Below, one piece after another: positions 1 to 64,000 of a stretch of 64,000 bases of DNA. The translations under genes were made by a program, and so were the position numbers. How positions within the stretch are numbered: position 1 is the stretch's first letter; each line of letters begins with the position of its first letter. The notes under the pieces were generated by a model. It ran no database searches. It was not told the DNA's origin and worked only from the letters and a program-made list of their open reading frames with translations. Location of the stretch: assembly GCF_002854065.1 (NCBI RefSeq), contig NZ_CP024147.1. One strand, given 5' to 3'. Source of the stretch: Escherichia coli. Lineage in GTDB: Bacteria > Pseudomonadota > Gammaproteobacteria > Enterobacterales > Enterobacteriaceae.

Positions 1-570
1 TCCGGGCAGTTCGAGCTACTGGAGCGCGCCAACCATAAGCTGAAACTCATGGTGCCGATGACACTGATGATCATCTTCGTGCTGTTGTATCTGGCATTCC
101 GTCGGGTGGGCGAAGCGTTGCTGATTATCAGCAGCGTACCGTTTGCGCTGGTGGGCGGCATCTGGTTGCTGTGGTGGATGGGCTTTCATCTTTCTGTGGC
201 GACGGGCATCGGTTTTATTGCCCTTGCCGGGGTCGCCGCCGAATTTGGCGTGGTGATGCTGATGTATTTACGTCACGCCATAGAGGCCGAGCCGTCGTTG
301 AATAATCCGCAAACATTCAGCGAGCAGAAGCTGGATGAGGCGTTGTATCACGGCGCGGTACTGCGCGTGCGCCCGAAAGCGATGACGGTGGCGGTGATTA
401 TCGCTGGTCTGCTGCCGATTCTGTGGGGAACAGGAGCAGGGTCAGAGGTGATGAGCCGGATTGCCGCGCCGATGATTGGCGGCATGATCACCGCGCCTTT
501 GCTGTCGCTGTTTATTATCCCGGCGGCGTATAAGCTGATGTGGCTGCACCGACATCGGGTACGGAAATAA
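1..570 (+). CDS. cusA: Cu(I)/Ag(I) RND efflux pump CusA, C-terminal fragment (5' end lies outside the window)
   Basis: Frame 1 reads without a stop from position 1 ([16 protein letters not shown]...) into the track ORF 49..570; the C-terminal transmembrane segment matches recalled CusA; pheP follows as in E. coli. Confidence 0.85.
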
Positions 571-671
571 AAGCAGGATACCCCGTTTAACCGTGTGGAT
601 TGTGTCTTGCGACGATGGGCACTAAATGTTAAAAGGTGCCCCTCAACAAAAAAGACACACAGGGGAAAGGC

Positions 672-2048
672 GTGAAAAACGCGTCAACCGTATCGGAAGA
701 TACTGCGTCGAATCAAGAGCCGACGCTTCATCGCGGATTACATAACCGTCATATTCAACTGATTGCGCTGGGTGGCGCAATTGGTACTGGTCTGTTTCTT
801 GGCATTGGCCCGGCGATTCAGATGGCGGGTCCGGCTGTATTGCTGGGCTACGGCGTCGCCGGGATCATCGCTTTCCTGATTATGCGCCAGCTTGGCGAAA
901 TGGTGGTTGAGGAGCCGGTATCCGGTTCATTTGCCCACTTTGCCTATAAATACTGGGGACCGTTCGCGGGCTTCCTCTCTGGCTGGAATTACTGGGTGAT
1001 GTTCGTGCTGGTGGGAATGGCAGAGCTGACCGCTGCGGGCATCTATATGCAGTACTGGTTCCCGGATGTTCCAACGTGGATTTGGGCTGCCGCCTTCTTT
1101 ATTATCATCAACGCCGTTAACCTGGTGAACGTGCGCTTATATGGCGAAACCGAGTTCTGGTTTGCGCTGATTAAAGTGCTGGCAATCATCGGTATGATCG
1201 GCTTTGGCCTGTGGCTGCTGTTTTCTGGTCACGGCGGCGAGAAAGCCAGTATCGACAACCTCTGGCGCTACGGTGGTTTCTTCGCCACCGGCTGGAATGG
1301 GCTGATTTTGTCGCTGGCGGTGATTATGTTCTCCTTCGGCGGTCTGGAGCTGATTGGGATTACTGCCGCTGAAGCGCGCGATCCGGAAAAAAGCATTCCA
1401 AAAGCGGTAAATCAGGTGGTGTATCGCATCCTGCTGTTTTACATCGGTTCACTGGTGGTTTTACTGGCGCTCTATCCGTGGGTGGAAGTGAAATCCAACA
1501 GTAGCCCGTTTGTGATGATTTTCCATAATCTCGACAGCAACGTGGTAGCTTCTGCGCTGAACTTCGTCATTCTGGTAGCATCGCTGTCAGTGTATAACAG
1601 CGGGGTTTACTCTAACAGCCGCATGCTGTTTGGCCTTTCTGTACAGGGTAATGCGCCGAAGTTTTTGACTCGCGTCAGCCGTCGCGGCGTGCCGATTAAC
1701 TCGCTGATGCTTTCCGGAGCGATCACTTCGCTGGTGGTGTTAATCAACTATCTGCTGCCGCAAAAAGCGTTTGGTCTGCTGATGGCGCTGGTGGTAGCAA
1801 CGCTGCTGTTGAACTGGATTATGATCTGTCTGGCGCATCTGCGTTTTCGTGCAGCGATGCGACGTCAGGGGCGTGAAACACAGTTTAAGGCGCTGCTCTA
1901 TCCGTTCGGAAACTATCTCTGCATTGCCTTCCTCGGCATGATTTTGCTGCTGATGTGCACGATGGATGATATGCGCTTGTCAGCGATCCTGCTGCCGGTG
2001 TTGATTGTATTCCTGTTTGTGGCATTTAAAACGCTGCGTCGGAAATAA
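672..2048 (+). CDS. pheP: Phenylalanine-specific APC-family permease PheP
   Basis: Track ORF 636..2048; recalled PheP (458 aa) starts MKNASTV, which corresponds to a GTG at 672 preceded by aggggaaagg (ribosome-binding site). Confidence 0.9.
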   Translation: MKNASTVSEDTASNQEPTLHRGLHNRHIQLIALGGAIGTGLFLGIGPAIQMAGPAVLLGYGVAGIIAFLIMRQLGEMVVEEPVSGSFAHFAYKYWGPFAGFLSGWNYWVMFVLVGMAELTAAGIYMQYWFPDVPTWIWAAAFFIIINAVNLVNVRLYGETEFWFALIKVLAIIGMIGFGLWLLFSGHGGEKASIDNLWRYGGFFATGWNGLILSLAVIMFSFGGLELIGITAAEARDPEKSIPKAVNQVVYRILLFYIGSLVVLLALYPWVEVKSNSSPFVMIFHNLDSNVVASALNFVILVASLSVYNSGVYSNSRMLFGLSVQGNAPKFLTRVSRRGVPINSLMLSGAITSLVVLINYLLPQKAFGLLMALVVATLLLNWIMICLAHLRFRAAMRRQGRETQFKALLYPFGNYLCIAFLGMILLLMCTMDDMRLSAILLPVLIVFLFVAFKTLRRK

Positions 2049-2079
2049 GGCATTCACGCTACATCCGACAAAACGATGT

Positions 2080-2113
2080 CCGCTCTCATCCATTCGATGA
2101 GAGCGGTTTTTTT
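2080..2113 (+). terminator. Rho-independent terminator after pheP (hairpin ccgctctcatc...gatgagagcgg plus T-run)
   Basis: Inverted repeat followed by 7 T residues, read directly, between convergent pheP and ybdG. Confidence 0.6.
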
Positions 2114-2115
2114 AA

Positions 2116-3411
<1,296 letters not shown>

Positions 3412-3470
3412 TTATGCAAATCAGGAGAATCTGAGGGGAAATAGCCGGGCAGATGCCCGGCAAGAGAGAA

Positions 3471-4124
3471 TTACACTTCGGTTAAGGTGATGTTTTGCGG
3501 CAGACGAGATTTCGGCAGCGTAGCGTTAAAATCTTCAACGCTGTGATGACCTACCGGAACAACCACCAGACTGGTGTAGCCTTTCTCTTTCAGACCAAAT
3601 TCTGCATCGAGGATGGCGGCGTCAAAACCTTCGATGGGTACCGCGTCCAGACCCAGAGCCGCCACGCCGAGCAGGAAGTTACCGACGTTGAGATAAACCT
3701 GTTTTGCCATCCACTCTGCATCATCATGCAGATCTTTACGGTGCATATCAGCGAAGAACTTGCGACCTTTATCGTTCGCGGCTTTCGCTTCCGGCGTGGC
3801 AAAGCGGCCATCGGCATCTTCCTGGTCAACAACCAGCTTCAGCCAGGCATCGTCCATCGCGGTTTTTGCACAGAACACCACGACGTGCGAGGCATCAAGC
3901 ATTTTACGCTCGTTGAACACGTAATTACCGGCAGCGGATTTGGCAACACGCGCTTTACCTTCTTCCGTGCTGGCAACAATAAAATGCCACGGCTGGGAGT
4001 TGGTGCTGGACGGGCTGTATTGCAGTAGCGTTTTGATCTGCTCGGCCTGTTCCGGGGTAAGTTTTTTGCTGGCATCAAATGCCTTAGTGGAATGACGCTT
4101 TAAGGCGACAGAAATGATATCCAT
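3471..4124 (-). CDS. nfsB: Oxygen-insensitive NAD(P)H nitroreductase NfsB
   Basis: Track ORF 3471..4175; recalled NfsB (217 aa) starts [17 protein letters not shown]. Confidence 0.9.
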
Positions 4125-4217
4125 AAAGACTCCATGTGTAAGTAATTTTGCGTGCCAGCAGATTACAAGGTTCAACGAGAAATGGTAAGCGAGAAAAATG
4201 CGCTATAGATTTCCGCT

Positions 4218-4586
4218 TTACCCTGGACGCACTCTTTTTTGATCGCGTTTAGCTAAGCCATCAACCACCAGATTCCACGAATCGTTGATCAGATCGCAAA
4301 GTAACGCTGCGGAGATTTCCTCGCCGGGATAAACCGAAATCCAGTGCTTTTTATTCATGTGATACCCTGGCTTAATGCTCGGGTATATCTGCTGATTTAA
4401 CAGGGATTTTTGTGGATCGGACTTCAGATTGATAAACGGAATGCCGCGCATCTCCGACGACAACATAAAAATCTTGCCGCCAATTTTAAAAACATCGAAC
4501 TCCGGGCCAAACGGCCAGCAAAGCTCGACAAAAGGTAGCTCAAGGGCCAGGCGTTTCGCCGTTTCGTGCAGTGATTGCTTATCCAT
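4218..4586 (-). CDS. ybdF: Uncharacterised protein YbdF
   Basis: 122-aa ORF matching recalled YbdF; conserved position between nfsB and ybdJ. Confidence 0.8.
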
Positions 4587-4649
4587 AAACTTTCCTTAGG
4601 CGAAGGAGAATAAGCAAAGTATGCCGCGAAGTTCGGCGATAATCGACGT

Positions 4650-4898
4650 TTAATCCGCCAGCGAGAACCAGCGTCGCCAGATAAAGCGCAGAATAAAATA
4701 CTCGATAGCGCCCAGCGCTAAAAACCACAGGCAAAACAATAAAGTGTAAAGCTGGCTAAGATCCATCAGATGGAACGTGGTCACCAGTTTCTGTGCCAAC
4801 GTCAGTCCCAGTGCGGGGGCGGGCAGCAGCAGGCAAGAGAGGAAAGCCATCAGTAAAATGCCTGCTGCGGTGGTCAAGGTTTCTAAAGGGTGTTTCAT
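4650..4898 (-). CDS. ybdJ: Small inner-membrane protein YbdJ
   Basis: 82-aa ORF with two hydrophobic segments, matching recalled YbdJ. Confidence 0.8.
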   Translation of the reverse strand: MKHPLETLTTAAGILLMAFLSCLLLPAPALGLTLAQKLVTTFHLMDLSQLYTLLFCLWFLALGAIEYFILRFIWRRWFSLAD

Positions 4899-4963
4899 AA
4901 CATTGTTAAATGTAAGTTAAAACACCATTGTCAGGGATATTCTTCTGTAAGGCAATTCCCGAC

Positions 4964-6091
<1,128 letters not shown>

Positions 6092-6419
6092 TTATGTTGG
6101 CGTTTTCTATTCAGTATAGAAGTCGGAGCGGCTGGGCGAGATGCGGAAGTTCTGGAATGTTTCTTTTTTTGGTGATGGTGAACTGATGGTGCCTGAAGCA
6201 ATTTGGCTACTTTTGCAATGTGACAAGTTATGGCACGGCTGGCTGGTGGCGAAGAATTTTGACGATTGAGGCATGCAGAAAAAACGGGCTCAGCTTCAGT
6301 TGATTAAATGAGGAGTGAGAAGTCCGAAACAGGATTTACTGTATAAATAAACAGCTATTTTGTTGAGGAAGGGTAAGATAACGGCGGGTGCCTGAAGCTT
6401 TCCGGTTTCAGGTTTACTC

Positions 6420-6495
6420 TGAGGTCTGGAAAGATGAAGCCCCAGGAGATATTTCTATCAACCCTGGGGCTGCCACTCCAAACCAGACAATTTGG
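6420..6495 (-). ncRNA. sokE: Putative Sok-type antisense RNA region for copy 1 (position inferred, not resolved)
   Basis: In hok/sok loci the antisense RNA is transcribed opposite the leader and covers the mok/hok translation-initiation region; placed by analogy only. Confidence 0.3.
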
Positions 6496-6531
6496 ATGGT
6501 AGTTCCTTCTTCGCATGGAGGCAATATAAAC

Positions 6532-6684
6532 ATGCTGACGAAATATGCCCTTGTGGCAGTCATAGTGCTGTGTTTGACGGTACTGGGATTTACGCTTCTG
6601 GTCGGAGACTCGCTGTGTGAGTTTACGGTGAAGGAACGTAATATTGAGTTCAGGGCTGTTCTCGCTTACGAACCGAAGAAGTAG
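6532..6684 (+). CDS. hokE: Hok-family type I toxin (50 aa), copy 1; an in-frame upstream ATG at 6496 gives a 12-codon mok-like extension
   Basis: [50 protein letters not shown] is a Hok-family sequence; the ybdK-entD position is where hokE lies in E. coli. Confidence 0.85.
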
Positions 6685-6923
6685 CCGTTGTGCGGGGAGT
6701 AATCCCCGCATATCCGGTTGTCAGGTCAGGATGGTAAGGCACCTGCTTTACACTTTCGCCCGCGGTCAGTGATGGCTGCGGGCGGTTTCGTTTTAAGAGC
6801 AATGATGAGTTTTGCCGACAGAAGTCCGAAACAGGATTCACTGTATAAATAAACAGCTATTTTGCTAAGGAAGGGTAAGATAACGGCGGGTGCCTGAAGC
6901 TTTCCGGTTTCAGGTTAACTCTG

Positions 6924-6998
6924 AGGTTTGGAAAGATGAAGCCCCAGGAGATATTTCTATCAATCCTGGGGCTGCCACTCCGAACCTGAACAACTCGG
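6924..6998 (-). ncRNA. sokE: Putative Sok-type antisense RNA region for copy 2 (position inferred)
   Basis: By analogy with hok/sok architecture; the leader sequence is duplicated along with hok. Confidence 0.3.
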
Positions 6999-7034
6999 AT
7001 GGTAGTCCCTTCTTCGCATGGAGGCAATATAAAC

Positions 7035-7187
7035 ATGCTGACGAAATATGCCCTTGTGGCAGTCATAGTGCTGTGTTTGACGGTGCTGGGATTTACGCTT
7101 CTGGTCGGAGACTCGCTGTGTGAGTTCACCGTAAAGGAACGTAATATTGAGTTTAAGGCTGTTCTCGCTTACGAACCGAAGAAGTAG
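7035..7187 (+). CDS. hokE: Hok-family type I toxin (50 aa), copy 2 (R41K relative to copy 1); in-frame upstream ATG at 6999
   Basis: [50 protein letters not shown]; second unit of the tandem repeat. Confidence 0.85.
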
Positions 7188-7308
7188 CCGTTGTGCGGGG
7201 AGCAATCCCCGCATATCCGGTTGTCAGGTCAGAGTGGTAAGGCACCTGCTTTACACTTTCGCCCGCAGTCAGTGATGGCTGCGGGCGAATCGTACCAGAT
7301 GTTGTCAA

Positions 7309-7929
7309 TTAATCGTGTTGGCACAGAGTTATGACTATTTTTTCTTTTATCTGCCAGTGCACAGCAAACATCTCATTCTCACGATGAATGATGATCTGCT
7401 GTTTATTCCAGCTAATTATCTGATAGTCCAGAAAACCTGCATCAGTTTGGATCTCACTTGCCTTAAATGCGCTCTCTTTGGCGGAAAATGCCAGTGTCAG
7501 CGCCAGAGAAAAGGCTAAACCGCAGTCTGCGAGTCGCTCGTGTTCTGCTGGTGTAATAATGTTGTCTGTCAATTCGGTCGCTGTTTGCGCAGAAAAAATT
7601 TCTTCGATATCAACGCCAATCGGTTGACGGGAAACCACGGCTAATGCCGTAGCCCCGCAGTGGCTAATACTGCCGTATACCTCCGCAGGCCACACCGGTT
7701 GGCGTAGCTCGCCGATTGCGGGCACACATTTATAGCCATATTCCCGCAAGGCATAAACAGCAGCGATCCGTCCGGCTAAATGCTCTGTTTTACGTTTACG
7801 TCCAGCGTGTTGCAGTTGTGCGTAGTGCGGCAGCCAGAGTAAATCCTGCTCACAAAAATTCGCCGGATCGAACTCAACAAAATGCAGCGTATGTCCGGCA
7901 AAGGGGAGGGAGGTATGCGTAGTTTTCAT
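7309..7929 (-). CDS. entD: Phosphopantetheinyl transferase EntD (enterobactin synthase component D)
   Basis: Track ORF 7309..8079; recalled EntD (206 aa) starts MKTTHTSLPFAGHTLHF. Confidence 0.9.
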   Translation of the reverse strand: MKTTHTSLPFAGHTLHFVEFDPANFCEQDLLWLPHYAQLQHAGRKRKTEHLAGRIAAVYALREYGYKCVPAIGELRQPVWPAEVYGSISHCGATALAVVSRQPIGVDIEEIFSAQTATELTDNIITPAEHERLADCGLAFSLALTLAFSAKESAFKASEIQTDAGFLDYQIISWNKQQIIIHRENEMFAVHWQIKEKIVITLCQHD

Positions 7930-7966
7930 ATCGACCATATTCGAGACTGATGACAAACGCAAAACT

Positions 7967-8065
7967 GCCTGATGCGCTACGCTTATCAGGCCTACATGGT
8001 CCTGCAATATATTGAATTGGCAAGATTTTTGTAGGCCGGATAAGGCGTTCACGCCGCATCCGGCA
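7967..8065 (+). repeat. REP/BIME elements in the entD-fepA spacer
   Basis: gcctgatgcgctacgcttatcaggcctac and gtaggccggataaggcgttcacgccgcatccggca are canonical E. coli REP palindromes. Confidence 0.75.
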
Positions 8066-8103
8066 TGAACGACGCGCACTTTGTCAACAATCTGACGTTA
8101 GCA

Positions 8104-10344
8104 TCAGAAGTGAGTGTTTACGCTCATATACCACGTACGTCCCGGCTCGTTATAGGTATACGCCCCGGCACCGGCGATATAGTTGGCCCCTGCCAAATCG
8201 CCCGTGGTCTGGGCATTACCCGCACGCCACAAACGTTTGTCGAACAGATTGTCCACGCCGCCGGTCAGACTGACATTCTTCGTCACATCCCACGTCGCGC
8301 TCAGCCCAACAATGCTGTAAGGACTAATTTCTTTGGTTTCCGGTCCAACCGCTGGCTGACCTTTATAGTTGTACTTCTTCGGCTGCTGCTTACCGTACCA
8401 GGTGAAGGTCGTTTGCATCGACAAATCTTCTCGTGCCTGCCAGCTCAGCGTTGAGTTCAACGTATACTCCGGGATGATCGACAAACGGTCGCCCGTGGTT
8501 TTGTTTTCACTCTTCAGCATATAAGTGATGTTATTAGTCCACATCACCGTTTCGCTAACCGGTACGTTTAACGATCCTTCCAGACCTTCAACCACCGCTT
8601 TCGGCACGTTATCCCACTGATAGAGATCGGTGCCGACTGCGTTTTGCCCTACAGCAACATAGCCTGCTTCAATCTTATTGCGATAATCGTTGCGGAACCA
8701 GGTCACACCCGCCAGCCAACCGTCGCGTTTGAACTCCAGACCAATCTCCTTGTTGATGCTGGTTTCTGCTTTCAGGTCATCGTTACCTTGCAGATAGCAG
8801 CCGCCCGCGCTGGCATAGCAGCCCTGGCCTTTACTATAGAGGATATAGTTAGGGTTAGTCTGGTACAGGCTCGGCGCTTTATAAGCACGGGCAATGCCCA
8901 TTTTGAGCGTGAAGTCATCGCCTAAACCTTGCGATATGTTCAGCGCCGGGCTCCAGTTATTGCCGACAATACTGTGATGATCGAAACGCAGCCCCGGCGT
9001 TACGATGGTGCTGTCAGTCAGCTCCATGTTGTTTTCGGCAAACAGCGAGAAAATTTCTGCTTTTGAATACGGGCTACGGTCGGTGGCACTCACGCCATCA
9101 ATAGCGCCACCGGTATTCGTTCCGGTCAGTGCCTGGGTGTTGGAACTTAAGTCCTTCATCCGTTGCTGATTCCACTCCGTACCCAGCGTCAGCGTTTGGT
9201 TAACGAGGAAATCAATCGGCAGGTTAACTTCGCTGTGCAGCATCACGTCATCAAGATCGATATCGACGAAATCCTGTGTCGCTTTTTCGTTAAATTTCCC
9301 TTCGGTGCCACCCGCCAGACCTTCCGGAATACGCGAGTTACGGGTGTGTTCATACTGCACCCAGTTGCTGGTGGTCACGCCGTTATCCCAGCCGCCGTTC
9401 CAGGTCAGCGAGTAGTTCTGGCGATACAGGCGGTTGGTTTCATCGCCATATTTCGAGCGAGTATAGGAGTCAGAGTTGGTGTTCTGGGTATCGCCCGCAT
9501 ACAGGTTACCCTGGCGGCTGTAGCCCGCTTCCAGTTCCAGCGATTGCAATGGTGCGAAGTCCCAGCGCACCACGCCGTTAATATCTTTATTGATCACCCC
9601 TTCGCGCCCGGCTGGTAACGTCGTGGCATACGTTCCGGCACGCGCGGACTGATGGCCCTGGTTGATATCCCACGCGTCAGCCTGAGTTTTGTCGAGGTTG
9701 CCATACAAGCGGAAGCTGAATTCGTCGCCCAGCGGACCGGTCAGGCTAAAGTTAGTGCGTTTGGTGGCACCTTCCTCTTTATGTTCTGGCGCATTGAAAT
9801 ATGCGTCCCAGGAGCCGTGCCACTCGCCGCTGCCTTTTTTGGTAATGATGTTAACCACGCCGCCCGCCGCGCCGTTGCCATAACGCGCAGCTGCCGGACC
9901 ACGCAGAACTTCAATACGTTCAATCATTTCAGGTGGCACCCAGGAGGTATCACCACGGGTATCGCGCTCGCCACGCCAGCCCTGGCGCACCGAGTTACGG
10001 CTGCTTACCGGCTTGCCGTCAATCAAAATCAGCGTGTTTTCCGGACCCATACCGCGAATATCAATCTGTCGGTTATTCCCTCGCTGACCACTGGTGGAGT
10101 TACCGGTCAGGTTAACGCCTGGCATGGTACGGATGATCTCCGACACATCGCGGGCAACGGGGTTTTTGCGGATTTCATCTGCGGTGATGGTCGAAACGCC
10201 AGGCGCCTGTAAGTTCTGCTCGGCGGCGGTAACGACAATGGTATCGTCATGTGAAACAGGAGTATCGGTCGGCTCTTGTGCCTGCGCTACCCCATAAATC
10301 CCCAGATTGACCAACAAGGCCATGGAATGAATCTTCTTGTTCAT
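8104..10344 (-). CDS. fepA: TonB-dependent ferric enterobactin outer-membrane receptor FepA
   Basis: Track ORF 8104..10404; recalled FepA (746 aa) starts MNKKIH with signal peptide ...GVAQA; C-terminal beta-barrel ending in F. Confidence 0.95.
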   Translation of the reverse strand: MNKKIHSMALLVNLGIYGVAQAQEPTDTPVSHDDTIVVTAAEQNLQAPGVSTITADEIRKNPVARDVSEIIRTMPGVNLTGNSTSGQRGNNRQIDIRGMGPENTLILIDGKPVSSRNSVRQGWRGERDTRGDTSWVPPEMIERIEVLRGPAAARYGNGAAGGVVNIITKKGSGEWHGSWDAYFNAPEHKEEGATKRTNFSLTGPLGDEFSFRLYGNLDKTQADAWDINQGHQSARAGTYATTLPAGREGVINKDINGVVRWDFAPLQSLELEAGYSRQGNLYAGDTQNTNSDSYTRSKYGDETNRLYRQNYSLTWNGGWDNGVTTSNWVQYEHTRNSRIPEGLAGGTEGKFNEKATQDFVDIDLDDVMLHSEVNLPIDFLVNQTLTLGTEWNQQRMKDLSSNTQALTGTNTGGAIDGVSATDRSPYSKAEIFSLFAENNMELTDSTIVTPGLRFDHHSIVGNNWSPALNISQGLGDDFTLKMGIARAYKAPSLYQTNPNYILYSKGQGCYASAGGCYLQGNDDLKAETSINKEIGLEFKRDGWLAGVTWFRNDYRNKIEAGYVAVGQNAVGTDLYQWDNVPKAVVEGLEGSLNVPVSETVMWTNNITYMLKSENKTTGDRLSIIPEYTLNSTLSWQAREDLSMQTTFTWYGKQQPKKYNYKGQPAVGPETKEISPYSIVGLSATWDVTKNVSLTGGVDNLFDKRLWRAGNAQTTGDLAGANYIAGAGAYTYNEPGRTWYMSVNTHF

Positions 10345-10512
10345 TGTTTTATTCCTGCATTTTTGCCACGAATTGCAACTGTCGGGCATGGTCGTCCTCA
10401 ACACGACGCATCCCGCTACCGCGAAAACCTTTGATCCTGAAAGACACGCAGTGCAGTTGGTTAATTAATGTCCGCGCTTCCCACGGCGCGCCATTACGCT
10501 ATTGCAAATGCA

Positions 10513-10539
10513 AATAGTTATCAATAATATTATCAATAT
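10513..10539 (+). promoter_or_regulatory. Fur box in the divergent fepA / fes promoter region
   Basis: aatagttatcaataatattatcaatat resembles the Fur consensus GATAATGATAATCATTATC; this region is a known iron-regulated bidirectional promoter. Confidence 0.65.
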
Positions 10540-10586
10540 ATTTCTGCAATCAATGAAAAATTGCACAGTAAACATGGGGTTATGGT

Positions 10587-11789
10587 GTGACGGCGTTAAA
10601 AGTAGGAAGTGAGAGCTGGTGGCAGTCGAAACATGGCCCGGAATGGCAGCGTCTGAATGACGAAATGTTTGAGGTCACTTTCTGGTGGCGTGATCCCCAA
10701 GGTTCTGAAGAATACTCGACGATAAAGCGCGTATGGGTCTACATCACTGGCGTGACTGATCACCATCAGAACAGCCAGCCCCAGTCGATGCAGCGAATTG
10801 CAGGTACTGATGTCTGGCAGTGGACGACACAACTCAATGCCAACTGGCGCGGCAGCTACTGCTTTATTCCCACCGAACGCGATGACATTTTTTCTGCACC
10901 ATCCCCCGATCGCCTCGAATTACGTGAAGGCTGGCGAAAACTATTACCCCAGGCAATAGCCGATCCGCTGAATCCACAAAGCTGGAAAGGCGGGCGAGGG
11001 CACGCTGTTTCTGCACTCGAAATGCCGCAAGCGCCTCTGCAACCGGGATGGGATTGTCCGCAAGCGCCAGAAATACCAGCCAAAGAAATTATCTGGAAAA
11101 GTGAACGGTTGAAAAATTCACGTCGTGTATGGATTTTTACCACCGGCGATGTAACAGCAGAAGAACGCCCGCTGGCAGTTTTGCTCGATGGCGAATTTTG
11201 GGCGCAAAGTATGCCCGTCTGGCCTGTGCTGACTTCGCTGACCCATCGTCAGCAACTTCCTCCCGCCGTGTATGTGTTGATCGACGCTATCGATACCACG
11301 CACCGCGCCCACGAACTGCCGTGTAATGCGGATTTCTGGCTCGCAGTACAGCAAGAGTTATTACCCCTGGTGAAAGCTATTGCCCCTTTTAGCGATCGTG
11401 CCGATCGCACCGTGGTTGCCGGGCAGAGTTTTGGTGGGCTTTCCGCGCTGTATGCCGGACTGCACTGGCCTGAACGCTTTGGCTGTGTATTAAGCCAGTC
11501 AGGATCGTACTGGTGGCCGCATCGGGGCGGGCAGCAAGAGGGCGTGTTACTTGAAAAGCTAAAAGCTGGTGAAGTTAGCGCCGAAGGTCTGCGCATTGTG
11601 CTGGAAGCGGGTATTCGCGAGCCGATGATCATGCGGGCCAATCAGGCGCTGTATACGCAATTACACCCTATAAAAGAATCCATTTTCTGGCGTCAGGTTG
11701 ACGGCGGACATGATGCGCTTTGTTGGCGCGGTGGCTTGATGCAGGGGCTAATCGACCTCTGGCAACCACTTTTCCATGACAGGAGTTGA
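10587..11789 (+). CDS. fes: Enterochelin (ferric enterobactin) esterase Fes
   Basis: 400-aa ORF MTALKVGSESWWQSKHGPEWQRL..., GTG start as given by the track; matches recalled Fes. Confidence 0.9.
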   Translation: MTALKVGSESWWQSKHGPEWQRLNDEMFEVTFWWRDPQGSEEYSTIKRVWVYITGVTDHHQNSQPQSMQRIAGTDVWQWTTQLNANWRGSYCFIPTERDDIFSAPSPDRLELREGWRKLLPQAIADPLNPQSWKGGRGHAVSALEMPQAPLQPGWDCPQAPEIPAKEIIWKSERLKNSRRVWIFTTGDVTAEERPLAVLLDGEFWAQSMPVWPVLTSLTHRQQLPPAVYVLIDAIDTTHRAHELPCNADFWLAVQQELLPLVKAIAPFSDRADRTVVAGQSFGGLSALYAGLHWPERFGCVLSQSGSYWWPHRGGQQEGVLLEKLKAGEVSAEGLRIVLEAGIREPMIMRANQALYTQLHPIKESIFWRQVDGGHDALCWRGGLMQGLIDLWQPLFHDRS

Positions 11790-11791
11790 AT

Positions 11792-12010
11792 ATGGCATTC
11801 AGTAATCCCTTCGATGATCCGCAGGGAGCGTTTTACATTTTGCGCAATGCGCAGGGGCAATTCAGTCTGTGGCCGCAACAATGCGCCTTACCGGCAGGCT
11901 GGGACATTGTGTGTCAGCCGCAGTCACAAGAGTCCTGCCAGCAGTGGCTTGAAGCCCACTGGCGTACTCTGACACCGGCGAATTTCACCCAGTTGCAGGA
12001 GGCACAATGA
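11792..12010 (+). CDS. ybdZ: MbtH-like protein YbdZ (enterobactin synthesis accessory protein)
   Basis: MAFSNPFDDPQGAFYILRNAQGQFSLWP... begins at the ATG at 11792 inside track ORF 11786..12010; 4-nt overlap with the entF start. Confidence 0.9.
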   Translation: MAFSNPFDDPQGAFYILRNAQGQFSLWPQQCALPAGWDIVCQPQSQESCQQWLEAHWRTLTPANFTQLQEAQ

Positions 12011-15000
12011 GCCAGCATTTACCTTTGGTCGCCGCACAGCCCGGCATCTGGATGGCAGAAAAACTGTCGGATTTACCCTCCGCCTGGAGCGTGGCGCATT
12101 ACGTTGACTTAACCGGAGAGGTTGATGCGCCATTACTGGCCCGCGCGGTGGTTGCCGGATTAGCGCAAGCAGATACGTTGCGGATGCGTTTTACGGAAGA
12201 TAACGGCGAAGTCTGGCAATGGGTCGATGATGCGCTGATATTCGAACTGCCAGAAATTATCGACCTGCGAACCAATATTGATCCGCACGGTACTGCGCAG
12301 GCATTAATGCAGGCGGATTTGCAACAAGATTTGCGCGTCGATAGCGGTAAACCACTGGTCTTCCATCAGCTGATACAGGTGGCGGATAACCGCTGGTACT
12401 GGTATCAGCGTTATCACCATTTGCTGGTCGATGGCTTCAGTTTCCCGGCCATTACCCGCCAGATCGCCAATATTTACTGTACATGGCTGCGTGGCGAACC
12501 AACGCCTGCTTCGCCGTTTACGCCTTTCGCTGATGTAGTGGAAGAGTACCGGCAATACCGCGAAAGCGAAGCCTGGCAGCGTGATGCGGCATTCTGGGTA
12601 GAACAGCGTCGCCAACTGCCACCGCCCGCGTCACTTTCTCCGGCACCTTTACCGGGGCGTAGCGCCTCGGCAGATATTCTGCGCCTGAAACTGGAATTTA
12701 CCGACGGGGAATTCCGCCAGCTGGCTATGCAATTTTCAGGTGAGCAGCGTACCGATTTAGCTCTTGCGCTGGCGGCTTTGTGGCTGGGGCGATTGTGCAA
12801 TCGCATGGACTACGCTGCCGGATTTATCTTTATGCGTCGACTGGGGTCGGCGGCGCTGACGGCTACCGGACCTGTGCTCAACGTTTTGCCGTTGGGTATT
12901 CACATTGCGGCACAAGAAACGCTGCCGGAACTGGCAACCCGACTGGCGGCTCAACTGAAAAAAATGCGTCGCCATCAACGTTACGATGCCGAACAAATTG
13001 TCCGTGACAGCGGGCGAGCGGCAGGTGATGAACCGCTGTTTGGTCCGGTACTCAATATCAAGGTATTTGATTACCAACTGGATATTCCTGATGTTGAGGC
13101 GCAAACCCATACCCTGGCAACCGGGCCGGTTAATGACCTTGAACTGGCCCTGTTCCCGGATGAACACGGTGATTTGAGTATTGAGATCCTCGCCAATAAA
13201 CAGCGTTACGCTGAGCCAACGTTAATCCAGCATGCTGAACGCCTGAAAATGCTGATCGCCCAATTCGCCGCGGATCCGGCGCTGTTGTGCGGCGATGTCG
13301 ATATTATGCTGCCAGGTGAGTATGCGCAGCTGGCGCAGATCAACGCCACTCAGGTTGAGATTCCAGAAACCACGCTTAGCGCGCTGGTGGCAGAACAAGC
13401 GGCAAAAACACCGGATGCTCCGGCGCTGGCAGATGCGCGTTACCAGTTCAGCTATCGGGAAATGCGCGAGCAGGTGGTGGCGCTGGCGAATCTGCTGCGT
13501 GAGCACGGCGTTAAACCAGGGGACAGCGTGGCGGTGGCATTACCGCGCTCGGTCTTTTTGACCCTGGCGCTACATGCGATTGTTGAAGCCGGTGCGGCCT
13601 GGTTACCGCTGGATACGGGGTATCCGGACGATCGCCTGAAAATGATGCTGGAAGATGCGCGTCCGTCGCTGTTAATCACCACCGACGATCAACTGCCGCG
13701 CTTTGCCGATGTTCCAGATTTAACCAACCTTTGCTATAACGCCCCGCTTACACCGCAGGGCAGTGCGCCGCTGCAATTTTCACAACCGCATCACACGGCT
13801 TATATCATCTTTACCTCTGGCTCCACCGGCAGGCCGAAAGGGGTAATGGTCGGGCAGACGGCTATCGTCAACCGCCTGCTGTGGATGCAAAACCACTACC
13901 CGCTTACAGGCGAAGATGTCGTTGCCCAAAAAACGCCGTGCAGTTTTGATGTCTCGGTGTGGGAGTTTTTCTGGCCGTTTATTGCCGGGGCTAAACTGGT
14001 GATGGCTGAACCGGAAGCGCACCGCGACCCGCTCGCTATGCAGCAATTCTTTGCCGAATATGGCGTAACGACCACGCACTTTGTGCCGTCGATGCTGGCG
14101 GCATTTGTTGCATCGCTGACGCCCGAAACCGCTCGCCAGAGTTGCGCGACGTTGAAACAGGTTTTCTGTAGTGGTGAGGCCTTACCGGCTGATTTATGCC
14201 GCGAATGGCAACAGTTAACCAGCGTGCCGTTGCATAATCTGTATGGTCCAACGGAAGCGGCGGTGGATGTGAGCTGGTATCCGGCTTTTGGCGAGGAACT
14301 GGCACAGGTGCGCGGCAGCAGTGTGCCGATTGGTTATCCGGTGTGGAATACGGGCCTGCGCATTCTCGATGCGATGATGCATCCGGTGCCGCCGGGTGTG
14401 GCGGGAGATCTCTATCTCACCGGTATTCAACTGGCGCAGGGGTATCTTGGACGACCCGATCTGACCGCCAGCCGTTTTATTGCCGATCCTTTTGCCCCAG
14501 GTGAACGGATGTATCGTACCGGAGACGTTGCCCGCTGGCTGGATAACGGCGCGGTGGAGTACCTCGGGCGCAGTGACGATCAGCTAAAAATTCGCGGGCA
14601 GCGTATCGAACTGGGCGAAATCGATCGCGTGATGCAGGCGCTGCCGGATGTCGAACAAGCCGTTACCCACGCCTGTGTGATTAACCAGGCGGCAGCCACC
14701 GGTGGTGATGCGCGTCAGTTGGTGGGCTATCTGGTGTCGCAATCAGGTCTGCCGTTGGATACCAGCGCATTACAGGCACAGCTTCGCGAAACATTGCCGC
14801 CGCATATGGTGCCGGTCGTTCTGCTGCAACTGCCGCAGTTGCCACTTAGCGCCAACGGCAAGCTGGATCGCAAAGCCTTACCGTTGCCTGAACTTAAGGC
14901 ACAAACGCCGGGGCGTGCGCCGAAAGCGGGCAGTGAAACGATTATCGCTGCGGCATTCGCGTCGTTGCTGGGTTGTGACGTGCAGGATGCCGATGCTGAT

Positions 15001-15888
15001 TTCTTCGCGCTTGGCGGTCATTCGCTACTGGCAATGAAACTGGCAGCGCAGTTAAGTCGACAGTTTGCTCGTCAGGTAACGCCGGGGCAGGTGATGGTCG
15101 CGTCAACTGTCGCCAAACTGGCAACGATTATTGATGGTGAAGAGGACAGCGCCCGGCGCATGGGATTCGAAACCATTCTGCCGTTGCGTGAAGGTAATGG
15201 CCCGACGCTGTTTTGTTTCCACCCGGCATCCGGTTTTGCCTGGCAGTTCAGCGTGCTCTCGCGTTATCTCGATCCACTATGGTCGATTATCGGCATTCAG
15301 TCGCCGCGCCCTCATGGCCCCATGCAGACAGCGACGAACCTGGATGAAGTCTGCGAAGCGCATCTGGCAACGTTACTTGAACAACAACCGCACGGCCCTT
15401 ATTACCTGCTGGGGTATTCCCTTGGCGGTACGCTGGCGCAGGGCATTGCGGCGCGACTACGTGCCCGTGGCGAACAGGTGGCATTTCTTGGCTTGCTGGA
15501 TACCTGGCCGCCAGAAACGCAAAACTGGCAGGAAAAAGAAGCTAATGGTCTGGACCCGGAAGTGCTGGCGGAGATTAACCGCGAGCGCGAGGCCTTCCTG
15601 GCGGCACAGCAGGGAAGTACTTCAACGGAGTTGTTTACCACCATTGAAGGCAACTACGCTGATGCTGTGCGCCTGCTGACGACTGCTCATAGCGTACCGT
15701 TTGACGGTAAAGCGACGTTGTTTGTTGCTGAACGCACGCTTCAGGGAGGTATGAGTCCTGAACGCGCCTGGTCGCCGTGGATTGCGGAGCTGGATATCTA
15801 TCGTCAGGATTGTGCGCATGTGGATATTATCTCTCCAGGGGCATTTGAAAAAATTGGGCCGATTATTCGCGCAACGCTAAACAGATAA
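12007..15888 (+). CDS. entF: Enterobactin non-ribosomal peptide synthetase EntF (condensation, adenylation, carrier and thioesterase domains)
   Basis: 1293-aa ORF with NRPS adenylation motifs (FTSGSTGRPKGV, YRTGD) and a GGHSL carrier-domain serine motif. Confidence 0.95.
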   Translation: MSQHLPLVAAQPGIWMAEKLSDLPSAWSVAHYVDLTGEVDAPLLARAVVAGLAQADTLRMRFTEDNGEVWQWVDDALIFELPEIIDLRTNIDPHGTAQALMQADLQQDLRVDSGKPLVFHQLIQVADNRWYWYQRYHHLLVDGFSFPAITRQIANIYCTWLRGEPTPASPFTPFADVVEEYRQYRESEAWQRDAAFWVEQRRQLPPPASLSPAPLPGRSASADILRLKLEFTDGEFRQLAMQFSGEQRTDLALALAALWLGRLCNRMDYAAGFIFMRRLGSAALTATGPVLNVLPLGIHIAAQETLPELATRLAAQLKKMRRHQRYDAEQIVRDSGRAAGDEPLFGPVLNIKVFDYQLDIPDVEAQTHTLATGPVNDLELALFPDEHGDLSIEILANKQRYAEPTLIQHAERLKMLIAQFAADPALLCGDVDIMLPGEYAQLAQINATQVEIPETTLSALVAEQAAKTPDAPALADARYQFSYREMREQVVALANLLREHGVKPGDSVAVALPRSVFLTLALHAIVEAGAAWLPLDTGYPDDRLKMMLEDARPSLLITTDDQLPRFADVPDLTNLCYNAPLTPQGSAPLQFSQPHHTAYIIFTSGSTGRPKGVMVGQTAIVNRLLWMQNHYPLTGEDVVAQKTPCSFDVSVWEFFWPFIAGAKLVMAEPEAHRDPLAMQQFFAEYGVTTTHFVPSMLAAFVASLTPETARQSCATLKQVFCSGEALPADLCREWQQLTSVPLHNLYGPTEAAVDVSWYPAFGEELAQVRGSSVPIGYPVWNTGLRILDAMMHPVPPGVAGDLYLTGIQLAQGYLGRPDLTASRFIADPFAPGERMYRTGDVARWLDNGAVEYLGRSDDQLKIRGQRIELGEIDRVMQALPDVEQAVTHACVINQAAATGGDARQLVGYLVSQSGLPLDTSALQAQLRETLPPHMVPVVLLQLPQLPLSANGKLDRKALPLPELKAQTPGRAPKAGSETIIAAAFASLLGCDVQDADADFFALGGHSLLAMKLAAQLSRQFARQVTPGQVMVASTVAKLATIIDGEEDSARRMGFETILPLREGNGPTLFCFHPASGFAWQFSVLSRYLDPLWSIIGIQSPRPHGPMQTATNLDEVCEAHLATLLEQQPHGPYYLLGYSLGGTLAQGIAARLRARGEQVAFLGLLDTWPPETQNWQEKEANGLDPEVLAEINREREAFLAAQQGSTSTELFTTIEGNYADAVRLLTTAHSVPFDGKATLFVAERTLQGGMSPERAWSPWIAELDIYRQDCAHVDIISPGAFEKIGPIIRATLNR

Positions 15889-15903
15889 ATTAACATTATC
15901 TAT

Positions 15904-15936
15904 AAACCCATAATTGCAGGAAATAATTATGGGTTT
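15904..15936 (+). terminator. Perfect 12-bp AT-rich inverted repeat (aaacccataatt-9 nt-aattatgggttt) just after entF; terminator or protein-binding palindrome
   Basis: Read directly; followed by a T-rich tract (atcatttatttaatttat). Confidence 0.4.
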
Positions 15937-16103
15937 ATCATTTATTTAATTTATAAGGTTGCTGGTTATTTTTCTTAAATAGAGTGAATGTTGCATTCAG
16001 TGGAATGAATTTACAAACTTCAGCTTCGGATAATTCTCACCAACTGGTAAAGTGAGCGCCGTGGAGATTTCCCCCTATTGGACTCATTTTCAGGTTATAC
16101 CCC

Positions 16104-17237
16104 ATGTCATCACTGAATATTAAACAGGGAAGTGACGCTCATTTTCCCGATTATCCTCTGGCGTCGCCCAGTAATAATGAAATTGATTTACTTAATCTAA
16201 TCTCAGTTTTATGGCGGGCCAAAAAAACGGTCATGGCGGTCGTTTTTGCGTTTGCCTGTGCAGTCTTGCTGATCTCTTTCATCCTGCCGCAAAAATGGAC
16301 CAGCGCGGCGGTTGTCACGCCTCCAGAACCTGTTCAGTGGCAAGAGTTGGAGAAAACATTCACTAAGCTTCGTGTGCTGGATCTGGATATCAAAATTGAT
16401 CGTACAGAAGCATTTAACCTGTTTATCAAGAAGTTTCAGTCGGTTAGCTTGCTGGAAGAGTACCTGCGTTCATCACCTTATGTGATGGACCAATTAAAAG
16501 AGGCGAAAATCGACGAACTGGATTTGCATCGCGCAATTGTCGCATTGAGCGAAAAAATGAAAGCGGTTGATGACAATGCCAGTAAGAAAAAAGATGAACC
16601 GTCACTGTATACCTCCTGGACGCTAAGTTTTACCGCGCCAACCAGTGAAGAGGCGCAGACCGTTTTGAGCGGGTATATCGATTATATCTCTGCGTTGGTG
16701 GTGAAAGAGTCGATAGAAAACGTCCGTAATAAACTGGAGATCAAAACCCAGTTTGAAAAAGAAAAACTGGCTCAGGACCGCATTAAAATGAAAAATCAAC
16801 TTGATGCAAACATTCAGCGCCTCAATTATTCACTCGACATTGCCAACGCGGCAGGAATTAAAAAGCCCGTTTACAGTAATGGTCAGGCCGTTAAAGATGA
16901 CCCCGATTTCTCTATTTCTCTCGGCGCAGACGGTATTGAACGCAAACTGGAAATTGAAAAAGCGGTCACTGACGTTGCGGAACTGAACGGTGAATTACGT
17001 AATCGTCAGTATCTTGTTGAGCAGTTAACAAAAGCAAATATCAACGATGTGAATTTTACGCCGTTTAAATATCAGTTAAGCCCGTCATTGCCAGTGAAAA
17101 AAGACGGTCCGGGTAAGGCGATTATTGTGATCCTTTCCGCGCTGATCGGCGGGATGGTGGCTTGTGGTAGCGTGTTATTGCGCTATGCGATGGCATCCAG
17201 AAAACAGGATGCCATGATGGCAGACCACTTAGTTTAA
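16104..17237 (+). CDS. fepE: Wzz-family polysaccharide chain-length regulator FepE
   Basis: 377-aa ORF with N- and C-terminal transmembrane segments; matches recalled FepE. Confidence 0.9.
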   Translation: MSSLNIKQGSDAHFPDYPLASPSNNEIDLLNLISVLWRAKKTVMAVVFAFACAVLLISFILPQKWTSAAVVTPPEPVQWQELEKTFTKLRVLDLDIKIDRTEAFNLFIKKFQSVSLLEEYLRSSPYVMDQLKEAKIDELDLHRAIVALSEKMKAVDDNASKKKDEPSLYTSWTLSFTAPTSEEAQTVLSGYIDYISALVVKESIENVRNKLEIKTQFEKEKLAQDRIKMKNQLDANIQRLNYSLDIANAAGIKKPVYSNGQAVKDDPDFSISLGADGIERKLEIEKAVTDVAELNGELRNRQYLVEQLTKANINDVNFTPFKYQLSPSLPVKKDGPGKAIIVILSALIGGMVACGSVLLRYAMASRKQDAMMADHLV

Positions 17238-18049
17238 CTATTTGCGGTTGAAGGTGCCGTTCGTCCGAGCGGCACCACGAGCGGCGTTCCGGCTACCGGA
17301 TCGTCAATGATCATGCAGCGGAGACCATAAATGCGCTCAATCAGTTCAGCAGTGACAATCTCCTTCGGCGCTCCCTGAGCAACAATTTTCCCTTCTCGCA
17401 ATGCAATCAAATGGCTGGCGTAACGACAGGCCTGATTAAGATCGTGCAGCACCGCCGCCAGGGTATAGCCTTTCTCGCGGTTCAGTTCGCTTAACAGTTC
17501 CAGCAAATCAATCTGATGACTGATATCCAGCCAGGTCGTGGGTTCGTCGAGCAGCATAATTGCCGTTTCCTGGGCCAGCACCATCGCGATCCACGCTCGC
17601 TGGCGTTGCCCACCGGAAAGGGTATCCACGCTTTGATCTGCAAGATGAGTTATTCCCGTGGCCTGCATCGCTTTCGTTACCGCCTCTTCATCTTCTTTGC
17701 GCCAACGGGTAAACAGCGGTTGATGCGGATAACGCCCACGCGCCACCAGCTCCTGCACGGTGATATCGCCCGGCGTGGTAGCATTTTGCGCCAACAGACC
17801 AATCCGGCGTGCAACTTCTTTACTGGCGTAATGTTGAATGTGCTCGCCATCCAGCCAGACATGCCCGTGAGTAGGCGTCATCAGGCGGCTTAAGGTACGC
17901 AGCAACGTGGATTTACCGCAGCCATTTGGCCCGATAATTGCCGTGAAGTGACCATCAGGTATTTCTACAGTCAGATTTTCCGCAACGGTATATTTGCCAT
18001 ATCCCAGGGTTAACTGTTCGCCGCGCAAACGGGCTACTGATTCGGTCAT
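17234..18049 (-). CDS. fepC: Ferric enterobactin ABC transporter ATP-binding protein FepC
   Basis: Track ORF 17234..18190; recalled FepC (271 aa) starts MTESVARLRGEQ; Walker A GPNGCGKST and signature LSGGQRQR present. Confidence 0.9.
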   Translation of the reverse strand: MTESVARLRGEQLTLGYGKYTVAENLTVEIPDGHFTAIIGPNGCGKSTLLRTLSRLMTPTHGHVWLDGEHIQHYASKEVARRIGLLAQNATTPGDITVQELVARGRYPHQPLFTRWRKEDEEAVTKAMQATGITHLADQSVDTLSGGQRQRAWIAMVLAQETAIMLLDEPTTWLDISHQIDLLELLSELNREKGYTLAAVLHDLNQACRYASHLIALREGKIVAQGAPKEIVTAELIERIYGLRCMIIDDPVAGTPLVVPLGRTAPSTANS

Positions 18050-19038
18050 TTTTTGCGAGACTCCTGAATTAACAAGACGATAAGGTAAATACCGCCGAGG
18101 CTGACGGTAACGACGCCAACCGGAAGTTGATACGGCATAAACAGTTGTTGGGCGCAGAGATCGGCCGCCAGCAGTAACAACGCCCCGCACAGCGCCGCCT
18201 GGGTTAGCCCCCAGCGAGCGGTGCCGCTAATGCGTCGGGCAATGTGCGGCGCGACTAAAGCAATAAAGGAAATCGGCCCGGCAAGCGCTGTTGCCGCAGC
18301 GGTAAGCACCACTGCAACCAGCATCATTAACAGACGCGAACGTTCGACGCTGACGCCCAGCGCACACGCGGTATCATCGCCCATTTCCAGCAAGCGCATC
18401 CGGCGTACCAGTAAGGCGGCGGCAATTAGCATCAATATAATGATGGGTGCGGAAGGCGAGGTTTTTGCCCACGTCAGGCCGTTGAGCGATCCGGCATTCC
18501 ACAAACCTGCTGTTAGCGCCGTTTCTAAAGACGCTTTCAGCAACAGCCAGGTATTAAAGGCCACCAGCATGGCGCGAACGCCGATACCGATAATAATCAA
18601 CCGAAAGGTGTCGATACCGTTACGCCAGGCGAGCAGCCAGACCAACAGCGAAGTGATAATGCCGCCCACCATTGCTGCCAGCGCGATAGCCGTCAGGTCC
18701 TGACCAAACAGCACCATCGCCACCAGCACGCCGCTCCACGCCCCGGTGTTAAAACCCATTACGTCAGGGCTGCCGAGCGGGTTACGCATCAGCGACTGAA
18801 AAATCGCGCCACTGACGCCCAGTGCTGCGCCAATCAACAGCGCCATCAGCACGCGTGGTAAACGCCATTCGGTGACCACCATCGTCATACTGCGCGGCGC
18901 ATCGCCCATCAGCGCGGCGAATACCTGCGAGGTTTCCAGCGTGACGGCACCGCTGCGTAATCCCCAGATACCTGCAACCACACAGGCGGAAATCAGCAGC
19001 AAACAGGTGATGAGTAATCGGCGAGAGACGTAAATCAT
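18046..19038 (-). CDS. fepG: Ferric enterobactin ABC transporter permease FepG
   Basis: 330-aa polytopic membrane ORF; 4-nt overlap with fepC. Confidence 0.9.
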   Translation of the reverse strand: MIYVSRRLLITCLLLISACVVAGIWGLRSGAVTLETSQVFAALMGDAPRSMTMVVTEWRLPRVLMALLIGAALGVSGAIFQSLMRNPLGSPDVMGFNTGAWSGVLVAMVLFGQDLTAIALAAMVGGIITSLLVWLLAWRNGIDTFRLIIIGIGVRAMLVAFNTWLLLKASLETALTAGLWNAGSLNGLTWAKTSPSAPIIILMLIAAALLVRRMRLLEMGDDTACALGVSVERSRLLMMLVAVVLTAAATALAGPISFIALVAPHIARRISGTARWGLTQAALCGALLLLAADLCAQQLFMPYQLPVGVVTVSLGGIYLIVLLIQESRKK

Positions 19039-20039
19039 GCACCACCTCGCGTTTTACGTCGCACGAGGAAGATCAGCACCGGTGCACCAATAAACGCACT
19101 GACCACAGAAACGCGCAGTTCACCGGGCACAATCACCCGCCCGATGATATCGGCAAACAGCAGCAGGGCAGGGGTAGCAAGTAGCGTGACGGGCAGCGAC
19201 CAGCGATGATCGGCACCCACCAGCCAACGCGCCATATGCGGCATCATCAGGCCAATAAAGGCAATCGGGCCAACTACCGCCGTCGCACTACCACAAAGCA
19301 CGGTAATCGCCAGCAGACCAATCAACTGTGTGCGCGCCACGCGACTGCCCAGCGCCGTCGCGGTGTCACTGCCGAGGCTCAAACTGTTCAGCGCGCGGCT
19401 CAGTAATAGCGCGGTTGCTCCGGCGATCAGCACCGGGATCAGCACCACTTTTAAGGTATGTAGATTGCGAATATCCAGCGAACCGGCTTGCCAGAAACGC
19501 AGTTGATCGTAGACGTCAGGATTAAGCAGGGCGATGCCGCTGGTCAGCCCTTCCAGCACCGCCGCCAGCGCCACGCCCGCCAGGGTTAAACGCACCGGAC
19601 TTAACTGCCCGCCGCCCTGGCTGCCGGTAAAGGCAACAATCAATGAGGCCACCAGCGCCCCGGCGAAGGCCATCGCCAGTTGTTCCTGTGCGGAAGAGTA
19701 ACCAAACAGCGCCGCACCCAGCACAATGGCAAAGCTGGCTCCGGCGTTCACGCCAAGCAAGCCGGGGTCGGCAAGTGGGTTTCGGGTGAGGGTTTGCATT
19801 AACGCCCCGGCAAGGCCAAGCGCGCCGCCTGCCAGTAAACCGGCAAGGGTACGCGGCAGCCGCGCGTCGAGCACGATGGTGCAGTCGGCGCTCTGGCAGG
19901 TGCCGGAGAAGGCCTCCAGCACTACGGAAGCGGGGAGTGATTTTGCCCCAATGAGCAGACTTAATGCCGTCGCGATAATCAGTAATAACAGCAATCCGGG
20001 CACGGCAATGGCGCGTGTCACGGCAACAGAACCAGACAT
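19035..20039 (-). CDS. fepD: Ferric enterobactin ABC transporter permease FepD
   Basis: Track ORF 19035..20051; recalled FepD (334 aa) starts MSGSVAV, 4 codons in; the start at 20051 remains possible. Confidence 0.85.
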   Translation of the reverse strand: MSGSVAVTRAIAVPGLLLLLIIATALSLLIGAKSLPASVVLEAFSGTCQSADCTIVLDARLPRTLAGLLAGGALGLAGALMQTLTRNPLADPGLLGVNAGASFAIVLGAALFGYSSAQEQLAMAFAGALVASLIVAFTGSQGGGQLSPVRLTLAGVALAAVLEGLTSGIALLNPDVYDQLRFWQAGSLDIRNLHTLKVVLIPVLIAGATALLLSRALNSLSLGSDTATALGSRVARTQLIGLLAITVLCGSATAVVGPIAFIGLMMPHMARWLVGADHRWSLPVTLLATPALLLFADIIGRVIVPGELRVSVVSAFIGAPVLIFLVRRKTRGGA

Positions 20040-20051
20040 ACGAACTTCCAT

Positions 20052-20076
20052 GATAATGAAATTAATTATCGTTATC
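20052..20076 (+). promoter_or_regulatory. Fur box in the divergent fepD / entS promoter region
   Basis: gataatgaaattaattatcgttatc closely resembles the Fur consensus. Confidence 0.65.
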
Positions 20077-20149
20077 GATCTTATTTGGATATGTTAGCAT
20101 GTGCAGCCTAAGAATAGGTATTTAAAATATTTGATGGCAAGGCATTGTA

Positions 20150-21400
20150 ATGAATAAACAATCCTGGCTGCTTAACCTCAGCCTGTTGAAAACGCACCCG
20201 GCGTTTCGCGCAGTATTCCTCGCTCGTTTCATCTCTATTGTTTCTCTGGGTTTGCTCGGCGTCGCGGTGCCGGTGCAGATCCAGATGATGACACATTCCA
20301 CCTGGCAGGTGGGGCTTTCGGTGACGCTGACCGGCGGCGCGATGTTTGTTGGCCTGATGGTCGGCGGTGTGCTGGCGGATCGCTATGAGCGCAAAAAAGT
20401 GATTTTGCTGGCGCGCGGCATCTGTGGCATTGGCTTCATTGGACTGTGCCTGAACGCGCTGCTGCCGGAGCCGTCATTGCTGGCAATCTATTTACTTGGT
20501 TTATGGGATGGTTTTTTCGCATCGCTTGGCGTTACGGCGCTATTGGCGGCGACACCTGCACTGGTAGGGCGTGAAAACTTAATGCAGGCCGGGGCGATCA
20601 CCATGTTGACCGTGCGTCTGGGGTCGGTGATTTCGCCCATGATTGGCGGTTTACTGCTGGCGACTGGCGGTGTGGCCTGGAACTACGGACTGGCGGCGGC
20701 GGGCACGTTTATTACCTTGCTACCGTTGTTAAGCCTTCCGGCACTGCCACCGCCACCGCAGCCGCGTGAGCATCCGTTGAAATCATTACTGGCAGGATTT
20801 CGTTTTCTGCTCGCCAGCCCGCTGGTGGGAGGGATTGCGCTGCTGGGTGGTTTATTGACGATGGCGAGTGCGGTGCGGGTACTGTATCCGGCGCTGGCTG
20901 ACAACTGGCAGATGTCAGCGGCACAGATTGGTTTTCTCTACGCGGCGATCCCGCTCGGCGCGGCTATTGGTGCGTTAACCAGCGGGAAGCTGGCACATAG
21001 TGCGCGACCAGGGTTATTGATGCTGCTCTCCACGCTGGGATCGTTCCTCGCCATTGGTCTGTTTGGCCTGATGCCGATGTGGATTTTAGGCGTGGTTTGT
21101 CTGGCGCTGTTCGGCTGGCTGAGCGCGGTTAGTTCGTTGCTGCAATATACAATGCTGCAAACGCAAACTCCGGAAGCGATGTTAGGGCGGATTAACGGTT
21201 TGTGGACGGCGCAGAACGTGACGGGCGATGCCATAGGCGCAGCGCTGCTGGGCGGTTTGGGAGCGATGATGACACCGGTTGCTTCCGCAAGCGCGAGCGG
21301 TTTTGGTTTGTTGATTATCGGCGTGTTGTTATTGCTGGTGCTGGTGGAGTTGCGACGTTTTCGCCAGACGCCGCCGCAGGTGACAGCGTCTGACGGTTAA
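20150..21400 (+). CDS. entS: Enterobactin exporter EntS (MFS transporter)
   Basis: 416-aa 12-TM ORF matching recalled EntS (YbdA). Confidence 0.9.
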
Positions 21401-21403
21401 TGC

Positions 21404-22360
21404 TTAAAACAGCGCCTTAAGTCGTTCCAGCACTTGCATGGCGCTGTAGTAATCCAGACGGAACGTCTCGGTTCCCAACGCATAAACCTGCTTGTTTTGT
21501 ACTGCAGGCAGGTGCGCGAGCAGCGGATTAGCATAAATAGCATCGGCATCTTTCTGATCACCGGCGAACAGGAATAGTGACTCGCCATTTAACCCTGCAG
21601 CCAGATTTTCCCCACCAAGCTGAATGATGTCATGGCGTTTACCCTGACTTTGGCTGGCATTTAACCCTGCGGGTAACTTCGCCAGCGTAAAGCCGAGTTG
21701 TTCCAGCATCTGCCCTTGTGCTGATTCCGGCGTCCAGAGATTGGCACTGTGTGCAGCGGCAGTATAGACAATGGCAGTGACCGGCTGCGGCGGTAATTTG
21801 ATTTGCTCTTTCGCCGCCGCCAGTTGCTTATCAAACTGCGCAATCCGCTCTGCCGCTTGTTTCTCATGCCCGGTAATTTCGCCAAGTTGCGTTAACAGCG
21901 CCTGCCAGCTTTTGTCGTCGTAATTGATGATTAATGTCGGAGCGATGGTGGAAAGCTGATCGTACAGCGCCAGCGCCGAATCACCGCCGGTTGCGCTAAT
22001 TAAAATCAGATCCGGCATTTGCGCGGCAACGGCTTCTGCACTCGGTTCGCCGATATAGAGCCGTTGCAGTTTGCGTTCTTTCGCCACCTTGCTCCACTGG
22101 CGTAAAAAGCCCTGGTCATCCGCGACGCGGTTATTTGGCGTGGTCGCGCCGCTGGCGATCACCGGAGCATCAATCGCCAGCAGTGAGCCGGTCAGGGTGA
22201 CGCTGGTGGAAACAATACGCTGCGGCTGGCTTTCCAGGGTATGAATGCCACGGCTGTCAGTAATCTGACGCGGCCAGTCGGCGGCCTGAACTGCGGCTAT
22301 TCCTGAAAGCAAAAGTCCTGTTAATAGAAGGGCATTGCGGTAGAGCGGGGCGAGTCTCAC
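21404..22360 (-). CDS. fepB: Periplasmic ferric enterobactin-binding protein FepB
   Basis: 318-aa ORF with signal peptide ...AAVQA; matches recalled FepB. Confidence 0.9.
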
Positions 22361-22458
22361 AAATCAGCTTCCTGTTATTAATGAAGTTAATGCTTCTCAT
22401 TTTCATTGTAACCACAACCAAATGCAACCCCGAGTTGCAGATTGCGTTACCTCAAGAG

Positions 22459-22487
22459 TTGACATAGTGCGCGTTTGCTTTTAGGTT
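22459..22487 (+). promoter_or_regulatory. Candidate sigma70 promoter for entC (ttgaca, 17-nt spacer, taggtt)
   Basis: Consensus -35 and a plausible -10 at correct spacing, read directly; the Fur box lies immediately downstream. Confidence 0.45.
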
Positions 22488-22496
22488 AGCGACCGA

Positions 22497-22522
22497 AAAT
22501 ATAAATGATAATCATTATTAAA
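22497..22522 (+). promoter_or_regulatory. Fur box in the divergent fepB / entC promoter region
   Basis: ataaatgataatcattattaaag is a near-perfect match to GATAATGATAATCATTATC. Confidence 0.75.
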
Positions 22523-22548
22523 GCCTTTATCATTTTGTGGAGGATGAT

Positions 22549-23724
22549 ATGGATACGTCACTGGCTGAGGAAGTACAGCAGACCATGGCAACACTTGCGC
22601 CCAATCGCTTTTTCTTTATGTCGCCGTACCGCAGTTTTACGACGTCAGGATGTTTCGCCCGCTTCGATGAACCGGCTGTGAACGGGGATTCGCCTGACAG
22701 TCCCTTCCAGCAAAAACTCGCCGCGCTGTTTGCCGATGCCAAAGCGCAGGGCATCAAAAATCCGGTGATGGTCGGGGCGATTCCCTTCGATCCACGTCAG
22801 CCTTCGTCGCTGTATATTCCCGAATCCTGGCAGTCGTTCTCCCGTCAGGAAAAACAAACTTCCGCACGCCGTTTCACCCGCAGCCAGTTGCTGAATGTGG
22901 TGGAACGCCAGGCAATTCCGGAACAAACCACGTTTGAACAGATGGTTGCCCGCGCCGCCGCACTTACCGCCACGCCGCAGGTCGACAAAGTGGTGTTGTC
23001 ACGGTTGATTGATATCACCACTGACGCCGCCATTGATAGTGGCGTATTGCTGGAACGGTTGATTGCGCAAAACCCGGTTAGTTACAACTTCCATGTGCCG
23101 TTGGCAGATGGTGGCGTCCTGCTGGGGGCCAGCCCGGAACTGCTGCTACGTAAAGACGGCGAGCGTTTTAGCTCCATTCCGTTAGCCGGTTCCGCACGTC
23201 GTCAGCCGGATGAAGTGCTCGATCGCGAAGCGGGTAATCGTCTGCTGGCGTCAGAAAAAGATCGCCATGAACATGAACTGGTGACTCAGGCGATGAAAGA
23301 GGTACTGCGCGAACGCAGTAGTGAGTTACACGTTCCTTCCTCTCCACAATTGATTACCACGCCGACGCTGTGGCATCTCGCAACTCCCTTTGAAGGTAAA
23401 GCGAATTCGCAAGAAAACGCACTGACTCTGGCCTGTCTGCTGCATCCGACCCCCGCGCTGAGCGGTTTCCCGCATCAGGCCGCGACCCAGGTTATTGCTG
23501 AACTGGAGCCGTTCGACCGCGAACTGTTTGGCGGCATTGTGGGTTGGTGTGACAGCGAAGGTAACGGCGAATGGGTGGTGACCATCCGCTGCGCGAAGCT
23601 GCGGGAAAATCAGGTGCGTCTGTTTGCCGGAGCGGGGATTGTGCCTGCGTCGTCACCGTTGGGTGAGTGGCGCGAAACAGGCGTCAAACTTTCTACCATG
23701 TTGAACGTTTTTGGATTGCATTAA
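22549..23724 (+). CDS. entC: Isochorismate synthase EntC
   Basis: Track ORF 22537..23724; recalled EntC (391 aa) starts MDTSLAEE at the ATG at 22549. Confidence 0.9.
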
Positions 23725-23733
23725 GGAGCGATG

Positions 23734-25344
23734 ATGAGCATTCCATTTACCCGCTGGCCAGAAGAGTTTGCCCGTCGCTATCGGGAAAAAGGTTACTGGC
23801 AGGATTTGCCGCTGACCGACATTCTGACTCGCCACGCTGCGAGTGACAGCATCGCGGTTATCGACGGCGAGCGGCAGTTGAGTTATCGGGAGCTGAATCA
23901 GGCGGCGGATAACCTCGCGTGTAGTTTGCGCCGTCAGGGAATTAAACCTGGTGAAACCGCGCTGGTACAACTTGGTAACGTCGCTGAACTTTATATTACC
24001 TTTTTCGCGCTGCTGAAACTGGGCGTTGCGCCGGTGCTGGCGCTGTTCAGCCATCAGCGTAGTGAACTGAACGCCTATGCCAGCCAGATTGAACCGGCGT
24101 TACTGATTGCCGATCGCCAACATGCGCTGTTTAGCGGGGATGATTTCCTCAACACATTTGTTGCAGAGCATTCTTCTATTCGCGTGGTGCAACTGCACAA
24201 CGACAGCGGTGAGCATAACTTGCAGGATGCGATTAACCATCCGGCAGACGGTTTTACTGCCACGCCGTCACCTGCTGATGAAGTGGCCTATTTCCAGCTT
24301 TCCGGCGGCACCACCGGCACACCGAAACTGATCCCGCGCACTCATAACGACTACTACTACAGCGTGCGTCGTAGCGTCGAGATTTGTCAGTTTACGCAAC
24401 AGACGCGCTACCTGTGCGCGATCCCGGCGGCTCATAACTACGCCATGAGTTCGCCAGGATCGCTGGGCGTCTTTCTTGCCGGAGGAACGGTTGTTCTGGC
24501 GGCCGATCCCAGCGCCACGCTCTGTTTCCCATTGATTGAAAAACATCAGATTAACGTTACCGCGCTGGTGCCGCCGGCAGTCAGCCTGTGGTTGCAGGCG
24601 CTGACCGAAGGCGAAAGCCGGGCGCAGCTTGCCTCGCTGAAACTGTTACAGGTCGGCGGCGCACGTCTTTCAGCCACGCTTGCGGCCCGTATTCCCGCTG
24701 AGATTGGCTGCCAGTTGCAGCAGGTGTTTGGCATGGCGGAAGGGCTGGTGAACTACACCCGTCTTGATGATAGCGAGGAGAAAATTATCCATACCCAGGG
24801 TTACCCAATGTGTCCGGACGATGAAGTGTGGGTTGCTGATGCCGAAGGAAATCCACTGCCGCAAGGGGAAGTTGGACGCCTGATGACGCGCGGGCCGTAC
24901 ACCTTCCGCGGTTATTACAAAAGCCCGCAGCACAATGCCAGTGCCTTTGATGCCAACGGTTTTTACTGTTCCGGCGATCTGATCTCTATTGATCCAGAGG
25001 GTTACATCACCGTGCAGGGGCGCGAGAAAGATCAGATCAACCGTGGCGGCGAGAAGATCGCTGCCGAAGAGATCGAAAACCTGTTGCTGCGCCATCCGGC
25101 GGTGATCTACGCCGCACTGGTCAGTATGGAAGATGAGCTGATGGGCGAAAAAAGCTGTGCTTATCTGGTGGTAAAAGAGCCGCTGCGCGCGGTGCAGGTG
25201 CGTCGTTTCCTGCGTGAACAGGGTATTGCCGAATTTAAATTACCGGATCGCGTGGAGTGTGTGGATTCACTTCCGCTGACGGCGGTCGGGAAAGTCGATA
25301 AAAAACAATTACGTCAGTGGCTGGCGTCACGCGCATCAGCCTGA
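23734..25344 (+). CDS. entE: 2,3-dihydroxybenzoate-AMP ligase EntE
   Basis: Track ORF 23731..25344; recalled EntE (536 aa) starts MSIPFTRW; adenylation motifs present. Confidence 0.9.
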
Positions 25345-25357
25345 AGGAGAGAACACG

Positions 25358-26214
25358 ATGGCTATTCCAAAATTACAGGCTTACGCACTGCCGGAGTCTC
25401 ACGATATCCCTAAGAATAAAGTCGACTGGCCCTTTGAACCGCAACGTGCCGCGTTGTTAATCCATGATATGCAGGACTATTTTGTCAGCTTCTGGGGTGA
25501 GAACTGCCCGATGATGGAGCAGGTGATCGCGAATATTGCGGTACTGCGCGACTACTGCAAACAGCACAATATCCCGGTTTATTACACCGCCCAGCCGAAA
25601 GAGCAAAGCGATGAAGATAGGGCGCTGTTGAATGATATGTGGGGGCCGGGCCTGACCCGCTCGCCGGAACAGCAAAAGGTGGTGGATCGCCTGACGCCAG
25701 ATGCCGACGACACGGTGCTGGTGAAGTGGCGCTACAGCGCGTTTCATCGTTCTCCGCTGGAGCAAATGCTCAAAGAGAGTGGACGTAACCAGCTGATTAT
25801 TACAGGGGTATATGCCCACATTGGCTGTATGACCACCGCAACCGACGCATTTATGCGCGATATTAAACCGTTTATGGTGGCGGATGCGCTGGCCGATTTC
25901 AGCCGTGACGAGCATTTGATGTCGCTGAAATATGTGGCCGGACGTTCTGGCCGGGTGGTGATGACCGAAGAATTACTGCCAGCACCTATCCCCGCCAGCA
26001 AAGCGGCGCTGCGTGAGGTTATCCTGCCGTTGCTGGACGAGTCCGATGAACCGTTCGATGACGACAACCTGATCGACTACGGTCTGGATTCGGTGCGCAT
26101 GATGGCGCTGGCGGCGCGCTGGCGCAAAGTGCATGGCGATATCGACTTTGTCATGCTGGCGAAAAACCCGACCATCGACGCCTGGTGGAAGCTACTCTCC
26201 CGCGAGGTGAAATA

Positions 26215-26215
<1 letters not shown>
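25358..26215 (+). CDS. entB: Isochorismatase / aryl carrier protein EntB
   Basis: 285-aa ORF MAIPKLQAYALPESHDIP...; C-terminal carrier domain with DSV serine motif. Confidence 0.9.
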
Positions 26216-27377
<1,162 letters not shown>

Positions 27378-27557
27378 ACCCGACAGAATTAAATGAGATT
27401 GCAGGAAAACTCGGTTAACGGAGTGATCGAGTTAACATTGTTAAGTTAAATATTGGTTTCAACTCCGATTTACATGGTTGCCGTGTTGTTAAATTGTACA
27501 AAGATGTTATAGAAACAAAATGTAACATCTCTATGGACACGCACACGGATAACAACT

Positions 27558-29663
27558 ATGAACAAATCAGGGAAATACCTCGTCTGGACAGTGCTCTCTG
27601 TAATGGGAGCATTTGCTCTGGGATACATTGCTTTAAATCGTGGGGAACAGATCAACGCGCTGTGGATTGTGGTGGCGTCGGTCTGTATCTATCTGATCGC
27701 TTACCGTTTTTATGGGCTGTATATCGCCAAAAATGTGCTGGCGGTTGACCCGACGCGTATGACGCCAGCGGTGCGCCATAACGACGGGCTGGACTATGTG
27801 CCGACGGACAAGAAAGTGCTGTTCGGTCACCATTTTGCGGCCATTGCCGGAGCAGGTCCGTTGGTTGGGCCGGTACTGGCGGCGCAAATGGGTTACCTGC
27901 CGGGGATGATCTGGCTACTCGCCGGGGTGGTTCTCGCCGGTGCAGTGCAGGATTTCATGGTGCTGTTTGTTTCTACGCGTCGTGACGGTCGCTCGCTGGG
28001 TGAGCTGGTCAAAGAAGAGATGGGGCCAACCGCCGGGGTGATAGCGCTGGTGGCCTGCTTTATGATCATGGTCATTATCCTTGCAGTACTGGCGATGATC
28101 GTGGTGAAAGCCCTGACTCATAGCCCGTGGGGAACGTATACCGTTGCGTTCACCATTCCGCTGGCGATTTTTATGGGAATCTACCTGCGCTATCTGCGTC
28201 CGGGGCGTATTGGTGAAGTGTCGGTCATCGGTCTGGTATTCCTGATTTTTGCCATTATCTCTGGCGGCTGGGTGGCAGAAAGTCCGACCTGGGCACCGTA
28301 CTTTGACTTTACCGGCGTGCAGCTAACCTGGATGCTGGTGGGTTACGGTTTTGTGGCGGCGGTGCTGCCGGTGTGGTTGCTGCTGGCTCCGCGTGACTAC
28401 CTCTCTACCTTCCTGAAAATCGGGACGATCGTCGGTCTGGCGGTAGGCATTTTGATTATGCGCCCGACGCTGACCATGCCTGCACTAACTAAATTTGTTG
28501 ATGGTACTGGCCCGGTATGGACCGGTAACCTGTTCCCGTTCCTGTTTATCACCATCGCCTGTGGCGCGGTGTCTGGCTTCCATGCGCTGATCTCTTCCGG
28601 CACCACGCCGAAGATGCTGGCGAACGAAGGGCAGGCGTGCTTTATCGGCTACGGTGGAATGTTAATGGAATCCTTCGTGGCGATTATGGCACTGGTTTCC
28701 GCCTGTATCATCGATCCGGGCGTGTACTTCGCCATGAACAGCCCGATGGCGGTGCTGGCTCCGGCAGGGACGGCTGATGTGGTCGCTTCTGCCGCGCAAG
28801 TGGTGAGTAGCTGGGGCTTTGCGATTACTCCGGATACGCTCAACCAGATTGCCAGCGAAGTGGGGGAACAGTCGATCATTTCCCGTGCGGGCGGTGCGCC
28901 GACGTTGGCGGTGGGGATGGCTTACATCCTGCACGGTGCGCTGGGTGGTATGATGGATGTGGCGTTCTGGTATCACTTCGCCATTCTGTTTGAAGCTCTG
29001 TTTATTCTGACGGCGGTGGATGCAGGTACGCGTGCTGCGCGCTTTATGTTGCAGGATCTGCTGGGCGTGGTTTCTCCGGGCCTGAAACGGACCGATTCAC
29101 TGCCTGCTAACCTGCTGGCAACGGCGCTGTGCGTGCTGGCGTGGGGCTACTTCCTGCATCAGGGTGTGGTCGATCCGCTGGGCGGTATTAACACTCTGTG
29201 GCCGCTGTTTGGTATTGCCAACCAGATGCTGGCAGGGATGGCGCTGATGCTCTGTGCCGTGGTGCTGTTCAAGATGAAACGTCAACGTTACGCCTGGGTG
29301 GCGCTGGTACCAACGGCCTGGCTGCTGATTTGTACCCTGACCGCTGGCTGGCAGAAAGCGTTTAGCCCGGATGCGAAAGTCGGCTTCCTGGCCATTGCTA
29401 ACAAGTTCCAGGCAATGATCGACAGCGGCAATATTCCGTCGCAGTATACTGAGTCACAGCTGGCGCAACTGGTGTTCAACAACCGTCTGGATGCCGGGTT
29501 AACCATCTTCTTTATGGTGGTCGTGGTGGTTCTGGCACTGTTCTCGATTAAGACGGCACTTGCGGCATTGAAAGATCCGAAGCCAACGGCGAAAGAAACG
29601 CCGTATGAGCCGATGCCGGAAAATGTTGAGGAGATCGTAGCGCAGGCGAAAGGCGCGCACTAA
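27558..29663 (+). CDS. cstA: Carbon starvation protein A CstA (peptide/pyruvate transporter family)
   Basis: 701-aa polytopic membrane ORF matching recalled CstA. Confidence 0.9.
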   Translation: MNKSGKYLVWTVLSVMGAFALGYIALNRGEQINALWIVVASVCIYLIAYRFYGLYIAKNVLAVDPTRMTPAVRHNDGLDYVPTDKKVLFGHHFAAIAGAGPLVGPVLAAQMGYLPGMIWLLAGVVLAGAVQDFMVLFVSTRRDGRSLGELVKEEMGPTAGVIALVACFMIMVIILAVLAMIVVKALTHSPWGTYTVAFTIPLAIFMGIYLRYLRPGRIGEVSVIGLVFLIFAIISGGWVAESPTWAPYFDFTGVQLTWMLVGYGFVAAVLPVWLLLAPRDYLSTFLKIGTIVGLAVGILIMRPTLTMPALTKFVDGTGPVWTGNLFPFLFITIACGAVSGFHALISSGTTPKMLANEGQACFIGYGGMLMESFVAIMALVSACIIDPGVYFAMNSPMAVLAPAGTADVVASAAQVVSSWGFAITPDTLNQIASEVGEQSIISRAGGAPTLAVGMAYILHGALGGMMDVAFWYHFAILFEALFILTAVDAGTRAARFMLQDLLGVVSPGLKRTDSLPANLLATALCVLAWGYFLHQGVVDPLGGINTLWPLFGIANQMLAGMALMLCAVVLFKMKRQRYAWVALVPTAWLLICTLTAGWQKAFSPDAKVGFLAIANKFQAMIDSGNIPSQYTESQLAQLVFNNRLDAGLTIFFMVVVVVLALFSIKTALAALKDPKPTAKETPYEPMPENVEEIVAQAKGAH

Positions 29664-29667
29664 AGTC

Positions 29668-29752
29668 AGAGTGAGGGGGGATGTTGGCGAATGTTGGCAT
29701 AGTGCCGAGGGTTCCCCCTCACCCTAACCCTCTCCCCGATGGGGCGAGGGGA
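29668..29752 (+). repeat. BoxC-like GC-rich imperfect palindromic intergenic repeat
   Basis: gtgaggggggatg ... ccccctcaccctaaccctctccccgatggggcgagggg resembles the E. coli BoxC repeat family; assignment from memory. Confidence 0.45.
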
Positions 29753-29777
29753 CTGACCGAGCGCGTTGATAGCATTT

Positions 29778-29812
29778 GTAGGCCGGATAAAGCGTTCACG
29801 CCGCATCCGGCA
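29778..29812 (+). repeat. REP element
   Basis: gtaggccggataaagcgttcacgccgcatccggca is a canonical REP palindrome. Confidence 0.75.
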
Positions 29813-29844
29813 CTCTTTCAGCAACATGGTTAGCGGAGGCCAAG

Positions 29845-30042
29845 ATGTTTGATTCACTGGCAAAAGCCGGAAAATATTTAGGTCAGGCGGCGAAGCTGAT
29901 GATTGGTATGCCTGATTACGACAACTATGTCGAACATATGCGGGTTAACCATCCCGATCAAACGCCGATGACCTACGAAGAGTTTTTCCGTGAGCGGCAG
30001 GACGCGCGCTACGGTGGAAAAGGCGGCGCGCGCTGCTGCTAA
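29845..30042 (+). CDS. ybdD: Small protein YbdD (DUF466), partner of CstA
   Basis: 65-aa [36 protein letters not shown]... matching recalled YbdD. Confidence 0.85.
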
Positions 30043-30051
30043 ATTTGCACG

Positions 30052-31140
30052 TCAGGCTTTAAACGATTCCACTTTTTCGAACGCTGCACGCAACGTATCT
30101 GGTGTCAGCGTGACCGGCAGGTAATGAATGGATTCCACCGGACGTAAGGTGTGGGCAATCACTTTGTCGATCTCCGCCTGATTATTGATATCCACTTCCA
30201 GCTCCGCCAGCGTAGTCGGCAGATGAAAACGCTGATACGCTCCAGTTAATTGCGCCAGAACATCATCCTGACCCAGCAAGGCGCTTTGCACCAGAATTCC
30301 GTAGGCGACTTTGGTGCCGTGAAGAAACTTCTCGGTTTGCGGCAGCACGGTCAGACCGTTATGCACGGCATGAGCCGCCGCCACACGCGTAAAACGATCG
30401 CCCAGACCACCGACCATCCCACCACCAGCAATAATAGCATCCACCACATCGCAAAATGATTGCGTTAACTGTTGATTTTGCTGATCGCTCAGCGCCTGTT
30501 CGCTACTGTTTAACAAGACGTCGCGAATGGCCTGCGCATTATTGATTCCCAGCCGCACGGTTAGCGGCAACGTTTCTGGTTGCGGAGCCAGCACCACCGC
30601 TTCATACCATTTCGCCAGCGTATCACCGATCCCCGCCAGCAGATATTGTTGCGGCGCATTGAGGATAATCTCCGGTTCCACCAGCACCATAAAATTGGCG
30701 TCGTCGAAAATCTCATAATGCAGCGCCTGTCCGGCATCGTTATACCAGACGGAGAGCGGTGTCCAGGCGGCGCAGGTGGCGGCGATCGTCGGAGCGGCAA
30801 CAAATGGCAGATCGAGACGGCGGGCGAGGGCTTTCGCGGTGTCGAGCAGTGCGCCGCCGCCGACGCCAATCACCACGCTGCGATCGTCACCGGACTCAGC
30901 CGCCAGTTGCTGTACATCGCTTTCGCTGCAATGACCACGAAACAAAATATGCTTTGCCCCTGGAAGTCCAAACGCTGGCGGAAGTTTGGTTTGCGCCGCA
31001 GCAATGGCGCGTTTGCCGTAGATCCACACCGCGCGAGAAAGTTGTTCATCAGTGAAAAAATCGTGCAGGTGATTGAAACTTCCTGGATGTGAAAAGTAGT
31101 TAGCCGGGCCGACGACCACGCGGATAGGATTGTGAGGCAT
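30052..31140 (-). CDS. ybdH: Iron-containing alcohol/hydroxycarboxylate dehydrogenase family protein YbdH
   Basis: 362-aa ORF matching recalled YbdH. Confidence 0.85.
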   Translation of the reverse strand: MPHNPIRVVVGPANYFSHPGSFNHLHDFFTDEQLSRAVWIYGKRAIAAAQTKLPPAFGLPGAKHILFRGHCSESDVQQLAAESGDDRSVVIGVGGGALLDTAKALARRLDLPFVAAPTIAATCAAWTPLSVWYNDAGQALHYEIFDDANFMVLVEPEIILNAPQQYLLAGIGDTLAKWYEAVVLAPQPETLPLTVRLGINNAQAIRDVLLNSSEQALSDQQNQQLTQSFCDVVDAIIAGGGMVGGLGDRFTRVAAAHAVHNGLTVLPQTEKFLHGTKVAYGILVQSALLGQDDVLAQLTGAYQRFHLPTTLAELEVDINNQAEIDKVIAHTLRPVESIHYLPVTLTPDTLRAAFEKVESFKA

Positions 31141-31248
31141 GTTGTGTTGTCCTTATTGTTTTATTTAGACATCTAAACGTCTTGATTGCCAAATACTAGC
31201 ATCGTGTTATAGTGCCTTCAACTCGCAACTTCGTCAGGTACAATAAAA

Positions 31249-32409
31249 ATGACAAATAACCCTCTGATTCCACAAAGCAAACTTCCACAACTTGGCACCA
31301 CTATTTTCACCCAGATGAGCGCGCTGGCGCAGCAACACCAGGCGATTAACCTGTCGCAAGGCTTTCCTGATTTTGATGGTCCGCGCTATTTACAGGAGCG
31401 GCTGGCGTACCACGTTGCCCAGGGGGCAAACCAATACGCGCCCATGACCGGCGTGCAGGCCTTGCGCGAGGCGATTGCTCAGAAAACGGAACGTTTGTAT
31501 GGCTATCAACCAGATGCCGATAGCGATATCACCGTAACGGCAGGGGCGACGGAAGCGTTATACGCGGCGATTACCGCACTGGTGCGCAATGGCGATGAAG
31601 TGATTTGTTTTGATCCCAGCTATGACAGTTACGCCCCCGCCATCGCGCTTTCTGGGGGAATAGTGAAGCGTATGGCACTGCAACCACCGCATTTTCGCGT
31701 TGACTGGCAGGAATTTGCCGCATTGTTAAGCGAGCGCACCAGACTGGTGATCCTCAACACACCACATAACCCTAGCGCTACTGTCTGGCAGCAGGCTGAT
31801 TTCGCCGCTTTGTGGCAGGCGATCGCCGGGCACGAGATTTTTGTCATTAGCGATGAAGTCTACGAGCACATCAACTTTTCACAACAGGGCCATGCCAGTG
31901 TGCTGGCGCATCCGCAGCTGCGTGAGCGGGCAGTGGCGGTGTCATCGTTTGGCAAGACCTATCATATGACCGGCTGGAAAGTGGGTTATTGCATAGCGCC
32001 AGCGCCCATCAGTGCCGAAATTCGCAAGGTACATCAGTATCTGACCTTTTCGGTAAATACCCCGGCACAGCTGGCAATTGCGGATATGCTACGTGCAGAA
32101 CCTGAGCATTATCTTGCGTTACCGGACTTTTATCGCCAGAAGCGCGATATTCTGGTGAACGCCTTAAGTGAGAGTCGGCTGGAGATTTTACCGTGCGAAG
32201 GCACATACTTTTTGCTGGTGGATTACAGCGCCGTATCTACCCTGGATGATGTTGAGTTTTGCCAGTGGCTGACGCAGGAGCACGGCGTAGCGGCGATTCC
32301 GCTATCGGTGTTTTGCGCCGATCCCTTCCCACATAAACTGATTCGTCTCTGTTTTGCCAAGAAGGAATCGACGTTGCTGGCAGCAGCTGAACGCCTGCGC
32401 CAGCTTTAG
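31249..32409 (+). CDS. ybdL: PLP-dependent methionine aminotransferase YbdL
   Basis: 386-aa ORF with aminotransferase class I features (SFGKTY lysine motif); matches recalled YbdL. Confidence 0.85.
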   Translation: MTNNPLIPQSKLPQLGTTIFTQMSALAQQHQAINLSQGFPDFDGPRYLQERLAYHVAQGANQYAPMTGVQALREAIAQKTERLYGYQPDADSDITVTAGATEALYAAITALVRNGDEVICFDPSYDSYAPAIALSGGIVKRMALQPPHFRVDWQEFAALLSERTRLVILNTPHNPSATVWQQADFAALWQAIAGHEIFVISDEVYEHINFSQQGHASVLAHPQLRERAVAVSSFGKTYHMTGWKVGYCIAPAPISAEIRKVHQYLTFSVNTPAQLAIADMLRAEPEHYLALPDFYRQKRDILVNALSESRLEILPCEGTYFLLVDYSAVSTLDDVEFCQWLTQEHGVAAIPLSVFCADPFPHKLIRLCFAKKESTLLAAAERLRQL

Positions 32410-33039
32410 CTATTTAACCGTCCAGGCGCGGGAATATTGACGGTCGGCAAACAACTCTTGCAGGCCGTTAATTTGCTTCAGGCGCAGCACTTCGTCGCTG
32501 TCCATTCCCAGCTCTTTGCCAATTTTATTATCGTCCCATCCCAACTGGCTAAGTTCACGGACGATTTCCGACATGGCGGTGATTTGATGGCGTCCACGAG
32601 CGCGATTATGACGAATAGTCGCGGCGATGCGTTGATTACGCGTACCTTCCAGACAGGTCACCGGCAAATAACCTTTTAAGCGTAATTGTAATGATGATGA
32701 GCCTTTACCAATTTCATGGCGGTGAAAACCATCCACGATTTCCAGAGCATTTTTATCCGTATGCGTGACCACAATGGGTTGGGTAAAACCATCTATTTCA
32801 ATGGATTTTTGCAGCAGTTTCTTCTCTGGCGGTGCCACATTATTGGGATTGTAATCATTTGGCACGAGCTGGCTATTTTTCACCCACAGAACGCAATCCA
32901 CTGGCTCTTCACGAAAGGGGCTAACCTGATGGATCGCCATGCGGATTTCATTAATCGCTTTGATGCGATCATCTTCCGGCAAGCTGGCGAGAAATTGCGT
33001 TAAATCCTGCGTTAATCGTTGTTGCATAGTATCCCCCAT
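32410..33039 (-). CDS. ybdM: ParB-like nuclease-domain protein YbdM
   Basis: 209-aa ORF matching recalled YbdM; 28-nt overlap with upstream ybdN. Confidence 0.8.
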   Translation of the reverse strand: MGDTMQQRLTQDLTQFLASLPEDDRIKAINEIRMAIHQVSPFREEPVDCVLWVKNSQLVPNDYNPNNVAPPEKKLLQKSIEIDGFTQPIVVTHTDKNALEIVDGFHRHEIGKGSSSLQLRLKGYLPVTCLEGTRNQRIAATIRHNRARGRHQITAMSEIVRELSQLGWDDNKIGKELGMDSDEVLRLKQINGLQELFADRQYSRAWTVK

Positions 33040-34232
33040 TCCTGACGTTTTCCTTTTATCCGTTCGTTATAACGCTGATAGTTCTTCGCTTTCGTAGGAC
33101 TAAATGATAATGCCCGACACCAGTAATCGTTATTGAGTAAAACTTTGCATATCCGCCGCCAGGAGGGGATATCTTTCGCGCCAATGTCCCCTTGCTGGGT
33201 TTGTGGAACCTCGATGCCTTTTTTCTGATACCAGTGCAAATAAATGGCGATTTTATTGCGGTAATGCTCAGCTGTTTTTTCCGGCATGCTATTGAGCAGC
33301 AATAATGCATATTCTTGCCAGTCTAAATGTTCTGGCTTGAGGATTTTCCGATGCCCATAGAAATGATTGTCATGTCCGGCGTAAATGCCGCCACTTTTTA
33401 CCCCGCTGACTCGTGCGCACATAGCAGCCCAGCGATCCGGTTCGATAACGTGATAGAGCCATAATCCTTGTCGTTGCTCCGGGCCAAAAGGTTCGCAAAT
33501 TCGCATATGACGCAGAGGAACGCCTGCCTGATACATCAGGTTATACAGTGGGTTGCAGAGACTTTGATGATTTGCATACCAGGTCCAGATATCAGCCACT
33601 TTCCAGTCGTAAATGGGATAAATGTACCAGCTATGACCGCCTGGTGCGGCCGTAGTCCAGGGTTTATCGTCGGCAAAACGTTGTTTATTTAAACTGGCGA
33701 TGGCGACAAAACGGTTGTAGGACTCATCCGCACGGATGCCGATCATCATCGCCGCCGGACGTTTTTGTGAAAACCATTCGGCAAACTCACGTACAAATTG
33801 TTCGAAGGTCATGCCTGGCTGGTAAAAGGAGAAAAAGTCAGGATCGGTTATCGCATCTTGCGGGGGCTGACGCACCCATTCGACATCAGGTTCCCAGCAC
33901 TGCCATTCGGGTTGGTATTGTGAAAGGGAATTTTGCGTCGTAAGCGGGAGCGCAACCCAGTAAAACTCTTCGATGACATCGGTGTACAACTCGTGCAGGG
34001 ACTGAACATAATTAATGGTGCAAGAGAATTGCGCCTCCCAGTCGATAAACAAAACGCAGATTTTTTTGCCCATTTGTCGGGCAAGTTCGGCTGTCAGATG
34101 CAGCATTAAACCAGAGTCTTTGCCGCCAGAAAATGAGACACAAACGCGGGGTAGGGTGTTGAGTGTCCAGGTAATACGCTCTCGTGCAGCTTCCAGAATA
34201 TTGAGCGGAAGAGGAATTTTATAAATAGACAT
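33012..34232 (-). CDS. ybdN: PAPS-reductase-like (adenine nucleotide alpha-hydrolase) protein YbdN
   Basis: 406-aa ORF with an N-terminal SFSGGKDS PP-loop motif; matches recalled YbdN. Confidence 0.8.
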   Translation of the reverse strand: MSIYKIPLPLNILEAARERITWTLNTLPRVCVSFSGGKDSGLMLHLTAELARQMGKKICVLFIDWEAQFSCTINYVQSLHELYTDVIEEFYWVALPLTTQNSLSQYQPEWQCWEPDVEWVRQPPQDAITDPDFFSFYQPGMTFEQFVREFAEWFSQKRPAAMMIGIRADESYNRFVAIASLNKQRFADDKPWTTAAPGGHSWYIYPIYDWKVADIWTWYANHQSLCNPLYNLMYQAGVPLRHMRICEPFGPEQRQGLWLYHVIEPDRWAAMCARVSGVKSGGIYAGHDNHFYGHRKILKPEHLDWQEYALLLLNSMPEKTAEHYRNKIAIYLHWYQKKGIEVPQTQQGDIGAKDIPSWRRICKVLLNNDYWCRALSFSPTKAKNYQRYNERIKGKRQEWGILCNND

Positions 34233-34774
34233 CTGAAGACGCTCTCTGAACGTTACAGGGTGATCAGTGAGATAAGACTGTTAATTATAAAGTAAACACT
34301 GAAAAGCAGAGTGTTTTATTTTTCATTCGCGCTGTGAATAAATAGGTGAAAGTTATAGTAGCTGTCTGAGGTTATATATCAAAAACACTCATTTAGACGG
34401 TCAATGAATCGTGAGAACACCAGATTGTTTAAAGAAGATTTATTATAGGAAATGTAAAGCTTTATTGAAGGTAACGGATGTTCTAGTTTTATCTCTTTTA
34501 AATTAAGAAAGTCACGGTGGGAGTTATAAAGTTCATAGGGGACTATTCCCAGTAAATCTGTAACTGCAATGCTATTAATGATTGTCAGCAAAGAGGAACC
34601 ACGAAATGAAATTTTGCGATTCATAAATCTCTCGTCTATTTCCATTTGAATATCATCAACCCCTGCTGATTTAGATATTAATTGGGTGAACTCTTCTGCC
34701 ATAATTTGTTCATAAGTGCGGTGATGCTGCCAACTTACTGATTTAGTGTATGATGGTGTTTTTGAGGTGCTCCA

Positions 34775-35050
34775 GTGGCTTCTGTTTCTATCAGCTGTCC
34801 CTCCTGTTCAGCTACTGACGGGGTGGTGCGTAACGGCAAAAGCACTGCCGGACATCAGCGCTATCTCTGCTCTCACTGCCGTAAAACATGGCAACTGCAG
34901 TTCACTTACACCGCTTCTCAACCCGGTACGCACCAGAAAATCATTGATATGGCCATGAATGGCGTTGGATGCCGGGCAACCGCCCGCATTATGGGCGTTG
35001 GCCTCAACACGATTTTCCGCCATTTAAAAAACTCAGGCCGCAGTCGGTAA
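34775..35050 (+). CDS. insA: IS1 InsA
   Basis: 91-aa [27 protein letters not shown]... (zinc-finger/HTH protein of IS1). Confidence 0.95.
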
Positions 35051-35472
35051 CCTCGCGCATACAGCCGGGCAGTGACGTCATCGTCTGCGCGGAAATGGAC
35101 GAACAGTGGGGATACGTCGGGGCTAAATCGCGCCAGCGCTGGCTGTTTTACGCGTATGACAGGCTCCGGAAGACGGTTGTTGCGCACGTATTCGGTGAAC
35201 GCACTATGGCGACGCTGGGGCGTCTTATGAGCCTGCTGTCACCCTTTGACGTGGTGATATGGATGACGGATGGCTGGCCGCTGTATGAATCCCGCCTGAA
35301 GGGAAAGCTGCACGTAATCAGCAAGCGATATACGCAGCGAATTGAGCGGCATAACCTGAATCTGAGGCAGCACCTGGCACGGCTGGGACGGAAGTCGCTG
35401 TCGTTCTCAAAATCGGTGGAGCTGCATGACAAAGTCATCGGGCATTATCTGAACATAAAACACTATCAATAA
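34969..35472 (+). CDS. insB: IS1 InsB reading frame (transposase made as InsAB' by -1 frameshift at the aaaaaac motif near 35027..35033)
   Basis: 167-aa ORF ...[21 protein letters not shown]...; the slippery a6c motif lies within the insA/insB overlap. Confidence 0.9.
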
Positions 35473-36268
35473 GTTGGAGTCATTACCCATAAGTGCTATT
35501 GTCAGTAATTCGTGGATGCCTATTACTACAAATTAGAGTATTGCGAATCGTATGCAATGGCATGCAAATGACGGAACGGCTGATCACTGGCATTTGGGTG
35601 ATCACCAGATCGGCTTTGCGGTGAACCAACAGTTCTTCAGCATTCTCTGCTGACATGAGGATATCATGGCACTCAATCTCGACAGAGGAATCTTGTCGTA
35701 GGCAGCGGATCAGCATACTATTATTAGAGCAAGAAATGAGCTGAGGGCCGTGAATAATAAAGTTTTTCTTTAGTTCGGACTTATTGACTATATTAATTGT
35801 TTGTTCAAGGCCTCTGAGATTTTTCTCAAGATGGTGATGCAGATTTAACCCTGTTGTCGTCGGCGCGATACCTTTTCCTGAGCGAATGAATAAAGGGTCA
35901 TTAAATTGCGCACGTAAGCGTTGTAACGACTGGCTCACGGCTGATGGGGTGATATATAGTGATTCAGCAGCTTTGCTAATGCTTAAATGCTGGTAAATAC
36001 ACTCAAATATGACAAGAAGATTTAAGTCGAACTTTTTCAAGTCGTAGAGATTGGTCATACACTACTCCGGTTATATTTTTCTTCCATGATATATTCACTT
36101 AATCAATGTTTTTTTTGCGTATATATTTTTATTGGTTATGTTTTTTTGCTTAACTCAGGATTAAGTTTTTCTAAAATAGCACAGCCACTTAGGGCAGAGC
36201 GAGCAATTCATGCTTTTTTAGGATGGTTGAAAAGCAGGGATATAGTTCAACCATCCATGAATTACCTT

Positions 36269-37015
36269 TTATTTATTTCCCATAATGATATTAAGCGTTT
36301 TCTGATCGGGCAACCCCACGGCCTGTTGCAGCGTATTTTCCTTACTCATGTAATAGATAGCCGGAGTGACATTTGCCCCCAGATCGTCCATCAGTTTCTC
36401 ATTGTCACTTAACACTTTCATTTGCTCTGTACTTACGTTTGCAGGCACGTTTAGCTTAAGCTTGCCACCAGAGGCTTCATATTGTTGCCAGGTTTTTGCG
36501 GGATCTTTGGAGGCAAGAATTGCCGCGGCTGTCGCCGGACTTTCTGGTTTGATAACCCCAACCAACAATGTTCTCAACTGTACTTTGCCAGAATCTACCC
36601 ACGGGCGCGCCTGCTGCCAGAACTGTTTACAATATGGGCAGAACGGATCGGCGAAGACGTAGACAATGACCGGCGCATCTTTTTTACCGTCGAGGAGCCA
36701 GTGGGATTGTTCCATCCGTTGCCACATTTCGCGTCCGGCTGGTGCGTAAATTTCTTTTTCGATAAGTGTGTTACTCAGGTTTTCACCTTTCTCGTTGTAC
36801 ATGTAACCAGAGATAGCGTGCTTACCATCTGGAGTCAGGTAGATGGTGACGCCCATATCCTGATACTTTCCGAGATAACCTTTCATTCCTCCGGGGGCAT
36901 CGAACGCTTTGATGATCGTAATACCCTGTTTTTCAATCGCTTTTACTGGAGCAGGAAGTTCCTCTGCGAAGGCGATTGCAGGAAGCAGAGCCAGTAAAAG
37001 TATCTTTTTTAACAT
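36269..37015 (-). CDS. dsbG: Periplasmic thiol:disulfide interchange protein DsbG
   Basis: Track ORF 36269..37075; recalled DsbG (248 aa) starts [17 protein letters not shown]; CPYC active site present. Confidence 0.9.
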
Positions 37016-37199
37016 TAATTTGTCCTTTTCAGTCAGTGCAAAAGTCGAGTAAAAGGCATAACCTATCATTGTCATAGGTAAGAGCTTAGATCAGGTGATT
37101 GCCCTTTGTTTATGAGGGTGTTGTAATCCATGTCGTTGTTGCATTTGTAAGGGCAACACCTCAGCCTGCAGGCAGGCGCTGAAGATACCAAAGGGTAGT

Positions 37200-37386
37200 T
37201 CAGATTACACGGTCACCTGGAAAGGGGGCCATTTTACTTTTTATCGCCGCTGGCGGTGCAAAGTTCACAAAGTTGTCTTACGAAAGTTGTAAGGTAAAAC
37301 TTATCGATTTGATAATGGAAACGCATTAGCCGAATCGGTAAAAATTGGTTACCTTACATCTCATCGAAAACACGGAGGAAGTATAG
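37200..37386 (+). promoter_or_regulatory. ahpC promoter region (expected OxyR-regulated; exact site not resolved)
   Basis: ahpCF is known to be OxyR-activated; I could not pinpoint the operator by eye. Confidence 0.3.
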
Positions 37387-37950
37387 ATGTCCTTGATTAA
37401 CACCAAAATTAAACCTTTTAAAAACCAGGCATTCAAAAACGGCGAATTCATCGAAATCACCGAAAAAGATACCGAAGGCCGCTGGAGCGTCTTCTTCTTC
37501 TACCCGGCTGACTTTACTTTCGTATGCCCGACCGAACTGGGTGACGTTGCTGACCACTACGAAGAACTGCAGAAACTGGGCGTAGACGTATACGCAGTAT
37601 CTACCGATACTCACTTCACCCACAAAGCATGGCACAGCAGCTCTGAAACCATCGCTAAAATCAAATATGCGATGATCGGCGACCCGACTGGCGCCCTGAC
37701 CCGTAACTTCGACAACATGCGTGAAGATGAAGGTCTGGCTGACCGTGCGACCTTCGTTGTTGACCCGCAAGGTATCATCCAGGCAATCGAAGTTACCGCT
37801 GAAGGCATTGGCCGTGACGCGTCTGACCTGCTGCGTAAAATCAAAGCAGCACAGTACGTAGCTTCACACCCAGGTGAAGTTTGCCCGGCTAAATGGAAAG
37901 AAGGTGAAGCAACTCTGGCTCCGTCTCTGGACCTGGTTGGTAAAATCTAA
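37387..37950 (+). CDS. ahpC: Alkyl hydroperoxide reductase peroxiredoxin subunit AhpC
   Basis: 187-aa [24 protein letters not shown]... with peroxidatic FTFVCPTEL motif. Confidence 0.95.
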
Positions 37951-38078
37951 GTTCCGCAATCGCGTAATTAATCGGGTGCTGCGGCACCCGATTTTCTTCC
38001 CCGCACCATGATGCAAGCTGCATCCAGGTAGCCGCAGAGGCCGCTTGCATGATGATGTTTAAAGCCCAGGAGATAAAC

Positions 38079-39644
38079 ATGCTCGACACAAATATGAAAA
38101 CTCAACTCAAGGCTTACCTTGAGAAATTGACCAAGCCTGTTGAGTTAATTGCCACGCTGGATGACAGCGCTAAATCGGCAGAAATCAAGGAACTGTTGGC
38201 TGAAATCGCAGAACTGTCAGACAAAGTCACCTTTAAAGAAGATAACAGCTTGCCGGTGCGTAAGCCGTCTTTCCTGATCACCAACCCAGGTTCCAACCAG
38301 GGGCCACGTTTTGCAGGCTCCCCGCTGGGCCACGAGTTCACCTCGCTGGTACTGGCGTTACTGTGGACCGGTGGTCATCCGTCGAAAGAAGCGCAGTCCC
38401 TGCTGGAGCAGATTCGCCATATTGACGGTGATTTTGAATTCGAAACCTATTACTCGCTCTCTTGCCATAACTGCCCGGACGTGGTGCAGGCGCTGAACCT
38501 GATGAGCGTATTGAACCCGCGCATCAAGCACACTGCAATTGACGGCGGCACCTTCCAGAACGAAATCACCGATCGCAACGTGATGGGCGTTCCGGCAGTG
38601 TTCGTAAACGGGAAAGAGTTTGGTCAGGGCCGCATGACGTTGACTGAAATCGTTGCCAAAATTGATACTGGCGCGGAAAAACGTGCGGCAGAAGAGCTGA
38701 ACAAGCGTGATGCTTATGACGTATTAATCGTTGGTTCCGGCCCGGCGGGTGCAGCGGCAGCAATTTACTCCGCACGTAAAGGCATCCGTACCGGTCTGAT
38801 GGGCGAACGTTTTGGTGGTCAGATCCTCGATACCGTTGATATCGAAAACTACATTTCTGTACCGAAGACTGAAGGGCAGAAGTTGGCAGGCGCACTGAAA
38901 GTTCACGTTGATGAATACGACGTTGATGTGATCGACAGCCAGAGCGCCAGCAAACTGATCCCAGCAGCAGTTGAAGGTGGTCTGCATCAGATTGAAACAG
39001 CTTCTGGCGCGGTACTGAAAGCACGCAGCATTATCGTGGCGACCGGTGCAAAATGGCGCAACATGAACGTTCCGGGCGAAGATCAGTATCGCACCAAAGG
39101 CGTGACCTACTGCCCGCACTGCGACGGCCCGCTGTTTAAAGGCAAACGCGTAGCGGTTATCGGCGGCGGTAACTCCGGCGTGGAAGCGGCAATCGACCTG
39201 GCGGGTATCGTTGAGCACGTAACTCTGCTGGAATTTGCGCCAGAAATGAAAGCCGACCAGGTGCTGCAGGACAAACTGCGCAGCCTGAAAAACGTCGATA
39301 TTATTCTGAATGCGCAAACCACGGAAGTGAAAGGCGACGGCAGCAAAGTCGTTGGTCTGGAATATCGAGATCGTGTCAGCGGCGATATTCACAACATCGA
39401 ACTGGCCGGTATTTTCGTCCAGATTGGTCTGCTGCCGAACACCAACTGGCTGGAAGGCGCAGTCGAACGTAACCGCATGGGTGAGATTATCATTGATGCG
39501 AAATGCGAAACCAACGTCAAAGGCGTGTTCGCAGCGGGTGACTGTACGACGGTTCCGTACAAGCAGATCATCATCGCCACTGGCGAAGGTGCCAAAGCCT
39601 CTCTGAGTGCTTTTGACTACCTGATTCGCACCAAAACTGCATAA
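38079..39644 (+). CDS. ahpF: Alkyl hydroperoxide reductase flavoprotein subunit AhpF
   Basis: Track ORF 38049..39644; recalled AhpF (521 aa) starts [16 protein letters not shown]; CHNC and CPHCDG redox motifs. Confidence 0.95.
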
Positions 39645-39673
39645 GAAGAAGTAAGATTCACCTGCAATCGCTT

Positions 39674-39704
39674 AGCCGCCGGGGTCAAACCTGGCGGCTT
39701 TTTT
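39674..39704 (+). terminator. Rho-independent terminator after ahpF
   Basis: agccgccggggtcaaacctggcggc hairpin followed by tttttt. Confidence 0.65.
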
Positions 39705-39712
39705 ATGGCAAT

Positions 39713-39746
39713 AAAAAGCCCCGCCGGGATGGCTCCGGGCAGGGCT
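39713..39746 (-). terminator. Putative terminator after uspG
   Basis: GC-rich hairpin (gccccgccggg...ccgggcagggc) preceded on the plus strand by aaaaa, i.e. a U-run on the minus strand. Confidence 0.5.
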
Positions 39747-39764
39747 GGAGACTTATTCTGACAA

Positions 39765-40193
39765 TTAACGCACAACCAGCACCGGCAGATTGGCGTGGCG
39801 GATCACGCTCGAGGCGTTAGAACCTAACAGATGGGTCGAAATCGATGGGTTGCGAGAACCGATAACTACAACATCAGCCCCCAGTTCTTCTGCCAACTCA
39901 TTGACTTCATCCCGCACGCTACCAAAACGGACATGTTGTTTAATGCGGGAAGGATCGATGGTGAAGTGGCTGACCATCGTTTGCAGACGTTCTTCTGCTT
40001 CATGTTGCAGATGCTCTTCAAAACGACGCACATCAGCGGCAAAACGGTGCAGGCTTAGGCTGGCTGACCCGGGTAGTACGTGAAGTAGATGAATAACTCC
40101 GTCATCCTGGGCGAGGAATTCAGCGTGGCGAACAGCTTTGTCGCTCAATTCCATTTCAAATACATCAACTGGCATAATGATTGTCTTATACAT
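39765..40193 (-). CDS. uspG: Universal stress protein UspG
   Basis: 142-aa ORF matching recalled UspG. Confidence 0.9.
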
Positions 40194-40413
40194 AACCCTT
40201 TCTCCCTGTTAATCATGAACAAATCATTCGCCATGATTATAATATTTATCCCTGATATTTGTCTGGTTCTTTTTCCTTACGAACGGTTTCTGTGATTAAT
40301 ATATTCTCACTGAACACCAGGAATTCTCCCAAAACCTGCGGTACCGCCCGTTTTCCCGCTGTGATAGCTACCCTTAAAGACTGACTTTTTTTTGAACTGT
40401 CTCTGGAGGTTGC

Positions 40414-41652
40414 ATGAAAGCATTGACTTATCACGGCCCACATCACGTTCAGGTAGAAAATGTTCCCGATCCGGGCATTGAACAGGCAGATGATATTATT
40501 CTGCGTATTACGGCAACGGCGATCTGTGGCTCTGACCTCCATCTTTATCGAGGCAAAATACCCCAGGTTAAACATGGCGATATTTTTGGTCATGAATTTA
40601 TGGGGGAAGTAGTTGAAACCGGGAAGGACGTAAAAAATTTGCAAAAAGGCGACCGGGTGGTAATTCCGTTCGTCATTGCTTGTGGCGACTGTTTTTTCTG
40701 TCGAATGCAGCAATATGCCGCCTGCGAAAATACCAATGCGGGTAAAGGCGCTGCGCTCAATAAAAAACAGATACCTGCTCCCGCGGCATTGTTTGGTTAT
40801 AGTCACCTGTATGGTGGCGTTCCTGGCGGGCAGGCGGAATATGTCCGCGTCCCTAAAGGGAATGTGGGGCCGTTTAAAGTACCGCCTTTGCTTTCAGATG
40901 ATAAAGCGCTTTTCCTTTCTGATATTCTGCCAACGGCATGGCAGGCAGCAAAAAATGCGCAGATCCAACAAGGTTCAAGCGTTGCAGTCTATGGTGCCGG
41001 TCCTGTGGGATTGTTGACAATCGCCTGTGCACGGTTGCTCGGTGCGGAACAGATTTTTGTTGTTGATCATCATCCCTACCGCTTGCGTTTCGCCGCCGAC
41101 CGCTACGGCGCGATCCCGATTAATTTTGATGAAGATAGCGATCCGGCACAGTCAATTATTGAACAAACGGCAGGTCACCGTGGCGTGGATGCAGTAATAG
41201 ACGCCGTCGGTTTTGAAGCGAAAGGCAGCACCACGGAAACGGTGCTGACTAACCTGAAACTGGAGGGCAGCAGCGGTAAAGCGTTGCGCCAGTGTATTGC
41301 GGCGGTCAGGCGTGGCGGCATTGTTAGCGTACCGGGCGTCTACGCTGGATTTATTCACGGTTTCCTGTTTGGCGACGCCTTTGATAAAGGGTTGACGTTT
41401 AAAATGGGACAGACCCACGTTCACGCATGGCTGGGAGAATTATTACCGTTAATTGAGAAAGGATTACTGAAACCAGAAGAAATTGTTACCCACTATATGC
41501 CGTTTGAAGAGGCCGCCCGGGGATATGAGATTTTCGAAAAACGTGAAGAGGAGTGCCGTAAGGTGATTCTGGTACCCGGTGCACAAAGCGCAGAGGCGGC
41601 GCAGAAGGCGGTTTCAGGTCTGGTGAATGCGATGCCGGGGGGAACAATATGA
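40414..41652 (+). CDS. ybdR: Zn-dependent medium-chain dehydrogenase family oxidoreductase YbdR
   Basis: 412-aa ORF with zinc-ADH features (CGSDLH, GHEFMG) and a Rossmann GAGPVG motif. Confidence 0.85.
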
Positions 41653-41882
41653 TCGTCAGGAGTGGTTTTCGAGGTAAAGGACAGCCATGACGATAATCGC
41701 CGCCATAATCAGAAATCCTATCAGGATGTAAAATGCTTCTGCCATGGTTATTCCCACAAACGAAACGGAATAATTTTGCAGCAAAAGTGAACAGTGAGAA
41801 CCAGGAAAAATTGCTGATTTTGCGTAAAGAGGATGCGAGTGCATCCTCTGGGCAAAGCGAGTTATCGCTTGTGCAGATGGGA

Positions 41883-42293
41883 TTAAAGCAGGTAGTCGCC
41901 AGCAGCTTCTGGCTGGTATTCGAGTTCCAGCACTTCAAGGTGGGTTGCAACGCCGCCCGGAAGTTCCCAGTGAATGGAATCGCCAACGCGCAGTCCCAGC
42001 AGTGCGGCACCTACCGGAGCCATAACGGAAAGCTGAGTATTGCTATCGGTCATTTTTGCCGGATACACCAGCGTGCGCACACGCACTTCGCCATCGCTAA
42101 GATTGCGGAATTTAACCCGGCTGTTCATTGTCACCACGTCGTGTGGCATCTCTTCTGGCGAACACATTTGGGCGCGATCCAACTCTGCGTTTAACGCGTC
42201 GGCGATTGGCAAACCAGCATAGGCGGGTTGCTCCAGCAGAATATCGATGCGTTCGGCATCCAGGTCGTTAATGATGATAGTTGGTCTGGACAT
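41883..42293 (-). CDS. rnk: Regulator of nucleoside diphosphate kinase Rnk (GreA/GreB-like)
   Basis: 136-aa ORF matching recalled Rnk. Confidence 0.9.
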
Positions 42294-42522
42294 TTTTACT
42301 CCATGTCGTCGGTACTGCGAGTGTCGCAGATAAACATACCCAAAAGAAAACCCTCACCGTCAGGCGGCGAGGGTTTAACTCACATGATGATACTGACTGT
42401 TGCTCACTCTTTGAAGTGATTTGCGTCACATTCAGGGAATTCCTCAATGCAGCGCATTATGTATAAATCTTAATCGCCTTGGTTTATGGAAGACGAATTA
42501 GCGTGTTTTGTAAATCAGAGGA

Positions 42523-43329
42523 TTAATAACCCGCTTTATCAATCACAAAGGTTTTGCCACAGTTACCTGGGTGTGGTTGTGGCAAGAATGAGTTTGCAGA
42601 AAGCGGAGCGTTGATGGCGTCAGCTTTGATCGAGATCTGAATTTCAGTCAAATACGCAGGGTTACCCTGGCACGTTAGCTTAACTGCTTTCACGTTCTCT
42701 TTTCCCCAGCTTTTGGCAAAGGCGGCGTCAAAGTCACGGCGGCTCACTGTTTTACCGTAATTATCCGCAAGGAATTTTCCGGCTTCGCTCTCTTTAATTT
42801 CTTGATTCAGGCGTACCATCGTACCGAAGTATGCGTCCGGATCAAAACCAAAGCAGGCACCGTGTTTGGCATATTCGTAGCGTTCCAGGCAGGAACGTCC
42901 GCCAGCTCCTGGCATGACTTCACTTAGTTTAGCGGCCGTTTCCAGTGATAATCCGGTTTCCGGCGATGAACACATCCGGCTGGCGCGCGCTTCTGGTAGA
43001 TTCGGGATTGGGCGAGTAGCGCAACCGAAGCGCATCCAGCGGCGTTCATCAACACCACGGGCAGCGACCGATTTAGGCAATCCTGGCCACAGACCATGTA
43101 CGGTCAGAAAATCAGCTTTGTTGGTCGTTTCGGTTTGCAGGCGACATTCATCTCGTTCGTTACGATTTCGATCGTGTTGACTCTGGCAAAATCCGGTTTG
43201 CCAGGAGAGGGCCAGGACATAGCGATCAAAATCGCCATACTGTTTTGCCTGCAACGCTACGGCGTTGGCAGAAGAGAAGGGAAGCAGAGAAACCGCGAGC
43301 AACGCGGCGTTACGCCAGAATGCTTTCAT
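42523..43329 (-). CDS. rna: Periplasmic ribonuclease I (RNase T2 family)
   Basis: Track ORF 42523..43347; recalled RNase I (268 aa) starts MKAFWRNAALLAVSLLPFSSANA. Confidence 0.9.
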   Translation of the reverse strand: MKAFWRNAALLAVSLLPFSSANAVALQAKQYGDFDRYVLALSWQTGFCQSQHDRNRNERDECRLQTETTNKADFLTVHGLWPGLPKSVAARGVDERRWMRFGCATRPIPNLPEARASRMCSSPETGLSLETAAKLSEVMPGAGGRSCLERYEYAKHGACFGFDPDAYFGTMVRLNQEIKESEAGKFLADNYGKTVSRRDFDAAFAKSWGKENVKAVKLTCQGNPAYLTEIQISIKADAINAPLSANSFLPQPHPGNCGKTFVIDKAGY

Positions 43330-43375
43330 AATGGGTGTGGAACTCATACATACACTGAATACTATCTATTAAATC

Positions 43376-43411
43376 ATAAAAAAGCCCGCCAGGTGGGCTT
43401 ACCTGGCGGGC
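43376..43411 (-). terminator. Rho-independent terminator after citT
   Basis: cccgccaggt...acctggcggg hairpin preceded on the plus strand by aaaaaa. Confidence 0.6.
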
Positions 43412-43442
43412 GTGATGATTTATTCAGCGTTTGGCGAACGTA

Positions 43443-44906
43443 TTAGTTCCACATGGCGAGAATCGGCCAGCCAACCAACAGCAGCATAGAGATGTAAATC
43501 ACCCCGAAGATTGCGCCAAGACGCCAGTAATCTTTTGATTTCACATAGCCACAGCCGTAAATAATCACCCCAGGACCGGTTGCATACGGCGTCAGACAGC
43601 CCATGATACCGATAGACAGCACCAGCAGGATACACAGTTGTTCCATTGGTACGCCCGGGATCCCTTTACCGACGGCCAGAATAACCGGCAGCATGGTTGC
43701 GGTGTGCGCAGACAGGCTGGCAAACAGGTAGTGTGCAAAGTAGAACACCAGAACCAGTACAATCACCGTTGCGTTTGGTGAGAATCCTTCCAGGTGCGTA
43801 CTCATGGTACCGGCGAACCAGTCAATAAAACCAGAACGAGTCAGGCCGTTAGCCATCACAACCAGAGTTGCCAGGTTGACCAGCGTGTTCCATGCGCTGT
43901 TATAGCGGGTAATGTCTTTCCACGGCACAACGTGCAGGGCCAGCATTAGCGAAACTGCCAGCAGACCAACCGCAGTAGCATTAATGACTTCACTGCCAAA
44001 TACCCACAAACCTAAGCTGAGCAATACAAGGCCAATCAGCGTCCACTCTCTGCGTGTCAGCACACCCATGGTTTTTAGTTCATCACCCGCCCAAGTTGCC
44101 ACTTCTTCACTGTGTGTGATTTCCGGTTTGTACAGCACGTAGGAAAGCCACGGCGCAATGATAAGCAAGATAACCCCAACCGGCAGGAAGCAGAGGAACC
44201 ACTGCAACCAGCTAATCTGGATACCGGCAATTTTGCTGACGAACTCCAGACCCAGCACGTTTGGTGCCGCACCGGTGACAAACATGGACGAACTCAGACT
44301 GGTACTAATGACCATCATCCACATCAAATAGCCGCCAATACGACGCGCGGACGGATCGTTCGGGAATGATTTAAACAGCGGCGGCAGGTTTTTAATGACC
44401 GGAAAAACCGTACCCCCGGTACGCGCGGTGTTGGACGGTGTAAACGGTGCCAGCAGAATGTCGATAATGACAATCGCATAACCCAACGTCAGCGTGCGTT
44501 TGCCCATGAATTTCACCAGGAAAAGGGCAATGCGACGACCTAACCCGGAAACTTCATACCCTAATGCAAAAATAAATGCGCCAAATACCAGCCATACCGT
44601 GGTGCTGGAAAAACCAGCCAGACCCCATTTCAGCGCCTGTTTTTGCGCATTAAACGCTGGGTCAGCTAATTCTTTGGCATCAAAGAGCAGGTAATTACTG
44701 CCAATAACGCAAATAGTAACCGCAATAAAACTGATCGCTGTTGCCGGAATTGGCTCGAGGATCATGCCGACAATCATTGCCACAAACACAGCGAAGTAAT
44801 GCCATGCCTGCGGCGGCATACCGTCGGGGACAGGGATAAGAAACATGACGCCCATCACCACCAGTGGGGCCAATAGTTTCCATATATTATCTTTTGCTAA
44901 AGACAT
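43443..44906 (-). CDS. citT: Citrate:succinate antiporter CitT
   Basis: 487-aa polytopic membrane ORF matching recalled CitT. Confidence 0.9.
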   Translation of the reverse strand: MSLAKDNIWKLLAPLVVMGVMFLIPVPDGMPPQAWHYFAVFVAMIVGMILEPIPATAISFIAVTICVIGSNYLLFDAKELADPAFNAQKQALKWGLAGFSSTTVWLVFGAFIFALGYEVSGLGRRIALFLVKFMGKRTLTLGYAIVIIDILLAPFTPSNTARTGGTVFPVIKNLPPLFKSFPNDPSARRIGGYLMWMMVISTSLSSSMFVTGAAPNVLGLEFVSKIAGIQISWLQWFLCFLPVGVILLIIAPWLSYVLYKPEITHSEEVATWAGDELKTMGVLTRREWTLIGLVLLSLGLWVFGSEVINATAVGLLAVSLMLALHVVPWKDITRYNSAWNTLVNLATLVVMANGLTRSGFIDWFAGTMSTHLEGFSPNATVIVLVLVFYFAHYLFASLSAHTATMLPVILAVGKGIPGVPMEQLCILLVLSIGIMGCLTPYATGPGVIIYGCGYVKSKDYWRLGAIFGVIYISMLLLVGWPILAMWN

Positions 44907-44956
44907 ACGGGTTCTCCGAAAATTAATATTTCAAAATTTATCAAGTGCTTAAATAA

Positions 44957-46361
<1,405 letters not shown>

Positions 46362-46364
46362 GGC

Positions 46365-47897
46365 TTATTCCTTCACCTGATGCACAACATCGATCACCGA
46401 GCCATCGCGGTAACGCACAACGGCAACGACGCGGTCGGTGAATTCAATCGGCTGTGGTTCACCGGTCAACAGACGCGCACGTTCGCGCAGCCACTCAATG
46501 GAAACCACTTTAATGCCCGCTTCCTGCAGACGTTCTGCCAGTTCCGGACGTGCCGGGTTAACTGCGATACCGTGGTCTGTGACCAGAATATCGACACTGG
46601 AGCCTGGGGTGATGCAGGTCAGCACGTTATCCACCAGAGTCGGAATACGACCACGTACCAGCGGCGCGACGATGATGGAAAGCGCAGAGGCAATCGCGGT
46701 ATCGCAGTGACCACCGGAAGCACCACGCAGTACGCCGTCAGAGCCGGTCAGCACGTTAACGTTGAACTGGGTGTCAATTTCCAGCGCGCTCAGTACCACC
46801 ACGTCGAGACGATCAACCGATGCGCCTTTCGATCCCCAGTTAGCGTACTGGTTGGCGCTGATTTCGATGTGATTGGGGTTACGGGCCAGCGATTGCGCAG
46901 CATGGCTGTCAAAGCTCTGCACATCCAGCAGTTTGCGGATCAGACCTTTTTCGTGCAGGTCAACCATCGTCGCGGTAATACCGCCAAGGGCGAAGTCGGC
47001 GCGAATATCGCGGCTACGCATTTTGTCTTCCAGGAAACGGGTTACCGCCAGCGATGCGCCGCCGGTGCCGGTTTGCATGGAGAAACCTTCTTTGAAGTAG
47101 CCAGAGTTGACAATCACATCCGCAGCGCTACGGGCAATAAGCAGTTCGCGCGGGTTAGTGGTCATACGGGTCGCGCCAGCGCCGATTTTTGCAGCATCGC
47201 CAACGCGATCAACTTTGACGATCAAATCAACCTGATCTTGCTCAATGCTTGCCGGATTATGCGGATAAGGCAGCAGTTCTTCGGCAAGCATCACAACCTG
47301 TTTTGCGTTGTCGGCATCAACCATTGCATAGCCGAGGGAGCCGCAGCAGGCTTTACCGGTGTAGCCGTTGGCATTACCGAATTCATCACAGGACGGGACG
47401 CCGAGGAAAGCCACGTCGATATTCAGTTCGCCGCTCTGTACCAGATGCACACGATCGCCGTGAGAGTGGATCTGCACCGGTTCTGCCAGCAGACCACGGG
47501 AGATCTCTTCCGCCAGTGGACCACGCAGGCCGGAGGTATAAATGCGGGTAACCACGCCCTGGCGAATGTGTTCTACCAGCGGCGCATGGCAATCACTCAG
47601 GGAGCTGGATGCCAGGGTCAGGTTTTTAAAGCCCATCTTCGCGATGACGTCCATCACCATATTGACGGTCAGGTCACCGCCACGGAAAGCGTGATGGAAG
47701 GAAACCGTCATGCCGTCCTGTAAACCTGAGCGACGAATCGCTTCTTCCAGGTTGGCGCACAGTTTGCGATCGCGCGCTTTTTCAGCCTGGTAGGTTTGCT
47801 TTGGCGAGTTCTGGAAAGCGGCAAGATCGCATTCAGCGCGACGATTCCAGGCCGCTACCCGTTCTTGTCGTTGAGATTGTTCAATTTTCTGCGTCAT
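46365..47897 (-). CDS. citF: Citrate lyase alpha subunit CitF (citrate CoA-transferase)
   Basis: Track ORF 46365..47939; recalled CitF (510 aa) starts MTQKIEQSQRQERVAAW. Confidence 0.9.
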   Translation of the reverse strand: MTQKIEQSQRQERVAAWNRRAECDLAAFQNSPKQTYQAEKARDRKLCANLEEAIRRSGLQDGMTVSFHHAFRGGDLTVNMVMDVIAKMGFKNLTLASSSLSDCHAPLVEHIRQGVVTRIYTSGLRGPLAEEISRGLLAEPVQIHSHGDRVHLVQSGELNIDVAFLGVPSCDEFGNANGYTGKACCGSLGYAMVDADNAKQVVMLAEELLPYPHNPASIEQDQVDLIVKVDRVGDAAKIGAGATRMTTNPRELLIARSAADVIVNSGYFKEGFSMQTGTGGASLAVTRFLEDKMRSRDIRADFALGGITATMVDLHEKGLIRKLLDVQSFDSHAAQSLARNPNHIEISANQYANWGSKGASVDRLDVVVLSALEIDTQFNVNVLTGSDGVLRGASGGHCDTAIASALSIIVAPLVRGRIPTLVDNVLTCITPGSSVDILVTDHGIAVNPARPELAERLQEAGIKVVSIEWLRERARLLTGEPQPIEFTDRVVAVVRYRDGSVIDVVHQVKE

Positions 47898-47907
47898 TTT
47901 GATTGCC

Positions 47908-48816
47908 TTATTCTTCGCGAATGCCGGAAAGTTCTGCACGGGAGAGCACCAGACGGGCGCGATCGATAACCGGACCGTCCACCATCTTGCCGTTCAGGGA
48001 AACCACGCCGAGGCCTTCGCGAGCGGCGGCTTCAGCGGCTTCTACGACGCGGCGGGCGTGATCCACTTCTTTCTGGGGCGGTGCGTAGAGGTTGTGCAGC
48101 AGATCAATCTGACGCGGGTTGATCAGCGATTTGCCGTCAAAGCCCAGCTGTTTGATGTGGGCGGCTTCTTGCAGGAATCCGGCTTCGTTGTTAGCGTCGG
48201 AATAGACGGTATCGAACGCCTGAATACCCGCAGAGCGCGCGGCCTGCAAAATGGAACAGCGTGCGAACAGCAGTTCAGTTCCTTCCGGGGAGCGTTCTGT
48301 ACGCAGGTTGCGCACATAGTCTTCTGCACCGAGGGCGATACCGATCAAACGCTCGGAAGCGTGAGCGATTTCCACTGCGCGGGTAATGCCCAGCGGAGAT
48401 TCAATCGCTGCCAGCAGGCCGGTGCTGCCGGGTTCACGACCACAGGCTTTTTCGATGCGCAGGATCTCTTTTTCGATATCCAGAACATCCTGAGCGGTAT
48501 CGGTTTTCGGCAGACGCACAACGTCCGCACCACCGCGAACGACGGCTTCCAGGTCGTTAACACCCCATTCGGAATCCAGCGCGTTGACACGCACAATGGT
48601 TTCAATATCGCGATACAGCGGATGTTGCAGCGCGTGATAAACCATGCGGCGGGCGGTGTCTTTTTCACGTAATGCCACGGAGTCTTCGAGGTCAAACATC
48701 AGGGCATCTGCCGGGTAGATGAAGGAGTTGCTGACCATCGCGGCATTGGCACCAGGCACAAACAACATGCTGCGGCGGGTGCGAGTTTTACGTTGTTGCA
48801 GCGAAGCGGAAATCAT
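47908..48816 (-). CDS. citE: Citrate lyase beta subunit CitE (citryl-CoA lyase)
   Basis: Track ORF 47908..48831; recalled CitE (302 aa) starts [22 protein letters not shown]. Confidence 0.9.
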
Positions 48817-49109
48817 TGGCAATCCTCCCATGGCAGAGCCGGGATACCGCTGGCGCGTGCCAGCAGGGCTTCCAGTCGTGCACGTAAAATGCAGTCCAGT
48901 GCGCCTTTGTCATCGACATTCAGCTGTACGCCGCGCACGTTGTAGCGGGCGAGAACGTCCAGAATGGTGGTGCGAATTGCATCGCCAAACTGTTTCTCAA
49001 CGCTGCTATTGATTTGCAGGTCGATATCCTGCGTATCGAGTGGGGCGATGCGTATCATCACATCCCCAGACTCAAGGGTGCCTGCAACGGCGGGCTGGTT
49101 TATTTTCAT
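48813..49109 (-). CDS. citD: Citrate lyase acyl carrier protein CitD (gamma subunit)
   Basis: 98-aa [27 protein letters not shown]... Confidence 0.9.
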
Positions 49110-49123
49110 TTTTCACCTGTTTC

Positions 49124-50182
49124 TCATGCGGGGGTCTTTTGACGAGCTGCCGCGTCCTGGCGGGAGTGCTCAAGCAGGTTCTGCAAATAATGCAGCGTGA
49201 CTGCAGGGACCAGCGGCGCGATAGCCGTGAGATCGTTTTTCGCCAGCAGTTGACGTACCCGGGAAGCGGATATCGGCATCTCCTGGTAACGCAGCCGCTC
49301 AATTTCAACCAGTTCGATGGGCGGTGCGGAGATAGTCGGCGTTTCCAGCCAGTAGCGCATATCCTGGTTGTACTGGGCGGTAACGCGACAAAAGGGTTCA
49401 GTACCGACAAAGCGGTGAGTTACACCCAGCGCGGGAGCGAGGTACTGACGGAAAATCTTCAGATCAATTTCGGTGTAACAATGGTTAATGACGCTCTGTT
49501 CTTTAATGAAGTAGCAAGGGAACGTAGCGCGGGAGATGATGTATTCGGAGCCGCGATGCACAGTCAGGCGTGGAATATCGGCGGTGCCTTTTAACACCAG
49601 ATCCAGCCGGTCTTCATAGGGGAAGCGTGAAGAATCTTCTTTGACTAAAAACAGATGCAACCAGTCGCACTGTGCCGCAGCTTGTTGAATCAGATAACGG
49701 TGACCCTTCGTAAAGGGATTGGCGTTCATCACAATGCAGCCAATCTTGTTCCCGGGATGACGAAATTTTTTCAGCGATTCGGCATAGCGTTTCAATCGCG
49801 TGGCGCTGTTTTCCATCAGCACCATCACGCCTGGTACGCTGGTCAACGTGGAAAAACCGCACTGGCGGAACAGCGCCTCGTATTCGGTTTTGGTATAAAT
49901 AAACAGATGCGTGCTGTGCCGCTCATAGGCGAGGTTTATCAGTTCAGTGGCTAATGTCAGCGCCAGTCCTTCACCGCGAACGGATTCACTGATAGCAACG
50001 CATTTAATAATATTTCCGGCAATTCCACCGCACGCGATAAGCTTTTCATCGCGGGTTACGGTAATAAATACTTCGACTGTGGTGTCAACGCTCAAATCAT
50101 TTTCATGCAGGAATTGGGCGATTTTCGCCATTTTTTTATTTTCTGAACGTTTTACGCGGGTGAAAATATCATTGCCGAACAT
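49124..50182 (-). CDS. citC: [Citrate (pro-3S)-lyase] ligase CitC
   Basis: Track ORF 49124..50269; recalled CitC (352 aa) starts MFGNDIFTRVKRSENKKM. Confidence 0.85.
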   Translation of the reverse strand: MFGNDIFTRVKRSENKKMAKIAQFLHENDLSVDTTVEVFITVTRDEKLIACGGIAGNIIKCVAISESVRGEGLALTLATELINLAYERHSTHLFIYTKTEYEALFRQCGFSTLTSVPGVMVLMENSATRLKRYAESLKKFRHPGNKIGCIVMNANPFTKGHRYLIQQAAAQCDWLHLFLVKEDSSRFPYEDRLDLVLKGTADIPRLTVHRGSEYIISRATFPCYFIKEQSVINHCYTEIDLKIFRQYLAPALGVTHRFVGTEPFCRVTAQYNQDMRYWLETPTISAPPIELVEIERLRYQEMPISASRVRQLLAKNDLTAIAPLVPAVTLHYLQNLLEHSRQDAAARQKTPA

Positions 50183-50561
50183 AATAAATAGTATCCTGAA
50201 GGTGCATGTTGTTATCGATTTGCAACGAATGTTGTTCAATGTTGCAAACTGATAACCTTTTATTTTCACTTGGGAGAAAGGGGGGTGATCGAGGTATATC
50301 TTTTTCTCCTTTCGCTATACATCCTAAGGAGTATTTTGGCGTGAAATTTTGATTTATTTCACATAGAGTTAGTGGTTTTTTATTTATTTAATAGTTTTAA
50401 GTTTTTTAATTAATGTAATTACGAAATGACCCGCAGGTTTAATTGATTTAATTGATTTAATGAATGAAATTTGCCACGATTATAATTAATATCTATGTAT
50501 TTTGATTCAACATTTTAATTACATCCGTCAAAGAGGATCGGGACAACCCGCAAGGAAAACA
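50183..50561 (+). promoter_or_regulatory. AT-rich divergent citC / citA control region with short tandem direct repeats (aattgattt x2 near 50441..50470)
   Basis: About 380 bp of AT-rich sequence between divergent operons; this spacer is a reported target of the DpiA (CitB) response regulator. Confidence 0.5.
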
Positions 50562-52220
50562 ATGTTGCAGCTTAACGAGAATAAACAGTTTGCATTTTTC
50601 CAAAGACTGGCATTTCCGCTGCGTATCTTTTTGCTGATTCTGGTGTTCTCAATATTTGTCATTGCAGCCCTGGCGCAATATTTTACGGCCAGTTTTGAGG
50701 ACTATTTAACGCTTCATGTACGCGACATGGCAATGAATCAGGCGAAAATTATTGCTTCTAATGACAGTATCATCAGCGCAGTAAAAACGCGTGACTACAA
50801 ACGGCTGGCGACCATCGCTAACAAATTACAAAGAGATACCGATTTTGATTATGTGGTGATTGGCGACCGGCACTCGATCCGCCTTTACCATCCTAATCCG
50901 GAGAAAATTGGTTATCCTATGCAGTTCACCAAACAGGGCGCGCTGGAGAAAGGGGAGAGCTACTTCATTACCGGGAAAGGGTCAATGGGTATGGCGATGC
51001 GCGCCAAAACGCCAATCTTTGATGACGATGGAAAAGTCATCGGCGTGGTGTCGATTGGCTACCTGGTGAGTAAAATCGATAGCTGGCGGGCTGAGTTTTT
51101 ATTACCGATGGCAGGTGTGTTTGTCGTGCTGTTAGGGATTCTGATGTTGCTGTCGTGGTTCCTGGCCGCGCATATCCGTCGGCAGATGATGGGCATGGAG
51201 CCAAAGCAAATCGCACGCGTGGTCCGTCAGCAAGAGGCGCTGTTTAGTTCGGTTTATGAAGGGCTGATTGCGGTGGATCCGCACGGTTACATTACCGCCA
51301 TCAATCGTAACGCAAGAAAGATGCTGGGGCTGAGTTCCCCCGGACGGCAATGGTTGGGTAAACCCATTGCTGAAGTGGTCAGGCCCGCCGATTTCTTTAC
51401 CGAACAGATTGATGAAAAACGTCAGGATGTGGTGGCTAACTTTAACGGTCTGAGCGTTATTGCCAATCGGGAAGCTATTCGTTCAGGTGATGATTTGCTG
51501 GGGGCCATTATCAGCTTTCGTAGTAAAGACGAAATTTCCACCCTCAATGCGCAACTGACGCAAATAAAACAATACGTCGAGAGCCTTCGTACATTGCGAC
51601 ACGAGCATCTCAATTGGATGTCGACGCTCAATGGTCTGTTGCAGATGAAAGAGTATGATCGCGTGCTGGCGATGGTGCAGGGGGAGTCTCAGGCCCAGCA
51701 ACAGCTTATTGACAGTCTGCGCGAGGCGTTTGCCGATCGCCAGGTGGCGGGGCTGCTTTTTGGTAAAGTGCAGCGCGCCCGCGAACTGGGGCTAAAAATG
51801 ATCATCGTCCCCGGTAGCCAGCTTTCGCAACTGCCGCCAGGACTGGATAGCACCGAGTTTGCCGCCATTGTTGGCAATTTACTTGATAACGCCTTCGAAG
51901 CCAGCCTGCGTAGCGATGAAGGAAACAAGATCGTTGAATTATTCCTCAGCGATGAAGGCGATGATGTGGTGATTGAAGTCACCGATCAGGGCTGCGGCGT
52001 TCCAGAGTCTCTACGAGACAAAATATTTGAGCAGGGGGTCAGTACGCGTGCTGACGAGCCCGGTGAACATGGCATTGGGTTGTACTTGATTGCCAGCTAC
52101 GTAACGCGCTGCGGTGGTGTTATCACTCTCGAAGATAATGATCCCTGCGGTACCTTATTTTCAATCTATATTCCGAAAGTGAAACCTAATGACAGCTCCA
52201 TTAACCCTATTGATCGTTGA
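50562..52220 (+). CDS. citA: Citrate-sensing histidine kinase CitA (DpiB)
   Basis: Track ORF 50502..52220; recalled DpiB (552 aa) starts MLQLNENKQFAFF; two TM segments around a periplasmic sensor domain, then histidine-kinase ATPase motifs. Confidence 0.9.
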   Translation: MLQLNENKQFAFFQRLAFPLRIFLLILVFSIFVIAALAQYFTASFEDYLTLHVRDMAMNQAKIIASNDSIISAVKTRDYKRLATIANKLQRDTDFDYVVIGDRHSIRLYHPNPEKIGYPMQFTKQGALEKGESYFITGKGSMGMAMRAKTPIFDDDGKVIGVVSIGYLVSKIDSWRAEFLLPMAGVFVVLLGILMLLSWFLAAHIRRQMMGMEPKQIARVVRQQEALFSSVYEGLIAVDPHGYITAINRNARKMLGLSSPGRQWLGKPIAEVVRPADFFTEQIDEKRQDVVANFNGLSVIANREAIRSGDDLLGAIISFRSKDEISTLNAQLTQIKQYVESLRTLRHEHLNWMSTLNGLLQMKEYDRVLAMVQGESQAQQQLIDSLREAFADRQVAGLLFGKVQRARELGLKMIIVPGSQLSQLPPGLDSTEFAAIVGNLLDNAFEASLRSDEGNKIVELFLSDEGDDVVIEVTDQGCGVPESLRDKIFEQGVSTRADEPGEHGIGLYLIASYVTRCGGVITLEDNDPCGTLFSIYIPKVKPNDSSINPIDR

Positions 52221-52869
52221 GGACGAAACGCCGCTGGCAGAGATGCATGCGGAATATATTCGTCACATTCCCGGATTCAGTCAGATATTACTGGCGGGAA
52301 ACCTGGCGCAGGCCCGAATGATGATCGAGCGTTTTAAGCCGGGGCTAATCTTGCTCGATAACTATCTTCCTGACGGTAGAGGGATTAATTTATTGCATGA
52401 ACTGGTGCAGGCGCATTATCCCGGCGACGTGGTGTTTACCACTGCAGCCAGCGATATGGAAACGGTGTCTGAAGCCGTACGTTGTGGTGTATTTGATTAT
52501 CTCATTAAGCCAATTGCCTATGAACGGCTGGGGCAAACGCTAACCCGTTTCCGCCAGCGTAAACATATGCTGGAAAGTATTGATAGCGCCAGCCAGAAGC
52601 AAATTGATGAGATGTTTAATGCTTATGCTCGCGGTGAACCTAAGGACGAGCTACCGACCGGCATTGACCCCTTGACGCTAAACGCGGTGCGAAAACTGTT
52701 CAAAGAGCCGGGTGTGCAACATACGGCAGAAACGGTGGCGCAGGCACTGACCATCAGTCGCACCACTGCCAGGCGTTATCTTGAATATTGCGCCAGCCGC
52801 CATCTGATTATTGCTGAAATTGTTCACGGCAAAGTTGGCAGACCGCAACGCATATACCACAGTGGGTGA
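52189..52869 (+). CDS. citB: Response regulator CitB (DpiA)
   Basis: 226-aa ORF with receiver-domain features (LLIVEDE, ILLD aspartate); overlaps the citA 3' end by 32 nt. Confidence 0.9.
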   Translation: MTAPLTLLIVEDETPLAEMHAEYIRHIPGFSQILLAGNLAQARMMIERFKPGLILLDNYLPDGRGINLLHELVQAHYPGDVVFTTAASDMETVSEAVRCGVFDYLIKPIAYERLGQTLTRFRQRKHMLESIDSASQKQIDEMFNAYARGEPKDELPTGIDPLTLNAVRKLFKEPGVQHTAETVAQALTISRTTARRYLEYCASRHLIIAEIVHGKVGRPQRIYHSG

Positions 52870-52909
52870 CATGATAAAGCCGGAGGAAACTTGCCTCCGG
52901 CATTACTAT

Positions 52910-54295
52910 TTACTTGCCTGTGACCGCTGCTGCTGTTCCTGGCACCATCAGCTCTGTAGCAACGATAACAATCACCAGCCCAACAAGCACCGGCACCGAG
53001 GTGCGTTTTACGACTTCAAATGGTGAGATTTTCGCCATCCCGGCAACCGCAACGACTACGCCAGAAACGGGCGAAAGGGTACGGCCGAGGTTTGACGCCT
53101 GCAGCATCGGGATAGTCAAATACGCCGGGTTAATGCCGGAAGAGTGCGCCAGTTTCGGGATCATCTCAACAAACGCATAAAACGGCGCATTGCCTGAACC
53201 GGTCGTGACTGCCGCCAGCATTGTCAGAATCACCAATACCAGCATCAGGATGATACTCGCCGAACCAAACGAGGTAGCGATAGAAATCAGACTTTGAATA
53301 AAGCCGATGGTGCTAAGCCCCTGAGCGAATACCCCAGCGGCAACCAGCAGCATCACCACGTTAGCAAACGCATCTGCCATCCCGCGATAAGCCACTTCCA
53401 GACCAGAGAAAACTTTCTGGGTATTAAAGCTGCGGAGGAACTCCAGAATGGAGGCAATCAGCATACAAATCACCAGAATAGTGATGATGTGTAATTGCGG
53501 ACCCCATTTACCGTCAAAAATCAGTACACCGATGATCGGCGTGAACGGCAAAATGGCATAAAACGCAGGAGCAGTGGTGGTGATTTCACTGACATCTAAC
53601 ATTTCATGAGAGATGTGCTCTTTTTTATCCAGATAACGTTGCCAGAAGAAGTGGGCGATCGCCATGCCGATAATTGCAGCAATTGAGATAGGCAGCGTCG
53701 TTTTGAAGGCGAAGTCAATCAGCGACATTTCGGAAGCTTGCGCCGCCAGCACCACATCCCCTGAAGTCGGTGCGAGAATAATCGCCGCCGGGGAGGCACA
53801 AATGGCAGCTGCTGCCCCACGACTGATACCAACGTTTACCATCACCGGAAACAGGGTTGCCATCAGCAAAACACCCAGACCGGTTGCGGAAGAGACGGCC
53901 AGTGACATCAGACAGGCAACAAAATAGGCGGCAATCATCAGCAGGTAGGGGGAGTTAATATACTGCAATGGTTTTGACGCCAGCTTGACCACCATATCAT
54001 TCGCGCCGATATGGGTCATGTAAGCGGCAAAGCCACACAGCATCATAATCATCATGCCGAGGTCGCCGCCGCGGCTCATTAGCAATATTTTAACGTATTC
54101 AACGATATCCGTGGCGCTGTAGCCTGTTGAAGCTTGGCTGGACGGTAACACTTTGTGCCCCATAATGGCACTGATAATCAGCAATAACAGGCCACCGACA
54201 AATAACACACCAGTGGCGGAATACCCTTTAATGATGTAGCGAGCTACACCCACAATAACCACAACCCCAATAAGGAGTTCAATGAATGTCAGCAT
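52910..54295 (-). CDS. dcuC: Anaerobic C4-dicarboxylate transporter DcuC
   Basis: 461-aa polytopic membrane ORF matching recalled DcuC. Confidence 0.9.
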   Translation of the reverse strand: MLTFIELLIGVVVIVGVARYIIKGYSATGVLFVGGLLLLIISAIMGHKVLPSSQASTGYSATDIVEYVKILLMSRGGDLGMMIMMLCGFAAYMTHIGANDMVVKLASKPLQYINSPYLLMIAAYFVACLMSLAVSSATGLGVLLMATLFPVMVNVGISRGAAAAICASPAAIILAPTSGDVVLAAQASEMSLIDFAFKTTLPISIAAIIGMAIAHFFWQRYLDKKEHISHEMLDVSEITTTAPAFYAILPFTPIIGVLIFDGKWGPQLHIITILVICMLIASILEFLRSFNTQKVFSGLEVAYRGMADAFANVVMLLVAAGVFAQGLSTIGFIQSLISIATSFGSASIILMLVLVILTMLAAVTTGSGNAPFYAFVEMIPKLAHSSGINPAYLTIPMLQASNLGRTLSPVSGVVVAVAGMAKISPFEVVKRTSVPVLVGLVIVIVATELMVPGTAAAVTGK

Positions 54296-54880
54296 AATTT
54301 TTCCTGTCTCCAGGCCCCAAAGTAAATAATAAAAAATTCCTAAAGCTTAAGGAAAAAATATGCCCAATAAATTGGCGGTGGATGCTGATTAAAATCAAGA
54401 AAAACTGCCATTAAGACATTGAAGTTGCTGTTTTTATACGTAGATAACAAAACGCATATTTAGCGGTTGGCAATTATCACATAATAATGTGTGTAAATTG
54501 ATGGAGGATTGATGCAAATTTGTTAATCGCAATGGTGTTAGCTGCGGTTGCGTGCTCAGAAAATAATCTACCATGAGCATGGGTTGACGATATATATTAT
54601 ATGCTTCGTTAAGATGATTGTTGTATTTCATTGAAAAATAAAGAAATATTTCCTTGATTGCATTTTGTCATCAAAAAAGACTTGGTTTTTTTTTGACTAT
54701 TCCCATCGAAGAAAACGACGCATCATCTTTAATCGATGCGCGGAAATATTTAACTTAAACAAGCGGAAATAAATAGAGCAGCTATTCAGATTATTCTTTA
54801 TGTTGGGGCTATTAAGGTTATGTTAATTGTAGCTTTGCTATGCTAGTAGTAGATTTTTGATAAATGTTTTATGGTCACAA

Positions 54881-55441
54881 ATGAACGTGAGTAAATATGT
54901 CGCTATCTTTTCCTTTGTTTTTATTCAGTTAATCAGCGTTGGTAAAGCTTTTGCTAACGCAGATGAGTGGATGACAACGTTTAGAGAAAATATTGCACAA
55001 ACCTGGCAACAGCCTGAACATTATGATTTATATATTCCTGCCATCACCTGGCATGCACGTTTCGCTTACGACAAAGAAAAAACCGATCGCTATAACGAGC
55101 GACCGTGGGGTGGCGGTTTTGGCCTGTCGCGTTGGGATGAAAAAGGAAACTGGCATGGCCTGTATGCCATGGCATTTAAGGACTCGTGGAACAAATGGGA
55201 ACCGATTGCCGGATACGGATGGGAAAGTACCTGGCGACCGCTGGCGGATGAAAATTTTCATTTAGGTCTGGGATTCACCGCTGGCGTAACGGCACGTGAT
55301 AACTGGAATTACATCCCTCTCCCGGTTCTACTGCCATTGGCCTCCGTGGGTTATGGTCCAGTGACTTTTCAGATGACCTATATTCCGGGTACCTACAACA
55401 ATGGCAATGTGTACTTTGCCTGGATGCGCTTTCAGTTTTGA
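54881..55441 (+). CDS. pagP: Lipid A palmitoyltransferase PagP (CrcA)
   Basis: Track ORF 54857..55441; recalled PagP (186 aa) starts [25 protein letters not shown]. Confidence 0.9.
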
Positions 55442-55615
55442 GACAAATGAAGTTTTAGTAAATTCTTTAAAATCAATGAGTAAAATAATTAACATCAAAA
55501 ATAACGCGACTTTTATCACTTTTTAGTAAAGTTGCACTGGACAAAGCGTACCACAATTGGTGTACTGGTAACCGACACAGCATTTGTGTCTATTTTTCAT
55601 GTAAAGGTAATTTTG

Positions 55616-55825
55616 ATGTCTAAGATTAAAGGTAACGTTAAGTGGTTTAATGAGTCCAAAGGATTCGGTTTCATTACTCCGGAAGACGGCAGCAAAGACG
55701 TGTTCGTACACTTCTCTGCAATCCAGACTAATGGTTTTAAAACTCTTGCTGAAGGTCAGCGCGTAGAGTTCGAAATCACTAACGGTGCCAAAGGCCCTTC
55801 TGCTGCAAACGTAATCGCTCTGTAA
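55616..55825 (+). CDS. cspE: Cold-shock-domain protein CspE
   Basis: Track ORF 55532..55825; recalled CspE (69 aa) starts [20 protein letters not shown]. Confidence 0.95.
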
Positions 55826-55845
55826 GATACGTCAGCAAGAATTCA

Positions 55846-55873
55846 AAACCCGCTTAATCAGCGGGTTTTTTTT
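55846..55873. terminator. Bidirectional rho-independent terminator between convergent cspE and crcB
   Basis: aaacccgcttaatcagcgggttttttttg: hairpin flanked by an A-run and a T-run. Confidence 0.7.
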
Positions 55874-55878
55874 GGTCT

Positions 55879-56262
55879 TTAGTGTGCGGTTGAGGCCGAA
55901 AACAGCCAGAAAGCCAGTGCGGTCATGGCAAAAGACCCCAGAAGGTTGACGAAAACGTTCAGTAACGCCCAGCCAAAGCGGCCCTCTTGTAACAAAAACA
56001 CCACTTCTGCCGAAAATGTTGAGAAGGTTGTTAGACCGCCACAAAATCCGGTGGTGATTAATACTTTCCACACGGGATCAATGTTCGTCATCCTGCTGAA
56101 CCAGGCGAATCCCATTCCTATGATGAATGCCCCAATCAGGTTTGCTGCCAGCGTCCCCAACGGAATCGCCTGATGCAGCGGGTTAAATCGCATACTTAAC
56201 AGCCATCTCGCCACGCTTCCTGTACCACCGCCAATAAAAACTGCTAAAAGAAGTTGTAACAC
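55879..56262 (-). CDS. crcB: Fluoride ion channel CrcB (Fluc)
   Basis: 127-aa 4-TM ORF matching recalled CrcB. Confidence 0.9.
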
Positions 56263-56354
56263 TGCAAAATCCTGCTATTTGATTTGTATGAGTGATAAGT
56301 GTAACGCCGAATAATCGTCGTTGGCGAATTTTACGACTCTGACAGGAGGTGGCA

Positions 56355-57143
56355 ATGCTGGTTGCTGCAGGACAGTTTGCTGTTACATCTGTGTGGGAAA
56401 AGAACGCTGAGATTTGTGCCTCGTTGATGGCGCAGGCGGCGGAAAACGACGTATCGCTGTTTGTCCTGCCGGAAGCATTGCTGGCACGCGATGATCATGA
56501 TGCAGATCTATCGGTTAAATCAGCACAGCTGCTGGAAGGCGAATTCCTCGGACGTTTACGGCGAGAAAGTAAACGTAACATGATGACGACAATTCTGACG
56601 ATTCATGTTCCTTCAACGCCGGGGCGCGCATGGAATATGCTGGTGGCACTTCAGGCAGGAAACATCGTCGCCCGTTATGCCAAACTGCATCTCTATGATG
56701 CATTTGCCATTCAGGAATCACGCCGTGTTGATGCTGGTAATGAAATCGCTCCGTTACTGGAGGTGGAAGGGATGAAGGTCGGTCTGATGACCTGTTATGA
56801 CTTACGCTTTCCAGAGCTGGCGCTGGCACAGGCATTACAGGGAGCTGAAATCCTGGTACTTCCTGCCGCCTGGGTTCGCGGGCCGCTCAAAGAGCATCAC
56901 TGGTCAACGTTGCTTGCCGCTCGTGCGCTGGATACCACCTGTTATATGGTGGCGGCGGGGGAGTGCGGGAACAAAAATATCGGGCAAAGCCGGATTATAG
57001 ATCCCTTTGGCGTCACCATTGCGGCAGCGTCAGAAATGCCTGCACTCATTATGGCGGAAGTGACGCCCGAACGTGTGCGTCAGGTGCGCGCGCAACTGCC
57101 CGTCTTAAACAACCGTCGCTTTGCGCCGCCGCAATTATTATGA
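56355..57143 (+). CDS. ybeM: Carbon-nitrogen hydrolase (nitrilase superfamily) YbeM, apparently intact here
   Basis: Track ORF 56349..57143 (GTG start); the ATG at 56355 gives a 262-aa ORF matching recalled YbeM. Confidence 0.8.
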
Positions 57144-57271
57144 TGTTTTTTTACTCGGCGCTTGATTCACCTTGTTACAGATTGCTATTGTGTGCGCGCG
57201 TCGAATGACCGTTAATATTCTCTGGTTTTTAAGGCGCGTTCTGTTGCCGGTTATATGTCAAGAAGGTATCT

Positions 57272-57475
57272 ATGGGTGAGATTAGTATTACCAAACTGCT
57301 GGTAGTTGCGGCGCTGGTCGTTCTGCTGTTTGGGACTAAGAAGTTACGTACGCTGGGCGGAGACCTTGGAGCGGCCATTAAAGGGTTCAAGAAGGCGATG
57401 AATGATGACGATGCTGCGGCGAAAAAAGGCGCAGACGTTGATCTTCAGGCTGAAAAGCTCTCTCATAAAGAGTGA
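57272..57475 (+). CDS. tatE: Twin-arginine translocase subunit TatE
   Basis: 67-aa [36 protein letters not shown]... (TatA/E family). Confidence 0.95.
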
Positions 57476-57514
57476 CGTGGCGAGCAGGACGCTCCCTCAA
57501 TATCTTGTTCGATA

Positions 57515-57546
57515 CAAAAAACCCGCTTCAAAAAGCGGGTTTTTTA
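57515..57546. terminator. Bidirectional rho-independent terminator between convergent tatE and lipA
   Basis: aaaaaacccgcttcaaaaagcgggttttttat: perfect hairpin flanked by A- and T-runs. Confidence 0.75.
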
Positions 57547-57575
57547 TCAGACAGATGTAAGTAATTATTACAGGA

Positions 57576-58541
57576 TTACTTAACTTCCATCCCTTTCGCC
57601 TGCAAATCGGCGTGGTAAGAAGAGCGGACAAACGGACCGCATGCAGCATGGGTAAAGCCCATCGCCAGCGCTTCGGCTTTCATTTCGTCGAACTCATCCG
57701 GGCTAACGTAACGTTGAACCGGCAGGTGATGGCGGCTTGGCTGCAAATATTGCCCCAGCGTTAACATCGTCACACCATGACGGCGCAGGTCGCGCATTAC
57801 CTCAATAATTTCTTCATTGGTTTCACCCAGTCCCACCATCAGACCAGACTTGGTCGGGATTTCCGGATGTGCTTCTTTAAAGCGTTCCAGCAGCTTCAGC
57901 GACCAGTTGTAATCTGCACCAGGCCGTACCTGACGGTAAATACGCGGTACGTTTTCCAGGTTATGGTTGAACACATCTGGTGGCGTTGCAGTCAGAATAT
58001 CCAGAGCACGATCCATACGACCGCGGAAATCCGGCACCAGAGTTTCAATTTTGATTTGCGGGCTTTTTTCCCGAATGGCAGTAATGCAATCCGCAAAGTG
58101 CTGGGCACCGCCATCGCGCAGGTCATCACGGTCAACGGAGGTGATAACCACATAACGCAGCGCCATATCGGCAATGGTCTGCGCCAGTTTCACTGGCTCA
58201 TTGGCATCAGGAGCTACCGGCCGACCGTGGGCAACGTCACAGAACGGACAACGGCGGGTACAAATAGCGCCGAGGATCATAAACGTTGCTGTGCCGTGGT
58301 TGAAGCATTCCGCCAGGTTAGGGCAGGAGGCTTCCTCGCAGACAGAATGCAGGCCATTTTTGCGCATTGCGGCTTTGATGCCCTGGATACGTGTAGAGTC
58401 CGCTGGAAGCTTGATTTTCATCCATTCCGGCTTGCGCAGCAGGGCTTCGCGCTCTGTTGCCACGTTTTTAACCGGGATAAGGGCCATCTTATCGGCATCG
58501 CGGTATTTAACACCGCGTTCCATCACAATGGGTTTACTCAT
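57576..58541 (-). CDS. lipA: Lipoyl synthase LipA (radical SAM)
   Basis: 321-aa ORF with two cysteine clusters for the [4Fe-4S] centres; matches recalled LipA. Confidence 0.95.
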
Positions 58542-58749
58542 AGCGTGCGTGTTCCAGTTGCGAATTACGAAGGAAAGCGTTTCAATTCAATAGATTGTTG
58601 TAATTATCAACTATTTTTGAATTAACGACTGGCAGTATATCATTGAAACGGACCTGAAAGCAGCCAAAGCGGTCGCGAAAATGTAAAATTGTTGTTGGAT
58701 TGTGCCATTTTATCGTTCTGCGCTGTGATCTGGCTGTAACAATACTTTT

Positions 58750-59702
58750 TCAAAATGCATTACGGATAACATCTATTACTCCGTGCAGGATGGGATCACG
58801 CAGGCTGAATTTGTTGTAGTGGATAGAGAAATCTATTTGCTCCTCATTTAAGGACGGAAAAGGCAGTTTTTCCAGCGGCCAGCAACGGCTAAACAGGTTA
58901 TAAAAACGGCTGGGAATAATCGCTAACATGTCACTGTTGGCAACCAGTGCAGCGATTGTCAAAATGTTGTAGCTGGTGAAGCTGATCTGCCGGTCCGGAA
59001 ACATCTCTTGAATTCTCTGCCGCAGACCGCTGAAATTTTGTCCTTCCGGTAACAGGAGTACATGTGCAGCGTTGTCGATAGTCTCTCTGTCATCTTCTAA
59101 AGAGAGTAGTGGATTTCCCTCGCGGCAAATTAACACCATATTGTCGGTGAACAGAACATGATGTTGCACCGTACGATTGGTGCAAAACATGTTATCGATG
59201 ATGAGATCGGTTTGAAACTGACTGAGTTGGTTTTCCGCGTCGCTGATGGGAGGGTTGCGCAGTAAAAGCTGCGGATAGTGAGTTTTAATCGCCCGATAAA
59301 TGACAGGAAGGACCAGGGCTCCGACCGAGGGGGTGGTCGCGATAGTTATCGTTCGTTGCTTATCATAGCTTCCTTCGATATCCAGCGCGCCAAGAATGGA
59401 TTCAAGGCCCTGACTGATATACTCATGTAGATGCATCGCAAATGCGGTAGGAGTGACACCCTGGCCTTTGCGAATAAACAATGGGTCAGGGATATAACGC
59501 GCAGTTTCTGTATAGACTGACTGATTGCCGAGGGGGTCAGATTAAGCACTTTCGCTGCATTAACGATCCCTTTATGTACATATACAGCTTCAAAAATAGT
59601 CAGAAGGTTAAGATCAATATTTCGTAAGGTTGTAAATATTTGTGGTTTACCTTCTGACGACTTTCTGCTTAAACAGGGTTCGATTTGATTATTACTATCC
59701 AC
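58750..59702 (-). pseudogene. ybeF: LysR-family regulator YbeF, split into two out-of-frame ORFs (59346..59702 HTH part; 58750..59481 effector part) by an apparent 1-bp deletion near 59478..59485
   Basis: The N-terminal ORF has the LysR HTH (LNLTPSAISQSIQKLRVI) then runs into nonsense; the next frame continues with the conserved PDPLFIRKGQG motif. Restoring one T in the tatatcc tract would give a single ORF of about 317 aa. Confidence 0.7.
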
Positions 59703-59961
59703 GCACTTACTCCAATTTTATTCATGGAAAAATAATATTTAAAAAAATTACAATAATCTTATGTCTAATTGGAACGGAACGCTTTTGCTCACCATAATCA
59801 ACTATTTCAATAAGTTAATCAATGGGGTGAGTTACGGAGCAAGGCGTAGCATCGCATTTCTGCAAGTGATAAAGAAAATATACAAACGCGAAGGAGATGT
59901 AAAGCATTAGCAGGTGTTATGAGTAATGACCCAGTGTAAATTGGGCCATTGAGGTATGAAA

Positions 59962-60603
59962 TTAAGCGGTAATATATTCGAAGTCAGGATTGTTTAGTAG
60001 CGCTAAAATATTTTCCAGTAAACGTGGTGCAATATTATTAGTCGTCGCTTCGGGTTTCCATTGTGATATTTTAGCCATTTCCATTCCGGCATACCCACAA
60101 GGATTAATACGTAAAAATGGTGAAAGATCCATATTGACGTTTAATGCCAGACCGTGGAATGAACAACCGCGTCGAATACGTAAACCCAGTGAGCAAATTT
60201 TCTTTTCCCCAACATAGACACCTGGCGCGTCAGCCCGAGGATGCGCTTCTATACCCAGTTCAGCCAGGGTATTCACCACTGTTTGCTCAAGCAAGGTCAC
60301 CAGTTCACGCACACCGAGTTTACGGCGTTTCAGGTTAAGCAATACATACATCACCTGTTGCCCCGGCCCGTGATAAGTCACCTGCCCACCGCGATCGCTC
60401 TGAATCACCGGAATATCACCCGGCATTAAAATGTGCTCCGCTTTTCCTGCTTGCCCTTGGGTGAATACCGGATAGTGCTCGACCAGCCAGATTTCATCAA
60501 GGGTACTATCATCGCGGGTATCGGTGAATTCATGCATAGCCTGGGAGATTGGCTCGTAAGGCTGAAGACCGAGCTGGCGGACAAGAATTTTATCCTGATA
60601 CAA
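59962..60603 (-). CDS. lipB: Octanoyl-ACP:protein N-octanoyltransferase LipB
   Basis: 213-aa ORF matching recalled LipB. Confidence 0.95.
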
Positions 60604-60703
60604 AACGGCATCTCCGTGGAGAATGAGTAAAAGTGGGGGAAAAGTATATCACAGCGAGGAGAGGGGAGTTACCCGACCAGGGGCCGGGTAACGGAGAAGC
60701 GAG

Positions 60704-60967
60704 TTACAGAACCATGCGGACAATATCGATTTTGCCCAGTTCTTCATACAGTGTTTCAACCTGCTCGATATGAGTGGCGTTGATAGTGATAGATACCGAG
60801 TGGTAGTTGCCTTTGCTGCTTGGTTTTACCGTTGGGGTGTAGTCACCTGGCGCATGGCGCTGTACCACTTCAACCACCTGATCAACCAGCTCAGGTAACG
60901 CCTGCCCCATAACTTTGTAAGTAAAAGGAGTAGGGAATTCAAGCAGTTCGTTAAGTTTGGTTTTCAT
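60704..60967 (-). CDS. ybeD: UPF0250 protein YbeD
   Basis: 87-aa ORF matching recalled YbeD. Confidence 0.9.
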
Positions 60968-60992
60968 GTCAGCTCCGGCGTAACGTAATTAA

Positions 60993-61026
60993 ATAGCAAC
61001 TCCCGCCAGAAGGCGGGAGTTTTTTA
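60993..61026. terminator. Hairpin between dacA and ybeD (ctcccgccagaaggcgggag plus T-run); likely dacA terminator or attenuator
   Basis: Perfect 8-bp stem, 4-nt loop, followed by tttttt on the plus strand; orientation relative to minus-strand dacA is ambiguous. Confidence 0.45.
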
Positions 61027-61076
61027 CTGATGCTTAGTATATGGGGACGAAAATTACACTTTCAAGTGTTCGATTT

Positions 61077-62288
61077 TTAACCAAACCAGTGATGGAACAT
61101 TAATTTAATGTAATCAATGATTTTGCCGAAGAAGTTACCTTCCGGGATTTCTTGCAACACAACCAGCGGGCGTTGTTCGATTGTTTTGCCATCAAGCTGG
61201 AAGTTGATAGTTCCTACGACCTGATTCTTTTGCAGCGGCGCATGCAATTCACTGCTGTTCAGCACATAGCTGGCTTTCAGATCTTTCATGCGACCACGCG
61301 GAATGGTCAGGTACACGTCTTTATCAACCCCTAACGAAGCGCGATCAGAATCACCAAACCAAACCGGTTCAGAGGCGAACTCTTTACCTACTTTCAGTGG
61401 GTTAACGGTTTCGAAGAAACGGAAGCCCCAGGTTAGCAGTTTTTTACTTTCGGCTTCACGGCCTTTAAAAGTACGTCCGCCCATCACCGCAGAGATCAAG
61501 CGCATCTGGCCTTCAGTCGCAGAAGCAACAAGGTTGTAACCTGCTTTGTCAGTGTGTCCGGTTTTGATGCCATCGACATTCAGGCTGTTATCCCATAACA
61601 GGCCGTTACGGTTCAGCTGGCGAATACCGTTAAACGTAAATTCTTTTTCTTTATAGATCGAGTATTCATTCGGTACGTCACGGATCAATGCCTGGCCGAT
61701 CAGCGCCATATCGCGCGCGGAGCTGTACTGACCATCAGCATCCAGACCATGTACCGTCTGGAAGTGGGTATTTTTCAGGCCCAGGGCGTTAACGTAGCTG
61801 TTCATCAAGCCAACAAAAGCGTCCTGGCTACCAGCGGCAAAATCGGCCATGGCGACACAAGCATCGTTACCCGATTGCAGGTTTATACCGCGGATCAGCT
61901 GAGAAACCGGAACCTGCATGCCCGGTTTGAGGAACATCAGCGAAGAACCTTTAAACACCGGGTTACCGGTGGCCCATGCGTCGTTGCCGATAGTGACTAA
62001 ATCAGTTTCTTTAAATTTACCGGCTTTCATTGCCTGGCCGATAACGTAACTGGTCATCATTTTGGTCAGGCTGGCAGGATCGCGGCGGACATCTGCGTTC
62101 TGTTCGGCGAGCACTTTGCCGGAGTTATAGTCAATCAGGATGTAGGACTCCGCGTCGATCTGCGGTACACCCGGGATCATAGTTTTGATATTCAGGTCAT
62201 CGGCATGTGCAGCAGAGATAAAGGCTGTGCAAAGAGCCGTGGTGAGCGCCAGGCGCTTCATGATACGAGCGGAAAAAATGGTATTCAT
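61077..62288 (-). CDS. dacA: D-alanyl-D-alanine carboxypeptidase DacA (PBP5)
   Basis: 403-aa ORF with signal peptide, SXXK (SLTK) and SGN motifs; matches recalled PBP5. Confidence 0.95.
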
Positions 62289-62427
62289 GGTCTGAACTAC
62301 GACATCCGTGATGGAATTAAAAAAAGTGCCCTACTATAGCAAATGCACTACCGGCAGGCATCTGACTTTCCGCGTGACTTTGTTAACGTCATTTACAGAA
62401 ATTGACACATCAGATGCCTGCTTTACG

Positions 62428-63516
62428 CTACTGCGCGGTGGTAATAAATGACTGTAATTGGGCTTCGGTTTGCAAACGTTGCTGCAAGGTACTGGCTTCG
62501 GCTTTGTTGGCGAATGGGCCAAGCTGGATCCGCCAGACCGCGCCATTTTGAGTTACGCGACCGGGGACGCCGAACTTCTGTCCCAGTTGCTGTTGGTACT
62601 GTTGCGCACGAGCCTGATCGCTTACGGCCCCGACCTGCACCATAAAGTTGCCGCTGGCGCTTTGCGAGGCGGCTTGCGGTGTCACCATTGCAGGCGAGGT
62701 TGCAGGCGTTGTCGACGGAGCTGTAACAACGGGCTGTGGCGCAGGCGTCGGTTCGCTGCCTTCCAGTACACCTGGCGCTAAGGTCGTTGGTGCGCCGAGG
62801 AAACCGCTACTGGTTACCGGCGCGCCGGTCGGATCTTCGCTTTTTAGCGTCGAATTACTGACCGGAAGAATGTCACCCTGCGGGCCAGACACTGAACTTG
62901 TTCCCGCGCCACCGCTTAAATCGGGAGGTGCAGGCAGGGCGTAAGTCTGTTTGGCGACTGTGGTACAAGCCATACCAGGACCAGAAAGCGAACCATCCTG
63001 GGCGACAATAATCGGATCTATACGAACTTTGGTGTTGTTGGACGTGTTAAGACGGTCAGCTGCCGCGCGAGAAAGCGAAATAACGCGGTCGTTGCCGTAA
63101 GGGCCGCGATCATTAATGCGCACCACGATCATTCGCCCGTTAGCCAGGTTAGTGATTCTGGCGTAGCTGGGGATCGGAAGCGTTGGATGGGCCGCCGTCA
63201 GCTGTGTCGGATCGAAAGCTTCGCCAGAGGCCGTCAGGTTACTGCCTGGTTCGGCATCATAGATTGCCGCCAGTCCCGCCTGGCTAAATCGAGACGGATC
63301 CTGCACGATTTTGTAGCTTTTACCGTCGCGCTGGTAATCCTGATTTGCCGTCGCGTTCAGTGGTTCGAAACGCGGGTCCGCCCCGCTAATTTCAACTATG
63401 GGGCCGTTACATACCGCAGGCTGCGGTACACTTACCGTCTGTTGCTGACCATCATCGCTTGTACATGCCGCGAGCATTCCTGCCGCGATGCAGATCCCGA
63501 GCCACTGCTTACGCAT
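62428..63516 (-). CDS. rlpA: Septal-ring lytic transglycosylase RlpA (rare lipoprotein A) with C-terminal SPOR domain
   Basis: 362-aa ORF with lipoprotein signal (LAAC) and a Pro/Thr/Ala-rich linker; matches recalled RlpA. Confidence 0.9.
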   Translation of the reverse strand: MRKQWLGICIAAGMLAACTSDDGQQQTVSVPQPAVCNGPIVEISGADPRFEPLNATANQDYQRDGKSYKIVQDPSRFSQAGLAAIYDAEPGSNLTASGEAFDPTQLTAAHPTLPIPSYARITNLANGRMIVVRINDRGPYGNDRVISLSRAAADRLNTSNNTKVRIDPIIVAQDGSLSGPGMACTTVAKQTYALPAPPDLSGGAGTSSVSGPQGDILPVSNSTLKSEDPTGAPVTSSGFLGAPTTLAPGVLEGSEPTPAPQPVVTAPSTTPATSPAMVTPQAASQSASGNFMVQVGAVSDQARAQQYQQQLGQKFGVPGRVTQNGAVWRIQLGPFANKAEASTLQQRLQTEAQLQSFITTAQ

Positions 63517-63526
63517 TGCGCACCTC

Positions 63527-64000
63527 TTACACGCTTTTCGACAACATTTTCCTGTGGGTGTGGATTGACATTACAATCCCGAACCCAGCCATCAGCACAA
63601 TTAGCGCCGATCCTCCATAACTGACCAGTGGGAGCGGAACCCCTACAACCGGCAGAATACCGCTTACCATACCAATATTTACGAAGACATAAACGAATAA
63701 TATCAGCATTAAGCCACCAGCCATGACGCGACCAAAGGTGGTTTGCGCTCTGGCGGCTATCCACAGCCCGCGCATGATCAGCAGAATGTAGAGAGCGAGC
63801 AGAATCAGAATGCCCACTAATCCCAGCTCTTCCGCCAGTACCGCGAAGATAAAGTCAGTATGGCGTTCGGGGAGAAATTCAAGCTGTGACTGAGTGCCGT
63901 GCAGCCAGCCTTTGCCGCGTAATCCGCCGGAGCCAATAGCAATTTTAGACTGAATAATGTGATAGCCCGCGCCGAGTGGGTCTGATTCCGGGTCCAGGAG
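63527..64000 (-). CDS. mrdB: Peptidoglycan glycosyltransferase RodA (MrdB), C-terminal part (5' end lies beyond the window)
   Basis: Track ORF 63527..63817 gives the RodA C-terminus (...[36 protein letters not shown]); the frame continues to the window edge. Confidence 0.85.

Follow-up and report, generated by a model that had tools for sequence, protein, structure and literature searches.

The intergenic gap between ybdK and entD in the 64,000-nt stretch of Escherichia coli DNA analyzed here (the window) contains two intact hokE/sokE modules arranged head to tail (6318–7288). We conclude with high confidence that the chromosomal hokE/sokE type I toxin–antitoxin module is present here as a tandem array of two copies, located in the ybdK–entD gap of the core genome. 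Over 1,225 nt, the sequence matches the chromosome of E. coli CUWW06 with 100% identity; the PGAP annotation of that genome places two hokE genes, WP_000956467.1 and WP_000956465.1, in the gap between ybdK and entD. The ORF map of the window and this annotation agree with the location given in an earlier sequence-only reading of the locus. Judged from its sequence, each unit of approximately 470 nt is a complete module, although completeness does not prove activity.

Unit 1 (6318–6785) and unit 2 (6820–7288) lie on the plus strand, and both extend from the promoter region to a 3′ hairpin. The two units are separated by a 34-nt spacer (6786–6819), which starts with a T-tract, TTTCGTTTT, directly 3′ of the unit-1 hairpin. 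This spacer is absent from single-copy loci, and homologous spacers of 34–35 nt are found in all arrays examined, including that of E. whittamii. A global pairwise alignment of the two units shows scattered substitutions, as the sequence-only reading had described, with 23 of 469 columns differing (95% identity). The repeat period is 502 nt on the 5′ side of a single 1-nt indel and 503 nt on its 3′ side. The earlier description of two head-to-tail units of about 504 bp is thus right as to the two direct repeats but not as to their spacing. Repeats were detected here with a direct-repeat finder (families D1 and D2) and by pairwise alignment; Tandem Repeats Finder reports no repeat across the array because the period exceeds its 500-nt limit. 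A 19-nt tac-like motif at 6181–6199 (repeat family D3) was considered as the relic of a third hok unit and rejected. It falls within what remains of an acetyltransferase-like gene, of which E. albertii has an intact version, and neither Rfam nor BLAST gives a hok signal in this region.

Both hok open reading frames are uninterrupted and consist of 50 codons followed by TAG, and the C-termini quoted for them in the sequence-only reading are correct. Copy 1 (6532–6684, plus strand) carries Arg41, is identical to WP_000956467.1 and is preceded by a Shine–Dalgarno sequence, GGAGG, at 6517–6521. Copy 2 (7035–7187, plus strand) carries Lys41, is identical to WP_000956465.1 and has the same GGAGG at 7020–7024. 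In addition to the conservative R41K exchange, the two copies differ by five synonymous changes, corresponding to a dS of 0.145, a dN of 0.009 and a dN/dS of approximately 0.06. The assignment of both products to the Hok family of small, hydrophobic membrane toxins is borne out by Pfam PF01848 (HOK_GEF), the full model of which (1–42) is matched by the 62-residue extended frame with an E-value of 7.7e-8, and by the PGAP name HokE for both proteins. The NCBIfam HokA and Hok-family models match with E-values of 1e-10 to 1e-13, under their curated cut-offs, and no HokE-specific model was matched in the NCBIfam profile search of the two proteins.

In each unit, hok is the 3′ part of a longer, mok-like frame of 62 codons, which is in frame with hok and extends it by 12 codons (6496–6684 in unit 1; 6999–7187 in unit 2, where the ORF list places the ATG at 6999; both on the plus strand). 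The 12-codon extension is invariant in 25 units, and the Hok and mok frames are intact in all 25 of the units examined. Reading of the sequence recognized no Shine–Dalgarno sequence at the upstream ATG, and for this reason we only infer a mok role for this frame. The Shine–Dalgarno sequence of hok is paired in a small local hairpin, both in the Rfam structure line and in minimum free energy (MFE) folds.

Both copies have a TACG at Tyr46 (6667–6670 and 7170–7173, plus strand), read from the sequence as a site for TadA A-to-I editing (Y46C). In the predicted fold, the UACG is located in the 9-nt loop of a local hairpin that is identical in the two hok copies. Cys29 is also present in both. Both copies have the sequence features of TadA-edited hok genes of the hokC/D/E type, and would be candidates for editing. 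The hokE mRNA of K-12 is transcribed, and its Tyr46 site is edited by TadA to approximately 40% (PMC5630033, PMC12214031). Furthermore, HokE of MG1655 is listed as a previously characterized toxic control (bioRxiv 10.1101/2025.08.07.668861).

The upstream leader noted in the sequence-only reading is recovered in both units by Rfam RF01794 ('sok'), whose model represents the sense-strand hok leader. The full model (1–157) matches 6386–6540 with 80.2 bits and 6888–7043 with 79.3 bits, above the gathering score of 59. A −10-like hexamer, TAAGAT, read from the sequence, is the putative hok mRNA promoter in each unit (6374–6379 and 6876–6881, plus strand), and no recognizable −35 element accompanies it. 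The hok transcript would start near G6384 and G6886, and position 1 of RF01794 aligns at 6386 and 6888. The promoter would be weak, and the predicted hok mRNA of each unit is approximately 400 nt long. A scan for consensus sigma-70 promoters gave no site above threshold for either the hok or the Sok promoters; the hok −10 and the Sok promoter were placed by hand and from the annotation of K-12 sokE.

The MFE folds of both full-length RNAs are closed by a pairing between the two ends of the transcript. The tac element, GCGGGUGCCU (6384–6393 and 6886–6895, plus strand), pairs with the fbi element, AGGCACCUGC (6737–6746 and 7240–7249, plus strand), in a helix of 10 bp, including one G–U pair, that closes approximately 350 nt. 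This agrees with the complementarity of leader and 3′ element that the sequence-only reading had proposed to be the tac/fbi pairing of hok mRNAs. Among 25 hok homologs from Escherichia, Citrobacter, Klebsiella, Enterobacter, Kluyvera and other genera, the pairing of the 5′ and 3′ ends is found at a constant position (+337 to +351), and the two elements covary (GCU/AGC versus GCC/GGC). The z-scores of the duplex against shuffled 3′ regions are modest (+0.5 to −4.0), so the argument for tac/fbi closure leans on the constant position and the covariation. MFE folds of hok mRNAs truncated at the 3′ end show no clear tac/ucb refolding.

Two further hairpins are predicted downstream of hok. The one just 3′ of the hok stop codon, UGCGGGGAG-UAAU-CCCCGCA, folds in both units (6691–6710 and 7194–7213, plus strand). 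It is in this post-stop hairpin that IS186 has inserted in K-12-like strains. The 3′ GC hairpin, which the earlier reading had assigned to each unit, is located at 6756–6785 in unit 1 and at 7259–7288 in unit 2 (plus strand). In unit 1, a terminator scan reports this hairpin together with the following T-tract (6756–6795) as resembling an intrinsic terminator. In unit 2 the hairpin is not followed by a T-tract, as in single-copy genomes, and how the 3′ end of this transcript forms is therefore uncertain; the entD gene downstream is convergent.

On the minus strand, each unit appears to carry its own cis-encoded Sok gene, which has a promoter and a terminator hairpin and overlaps the part of the leader that lies upstream of mok. 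The genes were mapped from K-12 sokE. That of unit 1 (6430–6488, 59 nt) has the 5′ tail GUCUGGUUUG, followed by the terminator hairpin and then UUCAUCUUU, whereas that of unit 2 (6932–6991, 60 nt) has the 5′ tail GUUCAGGUUC. Both RNAs are predicted to fold into a free 5′ tail of approximately 10 nt, a long hairpin and a U-rich tail. They differ at three positions in the first 10 nt, that is, in the free tail, and at one position in the hairpin. The putative Sok promoter of unit 1 (6496–6524, minus strand) combines a −10 hexamer, TACCAT (6501–6496), with a −35 hexamer, TTGCCT (6524–6519), across a 17-nt spacer. The corresponding hexamers of unit 2 (6999–7027, minus strand) are the same and lie at 7004–6999 and 7027–7022. 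They match the consensus at 8 of 12 positions, just under the threshold of the scan, and the distance from the −10 to the mapped 5′ end of Sok is 7 nt.

Plasmid R1's hok/sok system (PMC9841398) serves as the model for how such a module may work. By analogy with R1, the full-length hok mRNA, closed by tac and fbi, would be translationally inert. Slow trimming of its 3′ end would remove fbi, and the leader would then refold. The single-stranded 5′ tail of Sok would bind the exposed target hairpin just 5′ of the mok start, which would block translation of both mok and hok and trigger cleavage of the duplex by RNase III. Toxin would be produced only once Sok runs out.

The window locus shares with R1 hok/sok (parB) the Hok toxin family, the RF01794 leader, the tac–fbi closure, an antisense Sok that combines a single-stranded 5′ tail with a terminator hairpin, and the sequestration of the hok Shine–Dalgarno sequence. 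In contrast to R1, it is chromosomal and belongs to the core genome, its mok-like frame shares the reading frame of hok and exceeds it by just 12 codons, and it has the TACG editing site at Tyr46, for which no R1 counterpart is described. Killing after segregation, moreover, is not expected of a chromosomal locus and has not been seen at other chromosomal hok loci.

The closest relative is hokE/sokE of K-12 (b4415/b4835). It occupies the same ybdK–entD site, its unit is 95–97% identical to those of the window, and Hok, Sok, leader and 3′ elements are common to both loci; the window units both fall, on their location and sequence, in the hokE ortholog group. In MG1655 (NC_000913.3), sokE is annotated at 607733–607792 on the minus strand, 44 nt upstream of hokE (607836–607988), and IS186B follows at 608007–609351. 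This annotation agrees with the statement in the sequence-only reading that K-12 has one hokE next to an IS186 where the window has two copies and no IS186. The insertion in K-12-like genomes interrupts a unit that is complete in other respects; it lies in the post-stop hairpin, and unit positions 378–389 are duplicated on both sides of it. K-12 has a single unit, in which IS186B parts fbi from the rest, whereas the two units of the window are uninterrupted. K-12 also differs in having a third Sok-tail haplotype, GUUCGGGUUUG.

Tandem repetition is frequent among type I modules (PMC2887945). The ibs/sib, ldr/rdl and zorO-orzO/zorP-orzP loci, as well as the hok 'islets', resemble the present array in that whole modules follow one another head to tail within a single intergenic region, and their copy number varies among strains (PMC2887945, PMC11264685). 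The first three involve other toxin families, whereas the hok islets share Hok. Local duplication has placed 13.5% of chromosomal Escherichia hok genes in islets of two to six, according to an analysis of Hok coding sequences alone, not of Sok or the leader (bioRxiv 10.1101/2025.08.07.668861).

Comparison with the hokE loci of other E. coli genomes shows that the two-copy state is common. With sensitive blastn, a 75-nt query spanning the unit–unit junction matches at least 2,401 of the 5,426 complete genomes of E. coli (1,448 with megablast), and a diverged junction type occurs in a further 103 complete genomes. In approximately 45% of the complete genomes of E. coli, at least two hokE/sokE modules that look complete are present. 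The maximum is three junctions per genome, that is, four copies, so that E. coli ranges from one to four units. Carriers of the array include O157:H7, O55:H7 and O111:H8 strains. WL297 has three units, and the locus of strain 042 consists of one unit and lacks an IS. In a survey of one genome per species, homologous arrays with a 35-nt spacer were found in E. whittamii, Escherichia sp. MOD1-EC7003 and a divergent E. coli lineage, and single units in E. albertii and Escherichia sp. E1V33. A neighbor-joining tree of 25 units is a mosaic in which first and second positions are not separated. This contradicts two clades defined by position in the array, and position-specific orthology was therefore dropped. 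Taken as a sequence comparison, these data indicate that the array is an old copy-number polymorphism and not a recent duplication, and that arrays have probably been reshaped by unequal crossing-over and gene conversion.

The differences between the two units of the window bear on the Sok-target (sokT) hairpin of the hok leader, located at 6466–6507 in unit 1 and at 6968–7010 in unit 2 (plus strand; Rfam structure line and folds). Its 3′ arm contains the mok-like ATG. Six of the 23 differences fall within 6480–6504. The divergent stretch is immediately 5′ of the mok-like ATG (6496) and 40–60 nt 5′ of the hok ATG. The sequence-only reading had described the differences as clustered upstream of the hok start. 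The stretch that it quoted is present, but the clustering is borderline in this single pair (scan statistic, p ~0.05) and becomes clear only across many units. Among 25 units, the most diverse 25-nt window of the unit is 6471–6494, with a nucleotide diversity (π) of 0.17, the mean being 0.045 (permutation p 0.001). Among 35 unique units, π is 0.20 at 6472–6495 and 0.23 in the Sok tail, compared with 0.08 both at third codon positions and in the 5′ flank. The adjoining 36 nt (6496–6531) are nearly invariant, with a π of 0.003. Segment 6472–6495 is approximately 2.5 times as diverse as third codon positions and the 5′ flank. In 20,000 resamplings the observed value was never attained, so that it exceeds a simple neutral proxy.

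The hairpin itself is kept in spite of this variation. We observe 12 sokT hairpin haplotypes among 45 units from 25 genomes; 95% of the cells across these haplotypes are paired, and two AU-to-GC pairs are compensatory. Neighboring copies have different haplotypes in all 19 of the arrays sampled. Klebsiella spallanzanii and Enterobacter sp. provide two independent cases of tandem hok pairs whose members also differ in this loop. Predicted duplexes between Sok tail and target reach −45 kcal/mol for cognate pairs and −30 to −37 kcal/mol for cross pairs. The literature searched on hok arrays contains no description of Sok-tail variation among members of the hokE array.

That the two units reflect mis-assembly or a very recent duplication confined to this strain can be dismissed with near certainty. 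Repeats of approximately 500 nt can indeed be mis-assembled from short reads, and a single unit in the true chromosome would have overturned the earlier reading. An artefactual duplicate would be identical to its source, however, and these units differ at 23 positions; this, together with the presence of the same junction in 2,401 complete genomes, excludes an artefact. Homologous arrays in other Escherichia species speak against a recent origin as well, and so does the dS of 0.145 between the copies. A less easily dismissed account is that the array consists of intact but physiologically silent relics that are at most weakly transcribed, never release toxin, are retained solely because they are lost slowly, and have a neutral copy number. 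In its favor, the chromosomal hok loci tested gave no post-segregational killing (bioRxiv 10.1101/2025.08.07.668861, PMC12214031), IS elements have inserted recurrently (IS186B in K-12, IS150 in PM4-5, ISEcp1 in MS6193), and copy number varies freely from one to four. We nevertheless regard it as unlikely. Silent relics would not readily account for a dN/dS of approximately 0.06 between the copies, for Hok and mok frames that are intact in all 25 cases, or for a segment (6496–6531) that is nearly invariant although third codon positions vary. Nor are compensatory changes in the target hairpin and a retained TACG editing codon expected of them, and the hokE mRNA of K-12 is transcribed and 40% edited (PMC12214031). 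Both copies look maintained by selection on this sequence evidence.

The variation in the target hairpin can be read in two ways. We lean towards the view that the differences in Sok tail and target loop are neutral, this being the least constrained part of an otherwise heavily constrained leader, in which old alleles have been shuffled by recombination. Because the Sok gene lies antisense to its own target, every change in the target loop is mirrored in Sok, and the geometry guarantees complementarity in cis. The mosaic of units, the borderline clustering in the present pair (p ~0.05) and the cross duplexes, which on paper are still strongly favorable next to the cognate ones, fit this view. 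It is harder to reconcile with a π of 0.20 against 0.08 for the proxy and 0 of 20,000 resamplings, with different haplotypes in adjacent copies of 19 of 19 arrays, and with the tandem pairs of Klebsiella spallanzanii and Enterobacter sp. that differ at the same place. These observations would suit a second, more doubtful reading, which we put forward tentatively. The Sok tail and target loop may be under diversifying selection that makes co-resident copies orthogonal in their regulation, each Sok efficiently silencing only its own hok mRNA. The sample of haplotypes and diversity is small and phylogenetically non-independent, and these observations are therefore not decisive. Separate regulation of the copies through Sok, as proposed in the sequence-only reading, is plausible, and the population data strengthen the case for it.

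The array is real but ordinary, since it is present in close to half of the complete E. coli genomes and is already annotated in RefSeq; it is of a kind already reported, and the literature searched contains no paper describing the hokE array specifically. As a genome feature it is a common copy-number variant of a well-studied toxin–antitoxin family and carries little weight. The single, IS-disrupted hokE of K-12 is not typical of E. coli, and studies of Hok function, persistence and TadA editing that are based on K-12 therefore miss the natural state of the locus. The less ordinary result is the hypervariable stretch of Sok tail and target loop beside a nearly invariant one. If the copies were indeed orthogonal, the array would be a set of independently triggered toxin modules and not a redundant duplicate, and it would offer a natural case, within a single species, of antisense-RNA specificity evolving through compensated changes in one hairpin. 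Should selection against cross-talk be responsible, the hokE array would provide a simple natural system for the diversification of cis-antisense specificity after duplication.

The gap between ybdK and the hokE array contains, at positions 6141-6303 of the window, the remnant of an acetyltransferase-like gene of 234 aa, as seen from comparison with locus L013 (2072-2776). E. albertii has this gene intact, as apparently does E. whittamii, and it gives a weak RimL-type match (NCBIfam, E 3.5e-4); of the E. coli version, the two ends alone are left. The motifs EAIWLLLQC and ...NFD survive in a 42-aa ORF (6141-6269). The annotation of strain WL297 lists the counterpart of this ORF (L002 1558-1686) as a hypothetical protein. 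At the deletion junction, 19 nt (6181-6199) match the 5' end of hok, probably by chance.

Different insertion sequences are repeatedly found in the hokE locus (L064 2508-3852; L009 2627-3963; L071 1-369; L074 1-714). K-12-like strains carry IS186B/IS421 within the post-stop hairpin, with a target duplication of about 12 bp. In PM4-5, an IS150 copy sits immediately ahead of hok in unit 1, and in MS6193 unit 1 is replaced by ISEcp1. Directly downstream of the array, AR_0086 and 21AR0173 have an SDR-family oxidoreductase gene in place of entD, as does Escherichia sp. MOD1-EC7003, judged by its flank sequence (L007 1506-1798; L008 1509-1801; L011 downstream of 3755). Therefore, the right-hand neighbour of the hokE locus is also polymorphic. 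Farther along, the entD-fepA spacer of related loci shows matches to the Rfam sRNA ES036 (CssrF), at or near the gathering score, adjoined by sub-threshold naRNA4 (REP-like) matches. These come from L002 (3908-3995), L014 (4457-4543), and L013 (3954-4041), and the equivalent region of the window is near 7990-8100. In searches of E. coli genomes, two of the matches to the hokE unit-unit junction fall on records classed as plasmid, not chromosome.

Long minus-strand ORFs lie opposite the hok leader and coding region in the window (6355-6711 and 6857-7129, both on the minus strand). In many genomes, PGAP annotates such ORFs as 'hypothetical protein' (e.g. WP_009008364.1), with entries often marked frameshifted or partial. 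Such calls, made on the Sok strand, are probably spurious.

Klebsiella spallanzanii (L030, 1252 and 1771) and Enterobacter sp. JUb54 (L050, 2326 and 2859) each have an independent tandem pair of hokE-like modules, with periods of 519 and 533 nt, respectively. Few differences separate the copies of either pair, and some of them fall in the Sok-target loop.

The two units of the window's array end differently. A T-tract (TTTCGTTTT) follows the unit only at internal positions, where it is supplied by the spacer (hairpin and T-tract at window 6756-6795). In the terminal unit, the GC hairpin is followed by AATCGTACC (7259-7300), as in every single-copy locus examined, and 20 nt separate this unit from the stop codon of entD, which is convergent. 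Because the T-tract is confined to internal units, termination and 3'-end formation may differ between array positions.

Follow-up and report, generated by a model that had tools for sequence, protein, structure and literature searches.

INTRODUCTION

The closest described system is the enterobactin regulon of Escherichia coli K-12, in which Fur operators have been located by DNase I footprinting. The primary footprinting and start-site papers are reportedly Brickman 1990, Hunt 1994, Christoffersen 2001 and Lavrrar 2002. The gene cluster and its Fur boxes are already known and are textbook E. coli biology; the primary work on the regulon came from the McIntosh laboratory and is cited in PMC2189734 and PMC4911079. 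In nine E. coli strains the Fur core regulon includes the ent and fep genes, and fepABCD is reported to be under Fur control in each of the nine, among them Sakai (PMC10164565). Clustering of Fur sites at 3 or 6 bp was described by Chen et al. (PMC2189734). Other E. coli operators that have been footprinted or gel-shifted (fhuA, cir, fecI, fecA, sodA, fhuF, ryhB, exbB and others) carry the same 9-1-9 motif and also have overlapping sites at 3- or 6-bp spacing (PMC2189734). Sites of the ent cluster serve divergent promoter pairs, whereas most other Fur operators serve one promoter, and this is no difference in kind.

Here we compare a 64-kb stretch of E. coli DNA (the window) with these systems. 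A first-pass annotation made from the sequence had described a complete, iron-regulated core enterobactin cluster with Fur-like boxes at the fepA/fes, fepD/entS and fepB/entC junctions. Gene integrity, matrix ranks and identity to footprinted K-12 DNA all agree with this description and support it.

RESULTS

The window is from the E. coli chromosome. Records NZ_CP182139.1 and NZ_CM128593.1 match it at 100.0% over 22 kb, the former with 6 SNPs in 28 kb, and identity of at least 99% over 22 kb was reached by only 11 of 5472 records. Gene names follow the PGAP annotation of the near-identical NZ_CP182139.1, in which 0 of 16 genes carry a pseudogene flag. All 16 ent/fep/fes genes are intact between 7309 and 27377, have no internal stops and share order, strands and lengths with K-12, and their identities to K-12 are 95.7–98.9% in nucleotides and 95.9–100% in amino acids. 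Coding divergence from K-12 is thus 1–4%. Outside the genes, K-12 differs by an IS186B beside entD, where the window has two hokE/sok copies and no IS, and by a 186-bp repeat in the fepB leader (see below).

From left to right, the minus strand encodes entD (7309–7929; phosphopantetheinyl transferase, 206 aa, 96.9% nucleotide identity to K-12) and fepA (8104–10344; outer-membrane ferric enterobactin receptor, 746 aa). On the plus strand follow fes (10587–11789; enterobactin esterase with a GTG start, 400 aa), ybdZ (11792–12010; annotated as enterobactin biosynthesis protein YbdZ, 72 aa), entF (12007–15888; non-ribosomal peptide synthetase, 1293 aa) and fepE, also called wzz(fepE) (16104–17237; 377 aa). 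A terminator-like hairpin with a 15-bp stem (15902–15938) precedes fepE. In the entF–fepE spacer, the scan for a separate fepE Fur box with the matrix described below gave nothing above 8.2 bits. The fepDGC operon, which encodes the permeases and ATPase of an ABC importer, lies on the minus strand (17234–20039; fepC 17234–18049, fepG 18046–19038, fepD 19035–20039), and entS on the plus strand (20150–21400; enterobactin exporter, 416 aa). The minus-strand fepB (21404–22360; periplasmic binding protein with a GTG start, 318 aa) is followed by the plus-strand entCEBAH operon (22549–27377; entC 22549–23724, entE 23734–25344, entB 25358–26215, entA 26215–26961, entH 26964–27377). These assignments come from PGAP and from comparison with K-12.

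Both the biosynthetic set (entC, entE, entB, entA, entF and entD, with accessory ybdZ and entH) and the transport and release set (fepA, fepB, fepD, fepG, fepC, entS and fes) are complete, and the three divergent junctions have the canonical gene order and orientation of K-12 MG1655. Judged from the intact genes alone, this strain would be able to produce and take up enterobactin. The completeness and canonical order given by the first-pass annotation were thus confirmed. Its span, 10345–22548, however, reaches only from the start of fepA to that of entC; entD–fepA (7309–10344) and entCEBAH (22549–27377) lie outside it.

For detection of Fur sites, a 19-bp weight matrix was trained on 17 K-12 sites at 16 loci, all outside the ent cluster, which were rebuilt from the K-12 coordinates in Tables 3 and 4 of Chen et al. 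2007 (PMC2189734). The consensus of these sites (n = 17) is AATGATAATCATTATCATT, a 9-1-9 inverted repeat, and their leave-one-out scores have a median of 21.3 bits and a range of 8.8–27.8 bits. The classical 19-mer GATAATGATAATCATTATC, with up to 3 mismatches, matched the whole window only at the fepD/entS box (GATAATGAAATTAATTATC, 20052–20070; 0.01 matches expected); this criterion was judged too blunt, and the matrix was used instead.

The three best matrix sites in 64 kb are 22504–22522 (24.84 bits), 20055–20073 (18.63 bits) and 10507–10525 (17.64 bits), one at each junction at which a Fur-like box had been recognized by eye. Ranks 4 and 5 (22498–22516 and 20061–20079) fall in the same control regions. 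The best ent sites, at 17.6–24.8 bits, lie within the leave-one-out range of known sites. Five sites of at least 15 bits were observed, all in the three regions, against 0.23 expected from 300 dinucleotide-preserving shuffles of the window, so the sites stand far above background. The best score in these shuffles was 20.1 bits and the 95th percentile of their maxima was 17.64 bits; the best entC site outscores all 300.

Within the ent control regions, overlapping sites are clustered at 3- or 6-bp spacing. In the fepA/fes operator (10495–10542), which is the exact equivalent of the 48-bp K-12 footprint, sites start at 10507, 10513 and 10519 (17.6, 5.1 and 9.8 bits; 6-bp spacing). The fepD/entS operator (20021–20089; equivalent to the 69-bp K-12 footprint) has sites starting at 20049, 20055 and 20061 (6.4, 18.6 and 15.2 bits; 6-bp spacing), and the entC operator (22495–22543; equivalent to the 49-bp K-12 footprint) has sites starting at 22498, 22501, 22504 and 22516 (15.9, 7.7, 24.8 and 9.3 bits). 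The by-eye boxes agree with these clusters to within a few bases: 10513–10539 against a matrix cluster of 10507–10537, 20052–20076 within a cluster of 20049–20079, and 22497–22522 against a cluster of 22498–22534, each box lying inside its footprint. The entC box had been called near-perfect, which its 15-base uninterrupted consensus core and its matrix score support, but in the classical 19-mer register it matches at 15 of 19 positions.

DNA under the fepA–fes, fepD–entS and entC footprints is base-for-base the same in the window and in K-12, as judged with K-12 footprint coordinates taken second-hand from Table 3 of Chen et al. 2007 (PMC2189734). Moreover, the site centres 10516, 20064 and 22513, when converted, coincide with the strongest sites of Chen et al., 611889, 621437 and 624072 (PMC2189734). 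Fur binding at these three operators is hence supported indirectly, through identity to footprinted K-12 DNA. Over the complete intergenic regions, the window differs from K-12 at 1 of 242 positions in fepA–fes and at 0 of 110 in fepD–entS. The footprint sequences are unchanged in 4951, 4980 and 5293 of 5426 complete E. coli genomes (91–98%), and in O157:H7 Sakai the three control regions are 0–3 bases from those of the window.

In the fepB–entC region each promoter has its own operator, the two being separated by about 110 bp; the first-pass annotation had listed the entC box and missed the weaker fepB box (22383–22410). The fepB operator has sites at 22389–22407 (13.5 bits) and 22383–22401 (9.3 bits), and it overlaps a putative fepB −10 hexamer, TACAAT (minus strand, 22410–22405), read from the sequence. 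For this short allele, fepB transcription is predicted to begin near 22396–22398, which would leave a leader of about 35–40 nt. On score alone the box is marginal: 0.34 sites at 13.5 bits are expected by chance in 64 kb, and a site within dsbG equals it. Of local shuffles of the fepB region, a fraction of 0.004 reached the observed score. The operator is assigned on its position, the K-12 footprint and conservation. Bases 9–31 of the K-12 fepB footprint correspond to 22388–22410, so that 23 of 31 footprinted bases are common to the window.

The remaining bases reflect a length difference, the fepB–entC intergenic region being 188 bp in the window versus 374 bp in K-12. In K-12 a GC-rich palindromic repeat of 186 bp is inserted 31 bp ahead of the fepB start codon; the window is without this insert. 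The last 8 bp of this insert form one edge of the footprinted fepB operator, and a site built partly from it scores 18.98 bits in K-12, whereas its counterpart in the window scores 9.29 bits.

Positions of the boxes are also kept outside E. coli. In E. albertii, cryptic Escherichia, Citrobacter and Siccibacter the entC, fepB and fepD/entS boxes retain their relative positions: the entC box (17.8–24.8 bits) is 107–116 bp from the fepB box, and the fepD/entS box (18.6–22 bits) is about 2.3–2.9 kb away in every locus that reaches that far. An identical fepB 19-mer is found in E. albertii, E. whittamii, many Citrobacter species and Siccibacter. In contrast to the boxes, the intergenic DNA between them diverges. 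With 22.0 bits, the Citrobacter fepD/entS box, AATGATAGTAATTATCGTT, approaches the consensus more closely than its E. coli counterpart (18.6 bits).

Candidate promoters lie around the boxes. The minus strand has a sigma-70-like promoter, TTGATT-18-TATTAT (10553–10524), that overlaps the fepA/fes operator, and the literature places the transcription starts of fepA and fes 19 bp apart (PMC4469952). A putative entC promoter was read from the sequence on the plus strand (22459–22487), with TTGACA at 22459–22464, a 17-nt spacer and TAGGTT at 22482–22487; both hexamers are kept across Escherichia, Citrobacter and Siccibacter. Sigma-70 consensus matches overlap the fepA/fes, fepD and entC boxes; with 11 matches in the window versus 9.3 in shuffles there is no enrichment, and this simple scan is cited for position only.

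DISCUSSION

We read the region as a complete chromosomal E. coli cluster for enterobactin synthesis, export, uptake and hydrolysis under Fur control, with a probability of about 95%. Gene integrity, sites above background, identity of the footprinted DNA and its conservation both inside E. coli and between genera were observed directly, and no result among the tests run contradicts this reading. A normally regulated, functional-looking enterobactin system would be expected in almost every E. coli, and its presence here may serve mainly as quality control.

Fur occupancy, promoter positions and iron-dependent expression in this strain are drawn from the literature or from inference, and the following scheme is phrased accordingly. 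Transcription would start at three control regions with divergent promoters, fepA/fes, fepDGC/entS and fepB/entCEBAH. With separate ones for fepB and entC, these regions hold four operators, made of 19-bp Fur sites that overlap. In iron-rich cells, Fe2+-Fur dimers would fill the site clusters, which probably cover the −10 and start-site regions or sit just downstream of them, and transcription would consequently be blocked in both directions. When iron is scarce, Fur would leave the DNA and all six transcription units would be derepressed together.

It could be argued that, for all its apparent completeness, the cluster of this strain is impaired in function or under different control. The lineage is uncommon, as the 11 of 5472 close records indicate, the fepB leader lacks the 186 bp of K-12 with the accompanying fall in site score, and all experiments were done on the K-12 fepB control region, which differs from that of the window. 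However, all ORFs are intact and their proteins are close to those of K-12. Among 5426 complete E. coli genomes, 2755 have the insert and 2628 are without it, and E. albertii, cryptic Escherichia, Citrobacter species and Siccibacter have a short fepB leader as the window does. A lineage-specific deletion of the 186 bp was considered and rejected on these grounds, and because the short allele is carried by so many genomes and by outgroup genera, the short fepB–entC form appears to be the normal, ancestral one. O157:H7 Sakai also carries the short allele, yet fepABCD is reported as Fur-regulated there (PMC10164565). We therefore regard an impaired or differently regulated cluster as very improbable.

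The idea that AT-rich intergenic DNA produced the Fur-like matches by chance, and that they have no regulatory role, is effectively refuted: the three intergenic regions are indeed AT-rich (31–43% G+C) like the Fur motif itself, and weak matches of 5–14 bits are spread over the window, some of them within dsbG and rnk, but shuffles of the individual regions reached the observed maxima in only 0/2000, 6/2000 (0.003) and 0/2000 cases, a 35% G+C background predicts 0.00004 to 0.006 such sites per 540 bp, the DNA is the same as that protected by Fur in K-12, and the boxes are kept across genera while flanking intergenic DNA diverges. Two of the weak matches were considered as real Fur sites and rejected: the site in dsbG (35753–35771; 13.8 bits) and that in rnk (41432–41450; 11.4 bits) are both intragenic and compatible with chance, 0.68 sites of at least 13 bits being expected.

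Within the reading of an intact, Fur-controlled enterobactin cluster, the fepB control region is the only non-textbook element. We raise as a tentative and rather doubtful idea that the long and short fepB alleles show measurable differences in Fur repression, in mRNA stability or in fepB translation. If true, a mobile repeat would have given rise to a natural and common polymorphism in the regulation of iron uptake. The K-12 fepB operator and long leader of the literature represent the insertion-bearing allele, found in about half of sequenced E. coli. Thus, K-12-based models of fepB regulation may not transfer unchanged to O157:H7 or to the lineage of the window, and the same caution extends to at least some phylogroup B2 strains, such as IHE3034. 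On the leader polymorphism itself, our literature search found only a listing of the 'HPG1' G-quadruplex/hairpin motif between K-12 fepB and entC (PMC5100583), a motif that the 186-bp repeat contains. In K-12, the insert gives the fepB mRNA leader an extra hairpin of about −91 kcal/mol.

Content and integrity of the enterobactin cluster

By megablast, the 8000-30000 segment of the window was present in 5,425 of 5,426 complete E. coli genomes, and NZ_CM128593.1 and NZ_CP182139.1 were 100.0% identical to it. Since only 11/5472 matching records had ≥99% identity over this segment, most having 95-99%, the strain belongs to a lineage with few sampled genomes, of which CUWW06 (wastewater, Thailand) and strain 100416 are closest to it. 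Over 28 kb, NZ_CP182139.1 and the window have 6 differences, and the PGAP annotation of this record, expressed in window coordinates, gave the genes as entD (7309-7929, minus strand), fepA (8104-10344, minus), fes (10587-11789), ybdZ (11792-12010), entF (12007-15888), fepE (16104-17237), fepC, fepG and fepD (17234-20039, minus), entS (20150-21400), fepB (21404-22360, minus) and entC, entE, entB, entA and entH (22549-27377). This annotation has no pseudogene flags on ent/fep/fes genes. K-12 MG1655 has the identical gene set in identical order, and every cluster gene translated from the window had its K-12 length and no internal stop, with identities to K-12 of 95.7-98.9% for nucleotides and 95.9-100% for amino acids. 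Therefore, the cluster is complete and canonical, as the first-pass annotation had stated. The span that it gave, 10345-22548, takes in only the part from the fepA start codon to the entC start codon; the whole cluster occupies 7309-27377.

Fur operators of the cluster

Architecture of the ent/fep Fur operators is stated outright in the literature (PMC4911079), and transcription starts of fepA and fes lie 19 bp apart (PMC4469952). In the established model, Fe2+-Fur dimers would polymerise along the overlapping sites between each two divergent promoters and keep RNA polymerase out, and release of Fur in low iron would derepress all transcription units together. 

To avoid circularity, the Fur weight matrix was trained solely on sites that do not belong to the ent cluster. 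Positions in K-12 of Fur sites known from footprints or gel shifts, and of the strongest site of each predicted cluster, are given by Chen et al. 2007 (PMC2189734). From 16 K-12 loci, with sites placed by published distances to start codons, we took 15 site-centred 19-mers (fhuA, gpmA, fiu, sufA, yoeA, cir, mntH, exbB, bfd, ryhB, sodA, fecI, fecA, fhuF and yqjH), together with the best 19-mer from each of the fur and tonB footprints. The symmetrised consensus was AATGATAATCATTATCATT, and training sites in leave-one-out scored a median of 21.3 bits (range 8.8-27.8). Scores of the ent sites fall inside this range, and thus these sites score like real Fur sites.

Failure of a Fur matrix scan to exceed background had been named as the refuting result for the boxes proposed at fepA/fes, fepD/entS and fepB/entC. 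In the scan they instead took the first three ranks of the window, at 22504-22522 (entC, 24.84 bits), 20055-20073 (fepD/entS, 18.63 bits) and 10507-10525 (fepA/fes, 17.64 bits), followed by 22498-22516 (entC, 15.94 bits), 20061-20079 (fepD/entS, 15.21 bits), 35753-35771 inside dsbG (13.81 bits) and 22389-22407 on the fepB side (13.47 bits). Against 300 dinucleotide-preserving shuffles of the 64-kb window, five sites of ≥15 bits were observed versus a mean of 0.23, and three of ≥17 bits versus 0.077; the best score among all shuffles was 20.1 bits. Exact score distributions gave 0.0001, 0.016 and 0.030 sites expected per 64 kb at the three best scores, and when AT-rich intergenic regions were shuffled singly the observed maximum was reached in 0/2000, 6/2000 and 0/2000 trials. 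The classical consensus GATAATGATAATCATTATC with ≤3 mismatches matched solely at 20052-20070 (0.01 expected); the entC box agrees with this register at 15/19 positions, yet has 15 consecutive consensus bases and the top matrix score. Intragenic matches in dsbG and in rnk (41432-41450, 11.4 bits) are consistent with chance, because 0.68 sites of ≥13 bits are expected per shuffle.

K-12 DNase I footprints are listed in NC_000913.2 coordinates in Table 3 of Chen et al. (PMC2189734) as 611868-611915 (fepA-fes), 621394-621462 (fepD-entS), 623939-623969 (fepB) and 624054-624102 (entC). With these coordinates converted to the K-12 locus, exact matches to the fepA-fes, fepD-entS and entC footprint sequences were found at 10495-10542, 20021-20089 and 22495-22543, and all three proposed boxes lie within these operators. 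Best-site centres at 10516, 20064 and 22513 coincide with Chen's strongest-site coordinates 611889, 621437 and 624072. Matrix sites of each operator overlap with offsets of 3 or 6 bp, the pattern reported by Chen et al. (PMC2189734).

The 48-bp fepA-fes, 69-bp fepD-entS and 49-bp entC footprint sequences occur without any change in 4,951, 4,980 and 5,293 of 5,426 E. coli genomes, respectively. Moreover, control regions differ from K-12 much less than genes do: the entD-fepA (7930-8103), fepA-fes (10345-10586) and fepD-entS (20040-20149) spacers have 0/174, 1/242 and 0/110 differences, whereas flanking genes diverge by 1-4%; the entF-fepE spacer (15889-16103) has 16/215. Low spacer divergence is consistent with purifying selection on control regions. 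In other genera, 107-116 bp separate the fepB box from the entC box, which scores 17.8-24.8 bits, and every retrieved locus that is long enough also has a fepD/entS box, at a distance of 2.3-2.9 kb and with a score of 18.6-22 bits. Judged from sequence, this strain thus has the DNA determinants of Fur control, and they are both significant and conserved, which supports the reading of an intact, iron-regulated core cluster; the observation is confirmed, and it is known biology.

The fepB operator and its insertion polymorphism

At fepB/entC the first-pass annotation identified the entC box and missed the fepB operator; the two are footprinted separately. The fepB operator maps to 22383-22410 and comprises overlapping sites at 22389-22407 (13.5 bits) and 22383-22401 (9.3 bits), which we read as covering a putative fepB -10 element, TACAAT (22410-22405, minus strand). 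The score taken by itself makes the box a marginal one (0.34 expected per 64 kb), but its local shuffle fraction is 0.004, it corresponds to a K-12 footprint, and its exact 19-mer is kept across genera. The putative entC promoter (-35 TTGACA, 22459-22464; -10 TAGGTT, 22482-22487) has both hexamers conserved in other genera. Between its -35 and the fepB operator lies a terminator-like hairpin (22423-22445, minus; TGCAAC-CCCGA-GTTGCA with a T-rich tail), which in Citrobacter is conserved only in part.

Between fepB and entC there are 188 bp in the window and 374 bp in K-12; the 186 extra bases of K-12 (16542-16727 of the K-12 locus used) are inserted 31 bp ahead of the start codon of fepB. In the window this point is 22390/22391, within the operator and leader of fepB. 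Flanked by a TAA repeat, the K-12 insert is a near-perfect palindrome that is GC-rich; as a transcribed part of the fepB leader, it has a folding energy of about -91 kcal/mol. Within it is the 'HPG1' G-quadruplex/hairpin motif, which is listed between fepB and entC in K-12 (PMC5100583). The K-12 fepB footprint begins with 8 bases, TCCATCAA, that form the end of the insert, and in K-12 this end completes a site, ATCAATAATGCTTCTCATT, of 18.98 bits; its window counterpart, GAAGTTAATGCTTCTCATT, scores 9.29 bits.

This insertion polymorphism, which affects both operator and leader of fepB, is widespread in E. coli, and it is the sole item here with potential for novelty. The insert is present in 2,755 of 5,426 E. 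coli genomes, and the empty junction of the window in 2,628. IHE3034 has the empty junction, as does Sakai (O157:H7), whose 188 bp differ from the window by 3 SNPs. One Sakai variant, A for G at 22408, converts the putative -10 element to consensus TATAAT on the fepB strand and may be a promoter-strength variant. The short form also occurs in E. albertii, a cryptic Escherichia lineage, about 20 Citrobacter genomes and Siccibacter; in E. whittamii, this site holds the element in a shortened version. Because outgroup genera have the short form, it is most likely ancestral. Gao et al. 2023 found fepABCD under Fur control in all nine strains, Sakai included (PMC10164565), and thus the short allele, which Sakai carries, still comes under Fur control.

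At 29667-29815, in the cstA-ybdD spacer, a partial copy of the palindromic repeat in opposite orientation (29667-29779; 78% identity over 116 nt) is followed by REP-like GCCGGATAA...CATCCGGC.

Neighbouring elements

A hairpin with a 15-bp stem and a T-rich run behind it (15902-15938, plus) adjoins the stop codon of entF and suggests that transcription terminates, at least in part, ahead of fepE, and the matrix scan of the window gave no separate fepE Fur site above 8.2 bits. Just downstream of fepA, in the entD-fepA spacer, which is the same as in K-12, an ES036 (CssrF) sRNA match was found at 7988-8029 (minus; 40.5 bits versus a gathering score of 37.6, Rfam). Immediately upstream of entD is a tandem pair of hok/sok-type toxin-antitoxin copies (6386-7187), with hokE coding sequences at 6532-6684 and 7035-7187 and Rfam sok matches at 6386-6540 and 6888-7043; K-12 has IS186B at this position, whereas the window is without IS186.

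Follow-up and report, generated by a model that had tools for sequence, protein, structure and literature searches.

The spacer between entF and fepE, in the 64,000-nucleotide stretch of Escherichia coli DNA that we analyzed (the window), carries a long hairpin that is most probably a Rho-independent terminator, likely a leaky one, ending the fes–ybdZ–entF transcript before the separately controlled fepE gene. The evidence consists of the hairpin itself, its conservation, its covariation, the strand on which it pairs best, its place relative to published fepE control elements, and the absence of fepE from two lists of genes induced together with entF.

Results

A long perfect hairpin follows the entF stop codon

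In the window, entF occupies positions 12007–15888 of the + strand and ends in a TAA codon at 15886–15888, as placed by the list of open reading frames, the translation, and the RefSeq annotation of matching E. coli genomes. Fourteen nucleotides separate this stop codon from an inverted repeat on the same strand, which consists of a 5′ arm (ATAAACCCATAATT, 15902–15915), a 9-nt loop (GCAGGAAAT, 15916–15924), and a 3′ arm (AATTATGGGTTTAT, 15925–15938) that pair perfectly over 14 bp. A reading of the DNA made from its letters alone (the sequence-only reading) had reported the repeat at 15904–15936; the sequence it gave was exact as written, and perfect pairing reaches further, to arms of 14 nt. 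In RNA folding, G15916 and U15924 can also pair to leave a loop of 7 unpaired nucleotides; the stem is then 14–15 bp long, with a loop of 7–9 nt. The stem is 79% A–U, and its three G–C pairs form the base and directly adjoin a U-rich tract on the + strand (TTTATCATTTATTTAATTT, 15934–15952) that begins within the stem base. G–C pairs at the base of the stem, next to the U-tract, hold the position that matters most for termination. The same sequence-only reading had called an AT-rich stem atypical for a terminator and had described a T-rich tract after the palindrome. The stem is indeed AT-rich, yet its base beside the U-tract is made of three G–C pairs; the tract is present, but it is interrupted in the window allele (GGG TTTATCATTTATTTAATTT). 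A 9-nt complement also flanks the hairpin (15885–15893 and 15946–15954).

Among inverted repeats with loops of at most 12 nt, no perfect repeat in the 64-kb window is longer than this hairpin, and the remaining perfect repeats are at most 13 bp long and GC-rich. By simple arithmetic, the chance expectation for such 14-bp repeats in 64 kb is ~0.003–0.03. The hairpin folds as RNA with a predicted energy of −15.5 kcal/mol, corresponding to z scores against dinucleotide shuffles of −3.5 in a 72-nt context and −4.4 in a 48-nt context, with 0–1 of 200 shuffles folding as well, and a scan for terminator-like patterns flags the site. The RNA fold of the whole spacer was not better than that of shuffles (z = −0.95), and a scan of the spacer against Rfam 15 returned only chance-level matches (E ≥ 6; 15–16 bits compared to gathering scores of 40–90). 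Four open reading frames of 22–30 amino acids overlap the spacer.

The hairpin is conserved where fepE adjoins entF

The 801 bases around the site are 100% identical in strain 100416 and 99% identical in O157:H7, and this stretch was found in 5,415 of 5,426 complete E. coli genomes. We sampled ten alleles evenly down the similarity ranking of the 5,415 genomes. All ten keep the hairpin, and eight vary in the loop and tail only. The other two, from isolate 30859_5#29 and from NCTC9967, have spacers that are otherwise unalignable with that of the window; both retain AAAACCATAATC...GATTATGGTTTT followed by a T-run, and they differ from the window by two compensatory pair changes, C–G to A–U and U–A to C–G. 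In both strains, the divergence spans the 3′ end of entF, the spacer, and fepE, and the FepE protein of NCTC9967 is only 79% identical to that of the window, about as distant as Citrobacter FepE. In approximately 10% of the complete E. coli genomes, the match spans less than 80% of the 801-nt query, suggesting recombination or replacement at the locus. A covariance model finds one hairpin site in the 64-kb window when both strands are read, and blastn places the hairpin at a median of one and a maximum of two sites per genome across 4,888 E. coli genomes. The multiple copies that mark a REP/BIME/ERIC-type or MITE repeat were thus not found.

A scan of species-representative genomes with the 295 C-terminal residues of EntF yielded 80 loci, in each of which we identified the end of entF and the genes that follow it. 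Homologous hairpins were found as 23 distinct sequences from Escherichia, Citrobacter, Salmonella, and Intestinirhabdus; the carriers are Escherichia spp., E. albertii, 11 Citrobacter genomes, Salmonella enterica subspecies arizonae and diarizonae, and Intestinirhabdus. In these 23 homologues, the pairs of the two arms are conserved or covary, and the loop varies between alleles and genera. The hairpin core, CCATAAT/ATTATGG, was found only in loci where entF is followed by fepE, starting 19–43 nt past the entF stop codon and 190–215 nt ahead of the fepE start codon. The CCAT of the core lies 19 nt past the stop codon in typical Escherichia alleles and 32–43 nt past it in the divergent E. coli alleles, Citrobacter, Salmonella, and Intestinirhabdus. 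Loci without fepE (all but one Enterobacter genome, Klebsiella, Kosakonia, Kluyvera, and others) have other GC-rich or REP-like palindromes after entF, and the next recognizable gene in most of them is the convergent fepC. Judged by these comparisons, the hairpin has been conserved for as long as fepE has adjoined entF. Folding energy and conservation in other enterobacteria had been named beforehand as checks on the palindrome, and both came out in its favor, with a stable fold (z = −3.5 to −4.4) and conservation, in 23 sequences, where fepE follows entF.

Citrobacter amalonaticus has fepE and, in the three genomes that we analyzed (L014, L016, and L019), an unrelated GC-rich hairpin in the equivalent place, with folding energies of −18 to −23 kcal/mol. 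A T-run directly follows this hairpin in two of the three genomes, L014 and L019 (for example, GUUACGGGGGAUUUUUUUU), and amounts to a U8 run in L014. The C. amalonaticus hairpins share the position, orientation, and neighboring genes of the window hairpin but have GC-rich stems of unrelated sequence, and are therefore analogues rather than homologues; presumably they represent functional replacement by a textbook terminator. They are found ~20–60 nt past the end of entF; those of L014 and L019 are directly followed by a Fur-box-like sequence containing GATAAT (TGATAATCATC / GCGATAATTCT).

Several other loci had features of their own. Citrobacter sp. MGH106 carries, at 3440–3582 of its locus, a degenerate copy of the AT-rich hairpin with several mismatches 140 nt past entF, with a new, perfectly paired GC-rich hairpin (CCCCAGTCACTTA...TAAGTGACTGGGG) inserted ahead of that copy, an arrangement that could represent terminator turnover in progress. 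Seven Enterobacter loci have nested or tandem GC-rich palindromes in the first 100 nt past entF; the palindrome type in their entF–fepC gap (CCCCTCACCC..CCCTCTCCC...GGGAGAGGG..GGGTGAGGG) looks like a genus-specific family of REP-like repeats. An assembly titled Chryseobacterium sp. 18061 encodes an EntF C-terminus that is 79% identical to that of E. coli, in an enterobacterial context, and is probably mislabelled or contaminated.

Covariation indicates an RNA stem on the entF-sense strand

We built a covariance model from a MAFFT alignment and realigned the 23 distinct + strand sequences to it. The 14-pair helix is paired in 91.5% of alignment cells, compared to 36–52% when the 3′ partners are slid by 1–3 columns, and at six stem pairs both partners have changed (30 cells). 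Covariation scored 0.307 compared to 0.141 for shuffles, and none of 500 shuffles reached that value; since the sequences share ancestry and the alignment behind these counts had been fitted to the structure, this control overstates the significance, and the figures serve as support rather than as a formal probability. Read on the + strand, the stem has 32 G·U/U·G wobble cells and one A·C/C·A cell in the 23 sequences; pairing within the inner 12 pairs is 98.9% complete on the + strand and 90.7% complete on the − strand, and the wobbles, as we read the alignment, originated independently at no fewer than ~8 positions or lineages. A wobble pair leaves the two half-sites different from each other as DNA, and the pattern points to an RNA stem in the entF-sense transcript rather than to a symmetric DNA site for a dimer or to a − strand RNA. 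All 23 homologues have 6–10 U in the 12 nt counted from the last two paired stem positions. A minus-strand terminator was also considered: the − strand folds equally well, but the wobble asymmetry and a poor U-tract (GGGUUUAUAGAUAAUG) speak against it.

A Fur box at the hairpin was considered and rejected, as the best match there was 11/19 to the consensus GATAATGATAATCATTATC, a score of at least 11 being reached at more than 350 positions of the window. Probable Fur boxes near 20052 and 22501 score 15–16/19. Apart from the hairpin, a 13/19 match to the Fur consensus was seen in CAGATAAATTAACATTATC (15882–15900), across the stop codon of entF, probably by chance because 28 window positions score at least 13.

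Two U-tract alleles differ in predicted strength

The U-tract of the window allele is interrupted, with a tail (UUUAUCAUUU) that is broken after three U's, and the same interrupted tail is carried by O157:H7 and by phylogroup B2-like strains. K-12-type alleles have an intact tail (UUUUUUAUUU), in which the tract reads TTTTTTATTTGTTTGATTT; the window allele can be written TTTATCATTT and the K-12 allele TTTTTTATTT. The two substitutions that break the U-run in the window also add two A–U pairs to the stem.

We estimated terminator strength with a discriminant of the d'Aubenton-Carafa type (d'Aubenton-Carafa et al., 1990), applying its formula in approximate form with modern folding energies; its thresholds are approximate as well. 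In its best-scoring configuration, the window allele (UUUAUCAUUUAUUU) had T = 3.8 and d = −9.9, below the approximate threshold because of its U-tract, and the O157:H7 and B2-type alleles likewise had d values of about −10. The K-12-type allele (UUUUUUAUUUGUUU) had T = 5.3 and d = +13.6, and K-12-type alleles with the tail UUUUUUAUUUG ranged from +13.6 to +20 by the approximate formula. For the hairpins of other genera, d was ~ −17 to +11, and the GC-rich hairpins in the window scored −13 to +43 in the same orientation and −13 to +51 in the best orientation. Under this model, the K-12-type allele scores as a normal terminator, within the spread of the same-orientation GC-rich hairpins; it comes close to the window hairpin at 57516 (+19), and the hairpins at 55845 (+33) and 2080 (+43) score higher. 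Given the interrupted U-tract, termination by the window allele is predicted to be partial and weaker than that by K-12-type alleles.

Published fepE control elements lie downstream of the hairpin

The fepE gene, also called wzz(fepE), encodes an O-antigen chain-length regulator and occupies 16104–17237 of the + strand, as placed by the list of open reading frames and the RefSeq annotation of matching genomes. In EHEC EDL933, a fepE promoter–gfp fusion served as a reporter of fepE expression, and an H-NS DNase I footprint (TTTGCTGGTTATT) was found in the fepE promoter region (PMC8669466). Its counterpart in the window (GTTGCTGGTTATT, 15958–15970), placed by homology to this footprint, lies 20 nt downstream of the hairpin; the O157:H7 row of our alignment carries the published sequence. 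DNase I protection and EMSA with point mutants have validated an RcsB box (TCGGATAATTCTGA) ahead of S. Typhimurium fepE; its distance from the ATG is 79 nt, and relative to the transcription start, which SalCom places 43 nt upstream of the ATG in Salmonella, it spans −36 to −22 (PMC7913699). The window counterpart of this box (TCGGATAATTCTCA, 16026–16039, + strand; PMC7913699) is followed on the same strand by a TGnTAnnnT motif (TGGTAAAGT, 16045–16053), the putative extended −10 element of the fepE promoter as judged from conserved columns and from the spacing to the Salmonella start. The block TTCGGATAATTCT.A....CTG.TA...T (16026–16053) is conserved in nearly all of 20 aligned fepE-bearing sequences, including sequences without the AT-rich hairpin. 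Homology to Salmonella would place the start of E. coli fepE transcription near 16061. SdiA represses an E. coli fepE promoter fusion (PMC11619404), and a scan for sigma-70 patterns called no promoter in the entF–fepE spacer. The RcsB box, the putative −10 element, and the homology-placed start lie 90–120 nt downstream of the hairpin. As the published fepE control elements are all downstream of it, the hairpin is expected to be outside the primary fepE transcript and to belong to the tail of the entF message.

Another small palindrome, TGAATG-TTG-CATTCA (15984–15998), is situated between the footprint of H-NS and the RcsB box; typical E. coli alleles keep it, but it is not conserved in E. albertii or the other genera. 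The fepE gene and the spacer (15850–17200) form a low-GC block (36–46% compared to 53–61% in the flanking genes; entF 56–60%, fepC 50–57%), which fits horizontal acquisition and the reported H-NS silencing. On the other side of fepE, its stop codon (17235–17237) overlaps that of the convergent fepC (17234–18190, − strand, given as the longest open reading frame; the annotated gene in relatives is ~0.8 kb), leaving zero intergenic space. A small hairpin in the 3′ end of fepE (~17191–17222) was picked up as a terminator-like pattern on the − strand, possibly one that serves fepC.

fepE is absent from two lists of genes induced with entF

A literature search found no described entF terminator and no small RNA from the entF 3′ UTR. 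The cultures behind two E. coli Term-seq resources were reportedly not iron-limited, and absence of the locus from their tables would, if so, be uninformative. The supplements of these resources (Adams et al., 2021; TERMITe) contained no entry for entF, fepE, ybdZ, or fes and none at the expected coordinates. In ExPEC O78-9 grown in inactivated, iron-limiting serum, the induced genes listed include fes, ybdZ, and entF but not fepE, which appears instead in a separate complement-dependent set (PMC4145685). The iron-starvation response of K-12 MG1655 likewise lists fes, ybdZ, and entF, but not fepE, as induced (PMC6049941). Both induction tables use the operon name fes-ybdZ-entF-fepE (PMC4145685, PMC6049941), which is repeated elsewhere (PMC10763504); because this curated name includes fepE, it assumes some read-through. 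The absence of fepE from the two induced lists is indirect evidence that fits an effective stop in the entF–fepE spacer.

Discussion

The palindrome in the entF–fepE spacer most likely forms a stable stem-loop on the sense strand and lies at the end of a transcription unit, past a stop codon and ahead of the next promoter. From these features, we infer termination at the hairpin, its efficiency, and a protective role for fepDGC. In the mechanism that we propose, RNA polymerase from the Fur-controlled fes promoter would pause on the U-tract, the hairpin would form in the polymerase exit channel, and a fraction of transcripts would be released ~50–60 nt past the entF stop codon. Termination of this kind would keep iron-regulated enterobactin synthesis apart from fepE, which would be served by its own RcsB/H-NS-controlled promoter ~120 nt downstream, and would limit transcription through fepE into the convergent fepDGC. 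Because fepE abuts fepC without a spacer, the end of entF is the only place to stop before fepDGC. Without such a stop, strongly derepressed fes–entF transcription would run head-on into fepDGC, which are needed under the same conditions. In the window allele, the interrupted U-tract would make termination partial, weaker than in K-12-type alleles. The sequence-only reading had offered a weak attenuator between entF and fepE as one possibility, and this part of it fared well, given the compensatory changes, the U-rich tract in all homologues, the place upstream of the fepE promoter, and the sub-threshold score.

Several other explanations of the palindrome deserve consideration. It might be a conditional attenuator, a weak and regulated terminator whose read-through couples fepE, and with it very long O-antigen, to iron starvation, with an efficiency that depends either on which U-tract allele is present or on the distance between the polymerase and the ribosome completing entF behind it. 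Such regulation would accord with the disrupted U-tract and negative d of window-type alleles (O157:H7, B2-like) compared to the positive d of K-12-type alleles, with an Escherichia 5′ arm that begins only 14 nt past the entF stop codon, and with a curated operon name that includes fepE. We consider it quite unlikely, however, as there is no conserved alternative (anti-terminator) pairing and the whole-spacer fold has a z score of only −0.95, the distance from stop codon to core is not conserved (19 nt compared to 32–43 nt), and fepE is not listed as co-induced with entF in two data sets (PMC6049941, PMC4145685). Alternatively, transcription could end elsewhere, at a Rho-dependent or downstream site, with the hairpin acting only to stabilize an RNA 3′ end by blocking 3′ exonucleases and thereby protecting entF mRNA. 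A conserved sense-strand RNA stem that is long and AT-rich, with a poor U-tract in the window allele, would serve this purpose. A pure decay barrier needs no U-rich tract, however, and one adjoins the stem in 23 of 23 homologues; moreover, the C. amalonaticus replacement is a textbook hairpin followed by U8. Stabilization as the sole function thus strikes us as very unlikely.

The sequence-only reading had also proposed that the palindrome is a binding site for a dimeric protein, and a regulator such as Fur, nucleating H-NS, or another protein could in principle control fepE or entF from a DNA site with perfect dyad symmetry in an AT-rich, H-NS-bound spacer, 20 nt from a published footprint. 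This proposal did not hold up. Both arms change bases yet stay complementary, the 32 wobbles compared to one of the opposite kind leave unequal half-sites in many species, the Fur match over the hairpin is only 11/19, the footprinted H-NS and RcsB sites are elsewhere in the spacer, and C. amalonaticus has an unrelated GC-rich hairpin instead, making a dimer site highly improbable. A chance palindrome, or the remnant of a repeated or mobile element, might be expected in AT-rich DNA, which readily forms short palindromes, and in a low-GC block of fepE and spacer that looks horizontally acquired. Such an origin is extremely improbable for what is the longest perfect inverted repeat in the window, present in one copy there and a median of one copy per E. 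coli genome, with covariation across four genera and no Rfam match.

If the hairpin is the terminator that we propose, the operon quoted as fes-ybdZ-entF-fepE is probably two units, an iron-regulated unit that extends to the hairpin and an RcsB/H-NS-regulated fepE unit, which would explain why fepE is missing among the genes induced with entF in two tables. The two U-tract alleles might further act as a genetic rheostat of read-through into fepE, an idea that we regard as unlikely. If it were true, iron starvation of strains with the weak allele would cause fes–entF read-through into fepE and give longer O-antigen during infection, and the same read-through would extend as antisense transcription into fepDGC; in strains with the strong allele, the iron and O-antigen systems would stay insulated from each other.

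The hairpin is otherwise an ordinary terminator, and the allelic difference in predicted strength between pathotypes is its mildly interesting point. It resembles terminators elsewhere in the window (2080–2106, 55845–55869, and 57516–57545) in having a sense-strand stem with a G–C base, a U-rich tract, and a position past a stop codon, and it shares with canonical E. coli Rho-independent terminators an A-rich 5′ flank that pairs with the first U's. It differs from the canonical terminators in its long, 79% A–U stem, its loop of 7–9 nt, and, in the window allele, its broken U-tract and sub-threshold score. Partial terminators such as the rplL–rpoB attenuator or T1 of rpsU–dnaG–rpoD also consist of a hairpin and a U-tract between co-oriented genes, and they let some polymerases through and thereby set unequal expression of the upstream and downstream genes. 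Unlike the downstream genes in those systems, fepE has its own promoter and serves a different physiology, the length of the O-antigen rather than iron.

Follow-up and report, generated by a model that had tools for sequence, protein, structure and literature searches.

Two unrelated families of short repeats are the closest described parallels to the DNA between cstA and ybdD of Escherichia coli. The REP element, or palindromic unit, was reportedly described by Stern et al. and by Gilson et al. in 1984; REP hairpins can protect upstream mRNA, and the work of Newbury et al. from 1987 is said to be the basis for treating REP as an exonuclease barrier. The second family is said to have been covered further by Bachellier et al. 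in 1999 (as BoxC) and by Hoyne et al. in 2000 (as PIT elements). BoxC takes its name from Bergler et al. 1992, who described it next to envM (now fabI), and was later termed PIT and then TMECO, the three names denoting the same motif (Holder et al., PMC4666352). Near-identical sequences form a triplex (PMC4666352) or a G-quadruplex (PMC5100583) in vitro, but neither was supported in vivo.

The window analysed here is a stretch of 64,000 nucleotides from E. coli. From the letters alone, its segment 29664-29844 had been read as the cstA-ybdD spacer, occupied by a BoxC-like palindrome and a canonical REP. The position was exact, the 181 bp being precisely the interval from the stop codon of cstA to the start codon of ybdD. 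Both genes, cstA (27558-29663, plus strand, 701 aa) and ybdD (29845-30042, plus strand, 65 aa, YbdD/YjiX family, ATG at 29845), were taken from the ORF list and from the RefSeq annotation of identical or near-identical loci; the TAA stop of cstA (29661-29663) lies one base away from the repeat composite. CstA is a pyruvate/proton symporter. CstA and YbdD are functional partners: constitutive pyruvate uptake depends on both genes (PMC5847655). An identical spacer (100%) is found in E. coli strain Res13-Sevr-PER07-33, and thousands of further genomes match it at 97-99% identity; the K-12 RefSeq record has no repeat features annotated at this spacer. The observation is correct, and the spacer is an ordinary, already known feature.

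Identity and anatomy of the two repeats

The quoted 38-nt GC-rich palindrome (ccccctcaccctaaccctctccccgatggggcgagggg) was located at 29714-29751, where it shows inverted symmetry with arms at 29715-29724 and 29742-29751 that are 90% complementary. Searching the window with the published TMECO pattern, 5'-CCCTCNCCC N3-6 GGGNGAGGG N3 GGGNGAGGG-3' (Holder et al. 2015, PMC4666352), gave a single exact match in 64 kb, at 29716-29750 on the minus strand, and none in 100 shuffles. This core reads CCCTCGCCC-CATCG-GGGAGAGGG-TTA-GGGTGAGGG, and the minus-strand reading of the whole palindrome, from 29751 down to 29714, is CCCCTCGCCCC-ATC-GGGGAGAGGG-TTA-GGGTGAGGGGG. The match has the form CCCTCNCCC-N5-GGGNGAGGG-TTA-GGGNGAGGG, which makes it a type A element carrying one mismatch in the stem; this is the commonest TMECO type in K-12 (PMC4666352). 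The 21-mer GGGAGAGGGTTAGGGTGAGGG, the core of HPG1 (Kaplan et al. 2016, PMC5100583), is likewise present exactly, at 29716-29736 on the minus strand. Judged by sequence, the palindrome is therefore a BoxC element (PIT/TMECO/HPG1), a feature already catalogued.

Matching against E. coli repeat families aligned the core, flanks and linker with other BoxC copies. The window copy is near-identical to K-12 copies and aligns through flank, core and linker at fabI-ycjD and five other loci; its difference from the K-12 fabI-ycjD copy (TMECO no. 9) is confined to the first loop. Related places for the 102-nt BoxC part number 16 per E. coli genome at the median and up to 30, and 16 in the genome identical to the window. 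With the exact TMECO pattern, the exact HPG1 core and the K-12 alignment, the label BoxC-like was thus too cautious, and the element is a full member of the family. A degenerate second BoxC-like unit, CCCTCTCCCTGAAAGAGCGAGGGGGCAGACCGAGC, was seen to overlap the 3' end of ycjD, upstream of the fabI copy (K-12, locus L004, 3880-3920).

The K-12 orthologue is listed by Kaplan et al. 2016 (Table 1, PMC5100583) as HPGQ 19 (cstA >>> 51 | 632058 | - | 108 >>> ybdD), that is, with its midpoint at 632058, on the minus strand, 51 nt from cstA and 108 nt from ybdD. In K-12 a single base is changed in the third G block, GGGTGAGAG instead of GGGTGAGGG (K-12 spacer, locus L001, 3000-3182), while the window allele is intact. 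Because this change fails the strict TMECO pattern, the K-12 copy is missing from the 23 K-12 TMECOs of Holder et al. (Table 1), and the same point change explains its presence in the G-quadruplex table of Kaplan et al. but not in Holder's list.

To define the element beyond its core, the minus strand was aligned with complete K-12 inverted pairs (ygfF-gcvP, alx-sstT, fepB-entC and hrpB-mrcB). Colinear parts comprised the flank GCTCGGTCAGTC, with weaker similarity for about 15 bases more, to roughly 29775; the type-A core; GAAC plus a linker (..GGCACT..GC.AACAT); and the start of the inverted partner, CCCTCAC. Beyond CCCTCAC the similarity ends: the copies at cstA-ybdD continue with TCTGAC-TTTA, which is complementary to the cstA stop. 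Colinearity followed by this divergence shows that the locus consists of a complete type-A unit and, at 29665-29680, a remnant of the partner that measures 16 nt. On the plus strand, the remnant consists of GTCAG and AGTGAGGGGGG, corresponding to the outer flank of the partner and the end of its third G block. The linker between the two units (29681-29713) is homologous to that of complete K-12 pairs, and the type-A flank on the minus strand, which reads GACTGACCGAGCGCGTTGATAGC on the plus strand and was aligned with six K-12 type-A units, spans 29752-29775, its end at about 29775 being approximate. The locus thus shares with the BoxC family an intergenic location, the flank GCTCGGTCAGTC, the linker and the tail-to-tail pair plan of K-12 ygfF-gcvP, alx-sstT and fepB-entC, but differs from complete pairs in that the partner unit has shrunk to 16 nt beside the cstA stop.

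The remnant is complementary to 29714-29728 (inverted repeat of 15 nt, 87%) and supplies the 5' arm of a long hairpin. In the predicted RNA fold, GUCAG at 29665-29669 pairs with CUGAC at 29753-29757 and would close a three-way junction, which encloses the remnant/third-block hairpin and the CCCUCUCCCC/GGGGCGAGGG hairpin. Within the linker, ATGTTGGC occurs at 29681-29688 and again at 29691-29698 as part of a 10-bp tandem repeat (29681-29700, units ATGTTGGCGA and ATGTTGGCAT) that acts like a small variable-number repeat: strains 104 and CFSAN018748 have a single copy, the window and K-12 have two, and strain 24AR0376 has three.

Downstream of BoxC, abutting its flank, the expected REP was found as a single Y-type element (palindromic unit) at 29778-29811 on the minus strand (GCCGGATGCGGCGTGAACGCTTTATCCGGCCTAC), with 33 of 34 consensus bases. 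The Y-type consensus, GCCGGATGCGGCGTGAACGCCTTATCCGGCCTAC (about 35 nt), was checked against the perfect copy in the window: over 34 nt it matches 29778-29811 with one mismatch and 8031-8064, also on the minus strand, with none, and it has no match in 100 shuffles. These two copies are 97% identical over 38 nt. The palindrome arms lie at 29782-29795 and 29798-29811 and form a hairpin of -16.1 kcal/mol (z = -2.6), the conserved end being GTAG at 29779-29782 on the plus strand. Like described Y-type REPs, the element has the GTAG/CTAC end, an imperfect hairpin, an extragenic site and many copies per genome, the REP part alone matching further chromosomal places; it differs from the consensus and from the K-12 allele by one stem base, A for G at 29792. 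The spacer holds one REP without a second unit in opposite orientation, and so it is not a BIME.

A permissive E-value search of 29000-30500 against Rfam returned sub-threshold matches only, among them mir-423, antizyme and others by chance. One of these, to RF02564 (naRNA4), covers 29781-29822 with 32.2 bits (E = 0.0017) and raises the idea that the REP region yields a nucleoid-associated small RNA of that kind. The gathering threshold is 59.5, far above this score, and 42 nt are matched against a model of 77 positions. Since naRNA4 is an RNA derived from a REP cluster, similarity of this order is expected from any REP, and such a product is very improbable here.

Turnover of the repeats within E. 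coli

Alleles were counted by targeted searches of 5,426 complete E. coli genomes, and eight of them were aligned. BoxC core and REP occur together, as in the window and K-12, in 3,693 genomes with spacers of 181, 182 or 172 bp. The core without REP is found in 401 genomes, where spacers of 142, 153 or 154 bp show a clean 29-bp absence. A 127-bp spacer with REP and no core was assigned to approximately 136-290 genomes (136 by subtraction, 290 at a coverage of at least 80%), a count that stays approximate because similarity in REP and flank lets other alleles match partially. Neither element is present in the 112-bp spacer of ST131 and relatives, which accounts for 1,189 genomes (22%). At least seven length alleles exist in E. 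coli, separated by indels of 10, 11 and 29 bp, the last being that of the REP-less alleles, and every allele examined retains at least one strong hairpin.

The BoxC flank persists in ST131-type alleles without the core. Since the 112-bp allele keeps both the remnant/third-block hairpin and this flank (CCGAGCGTGTTGATAGC), it looks like an internal deletion of the core, which matches the 'palindromic effect' described by Holder et al. (PMC4666352). Just 5' of the ybdD ribosome-binding site, the same allele has a hairpin of terminator-like form with a T-rich tail (GCCCTCTTAATTCAGGAGGGC, then ATTTGTATT). This hairpin (locus L011, 370-390) resembles that of Citrobacter and Salmonella and is homologous to about 29776-29830 of the window, where only a decayed version stands beside REP. 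The 3' part of the window spacer (29812-29844, plus strand) is unique sequence and holds the Shine-Dalgarno GGAGG of ybdD at 29835-29839; within it, GCACTCT..AGCAAC resembles a degenerate version of the ancestral hairpin, which ST131-type alleles keep intact, the homology being read off the allele alignments. Replacement of the ancestral hairpin by BoxC through conversion in Escherichia was also considered and was ruled out, as both the BoxC remnant and, next to it, the ancestral-type hairpin are present in the ST131-type allele.

Two open reading frames run mechanically through the spacer, one of 65 aa on the minus strand (29666-29863) and one of 50 aa on the plus strand (29681-29833). The sequence-only reading had called the minus-strand frame spurious and ascribed it to the repeats; that frame does exist as an ORF, and RefSeq annotates nothing inside the spacer, but the frame that has been deposited, as 'hypothetical protein' in a few GenBank records, is the 50-aa one on the plus strand. 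The existence of both frames and this deposition are what could be cited for a small protein encoded here. Both frames are broken by the indels, whose lengths (10, 11 and 29 bp) are not divisible by three, whole segments are absent in 22% of genomes, the exact 65-aa sequence is absent from a collection of 15 billion proteins, and the frames consist of repeat sequence present at many other loci, so that a coding role is extremely improbable.

A comparable polymorphism was observed elsewhere in the window. At 22387/22388, the fepB-entC spacer is an empty site for the 186-bp palindromic BoxC inverted pair of K-12 (TMECO nos. 7 and 8), a segment with TAA on both sides in K-12; the filled allele occurs in 2,755 of the 5,426 E. 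coli genomes, the remainder showing the same clean absence.

The variability of the cstA-ybdD spacer can be read in terms of DNA structure, in that the G-rich minus strand of BoxC may adopt an intrastrand triplex or a G-quadruplex while the DNA is replicated or transcribed and thereby cause pausing, local instability and possibly an effect on transcription. The triplex was seen in vitro by CD and NMR, and TMECO loci were more rearranged than control sites (PMC4666352); a G-quadruplex/hairpin switch was likewise found in vitro (PMC5100583). The spacer is hypervariable, with slippage of the 10-bp repeat, internal core deletion and a REP indel, and the presence/absence of the neighbouring fepB-entC pair as a clean 186-bp segment fits the same picture. 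Yet DMS footprinting in vivo gave no support for a stable triplex, addition of the complementary strand produced duplex, polymerases were found to be unaffected in vivo (PMC4666352), and the variability may be mere repeat turnover. A role at the DNA level is possible but doubtful.

The spacer in other species

One genome per species with YbdD was surveyed, giving 80 loci, 77 of them with both cstA and ybdD (L015-L094). The spacer measures at least 47 nt in 74 of the 77 species, with 47-63 nt in most genera, and only 14-20 nt, without a hairpin, in the other three. As read from the listed sequences, a GC-rich hairpin is present in nearly all species whose spacer exceeds about 45 nt. Its source differs: a CCCTCTCC/GGAGAGGG hairpin, equal to the first two BoxC blocks, occurs in 16 species (Citrobacter, Salmonella arizonae, Kosakonia), REP in 12 and BoxC in 12, most of the rest having other hairpins; in Kosakonia sacchari the hairpin is terminator-like and has a T-rich tail.

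The BoxC units, one or two full copies in these 12 species of several genera, all lie in this spacer and nowhere else in the 2.6-kb loci. These 12 species lie outside Escherichia. Besides Escherichia itself, full units occupy the spacer in the Enterobacter/Lelliottia/Leclercia group, in Pseudocitrobacter, in Phytobacter ursingii and in Cedecea davisae, with close relatives of each lacking them; of two Pluralibacter genomes, one has a BoxC unit in the spacer and the other does not. Within Escherichia, the core is absent in E. albertii, E. whittamii, Escherichia sp. MOD1-EC7003 and the GTDB E. coli representative, all of which have the remnant hairpin and REP. In the 12 species with BoxC units, the Enterobacter group included, pairs are arranged head-to-head, in contrast to tail-to-tail in Escherichia. 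Two records of unexpected origin, L019 and L045, turned up in the survey: a 465-bp contig of 0.7x coverage in the 'Streptomyces sp. DH24' assembly encodes a 98% identical YbdD, and a contig binned as 'Bacillota bacterium' has a cstA-ybdD locus of Enterobacter type that includes REP and BoxC. Contamination and mis-binning are the probable explanations.

The recurrence across genera suggests, tentatively and with rather low probability, that BoxC units preferentially enter the cstA-ybdD spacer, by landing or by conversion. Taken with the polymorphism at fepB-entC, a clean one of 186 bp, it would mean that BoxC is or was mobile with a target preference. BoxC resembles MITE-like repeats (ERIC/IRU, RSA) in being short, palindromic, intergenic, dispersed and presence-polymorphic, and the fepB-entC pair acts as a clean insertion/deletion flanked by TAA. 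Unlike them, BoxC is not known to have transposase-related terminal repeats or established target-site duplications, and its mobility is putative.

The near-universal hairpin allows another reading, in which the structured spacer is a selected device: its hairpin would limit read-through or make mRNA stability differ between the genes, thereby fixing the CstA:YbdD ratio, and would at present be supplied by BoxC and REP. That nearly all of the spacers of at least 47 nt contain such a hairpin, that all E. coli alleles examined keep a strong one, that the ST131-type allele and Kosakonia sacchari have terminator-like versions with T-rich tails, and that CstA and YbdD act together, so that stoichiometry could matter, are all consistent with it. 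However, kind, number and position of the hairpins vary across species, the three shortest spacers do without one, the window allele has no terminator-like site, PIT/BoxC lacked terminator activity in the tests of Hoyne & Maher 2002 as related in PMC4666352, and many genes are commonly followed by GC-rich hairpins and repeats, which makes their presence here weak evidence. A selected device of this kind is accordingly judged unlikely.

Function and significance

An effect of the repeats on the cstA:ybdD expression ratio, as proposed in the sequence-only reading, is possible. Co-transcription of cstA and ybdD is favoured by the very short spacers of some species and is taken here as the likely arrangement, whereas RegulonDB, in the form quoted with the table of Kaplan et al. 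(PMC5100583), gives them as separate one-gene operons. A search of the literature on cstA-ybdD returned no transcript-level data, and PMC5847655 makes no statement on co-transcription. Consensus scans of 29400-30150 gave neither a sigma-70-like promoter nor a terminator-like site, and no hairpin of the window allele has a T run directly after it.

Folded as RNA, the whole spacer reaches -78 kcal/mol (z = -2.95 versus shuffles). A co-transcribed plus-strand RNA would contain three stable stem-loops, formed by the remnant and third block, the BoxC hairpin and REP, none of them with a U tract behind it, for which reason a passive effect of RNA structure would be likelier than termination. The hairpins, and REP above all, would hinder 3'-to-5' exonucleases as barriers and could lend modest stability to the cstA segment upstream, with ybdD translated from its own exposed Shine-Dalgarno; for REP, this barrier role is assumed here from its general behaviour. 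At the DNA level, the G-rich strand of BoxC can adopt non-B structures in vitro, and local instability of the kind reported for such sites is seen at this locus. The elements resemble intrinsic terminators and attenuators in being GC-rich stem-loops between two co-oriented genes, but no T run follows any hairpin of the window allele, in contrast to the ST131-type allele, Kosakonia sacchari and some other genera, where a hairpin at this place does precede a T-rich tail. According to Hoyne & Maher 2002, as summarised in PMC4666352, BoxC/PIT showed no promoter or terminator activity when assayed and no polymerase effect in vivo.

Because the elements are gained, lost and internally deleted between strains, they are better described as dispensable passengers than as a conserved regulatory device, and since both are missing from 22% of E. 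coli genomes, whatever influence they might have on the cstA:ybdD ratio would be strain-specific and not required. We therefore consider it quite likely that BoxC and REP are dispensable genomic passengers here, with a passive effect on RNA structure at most. The presence of some GC-rich hairpin in almost all species whose spacer is longer than about 45 nt speaks against this passenger reading and could mean that the hairpin itself is selected, in which case the elements would be more than passengers.

As a discovery the spacer carries little weight, REP having been known since 1984, BoxC since 1992 and the K-12 orthologue from a 2016 catalogue; what goes slightly beyond the literature consulted is limited to the series of alleles and to the repeated occurrence of BoxC at this site in different genera. 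The practical value is for annotation, in which the spacer is best marked as repeat sequence, its ORFs are to be disregarded and length differences between strains are to be interpreted as repeat turnover. The four allele classes amount to a natural experiment on whether repeats alter the expression of two cooperating genes. The recurrence of BoxC in this spacer across genera bears on how the family spreads, and a site preference, if true, would be the first clue to it.

Follow-up and report, generated by a model that had tools for sequence, protein, structure and literature searches.

What do two overlapping genes, one encoding a PP-loop enzyme and the other a ParB-like protein, accomplish together in Escherichia coli? 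The ybdN–ybdM pair, already known in E. coli and uncharacterized, raises this question. We addressed it by analyzing the pair within a 64,000-nucleotide stretch of E. coli DNA (the window), together with its relatives in other genomes, phages and plasmids.

An overlapping gene pair of the IbrA–IbrB family

Both genes lie on the minus strand, where ybdN (33012–34232) encodes a predicted IbrA-type PP-loop ATP pyrophosphatase of 406 residues and ybdM (32410–33039) encodes a predicted IbrB-type protein, ParB/sulfiredoxin (Srx) plus helix-turn-helix (HTH), of 209 residues as annotated. The gene names proposed in a sequence-only reading of the window agree with the RefSeq annotation, which calls YbdM an ‘IbrB-like domain-containing protein’. 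The 28-nt overlap noted in that reading is likewise present in the list of open reading frames (33012–33039, minus strand), with the qualification that it shortens to 16 nt if ybdM begins at a conserved ATG at 33027, yielding a product of 205 residues. An ATG or GTG is kept at this position in all Enterobacteriaceae ybdM orthologues examined, and Citrobacter YbdM homologues are annotated as 205-residue proteins beginning at the equivalent codon. The first ybdM ATG falls within conserved E-W-G codons of ybdN. It matches the position at which ibrB is annotated to start in phage PhiR5_2 and in a Klebsiella plasmid, in both of which ibrA and ibrB overlap by 16 nt. Whichever ybdM start is used, the two genes overlap; in other loci, the spacing between IbrA and IbrB genes is usually an overlap of a few bases or a gap within ~20 bp.

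Kinship to IbrA and IbrB, which the earlier reading had named, holds at the protein level: YbdN is 56.6% identical to IbrA of phage PhiR5_2 over 99% of its length, and YbdM is 61% identical to IbrB of the same phage. The features of the family are all present, namely PAPS_reduct plus DUF3440 domains in one protein, a ParB/Srx domain plus HTH with the family motifs in the other, and adjacent, co-oriented genes. Domain architecture, gene order and gene overlap are the same as in ibrA and ibrB of phages and of the IbrAB island of E. coli ECOR-9. The ECOR-9 island reportedly activates prophage eib genes, as the title of the 2002 study by Sandt, Hopper & Hill states. By contrast with IbrAB, which resides on a prophage-like island, ybdNM occupies a fixed chromosomal site, is core in E. 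coli and is controlled by the adjacent LysR-type regulator CitR.

Of 5426 complete E. coli genomes, 5420 carry the pair, and comparison with divergent Escherichia gives dN/dS values of 0.041 for ybdN and 0.034 for ybdM, demonstrating strong purifying selection. This core status, together with the low dN/dS, shows that ybdN and ybdM are not chance open reading frames. The ybdL–ybdNM–citR arrangement is constant in many Enterobacteriaceae genera. Genomes were scanned with a 13-sequence alignment. Across 159 loci from genomes and viral contigs, IbrA and IbrB genes are almost always adjacent, and these loci supply ~140 natural IbrA–IbrB pairs. The count of IbrB-like genes, which drew on an HMM search of all open reading frames at genome loci, places one beside IbrA at 61 of the 65 loci from non-enterobacterial genomes, at all 14 syntenic loci from enterobacteria and on 78 of the 80 viral contigs. 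Phage records with relatives number 224 and plasmid records 855, the latter including Klebsiella plasmids with the salmochelin (iro) locus. We best explain ybdN–ybdM as an enterobacterial copy, inherited vertically, of a two-gene IbrA–IbrB module whose other copies are mostly carried by phages, plasmids or islands.

YbdN and the case against sulfur chemistry

The PP-loop SFSGGKDS can be read directly at YbdN residues 33–40 (34113–34136, minus strand). It lies at the start of a PAPS-reductase-like α/β domain (residues 30–234; 33531–34145, minus strand), which is followed by a helical C-terminal DUF3440 domain (residues ~237–400; 33033–33524, minus strand). Pfam searches match these regions to PAPS_reduct (PF01507, E = 7.8e-15) and DUF3440 (PF11922, E = 3e-32), bearing out the motif and fold named in the sequence-only reading, and YbdN as a whole matches PHROG 2302 (E = 2.9e-76). 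Among 77 diverse homologues, S35, G36, G37, K38, D39 and S40 are each at least 90% conserved. Within DUF3440, R274, W268, W305 and D369 are nearly invariant in the homologue alignment and the structure model is confidently helical; no solved structure aligns to the model of this domain, and searching the PDB by sequence recovered no solved structure related to either YbdN or YbdM. Taken together, sequence and model place the predicted YbdN fold in the PAPS-reductase/CysD/FAD-synthase branch, with an intact SGGKDS loop. Enzymes of this branch cleave ATP to AMP and pyrophosphate and pass the AMP to a phosphate-like or sulfate-like oxyanion. YbdN departs from CysD (the small subunit of ATP sulfurylase) and eukaryotic FAD synthase (FMN adenylyltransferase) in having neither a CysN-type GTPase partner nor FMN-binding features, in carrying both a W-rich insert (residues ~108–121) and DUF3440, and in its obligate pairing with a predicted DNA-binding ParB/Srx protein. 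Long IbrA homologues contain PAPS_reduct and DUF3440 domains only, bar one partial ABC_tran match at the N-terminus of homologue P0355 (E = 9.8e-7, just above the Pfam cut-off).

Does this fold make YbdN a genuine PAPS reductase, as its RefSeq product name has it? Almost certainly not. CysH models score well below their cut-offs (TIGR02057, 34.6 against 254.2 bits; NF002537, 33.3 against 154; TIGR00434, 24.7 against 165.1), YbdN lacks the catalytic cysteine motif found in the C-terminal tail of PAPS/APS reductases, and the intact SGGKDS loop points to CysD-type cleavage between the α and β phosphates of ATP. Moreover, E. coli already has a separate cysH elsewhere in its genome. The RefSeq label is therefore probably wrong.

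More broadly, no cysteine is invariant across the 74–77 aligned IbrA homologues. The best column is 85% cysteine but contains alanine in both YbdN and phage IbrA, no other column exceeds 51%, and C246 of YbdN is conserved in only 46% of homologues. YbdN and PhiR5_2 IbrA are alike in having alanine at position 94 and cysteines at positions 31, 71, 112, 246, 272, 362 and 372. Across the family, C112 and C246 co-vary (Fisher p = 0.003), and thiol chemistry is thus conceivable in the YbdN subfamily.

These observations also bear on the resemblance to DNA sulfur-modification enzymes (DndC-like) suggested in the earlier reading, and on the possibility that YbdN–YbdM carries out DNA phosphorothioation like DndC, SspD or BrxP. 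One part of the analogy stands: YbdN shares the PP-loop fold with DndC, and these systems, like YbdN–YbdM, combine an enzyme of this fold with a ParB-superfamily partner in one operon (DndC/SspD/BrxP with DndB or SspE), DndB also belonging to the ParB superfamily (PMC10853773). Their target is DNA, as we propose for YbdN–YbdM, and PADLOC returned hits that are weak and partial, for DndC at E = 1.9e-5 and for BrxP at E = 2.9e-4. The rest of the analogy fails. YbdN scores 22.4 bits on TIGR03183, for which the cut-off is 290.4, and has a different C-terminal domain, DUF3440. The family has no conserved Fe–S or cysteine set; both the three-cysteine Fe–S ligands and the cysteine dyad are absent, the best cysteine column being alanine in YbdN. 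No DndA-, DndD- or DndE-like match occurs among the window’s open reading frames around the pair, and clustering of open reading frames at 79 genome loci revealed no recurrent DndA/DndD/DndE-like, cysteine desulfurase, SspB/C or BREX family; viral loci were searched for five named families only. Unlike DndC and SspD systems, YbdN–YbdM is thus accompanied, across the loci covered, by neither a cysteine desulfurase nor DndD/E or SspC, and we regard phosphorothioation by this pair as highly improbable. With no family-wide cysteine, and with scores so much lower than the thresholds for CysH and DndC, both the PAPS-reductase label and the DndC analogy are weak.

YbdM, partner genes and models of function

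YbdM is predicted to consist of a ParB/sulfiredoxin-fold domain (residues ~46–150; 32590–32904, minus strand) and a C-terminal HTH (residues ~153–196; 32452–32583, minus strand). The Pfam ParB_N score is 24.4 bits, slightly below the 26.3-bit cut-off; the fold and a match to PHROG 2159 (E = 6.6e-69) nevertheless confirm the ParB-like domain proposed from sequence. An alignment of 50 IbrB-type sequences (A3) reveals residues that are invariant across phyla (N61, N64, P65, N66, E72, D103, G104, R107, I142–G149 and H151) and an HTH that does not vary within the family. All three family motifs, NxYNPN, DG(F/Y)HR and TIRHNRARGxH, occur in YbdM, the second as DGFHR (32719–32733, minus strand) within the ParB/Srx domain and the third as TIRHNRARGRH (32587–32619, minus strand) at its end. 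The G-C-H-R motif with the catalytic cysteine of sulfiredoxin is absent. We conclude that in YbdM an HTH follows a ParB/sulfiredoxin-fold, predicted nucleotide-binding domain that has a set of invariant polar motifs of its own.

How far does YbdM resemble the ParB-family CTP switches ParB/Spo0J, Noc, KorB, VirB and PadC? As in these proteins, an N-terminal ParB/Srx fold precedes an HTH, the A3 profile aligns to the N-domains of Noc and ParB, and the three positions of the nucleotide-binding boxes hold conserved residues in YbdM. The residues themselves differ, with DGFHR at the position of GERR and TIRHNRARGxH in place of ENLQR (IRHNR being the aligned segment), and scores on ParB-family models are low (TIGR00180, 14.9 against 58.45 bits; Noc, 20.9 against 315). 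Unlike ParB clamps, YbdM has no C-terminal dimerization domain, its chain ending ~13 residues past the HTH, and neither ParA nor parS accompanies it; of the window’s open reading frames, none next to the pair is ParA-like. This comparison is relevant to a purely regulatory role, in which YbdM/IbrB would be a KorB-like or VirB-like NTP switch that activates or de-silences genes, YbdN/IbrA would make, load or remove its nucleotide ligand, and DNA would stay unmodified. We consider such a role rather unlikely. First, two features that ParB clamps require, the arginine patch GERR and a C-terminal dimerization domain, are missing from IbrB. Second, the linkage and constraint of IbrA are as tight as those of IbrB. 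Third, a plain regulator poorly explains the accessory genes described below. Finally, the pair is also found in Moineauvirus phages of Streptococcus thermophilus, a group that we take to be virulent.

Four accessory families recur beside IbrA–IbrB: an SNF2 helicase, a GNAT-like protein, a cupin and an unnamed ~140-residue ‘X’ domain that has no match in Pfam or PHROG. An SNF2/Helicase_C gene lies immediately upstream of IbrA in 15 loci and overlaps the IbrA start in several of them. In mycobacteriophage Gaia, an ectoine-synthase-like cupin is fused to IbrB, which is the only informative domain fusion; viral contig L163 has a similar cupin–IbrB fusion, as judged by sequence resemblance only. 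An HU gene is directly upstream of the pair in four Clostridia loci, and in Streptococcus phage CHPC1148 and in Gaia the pair lies within early or replication regions. The pair stands alone, with neither helicase nor GNAT, in E. coli, in Salmonella and on the classical ibrAB islands, which counts against the DNA-directed model set out below.

Could the two proteins instead act on small molecules? YbdM might be a phosphotransferase akin to SbnI or the archaeal free serine kinase, and YbdN an adenylyltransferase, the two together making or consuming a metabolite or signal that is linked to a nucleotide and perhaps related to sulfur; in another version, the pair might be a nucleotide-modifying effector in defense or anti-defense. 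SbnI, a small-molecule kinase of the ParB/Srx fold, doubles as a DNA-binding regulator. YbdM, however, has no detectable sequence similarity to SbnI or the free serine kinase, has a different partner enzyme and lies outside any siderophore or cysteine-biosynthesis context. The invariant HTH and the SNF2 helicase gene that is often translationally coupled to IbrA also speak against a small-molecule function, and the cysteine-pathway (cys) and flagellar changes of a ybdO mutant have no demonstrated dependence on ybdNM. With respect to defense, PADLOC returned no convincing or significant defense-family match for the pair, and the E. coli locus lies outside any defense island. Both versions strike us as distinctly unlikely. 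Modification of RNA or tRNA, by analogy to TilS, TtuA/NcsA or ThiI and with YbdM as an RNA-binding or substrate-binding partner, is less probable still: these enzymes score below the CysH/CysD/FAD-synthase group, YbdN has neither a THUMP domain nor the C-terminal RNA-binding domains of TilS, the protein with which it is paired combines ParB and HTH domains of the DNA type, and the accessory helicase is of the SNF2 type.

We tentatively favor a model in which YbdN–YbdM serves as a DNA-directed module for adenylyl transfer or modification, as domain content and gene neighborhoods suggest. The two proteins would be co-produced and act as a complex. YbdM would bind DNA via its HTH, bind or turn over an NTP in its ParB/Srx pocket, and position YbdN, which could then adenylate a target on or at the DNA, such as a phosphate of the backbone or at a terminus, a base, or a factor bound to the DNA. 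The chemistry would probably not be based on cysteine or sulfur, as it is in DndC or CysH. The resulting covalent mark or remodeled nucleoprotein could alter expression of silenced, horizontally acquired genes, which would parallel the published effect of IbrAB on prophage eib genes. In E. coli, the operon is normally kept off by CitR. Phage versions accompanied by an SNF2 helicase, GNAT-like protein, cupin or ‘X’ domain could act early in infection, modifying the DNA of the phage or of its host.

A bolder and rather unlikely extension of this DNA-directed model is that IbrA–IbrB forms the core of an undescribed, sulfur-free class of ATP-dependent nucleic-acid modification. As one reading of how such a class might work, the ParB/Srx–HTH protein would target DNA and the PP-loop enzyme would adenylate a backbone phosphate or base, allowing another nucleophile to be attached. 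In phages, the SNF2 helicase, a GNAT-like acyl or aminoacyl transferase, the ectoine-synthase-like cupin and ‘X’ could build a more elaborate mark, and ybdNM might be a domesticated epigenetic switch silenced by CitR, with H-NS acting on citR.

Control by CitR and implications

The neighbors of the pair in the window are ybdL, citR and dsbG. Upstream of ybdN, an AT-rich intergenic region (34233–34378, minus strand; GC 0.34–0.39) is a candidate ybdN promoter; a promoter and terminator scan performed at chance level, its one σ70-like match (34382→34355) not rising above chance. CitR, also called YbdO, represses ybdNM and gives a ChIP-exo peak upstream of citR–ybdNM, citR itself is under H-NS regulation, and EcoCyc, as cited in the same study, predicts FNR control of the ybdN promoter (PMC9068703). 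In the window, citR (ybdO; 34379–36058, minus strand), which encodes this LysR-type regulator, is split into separate open reading frames by an IS1 element whose ends, as read from sequence, lie at 34720 and 35487 and which is flanked by a 9-bp target duplication, CATAAGTGC (34711–34719 and 35488–35496). With citR broken by IS1, ybdNM is probably derepressed in this strain. E. coli strains that have or lack citR and ybdNM are already available, and natural citR::IS1 strains of this kind may provide ready-made derepressed backgrounds.

The literature that we searched agrees with the earlier statement that ybdNM has no settled function, the functional data found there comprising only CitR repression, a higher level of YbdM protein when a CTX-M-15 plasmid is carried (PMC8764527) and a single hit in a peptide-resistance screen (PMC12147183). 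The pair is thus among the few uncharacterized operons found in essentially all E. coli. Annotation pipelines give its enzyme the probably incorrect label ‘PAPS reductase’, and at least one phage study treats a gene with a PAPS-reductase domain as a sulfur auxiliary metabolic gene (PMC10434257). If YbdN–YbdM and its relatives do modify DNA or reprogram silenced genes, then they would add a new layer to phage–host and plasmid–host interactions, and the ParB/Srx and PP-loop superfamilies would gain a new chemistry.

The ybdN–ybdM pair and its family

In the window, ybdN (33012–34232, minus strand, 406 aa) and ybdM (32410–33039, minus strand, 209 aa) lie among the neighbors that define the E. coli ybd region (cstA, ybdD, ybdH, ybdL, citR/ybdO, dsbG and ahpC). 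The sequence-only reading described the pair accurately overall; both ORF lengths, a 28-nt overlap and the SFSGGKDS motif (YbdN residues 33–40) are all seen in the ORF listing and sequence. A 1971-bp stretch here matches two E. coli chromosomes at 100% identity, most others falling in a 95–99% band; the strain is therefore E. coli and, with just two exact matches, probably not K-12. The extent of the overlap depends on the ybdM start, for which sequence comparison offers two candidates. The annotated ATG at 33039, within conserved Glu-Trp-Gly codons of ybdN, would give 28 nt on the minus strand, and an ATG at 33027 would give 16 nt. The latter position is ATG or GTG in all Enterobacteriaceae orthologues examined, Citrobacter homologues are annotated as 205-aa proteins from the equivalent start, and ibrA and ibrB overlap by 16 nt in phage PhiR5_2 and in a Klebsiella plasmid. 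Whichever start applies, translational coupling is plausible. At its other end, ybdM converges with ybdL, whose stop codon (32409) abuts that of ybdM (32410) with no terminator-like structure seen between them, and a published RNA-seq survey classes ybdL–ybdM as a convergent overlapping-transcript ‘excludon’ (PMC12288877). Between dsbG and ahpC, the window also holds an Rfam match to the enterobacterial sRNA STnc70 (37149–37242, plus strand; 44.1 bits versus a gathering score of 40).

The proposed kinship with IbrA/IbrB was borne out: YbdN is 56.6% identical to IbrA, and YbdM 61% identical to IbrB, of Escherichia phage PhiR5_2, making the pair a full member of this family. Across 79 loci from one-genome-per-species contigs and 80 viral contigs, IbrA has a ParB-type IbrB gene as its neighbor in every one of the 14 syntenic enterobacterial loci, in 78 of the viral contigs and in 61 of the remaining 65 genome loci, the exceptions there being in part truncated contigs. 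The pairing is thus near-absolute across phyla and viruses. IbrA precedes IbrB in the genome loci checked, except for one (L036) with an IbrB-like ORF upstream; many environmental viral contigs have the reverse order. Phage records with an IbrA relative number 224 (Flavobacterium, Mycobacterium, Streptococcus and others) and plasmid records 855, of which 323 are from Klebsiella. The Klebsiella pneumoniae IncFIB plasmid pC16KP0098-2 (L002) carries a bare ibrA/ibrB pair (8989–10850; 59% identity to YbdN) between IS remnants and immediately upstream of salmochelin iroBCDN, and the Klebsiella plasmids among the matches listed likewise carry one at this ~59% identity. Phages CHPC1148 and Gaia have the pair amid early or replication genes.

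Of 5426 complete E. coli genomes, 5420 carry ybdNM. The pair keeps its site in Citrobacter, Enterobacter, Kluyvera, Phytobacter, Pseudocitrobacter and other genera, where it likewise adjoins ybdL and a LysR-family gene. Compared with a divergent Escherichia, ybdN has a dN/dS of 0.041 and ybdM one of 0.034; in comparisons with other genera, dS is saturated, with dN at 0.10–0.30. AT content is higher here than on either side (GC 0.45–0.50 in the genes, 0.34 upstream), which fits an old horizontal acquisition.

The PP-loop and ParB/Srx partners

YbdN matches Pfam PAPS_reduct (residues 30–234, E 7.8e-15) and DUF3440 (E 3e-32), and an AlphaFold model built from 77 diverse homologues is confident (pLDDT 92.8, pTM 0.90); no PDB structure aligns with its C-terminal helical half. 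Residues that are invariant or at least 90% conserved across the family include the PP-loop (S35–S40), D64, E66, G165/R167/E170/S171/R174, D209/W210/D214/W216 and N227/Y230, together with W110, W113, W119 and R121 of a Trp-rich insert and W268, R274, W305 and D369 of DUF3440. YbdN has its PP-loop intact and belongs to the branch of such enzymes that moves AMP to phosphate- or sulfate-type oxyanions. No invariant cysteine occurs among the aligned family members; the best column is 85% Cys, with Ala in YbdN and in phage and plasmid IbrA. This pattern argues against both the RefSeq name ‘PAPS reductase’ and the DndC-like analogy of the sequence-only reading, as do the scores: YbdN reaches just 18–35 bits with CysH, CysD and DndC family models whose cut-offs are 154–414. 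Apart from the PP-loop motif shared with DndC/SspD/BrxP, the defining features tested for CysH and for DndC/SspD/BrxP were absent here. It is scarcely credible that YbdN is a true PAPS reductase, and phosphorothioation by the pair is highly improbable. Family-wide co-variation of C246 (46%) with C112 (34%) (Fisher p = 0.003) leaves room for a subfamily-specific thiol pair.

YbdM matches the PHROG ‘ParB-like’ family 2159 (E 6.6e-69) and scores slightly under the Pfam ParB_N threshold. Its model (pLDDT 89.3) comprises two N-terminal helices, absent in most homologues outside the enterobacterial type and a few others such as L062, followed by a ParB/Srx α/β domain and a terminal three-helix HTH. 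Fifty homologues from Proteobacteria, Bacteroidota, Clostridia and other groups are 42–70% identical to YbdM, exceeding the 27–50% for diverse IbrA representatives. Invariant among them are N61, N64-P65-N66, E72, D103-G104, R107, I142-R143-H144-N145-R146-A147-R148-G149, H151, G178-M179, E183, R186 and Q189. In a profile alignment with Noc and ParB, DGFHR of YbdM occupies the GERR position of ParB; unlike this aligned motif, IRHNR is assigned to the ENLQR position from its place in the predicted secondary structure. With these substitutions, the putative nucleotide pocket is kept yet rebuilt. In contrast to true ParB, YbdM has no C-terminal dimerization domain, and, beyond the shared fold and HTH, the tested hallmarks of ParB partition proteins/CTPases and of sulfiredoxins were not found in it. 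A rival account, possible but rather doubtful, would make YbdM a regulator like KorB or VirB and YbdN its accessory enzyme.

Accessory genes and a proposed mechanism

Recurrent extra genes are packed tightly against the IbrA/IbrB core. A SNF2/Helicase_C protein of ~415 aa is encoded directly upstream of IbrA in 15 loci, for example in Streptococcus phage CHPC1148, overlapping the IbrA start in several; in a jackhmmer census, 14 genome loci and 14 viral loci contained SNF2-type ORFs. Another 29 genome loci and 9 viral loci, some possibly overlapping with these, encode a GNAT-like protein of ~130 aa. The profile of this protein matches the PDB acetyltransferase 2eui (5e-4), and one member matches Pfam Acetyltransf_10 (9e-5, slightly under the model's gathering score). 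In mycobacteriophage Gaia, gp104 (L004:6290–7189) has an ectoine-synthase-like cupin (Pfam Ectoine_synth, E 1.3e-32) fused N-terminally to IbrB, and a 299-aa IbrB of a viral contig (L163:557–1456) bears an N-terminal extension resembling gp104 by eye only. A ~140-aa domain, ‘X’, with motifs KWEC, SCEHYL and NRIAWLGQA and no match in Pfam or PHROG, accompanies IbrB and IbrA as a separate or fused ORF in 51 of the 80 viral contigs (L086–L165; for example, L123:5564–5989 and L125:4844–5974); across all loci it is fused to the IbrB C-terminus in 26 ORFs. This catalogue points to nucleic acid as the target of IbrA/IbrB. RNA modification, a rival reading, is improbable.

In four Clostridia (L037, L038, L039 and L041), an HU-type nucleoid protein gene, at about 5420–5820 in each locus, lies directly upstream of an IbrA/GNAT-like/IbrB cluster. 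A preprint on PANGU defense describes candidate clusters in which a nucleoid protein accompanies a PAPS reductase and, optionally, a ParB-domain protein (10.64898/2026.04.06.716658), and the clostridial loci are probably its clusters 8 and 9, ‘NAP + PAPS reductase (+ ParBc)’. Another rival reading, which we consider unlikely, takes the pair for small-molecule or nucleotide enzymes, possibly a defense or anti-defense effector.

As judged from sequence, a PP-loop enzyme is obligately paired with a DNA-type ParB/Srx and HTH protein, the predicted pocket residues are invariant, and helicase, GNAT and cupin proteins often accompany the two. We tentatively propose, at somewhat less than even confidence, that YbdN and YbdM form a complex on DNA, in which YbdM would provide targeting and use an NTP and YbdN would adenylate something at the DNA. 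The outcome would be a DNA mark or an altered nucleoprotein state that changes gene expression. Such a change would explain how IbrAB, which reportedly turns on silent prophage eib genes, does so. The pair may function somewhat like DndC–DndB or ParB-type systems.

Disruption of citR and published phenotypes

In this strain, citR/ybdO (34379–36058) is split by a complete 768-bp IS1 (34720–35487) flanked by a 9-bp target duplication, CATAAGTGC. Because CitR is the published repressor of ybdNM, these genes are probably derepressed here, unless the element exerts polarity on transcription reading through from the citR promoter. A 241-bp probe across this junction is matched over at least 80% of its length by 198 of 5426 complete E. 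coli genomes. Two inspected genomes (L084 and L085) carry IS1 in citR at sites that differ from each other and from that in the window; their C-terminal citR fragments are 357 and 369 nt, versus 341 nt here, and thus at least three sites have been used. Either this AT-rich gene is a hot spot for IS1, or loss of CitR has been selected recurrently. Strain BKQ37E additionally has truncated copies of ybdM and ybdL.

CitR/YbdO binds upstream of citR–ybdNM, and ybdO deletion raises ybdN by 5.5 log2 and ybdM by 2.5 log2; H-NS regulates citR, and EcoCyc-predicted FNR control of the ybdN promoter is cited (PMC9068703). The same deletion raises the cys regulon (cysDNC, cysJI and cysAUW) by 2–2.8 log2 and flagellar genes by 4–5 log2 (PMC9068703, Table 1); if these increases depend on ybdNM, they would be a clue to a sulfur or nucleotide link. 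YbdM protein increases 29-fold with plasmid pUUH239.2 carrying blaCTX-M-15, and its over-expression costs 10% in growth rate (PMC8764527). Ten mutants, the Keio ybdM deletion among them, resisted the lacritin peptide N-104 (PMC12147183). Of eight UTI strains, six expressed in urine a second, island-borne ‘YbdM’ of CFT073 (c2484) (PMC2978726). Literature searches found no paper on the biochemistry of ybdN–ybdM.

The pair is already known, being annotated and named, with a published regulator and homologues of published phenotype. Our analysis adds arguments against reading YbdN as a ‘PAPS reductase’ or as DndC-like, the near-absolute linkage of IbrA and IbrB over phyla and viruses, an accessory-gene catalogue pointing to a nucleic acid target, and the finding that IS1 has broken the repressor gene citR here and, independently, in other strains. 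Its existence will not itself surprise specialists; ybdN–ybdM is an unusually widespread and tractable unknown.

Follow-up and report, generated by a model that had tools for sequence, protein, structure and literature searches.

Recent insertion of IS1 into the LysR-type repressor gene citR (ybdO) of an Escherichia coli strain, with probable loss of the repressor

The window analyzed here is a stretch of 64,000 nucleotides from an Escherichia coli genome (RefSeq assembly GCF_002854065.1, contig NZ_CP024147.1), and the genes surrounding the insertion described below are those of the E. coli ent-fep-cstA-ybdL-ybdM-ybdN-ybdO-dsbG-ahpCF-cit region. The LysR-type gene ybdO is now named citR (RefSeq product, “citR, DNA-binding transcriptional repressor CitR”; b0603 in K-12). 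In the window it runs on the minus strand from 36058 to 34379 and is split after codon 190 by an IS1 element, so that the interval 34379-36058, to which a preliminary description had assigned the disruption, is exactly that of the interrupted gene. As was also described there, ybdO is located upstream of and co-oriented with ybdN and ybdM, all three genes being on the minus strand in the order ybdO, ybdN, ybdM. The features of the locus are as follows.

32410-33039, minus strand: ybdM, 209 amino acids, ParB_N/IbrB-like, intact; overlaps the 3' end of ybdN by 28 nt
33012-34232, minus strand: ybdN, 406 amino acids, PAPS-reductase and DUF3440 domains, intact
34233-34378, minus strand: ybdO-ybdN spacer, 146 nt, GC content 0.36
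34379-34719, minus strand: 3' fragment of ybdO/citR, approximately codons 188 to 300 plus the stop codon, cut off from the promoter
34711-34719, no strand: left copy of the 9-bp target-site duplication, CATAAGTGC, abutting the end of IRL; single copy in the empty site of strain CUWW06
34720-35487, plus strand: IS1, complete, an IS1B/IS1C-like variant (767/768 identities with K-12 IS1B/C, 760/768 with K-12 IS1A); missing in CUWW06
34720-34742, plus strand: IRL, the left terminal inverted repeat, GGTGATGCTGCCAACTTACTGAT
34775-35050, plus strand: insA, 91 amino acids, IS1 repressor/DNA-binding protein (Pfam Zn_ribbon_InsA and HTH_Tnp_IS1)
34969-35472, plus strand: insB' frame, the DDE catalytic part of the InsAB' transposase (Pfam DDE_Tnp_IS1, E = 2.3e-78)
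35026-35032, plus strand: A6C (AAAAAAC) site of −1 programmed frameshifting, within the motif TTAAAAAACTC, which begins at 35024
35465-35487, plus strand: IRR, the right terminal inverted repeat; the right end of IS1 is ATCAATAAGTTGGAGTCATTACC
35483-36058, minus strand: 5' fragment of ybdO/citR, 191 amino acids (190 native residues and a Gly), with its stop codon inside IS1
35488-35496, no strand: right copy of the target-site duplication, CATAAGTGC, ybdO gene nt 563-571, abutting the end of IRR
36059-36268, minus strand: ybdO-dsbG intergenic region, GC content 0.32, with the H-NS-silenced ybdO promoter

The ParB_N match of ybdM (24.4 bits) is just under the Pfam cut-off of 26.3. Elsewhere in the window, positions 6318-7287 contain a tandem pair of hokE/sok toxin-antitoxin loci that are about 95% identical to each other; Rfam sok matches lie at 6386-6540 and 6888-7043, and both loci are annotated in CUWW06 as well.

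The element is exactly 768 bp long. The preliminary description had called it complete on the strength of its inverted repeats, insA, insB, and the A6C motif, and we recovered each of these. IRL and IRR agree at 18 of their 23 outermost terminal positions, the repeats of IS1 being imperfect and some 23 to 30 bp long, and a simulated −1 shift at the A6C site yields an open InsAB' frame of 232 amino acids without interruption. A sigma-70-like match (CTGCCA-16-TATGAT, 34727-34754) overlaps IRL where the IS1 promoter is expected, as this promoter is known to lie partly over IRL; the structure of IS1 and its target duplications of 8 to 9 bp have likewise been described (PMC12428005). Thus, this is a textbook IS1, in which every defining feature that can be examined in a sequence is present. 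The direct repeat noted at its borders also held up. In the whole 64 kb, CATAAGTGC is present at these two positions and nowhere else, with a spacing of 777 nt (768 + 9), and the chance of a repeated 9-mer at that exact position is about 4e-6.

The window IS1 differs from K-12 IS1A at eight positions and from K-12 IS1B/IS1C at a single one, nt 704 (window position 35423), which is T here and A in K-12. As a result, residue 217 of InsAB' is Leu in the window copy and Gln in K-12 IS1B/C (L026:1164-1931 and 12635-13402). The K-12 base, A704, was found in none (0/22) of the independently inserted IS1 copies that we examined. Because the K-12 IS1B/C copies are reportedly almost immobile (PMC12428005) and A704 is absent from those 22 inserted copies, L217Q in InsAB' is a candidate for the change that inactivated them. 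Judging from its intact open reading frames and ends and from its recent insertion, the window copy is probably functional for transposition.

When IS1 and one copy of the repeat are removed in silico, the minus-strand open reading frames 35483-36058 and 34379-34702 are joined into one of 903 nt. This frame encodes 300 amino acids, with Pfam domains HTH_1 at residues 12-70 and LysR_substrate at residues 135-298, in agreement with the earlier proposal that excision restores an in-frame LysR protein of about 300 residues. The rejoined protein shares 296 of 300 residues with K-12 YbdO/CitR (four residues differ), and the gene order is alike in K-12. In the interrupted allele, the CitR frame ends inside the LysR substrate domain, and IS1 separates the final 110 codons from the promoter. 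In all likelihood, then, citR::IS1 is a null allele or one with severe loss of function, although some capacity to bind DNA may survive in the 191-residue fragment, in which the helix-turn-helix domain, the linker, and the beginning of the effector domain are preserved.

The interrupted gene has been regarded as horizontally acquired, and H-NS binds and silences its promoter together with the 5' part of the coding sequence (PMC4720273, PMC9141747). Its GC content is 38.6%, and the flanking intergenic regions have 32 to 36% GC. Transcription of ybdO has been reported to start 107 nt upstream of the ATG, with upstream and downstream elements (URE/DRE) mediating H-NS repression (PMC4720273); judged from the K-12 numbering, this start would map near window position 36165.

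The nearest complete genome is that of CUWW06 (NZ_CP182139.1), which is 99.98% identical to the window over 38.9 kb (7 mismatches). It aligns without gaps to window positions 1-34719 (6 mismatches) and 35488-39663 (1 mismatch); on the CUWW06 side, these alignments share 9 bp. This is the empty site, with a single CATAAGTGC and contiguous ybdO halves, and the preliminary description thus passes the alignment to an uninterrupted allele by which it might have been refuted. The rejoined ybdO is identical to CUWW06 citR at all 903 nt; therefore, citR has not decayed since the insertion. The exact left junction, searched as a 60-nt probe, had a full-length match in none of 5,426 complete E. coli genomes, whereas an exact look-up of the junction-specific 191-residue product retrieved one draft assembly, GCA_035821435.1. 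On a 58-kb contig of this draft, ybdO and IS1 meet at exactly the point seen in the window; the contig ends after 74 nt of IS1 and has a single mismatch to the window over 3,646 bases. Separately, one base in dsbG (window position 36907) differs from both CUWW06 and GCA_035821435.1 and represents either a private single-nucleotide polymorphism or a sequencing error.

Because IS1 is multicopy and often confuses assemblies, one might ask whether a repeat copy was simply misplaced at citR. We regard this as extremely improbable, since the element has a perfect 9-bp duplication at both of its ends and an independent draft has the same junction, broken inside IS1 as short-read assemblies do. The occurrence of the junction in a single draft and in none of the complete genomes points instead to a genuine, recent insertion limited to one narrow lineage. 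The recency that had been surmised from the otherwise intact gene is thus upheld.

What the insertion does to ybdN and ybdM depends on where these genes are transcribed from, and the published accounts differ. Higashi et al. treated ybdO as apparently monocistronic (PMC4720273), while Rodionova et al. described a citR-ybdNM unit (PMC9068703). In the latter study, the only CitR ChIP-exo peak was upstream of citR, and deletion of citR strongly increased ybdN, moderately increased ybdM, and affected citCDEF, leading to the view that CitR represses ybdNM. These data accord with the earlier suggestion that loss of the regulator could change ybdN-ybdM expression. Since the published rise comes from a deletion mutant, read-through from the cassette or scar could contribute to it.

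There are two plausible outcomes. (i) Should ybdN be transcribed from a promoter of its own, derepression of ybdNM would be expected once CitR is lost. A separate FNR-dependent ybdN promoter is cited as an EcoCyc prediction, and a weak promoter-like match (TTGATA-16-TACTAT, 34382→34355) is located at the ybdO stop codon, the only such match for the spacer; together with the single-cistron treatment by Higashi et al., both count against outcome ii. (ii) If ybdNM is read mainly from the citR promoter, IS1 should lower its expression by polarity. The single ChIP-exo peak and the citR-ybdNM unit of Rodionova et al. would fit such an arrangement. No intrinsic terminator was predicted in the 146-nt ybdO-ybdN spacer, whose fold (z-score, 0.08) is no better than that of shuffled sequences; read-through from the citR promoter is therefore possible. 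Furthermore, the stop codon is reached 5 nt into IS1, and the RNA from there to ybdN, over 1.2 kb, goes untranslated. Such a stretch favors termination by Rho, and polarity in either orientation is a classical property of IS1. Derepression and polarity appear roughly comparable, and polarity taken by itself is a tentative proposal, possible rather than probable.

The preliminary description had also considered that transcription out of IS1 could alter ybdN-ybdM expression, and this part gained no support. Prentki et al. (1986) reportedly observed hybrid promoters formed by IS1 ends at some sites, and ybdN does begin 479 nt past the IRL end, on the strand that such a promoter would serve. However, insA and insAB' are transcribed on the plus strand, so that the IS1 promoter points away from ybdN. 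At standard and relaxed thresholds alike, no sigma-70-like site was found pointing out of IRL, and no −35 element in IS1 could be paired with a −10 element in the flank; we therefore rejected an outward or hybrid promoter as a likely mechanism. The IS1 copies in ybdO of other strains (see below) occur in both orientations, which also argues against an orientation-dependent benefit. Activation by read-out from IS1 is thus very unlikely, and the likely effects on ybdN-ybdM are derepression or polarity.

IS1 insertions at this locus are not limited to the window. A search with the interrupted locus retrieved 205 complete genomes with a same-orientation IS1 in or beside ybdO, at 12 distinct sites. 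A synthetic query with IS1 reversed added 17 genomes and about 13 partial matches with adjacent deletions, again at many distinct sites; independent events thus occurred in both orientations, and we discarded the idea of an orientation bias. Of these loci, 22 were retrieved and placed on the coordinates of the empty site. They add 20 distinct sites to that of the window, with 13 events in ybdO itself and two upstream of it, three in ybdN, one in the ybdN-ybdO spacer, and one at the 3' end of dsbG. In total, there are at least 22 other independent IS1 insertions in the ybdN-ybdO-dsbG interval, in both orientations and with several IS1 sequence types. Their target duplications are 8 or 9 bp. Hundreds of public genomes have a comparably disrupted ybdO that their annotation lists as a pseudogene.

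Some of these alleles deserve mention in their own right. Six independent insertions, including that of the window, fall within 63 bp (ybdO nt 509-571, empty-site positions 34711-34773; the other five are L001, L002, L005, L015, and L023), and this segment looks like a genuine local IS1 hot spot. Within it, the octamer GTAATTCG (ybdO nt 547-554) was used twice, in opposite orientations and by different IS1 types (L002 and L023). The L002 allele (NZ_CP033401.1, L002:2037-2804) is one ybdO::IS1 junction common to about 191 to 193 complete genomes (about 3.5%), so that citR is a shared pseudogene in that set; its carriers include AMA1167, the reference strain of ST410 and the only carrier that was typed. 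In two loci, IS1 lies upstream of an intact ybdO: at −58 to −51 in L007, between the published start (−107) and the ATG, and at −161 to −152 in L003, adjoining the upstream regulatory element of H-NS (−250 to −176). Other loci are more complex, with an IS3 beside IS1 within ybdO (L014), IS1 followed by an IS66 remnant with loss of the 5' part of ybdO (L015), or a second IS1 on the ybdN side (L025).

As controls, the same IS1 was inserted in silico, in plus orientation, at four other loci of the window, and these were searched alike, with the following counts of genomes having IS1 nearby.

ahpF, flank GC content 0.54: no genomes
entF, flank GC content 0.58: three to four genomes, two of the matches being in the AT-richer fepE
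citC-dpiB intergenic region, flank GC content 0.41: one genome
dcuC-pagP, flank GC content 0.40: 9 to 11 genomes, mostly separate events, several of them splitting pagP
ybdO region, flank GC content 0.37: 205 genomes, 12 distinct sites

The ybdO region is the most often hit of the five loci, yet others were struck too, and four controls are too few for a statement of significance. The dcuC-pagP interval (window positions ~53980-55200; 9 genomes plus 2 partial matches, H138-H148) is itself an AT-rich, recurrent IS1 target, and we abandoned the notion that ybdO is a uniquely hot one.

It is conceivable that loss of CitR is adaptive and that the repeated ybdO::IS1 alleles reflect convergent selection. 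At least 14 independent IS1 insertions, the window's included, lie inside a gene of 903 bp, one allele is common to about 192 genomes, and the 12 sites of the ybdO region (one orientation) exceed the counts at all four controls; in addition, deletion of ybdO in avian pathogenic E. coli improved H2O2 survival and somewhat increased chick lethality (PMC11681634). On the other hand, the 9 to 11 matches at dcuC-pagP indicate that preference for AT-rich DNA alone can give similar counts, IS1 also entered ybdN and both intergenic regions, beyond the regulator, and the window allele is limited to a very narrow lineage. Loss of ybdO also lowers virulence in K1 strains, in which its deletion reduced capsule expression and invasion (PMC9141747). 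Convergent selection is therefore unlikely to explain the recurrence, and the more specific idea that citR is a repeatedly selected loss-of-function target, with the window allele as a new case of such convergence and not a neutral event in an AT-rich hot spot, appears even less probable. If it were true, IS1 knock-outs of citR would be beneficial, for example, via derepressed oxidative-stress, iron-uptake, or ybdNM functions. The simplest reading of the recurrent hits is the known preference of IS1 for AT-rich targets, reportedly described by Zerbib et al. in 1985.

Taken together, a recent IS1 transposition into citR, with a likely null allele as the result, best explains the locus as a whole, and we give this reading a probability of roughly 0.93. 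A presumably functional IS1B/C-like copy moved into citR codons 188-191 with the usual 9-bp duplication, at a site that suits the AT preference of IS1, within a gene that is low in GC, horizontally acquired, and H-NS-bound. The CitR frame thereby ends after residue 190, in the effector-binding/oligomerization domain, and with the last 110 codons separated from the promoter, the strain is most likely citR null, presumably with loss of the CitR control over its regulon that is known from the literature. No special mechanism is required.

In itself, the event is of little importance, being a strain-level knock-out of a nonessential, normally silenced regulator by the best-studied insertion sequence. 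Its use may lie in the pairing of a natural citR null with the near-isogenic, intact CUWW06, which would allow the reported repression of ybdNM and citCDEF by CitR to be checked. The many separate IS1 hits in ybdO may also offer a modest lead on how insertion sequences choose their targets and on the role of CitR in pathogenic lineages. A literature search for IS1 in ybdO found nothing relevant; the exact site is apparently unreported, while the kind of event is already known and nothing about it is new in kind.

Among known systems, the K-12 IS1B/IS1C copies resemble the window copy in their 768 bp, terminal repeats, insA, insB', A6C site, and 8- to 9-bp duplication, but they are reported to be almost immobile (PMC12428005), whereas the window variant clearly moved recently. 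The allele of about 192 genomes (e.g., WCHEC020031 and AMA1167) affects the same gene with an identically oriented IS1, whose site is only 17 bp from that of the window when both are placed on the empty-site sequence. It is nevertheless an independent event, with an 8-bp duplication (GTAATTCG), a divergent IS1 (699/768), and a large lineage, in contrast to the window allele, which is found in one other assembly. Classical insertional inactivation and the activation of the H-NS-silenced bgl operon by insertion sequences likewise involve AT-rich, H-NS-bound DNA (PMC4720273, PMC9678765). At bgl, however, the element sits in the upstream silencer and activates, while the IS1 of the window sits in coding sequence at +563 and destroys the gene. 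The closer parallels to bgl are the upstream insertions of L007 and L003, which, by analogy, could alter the H-NS silencing of ybdO.
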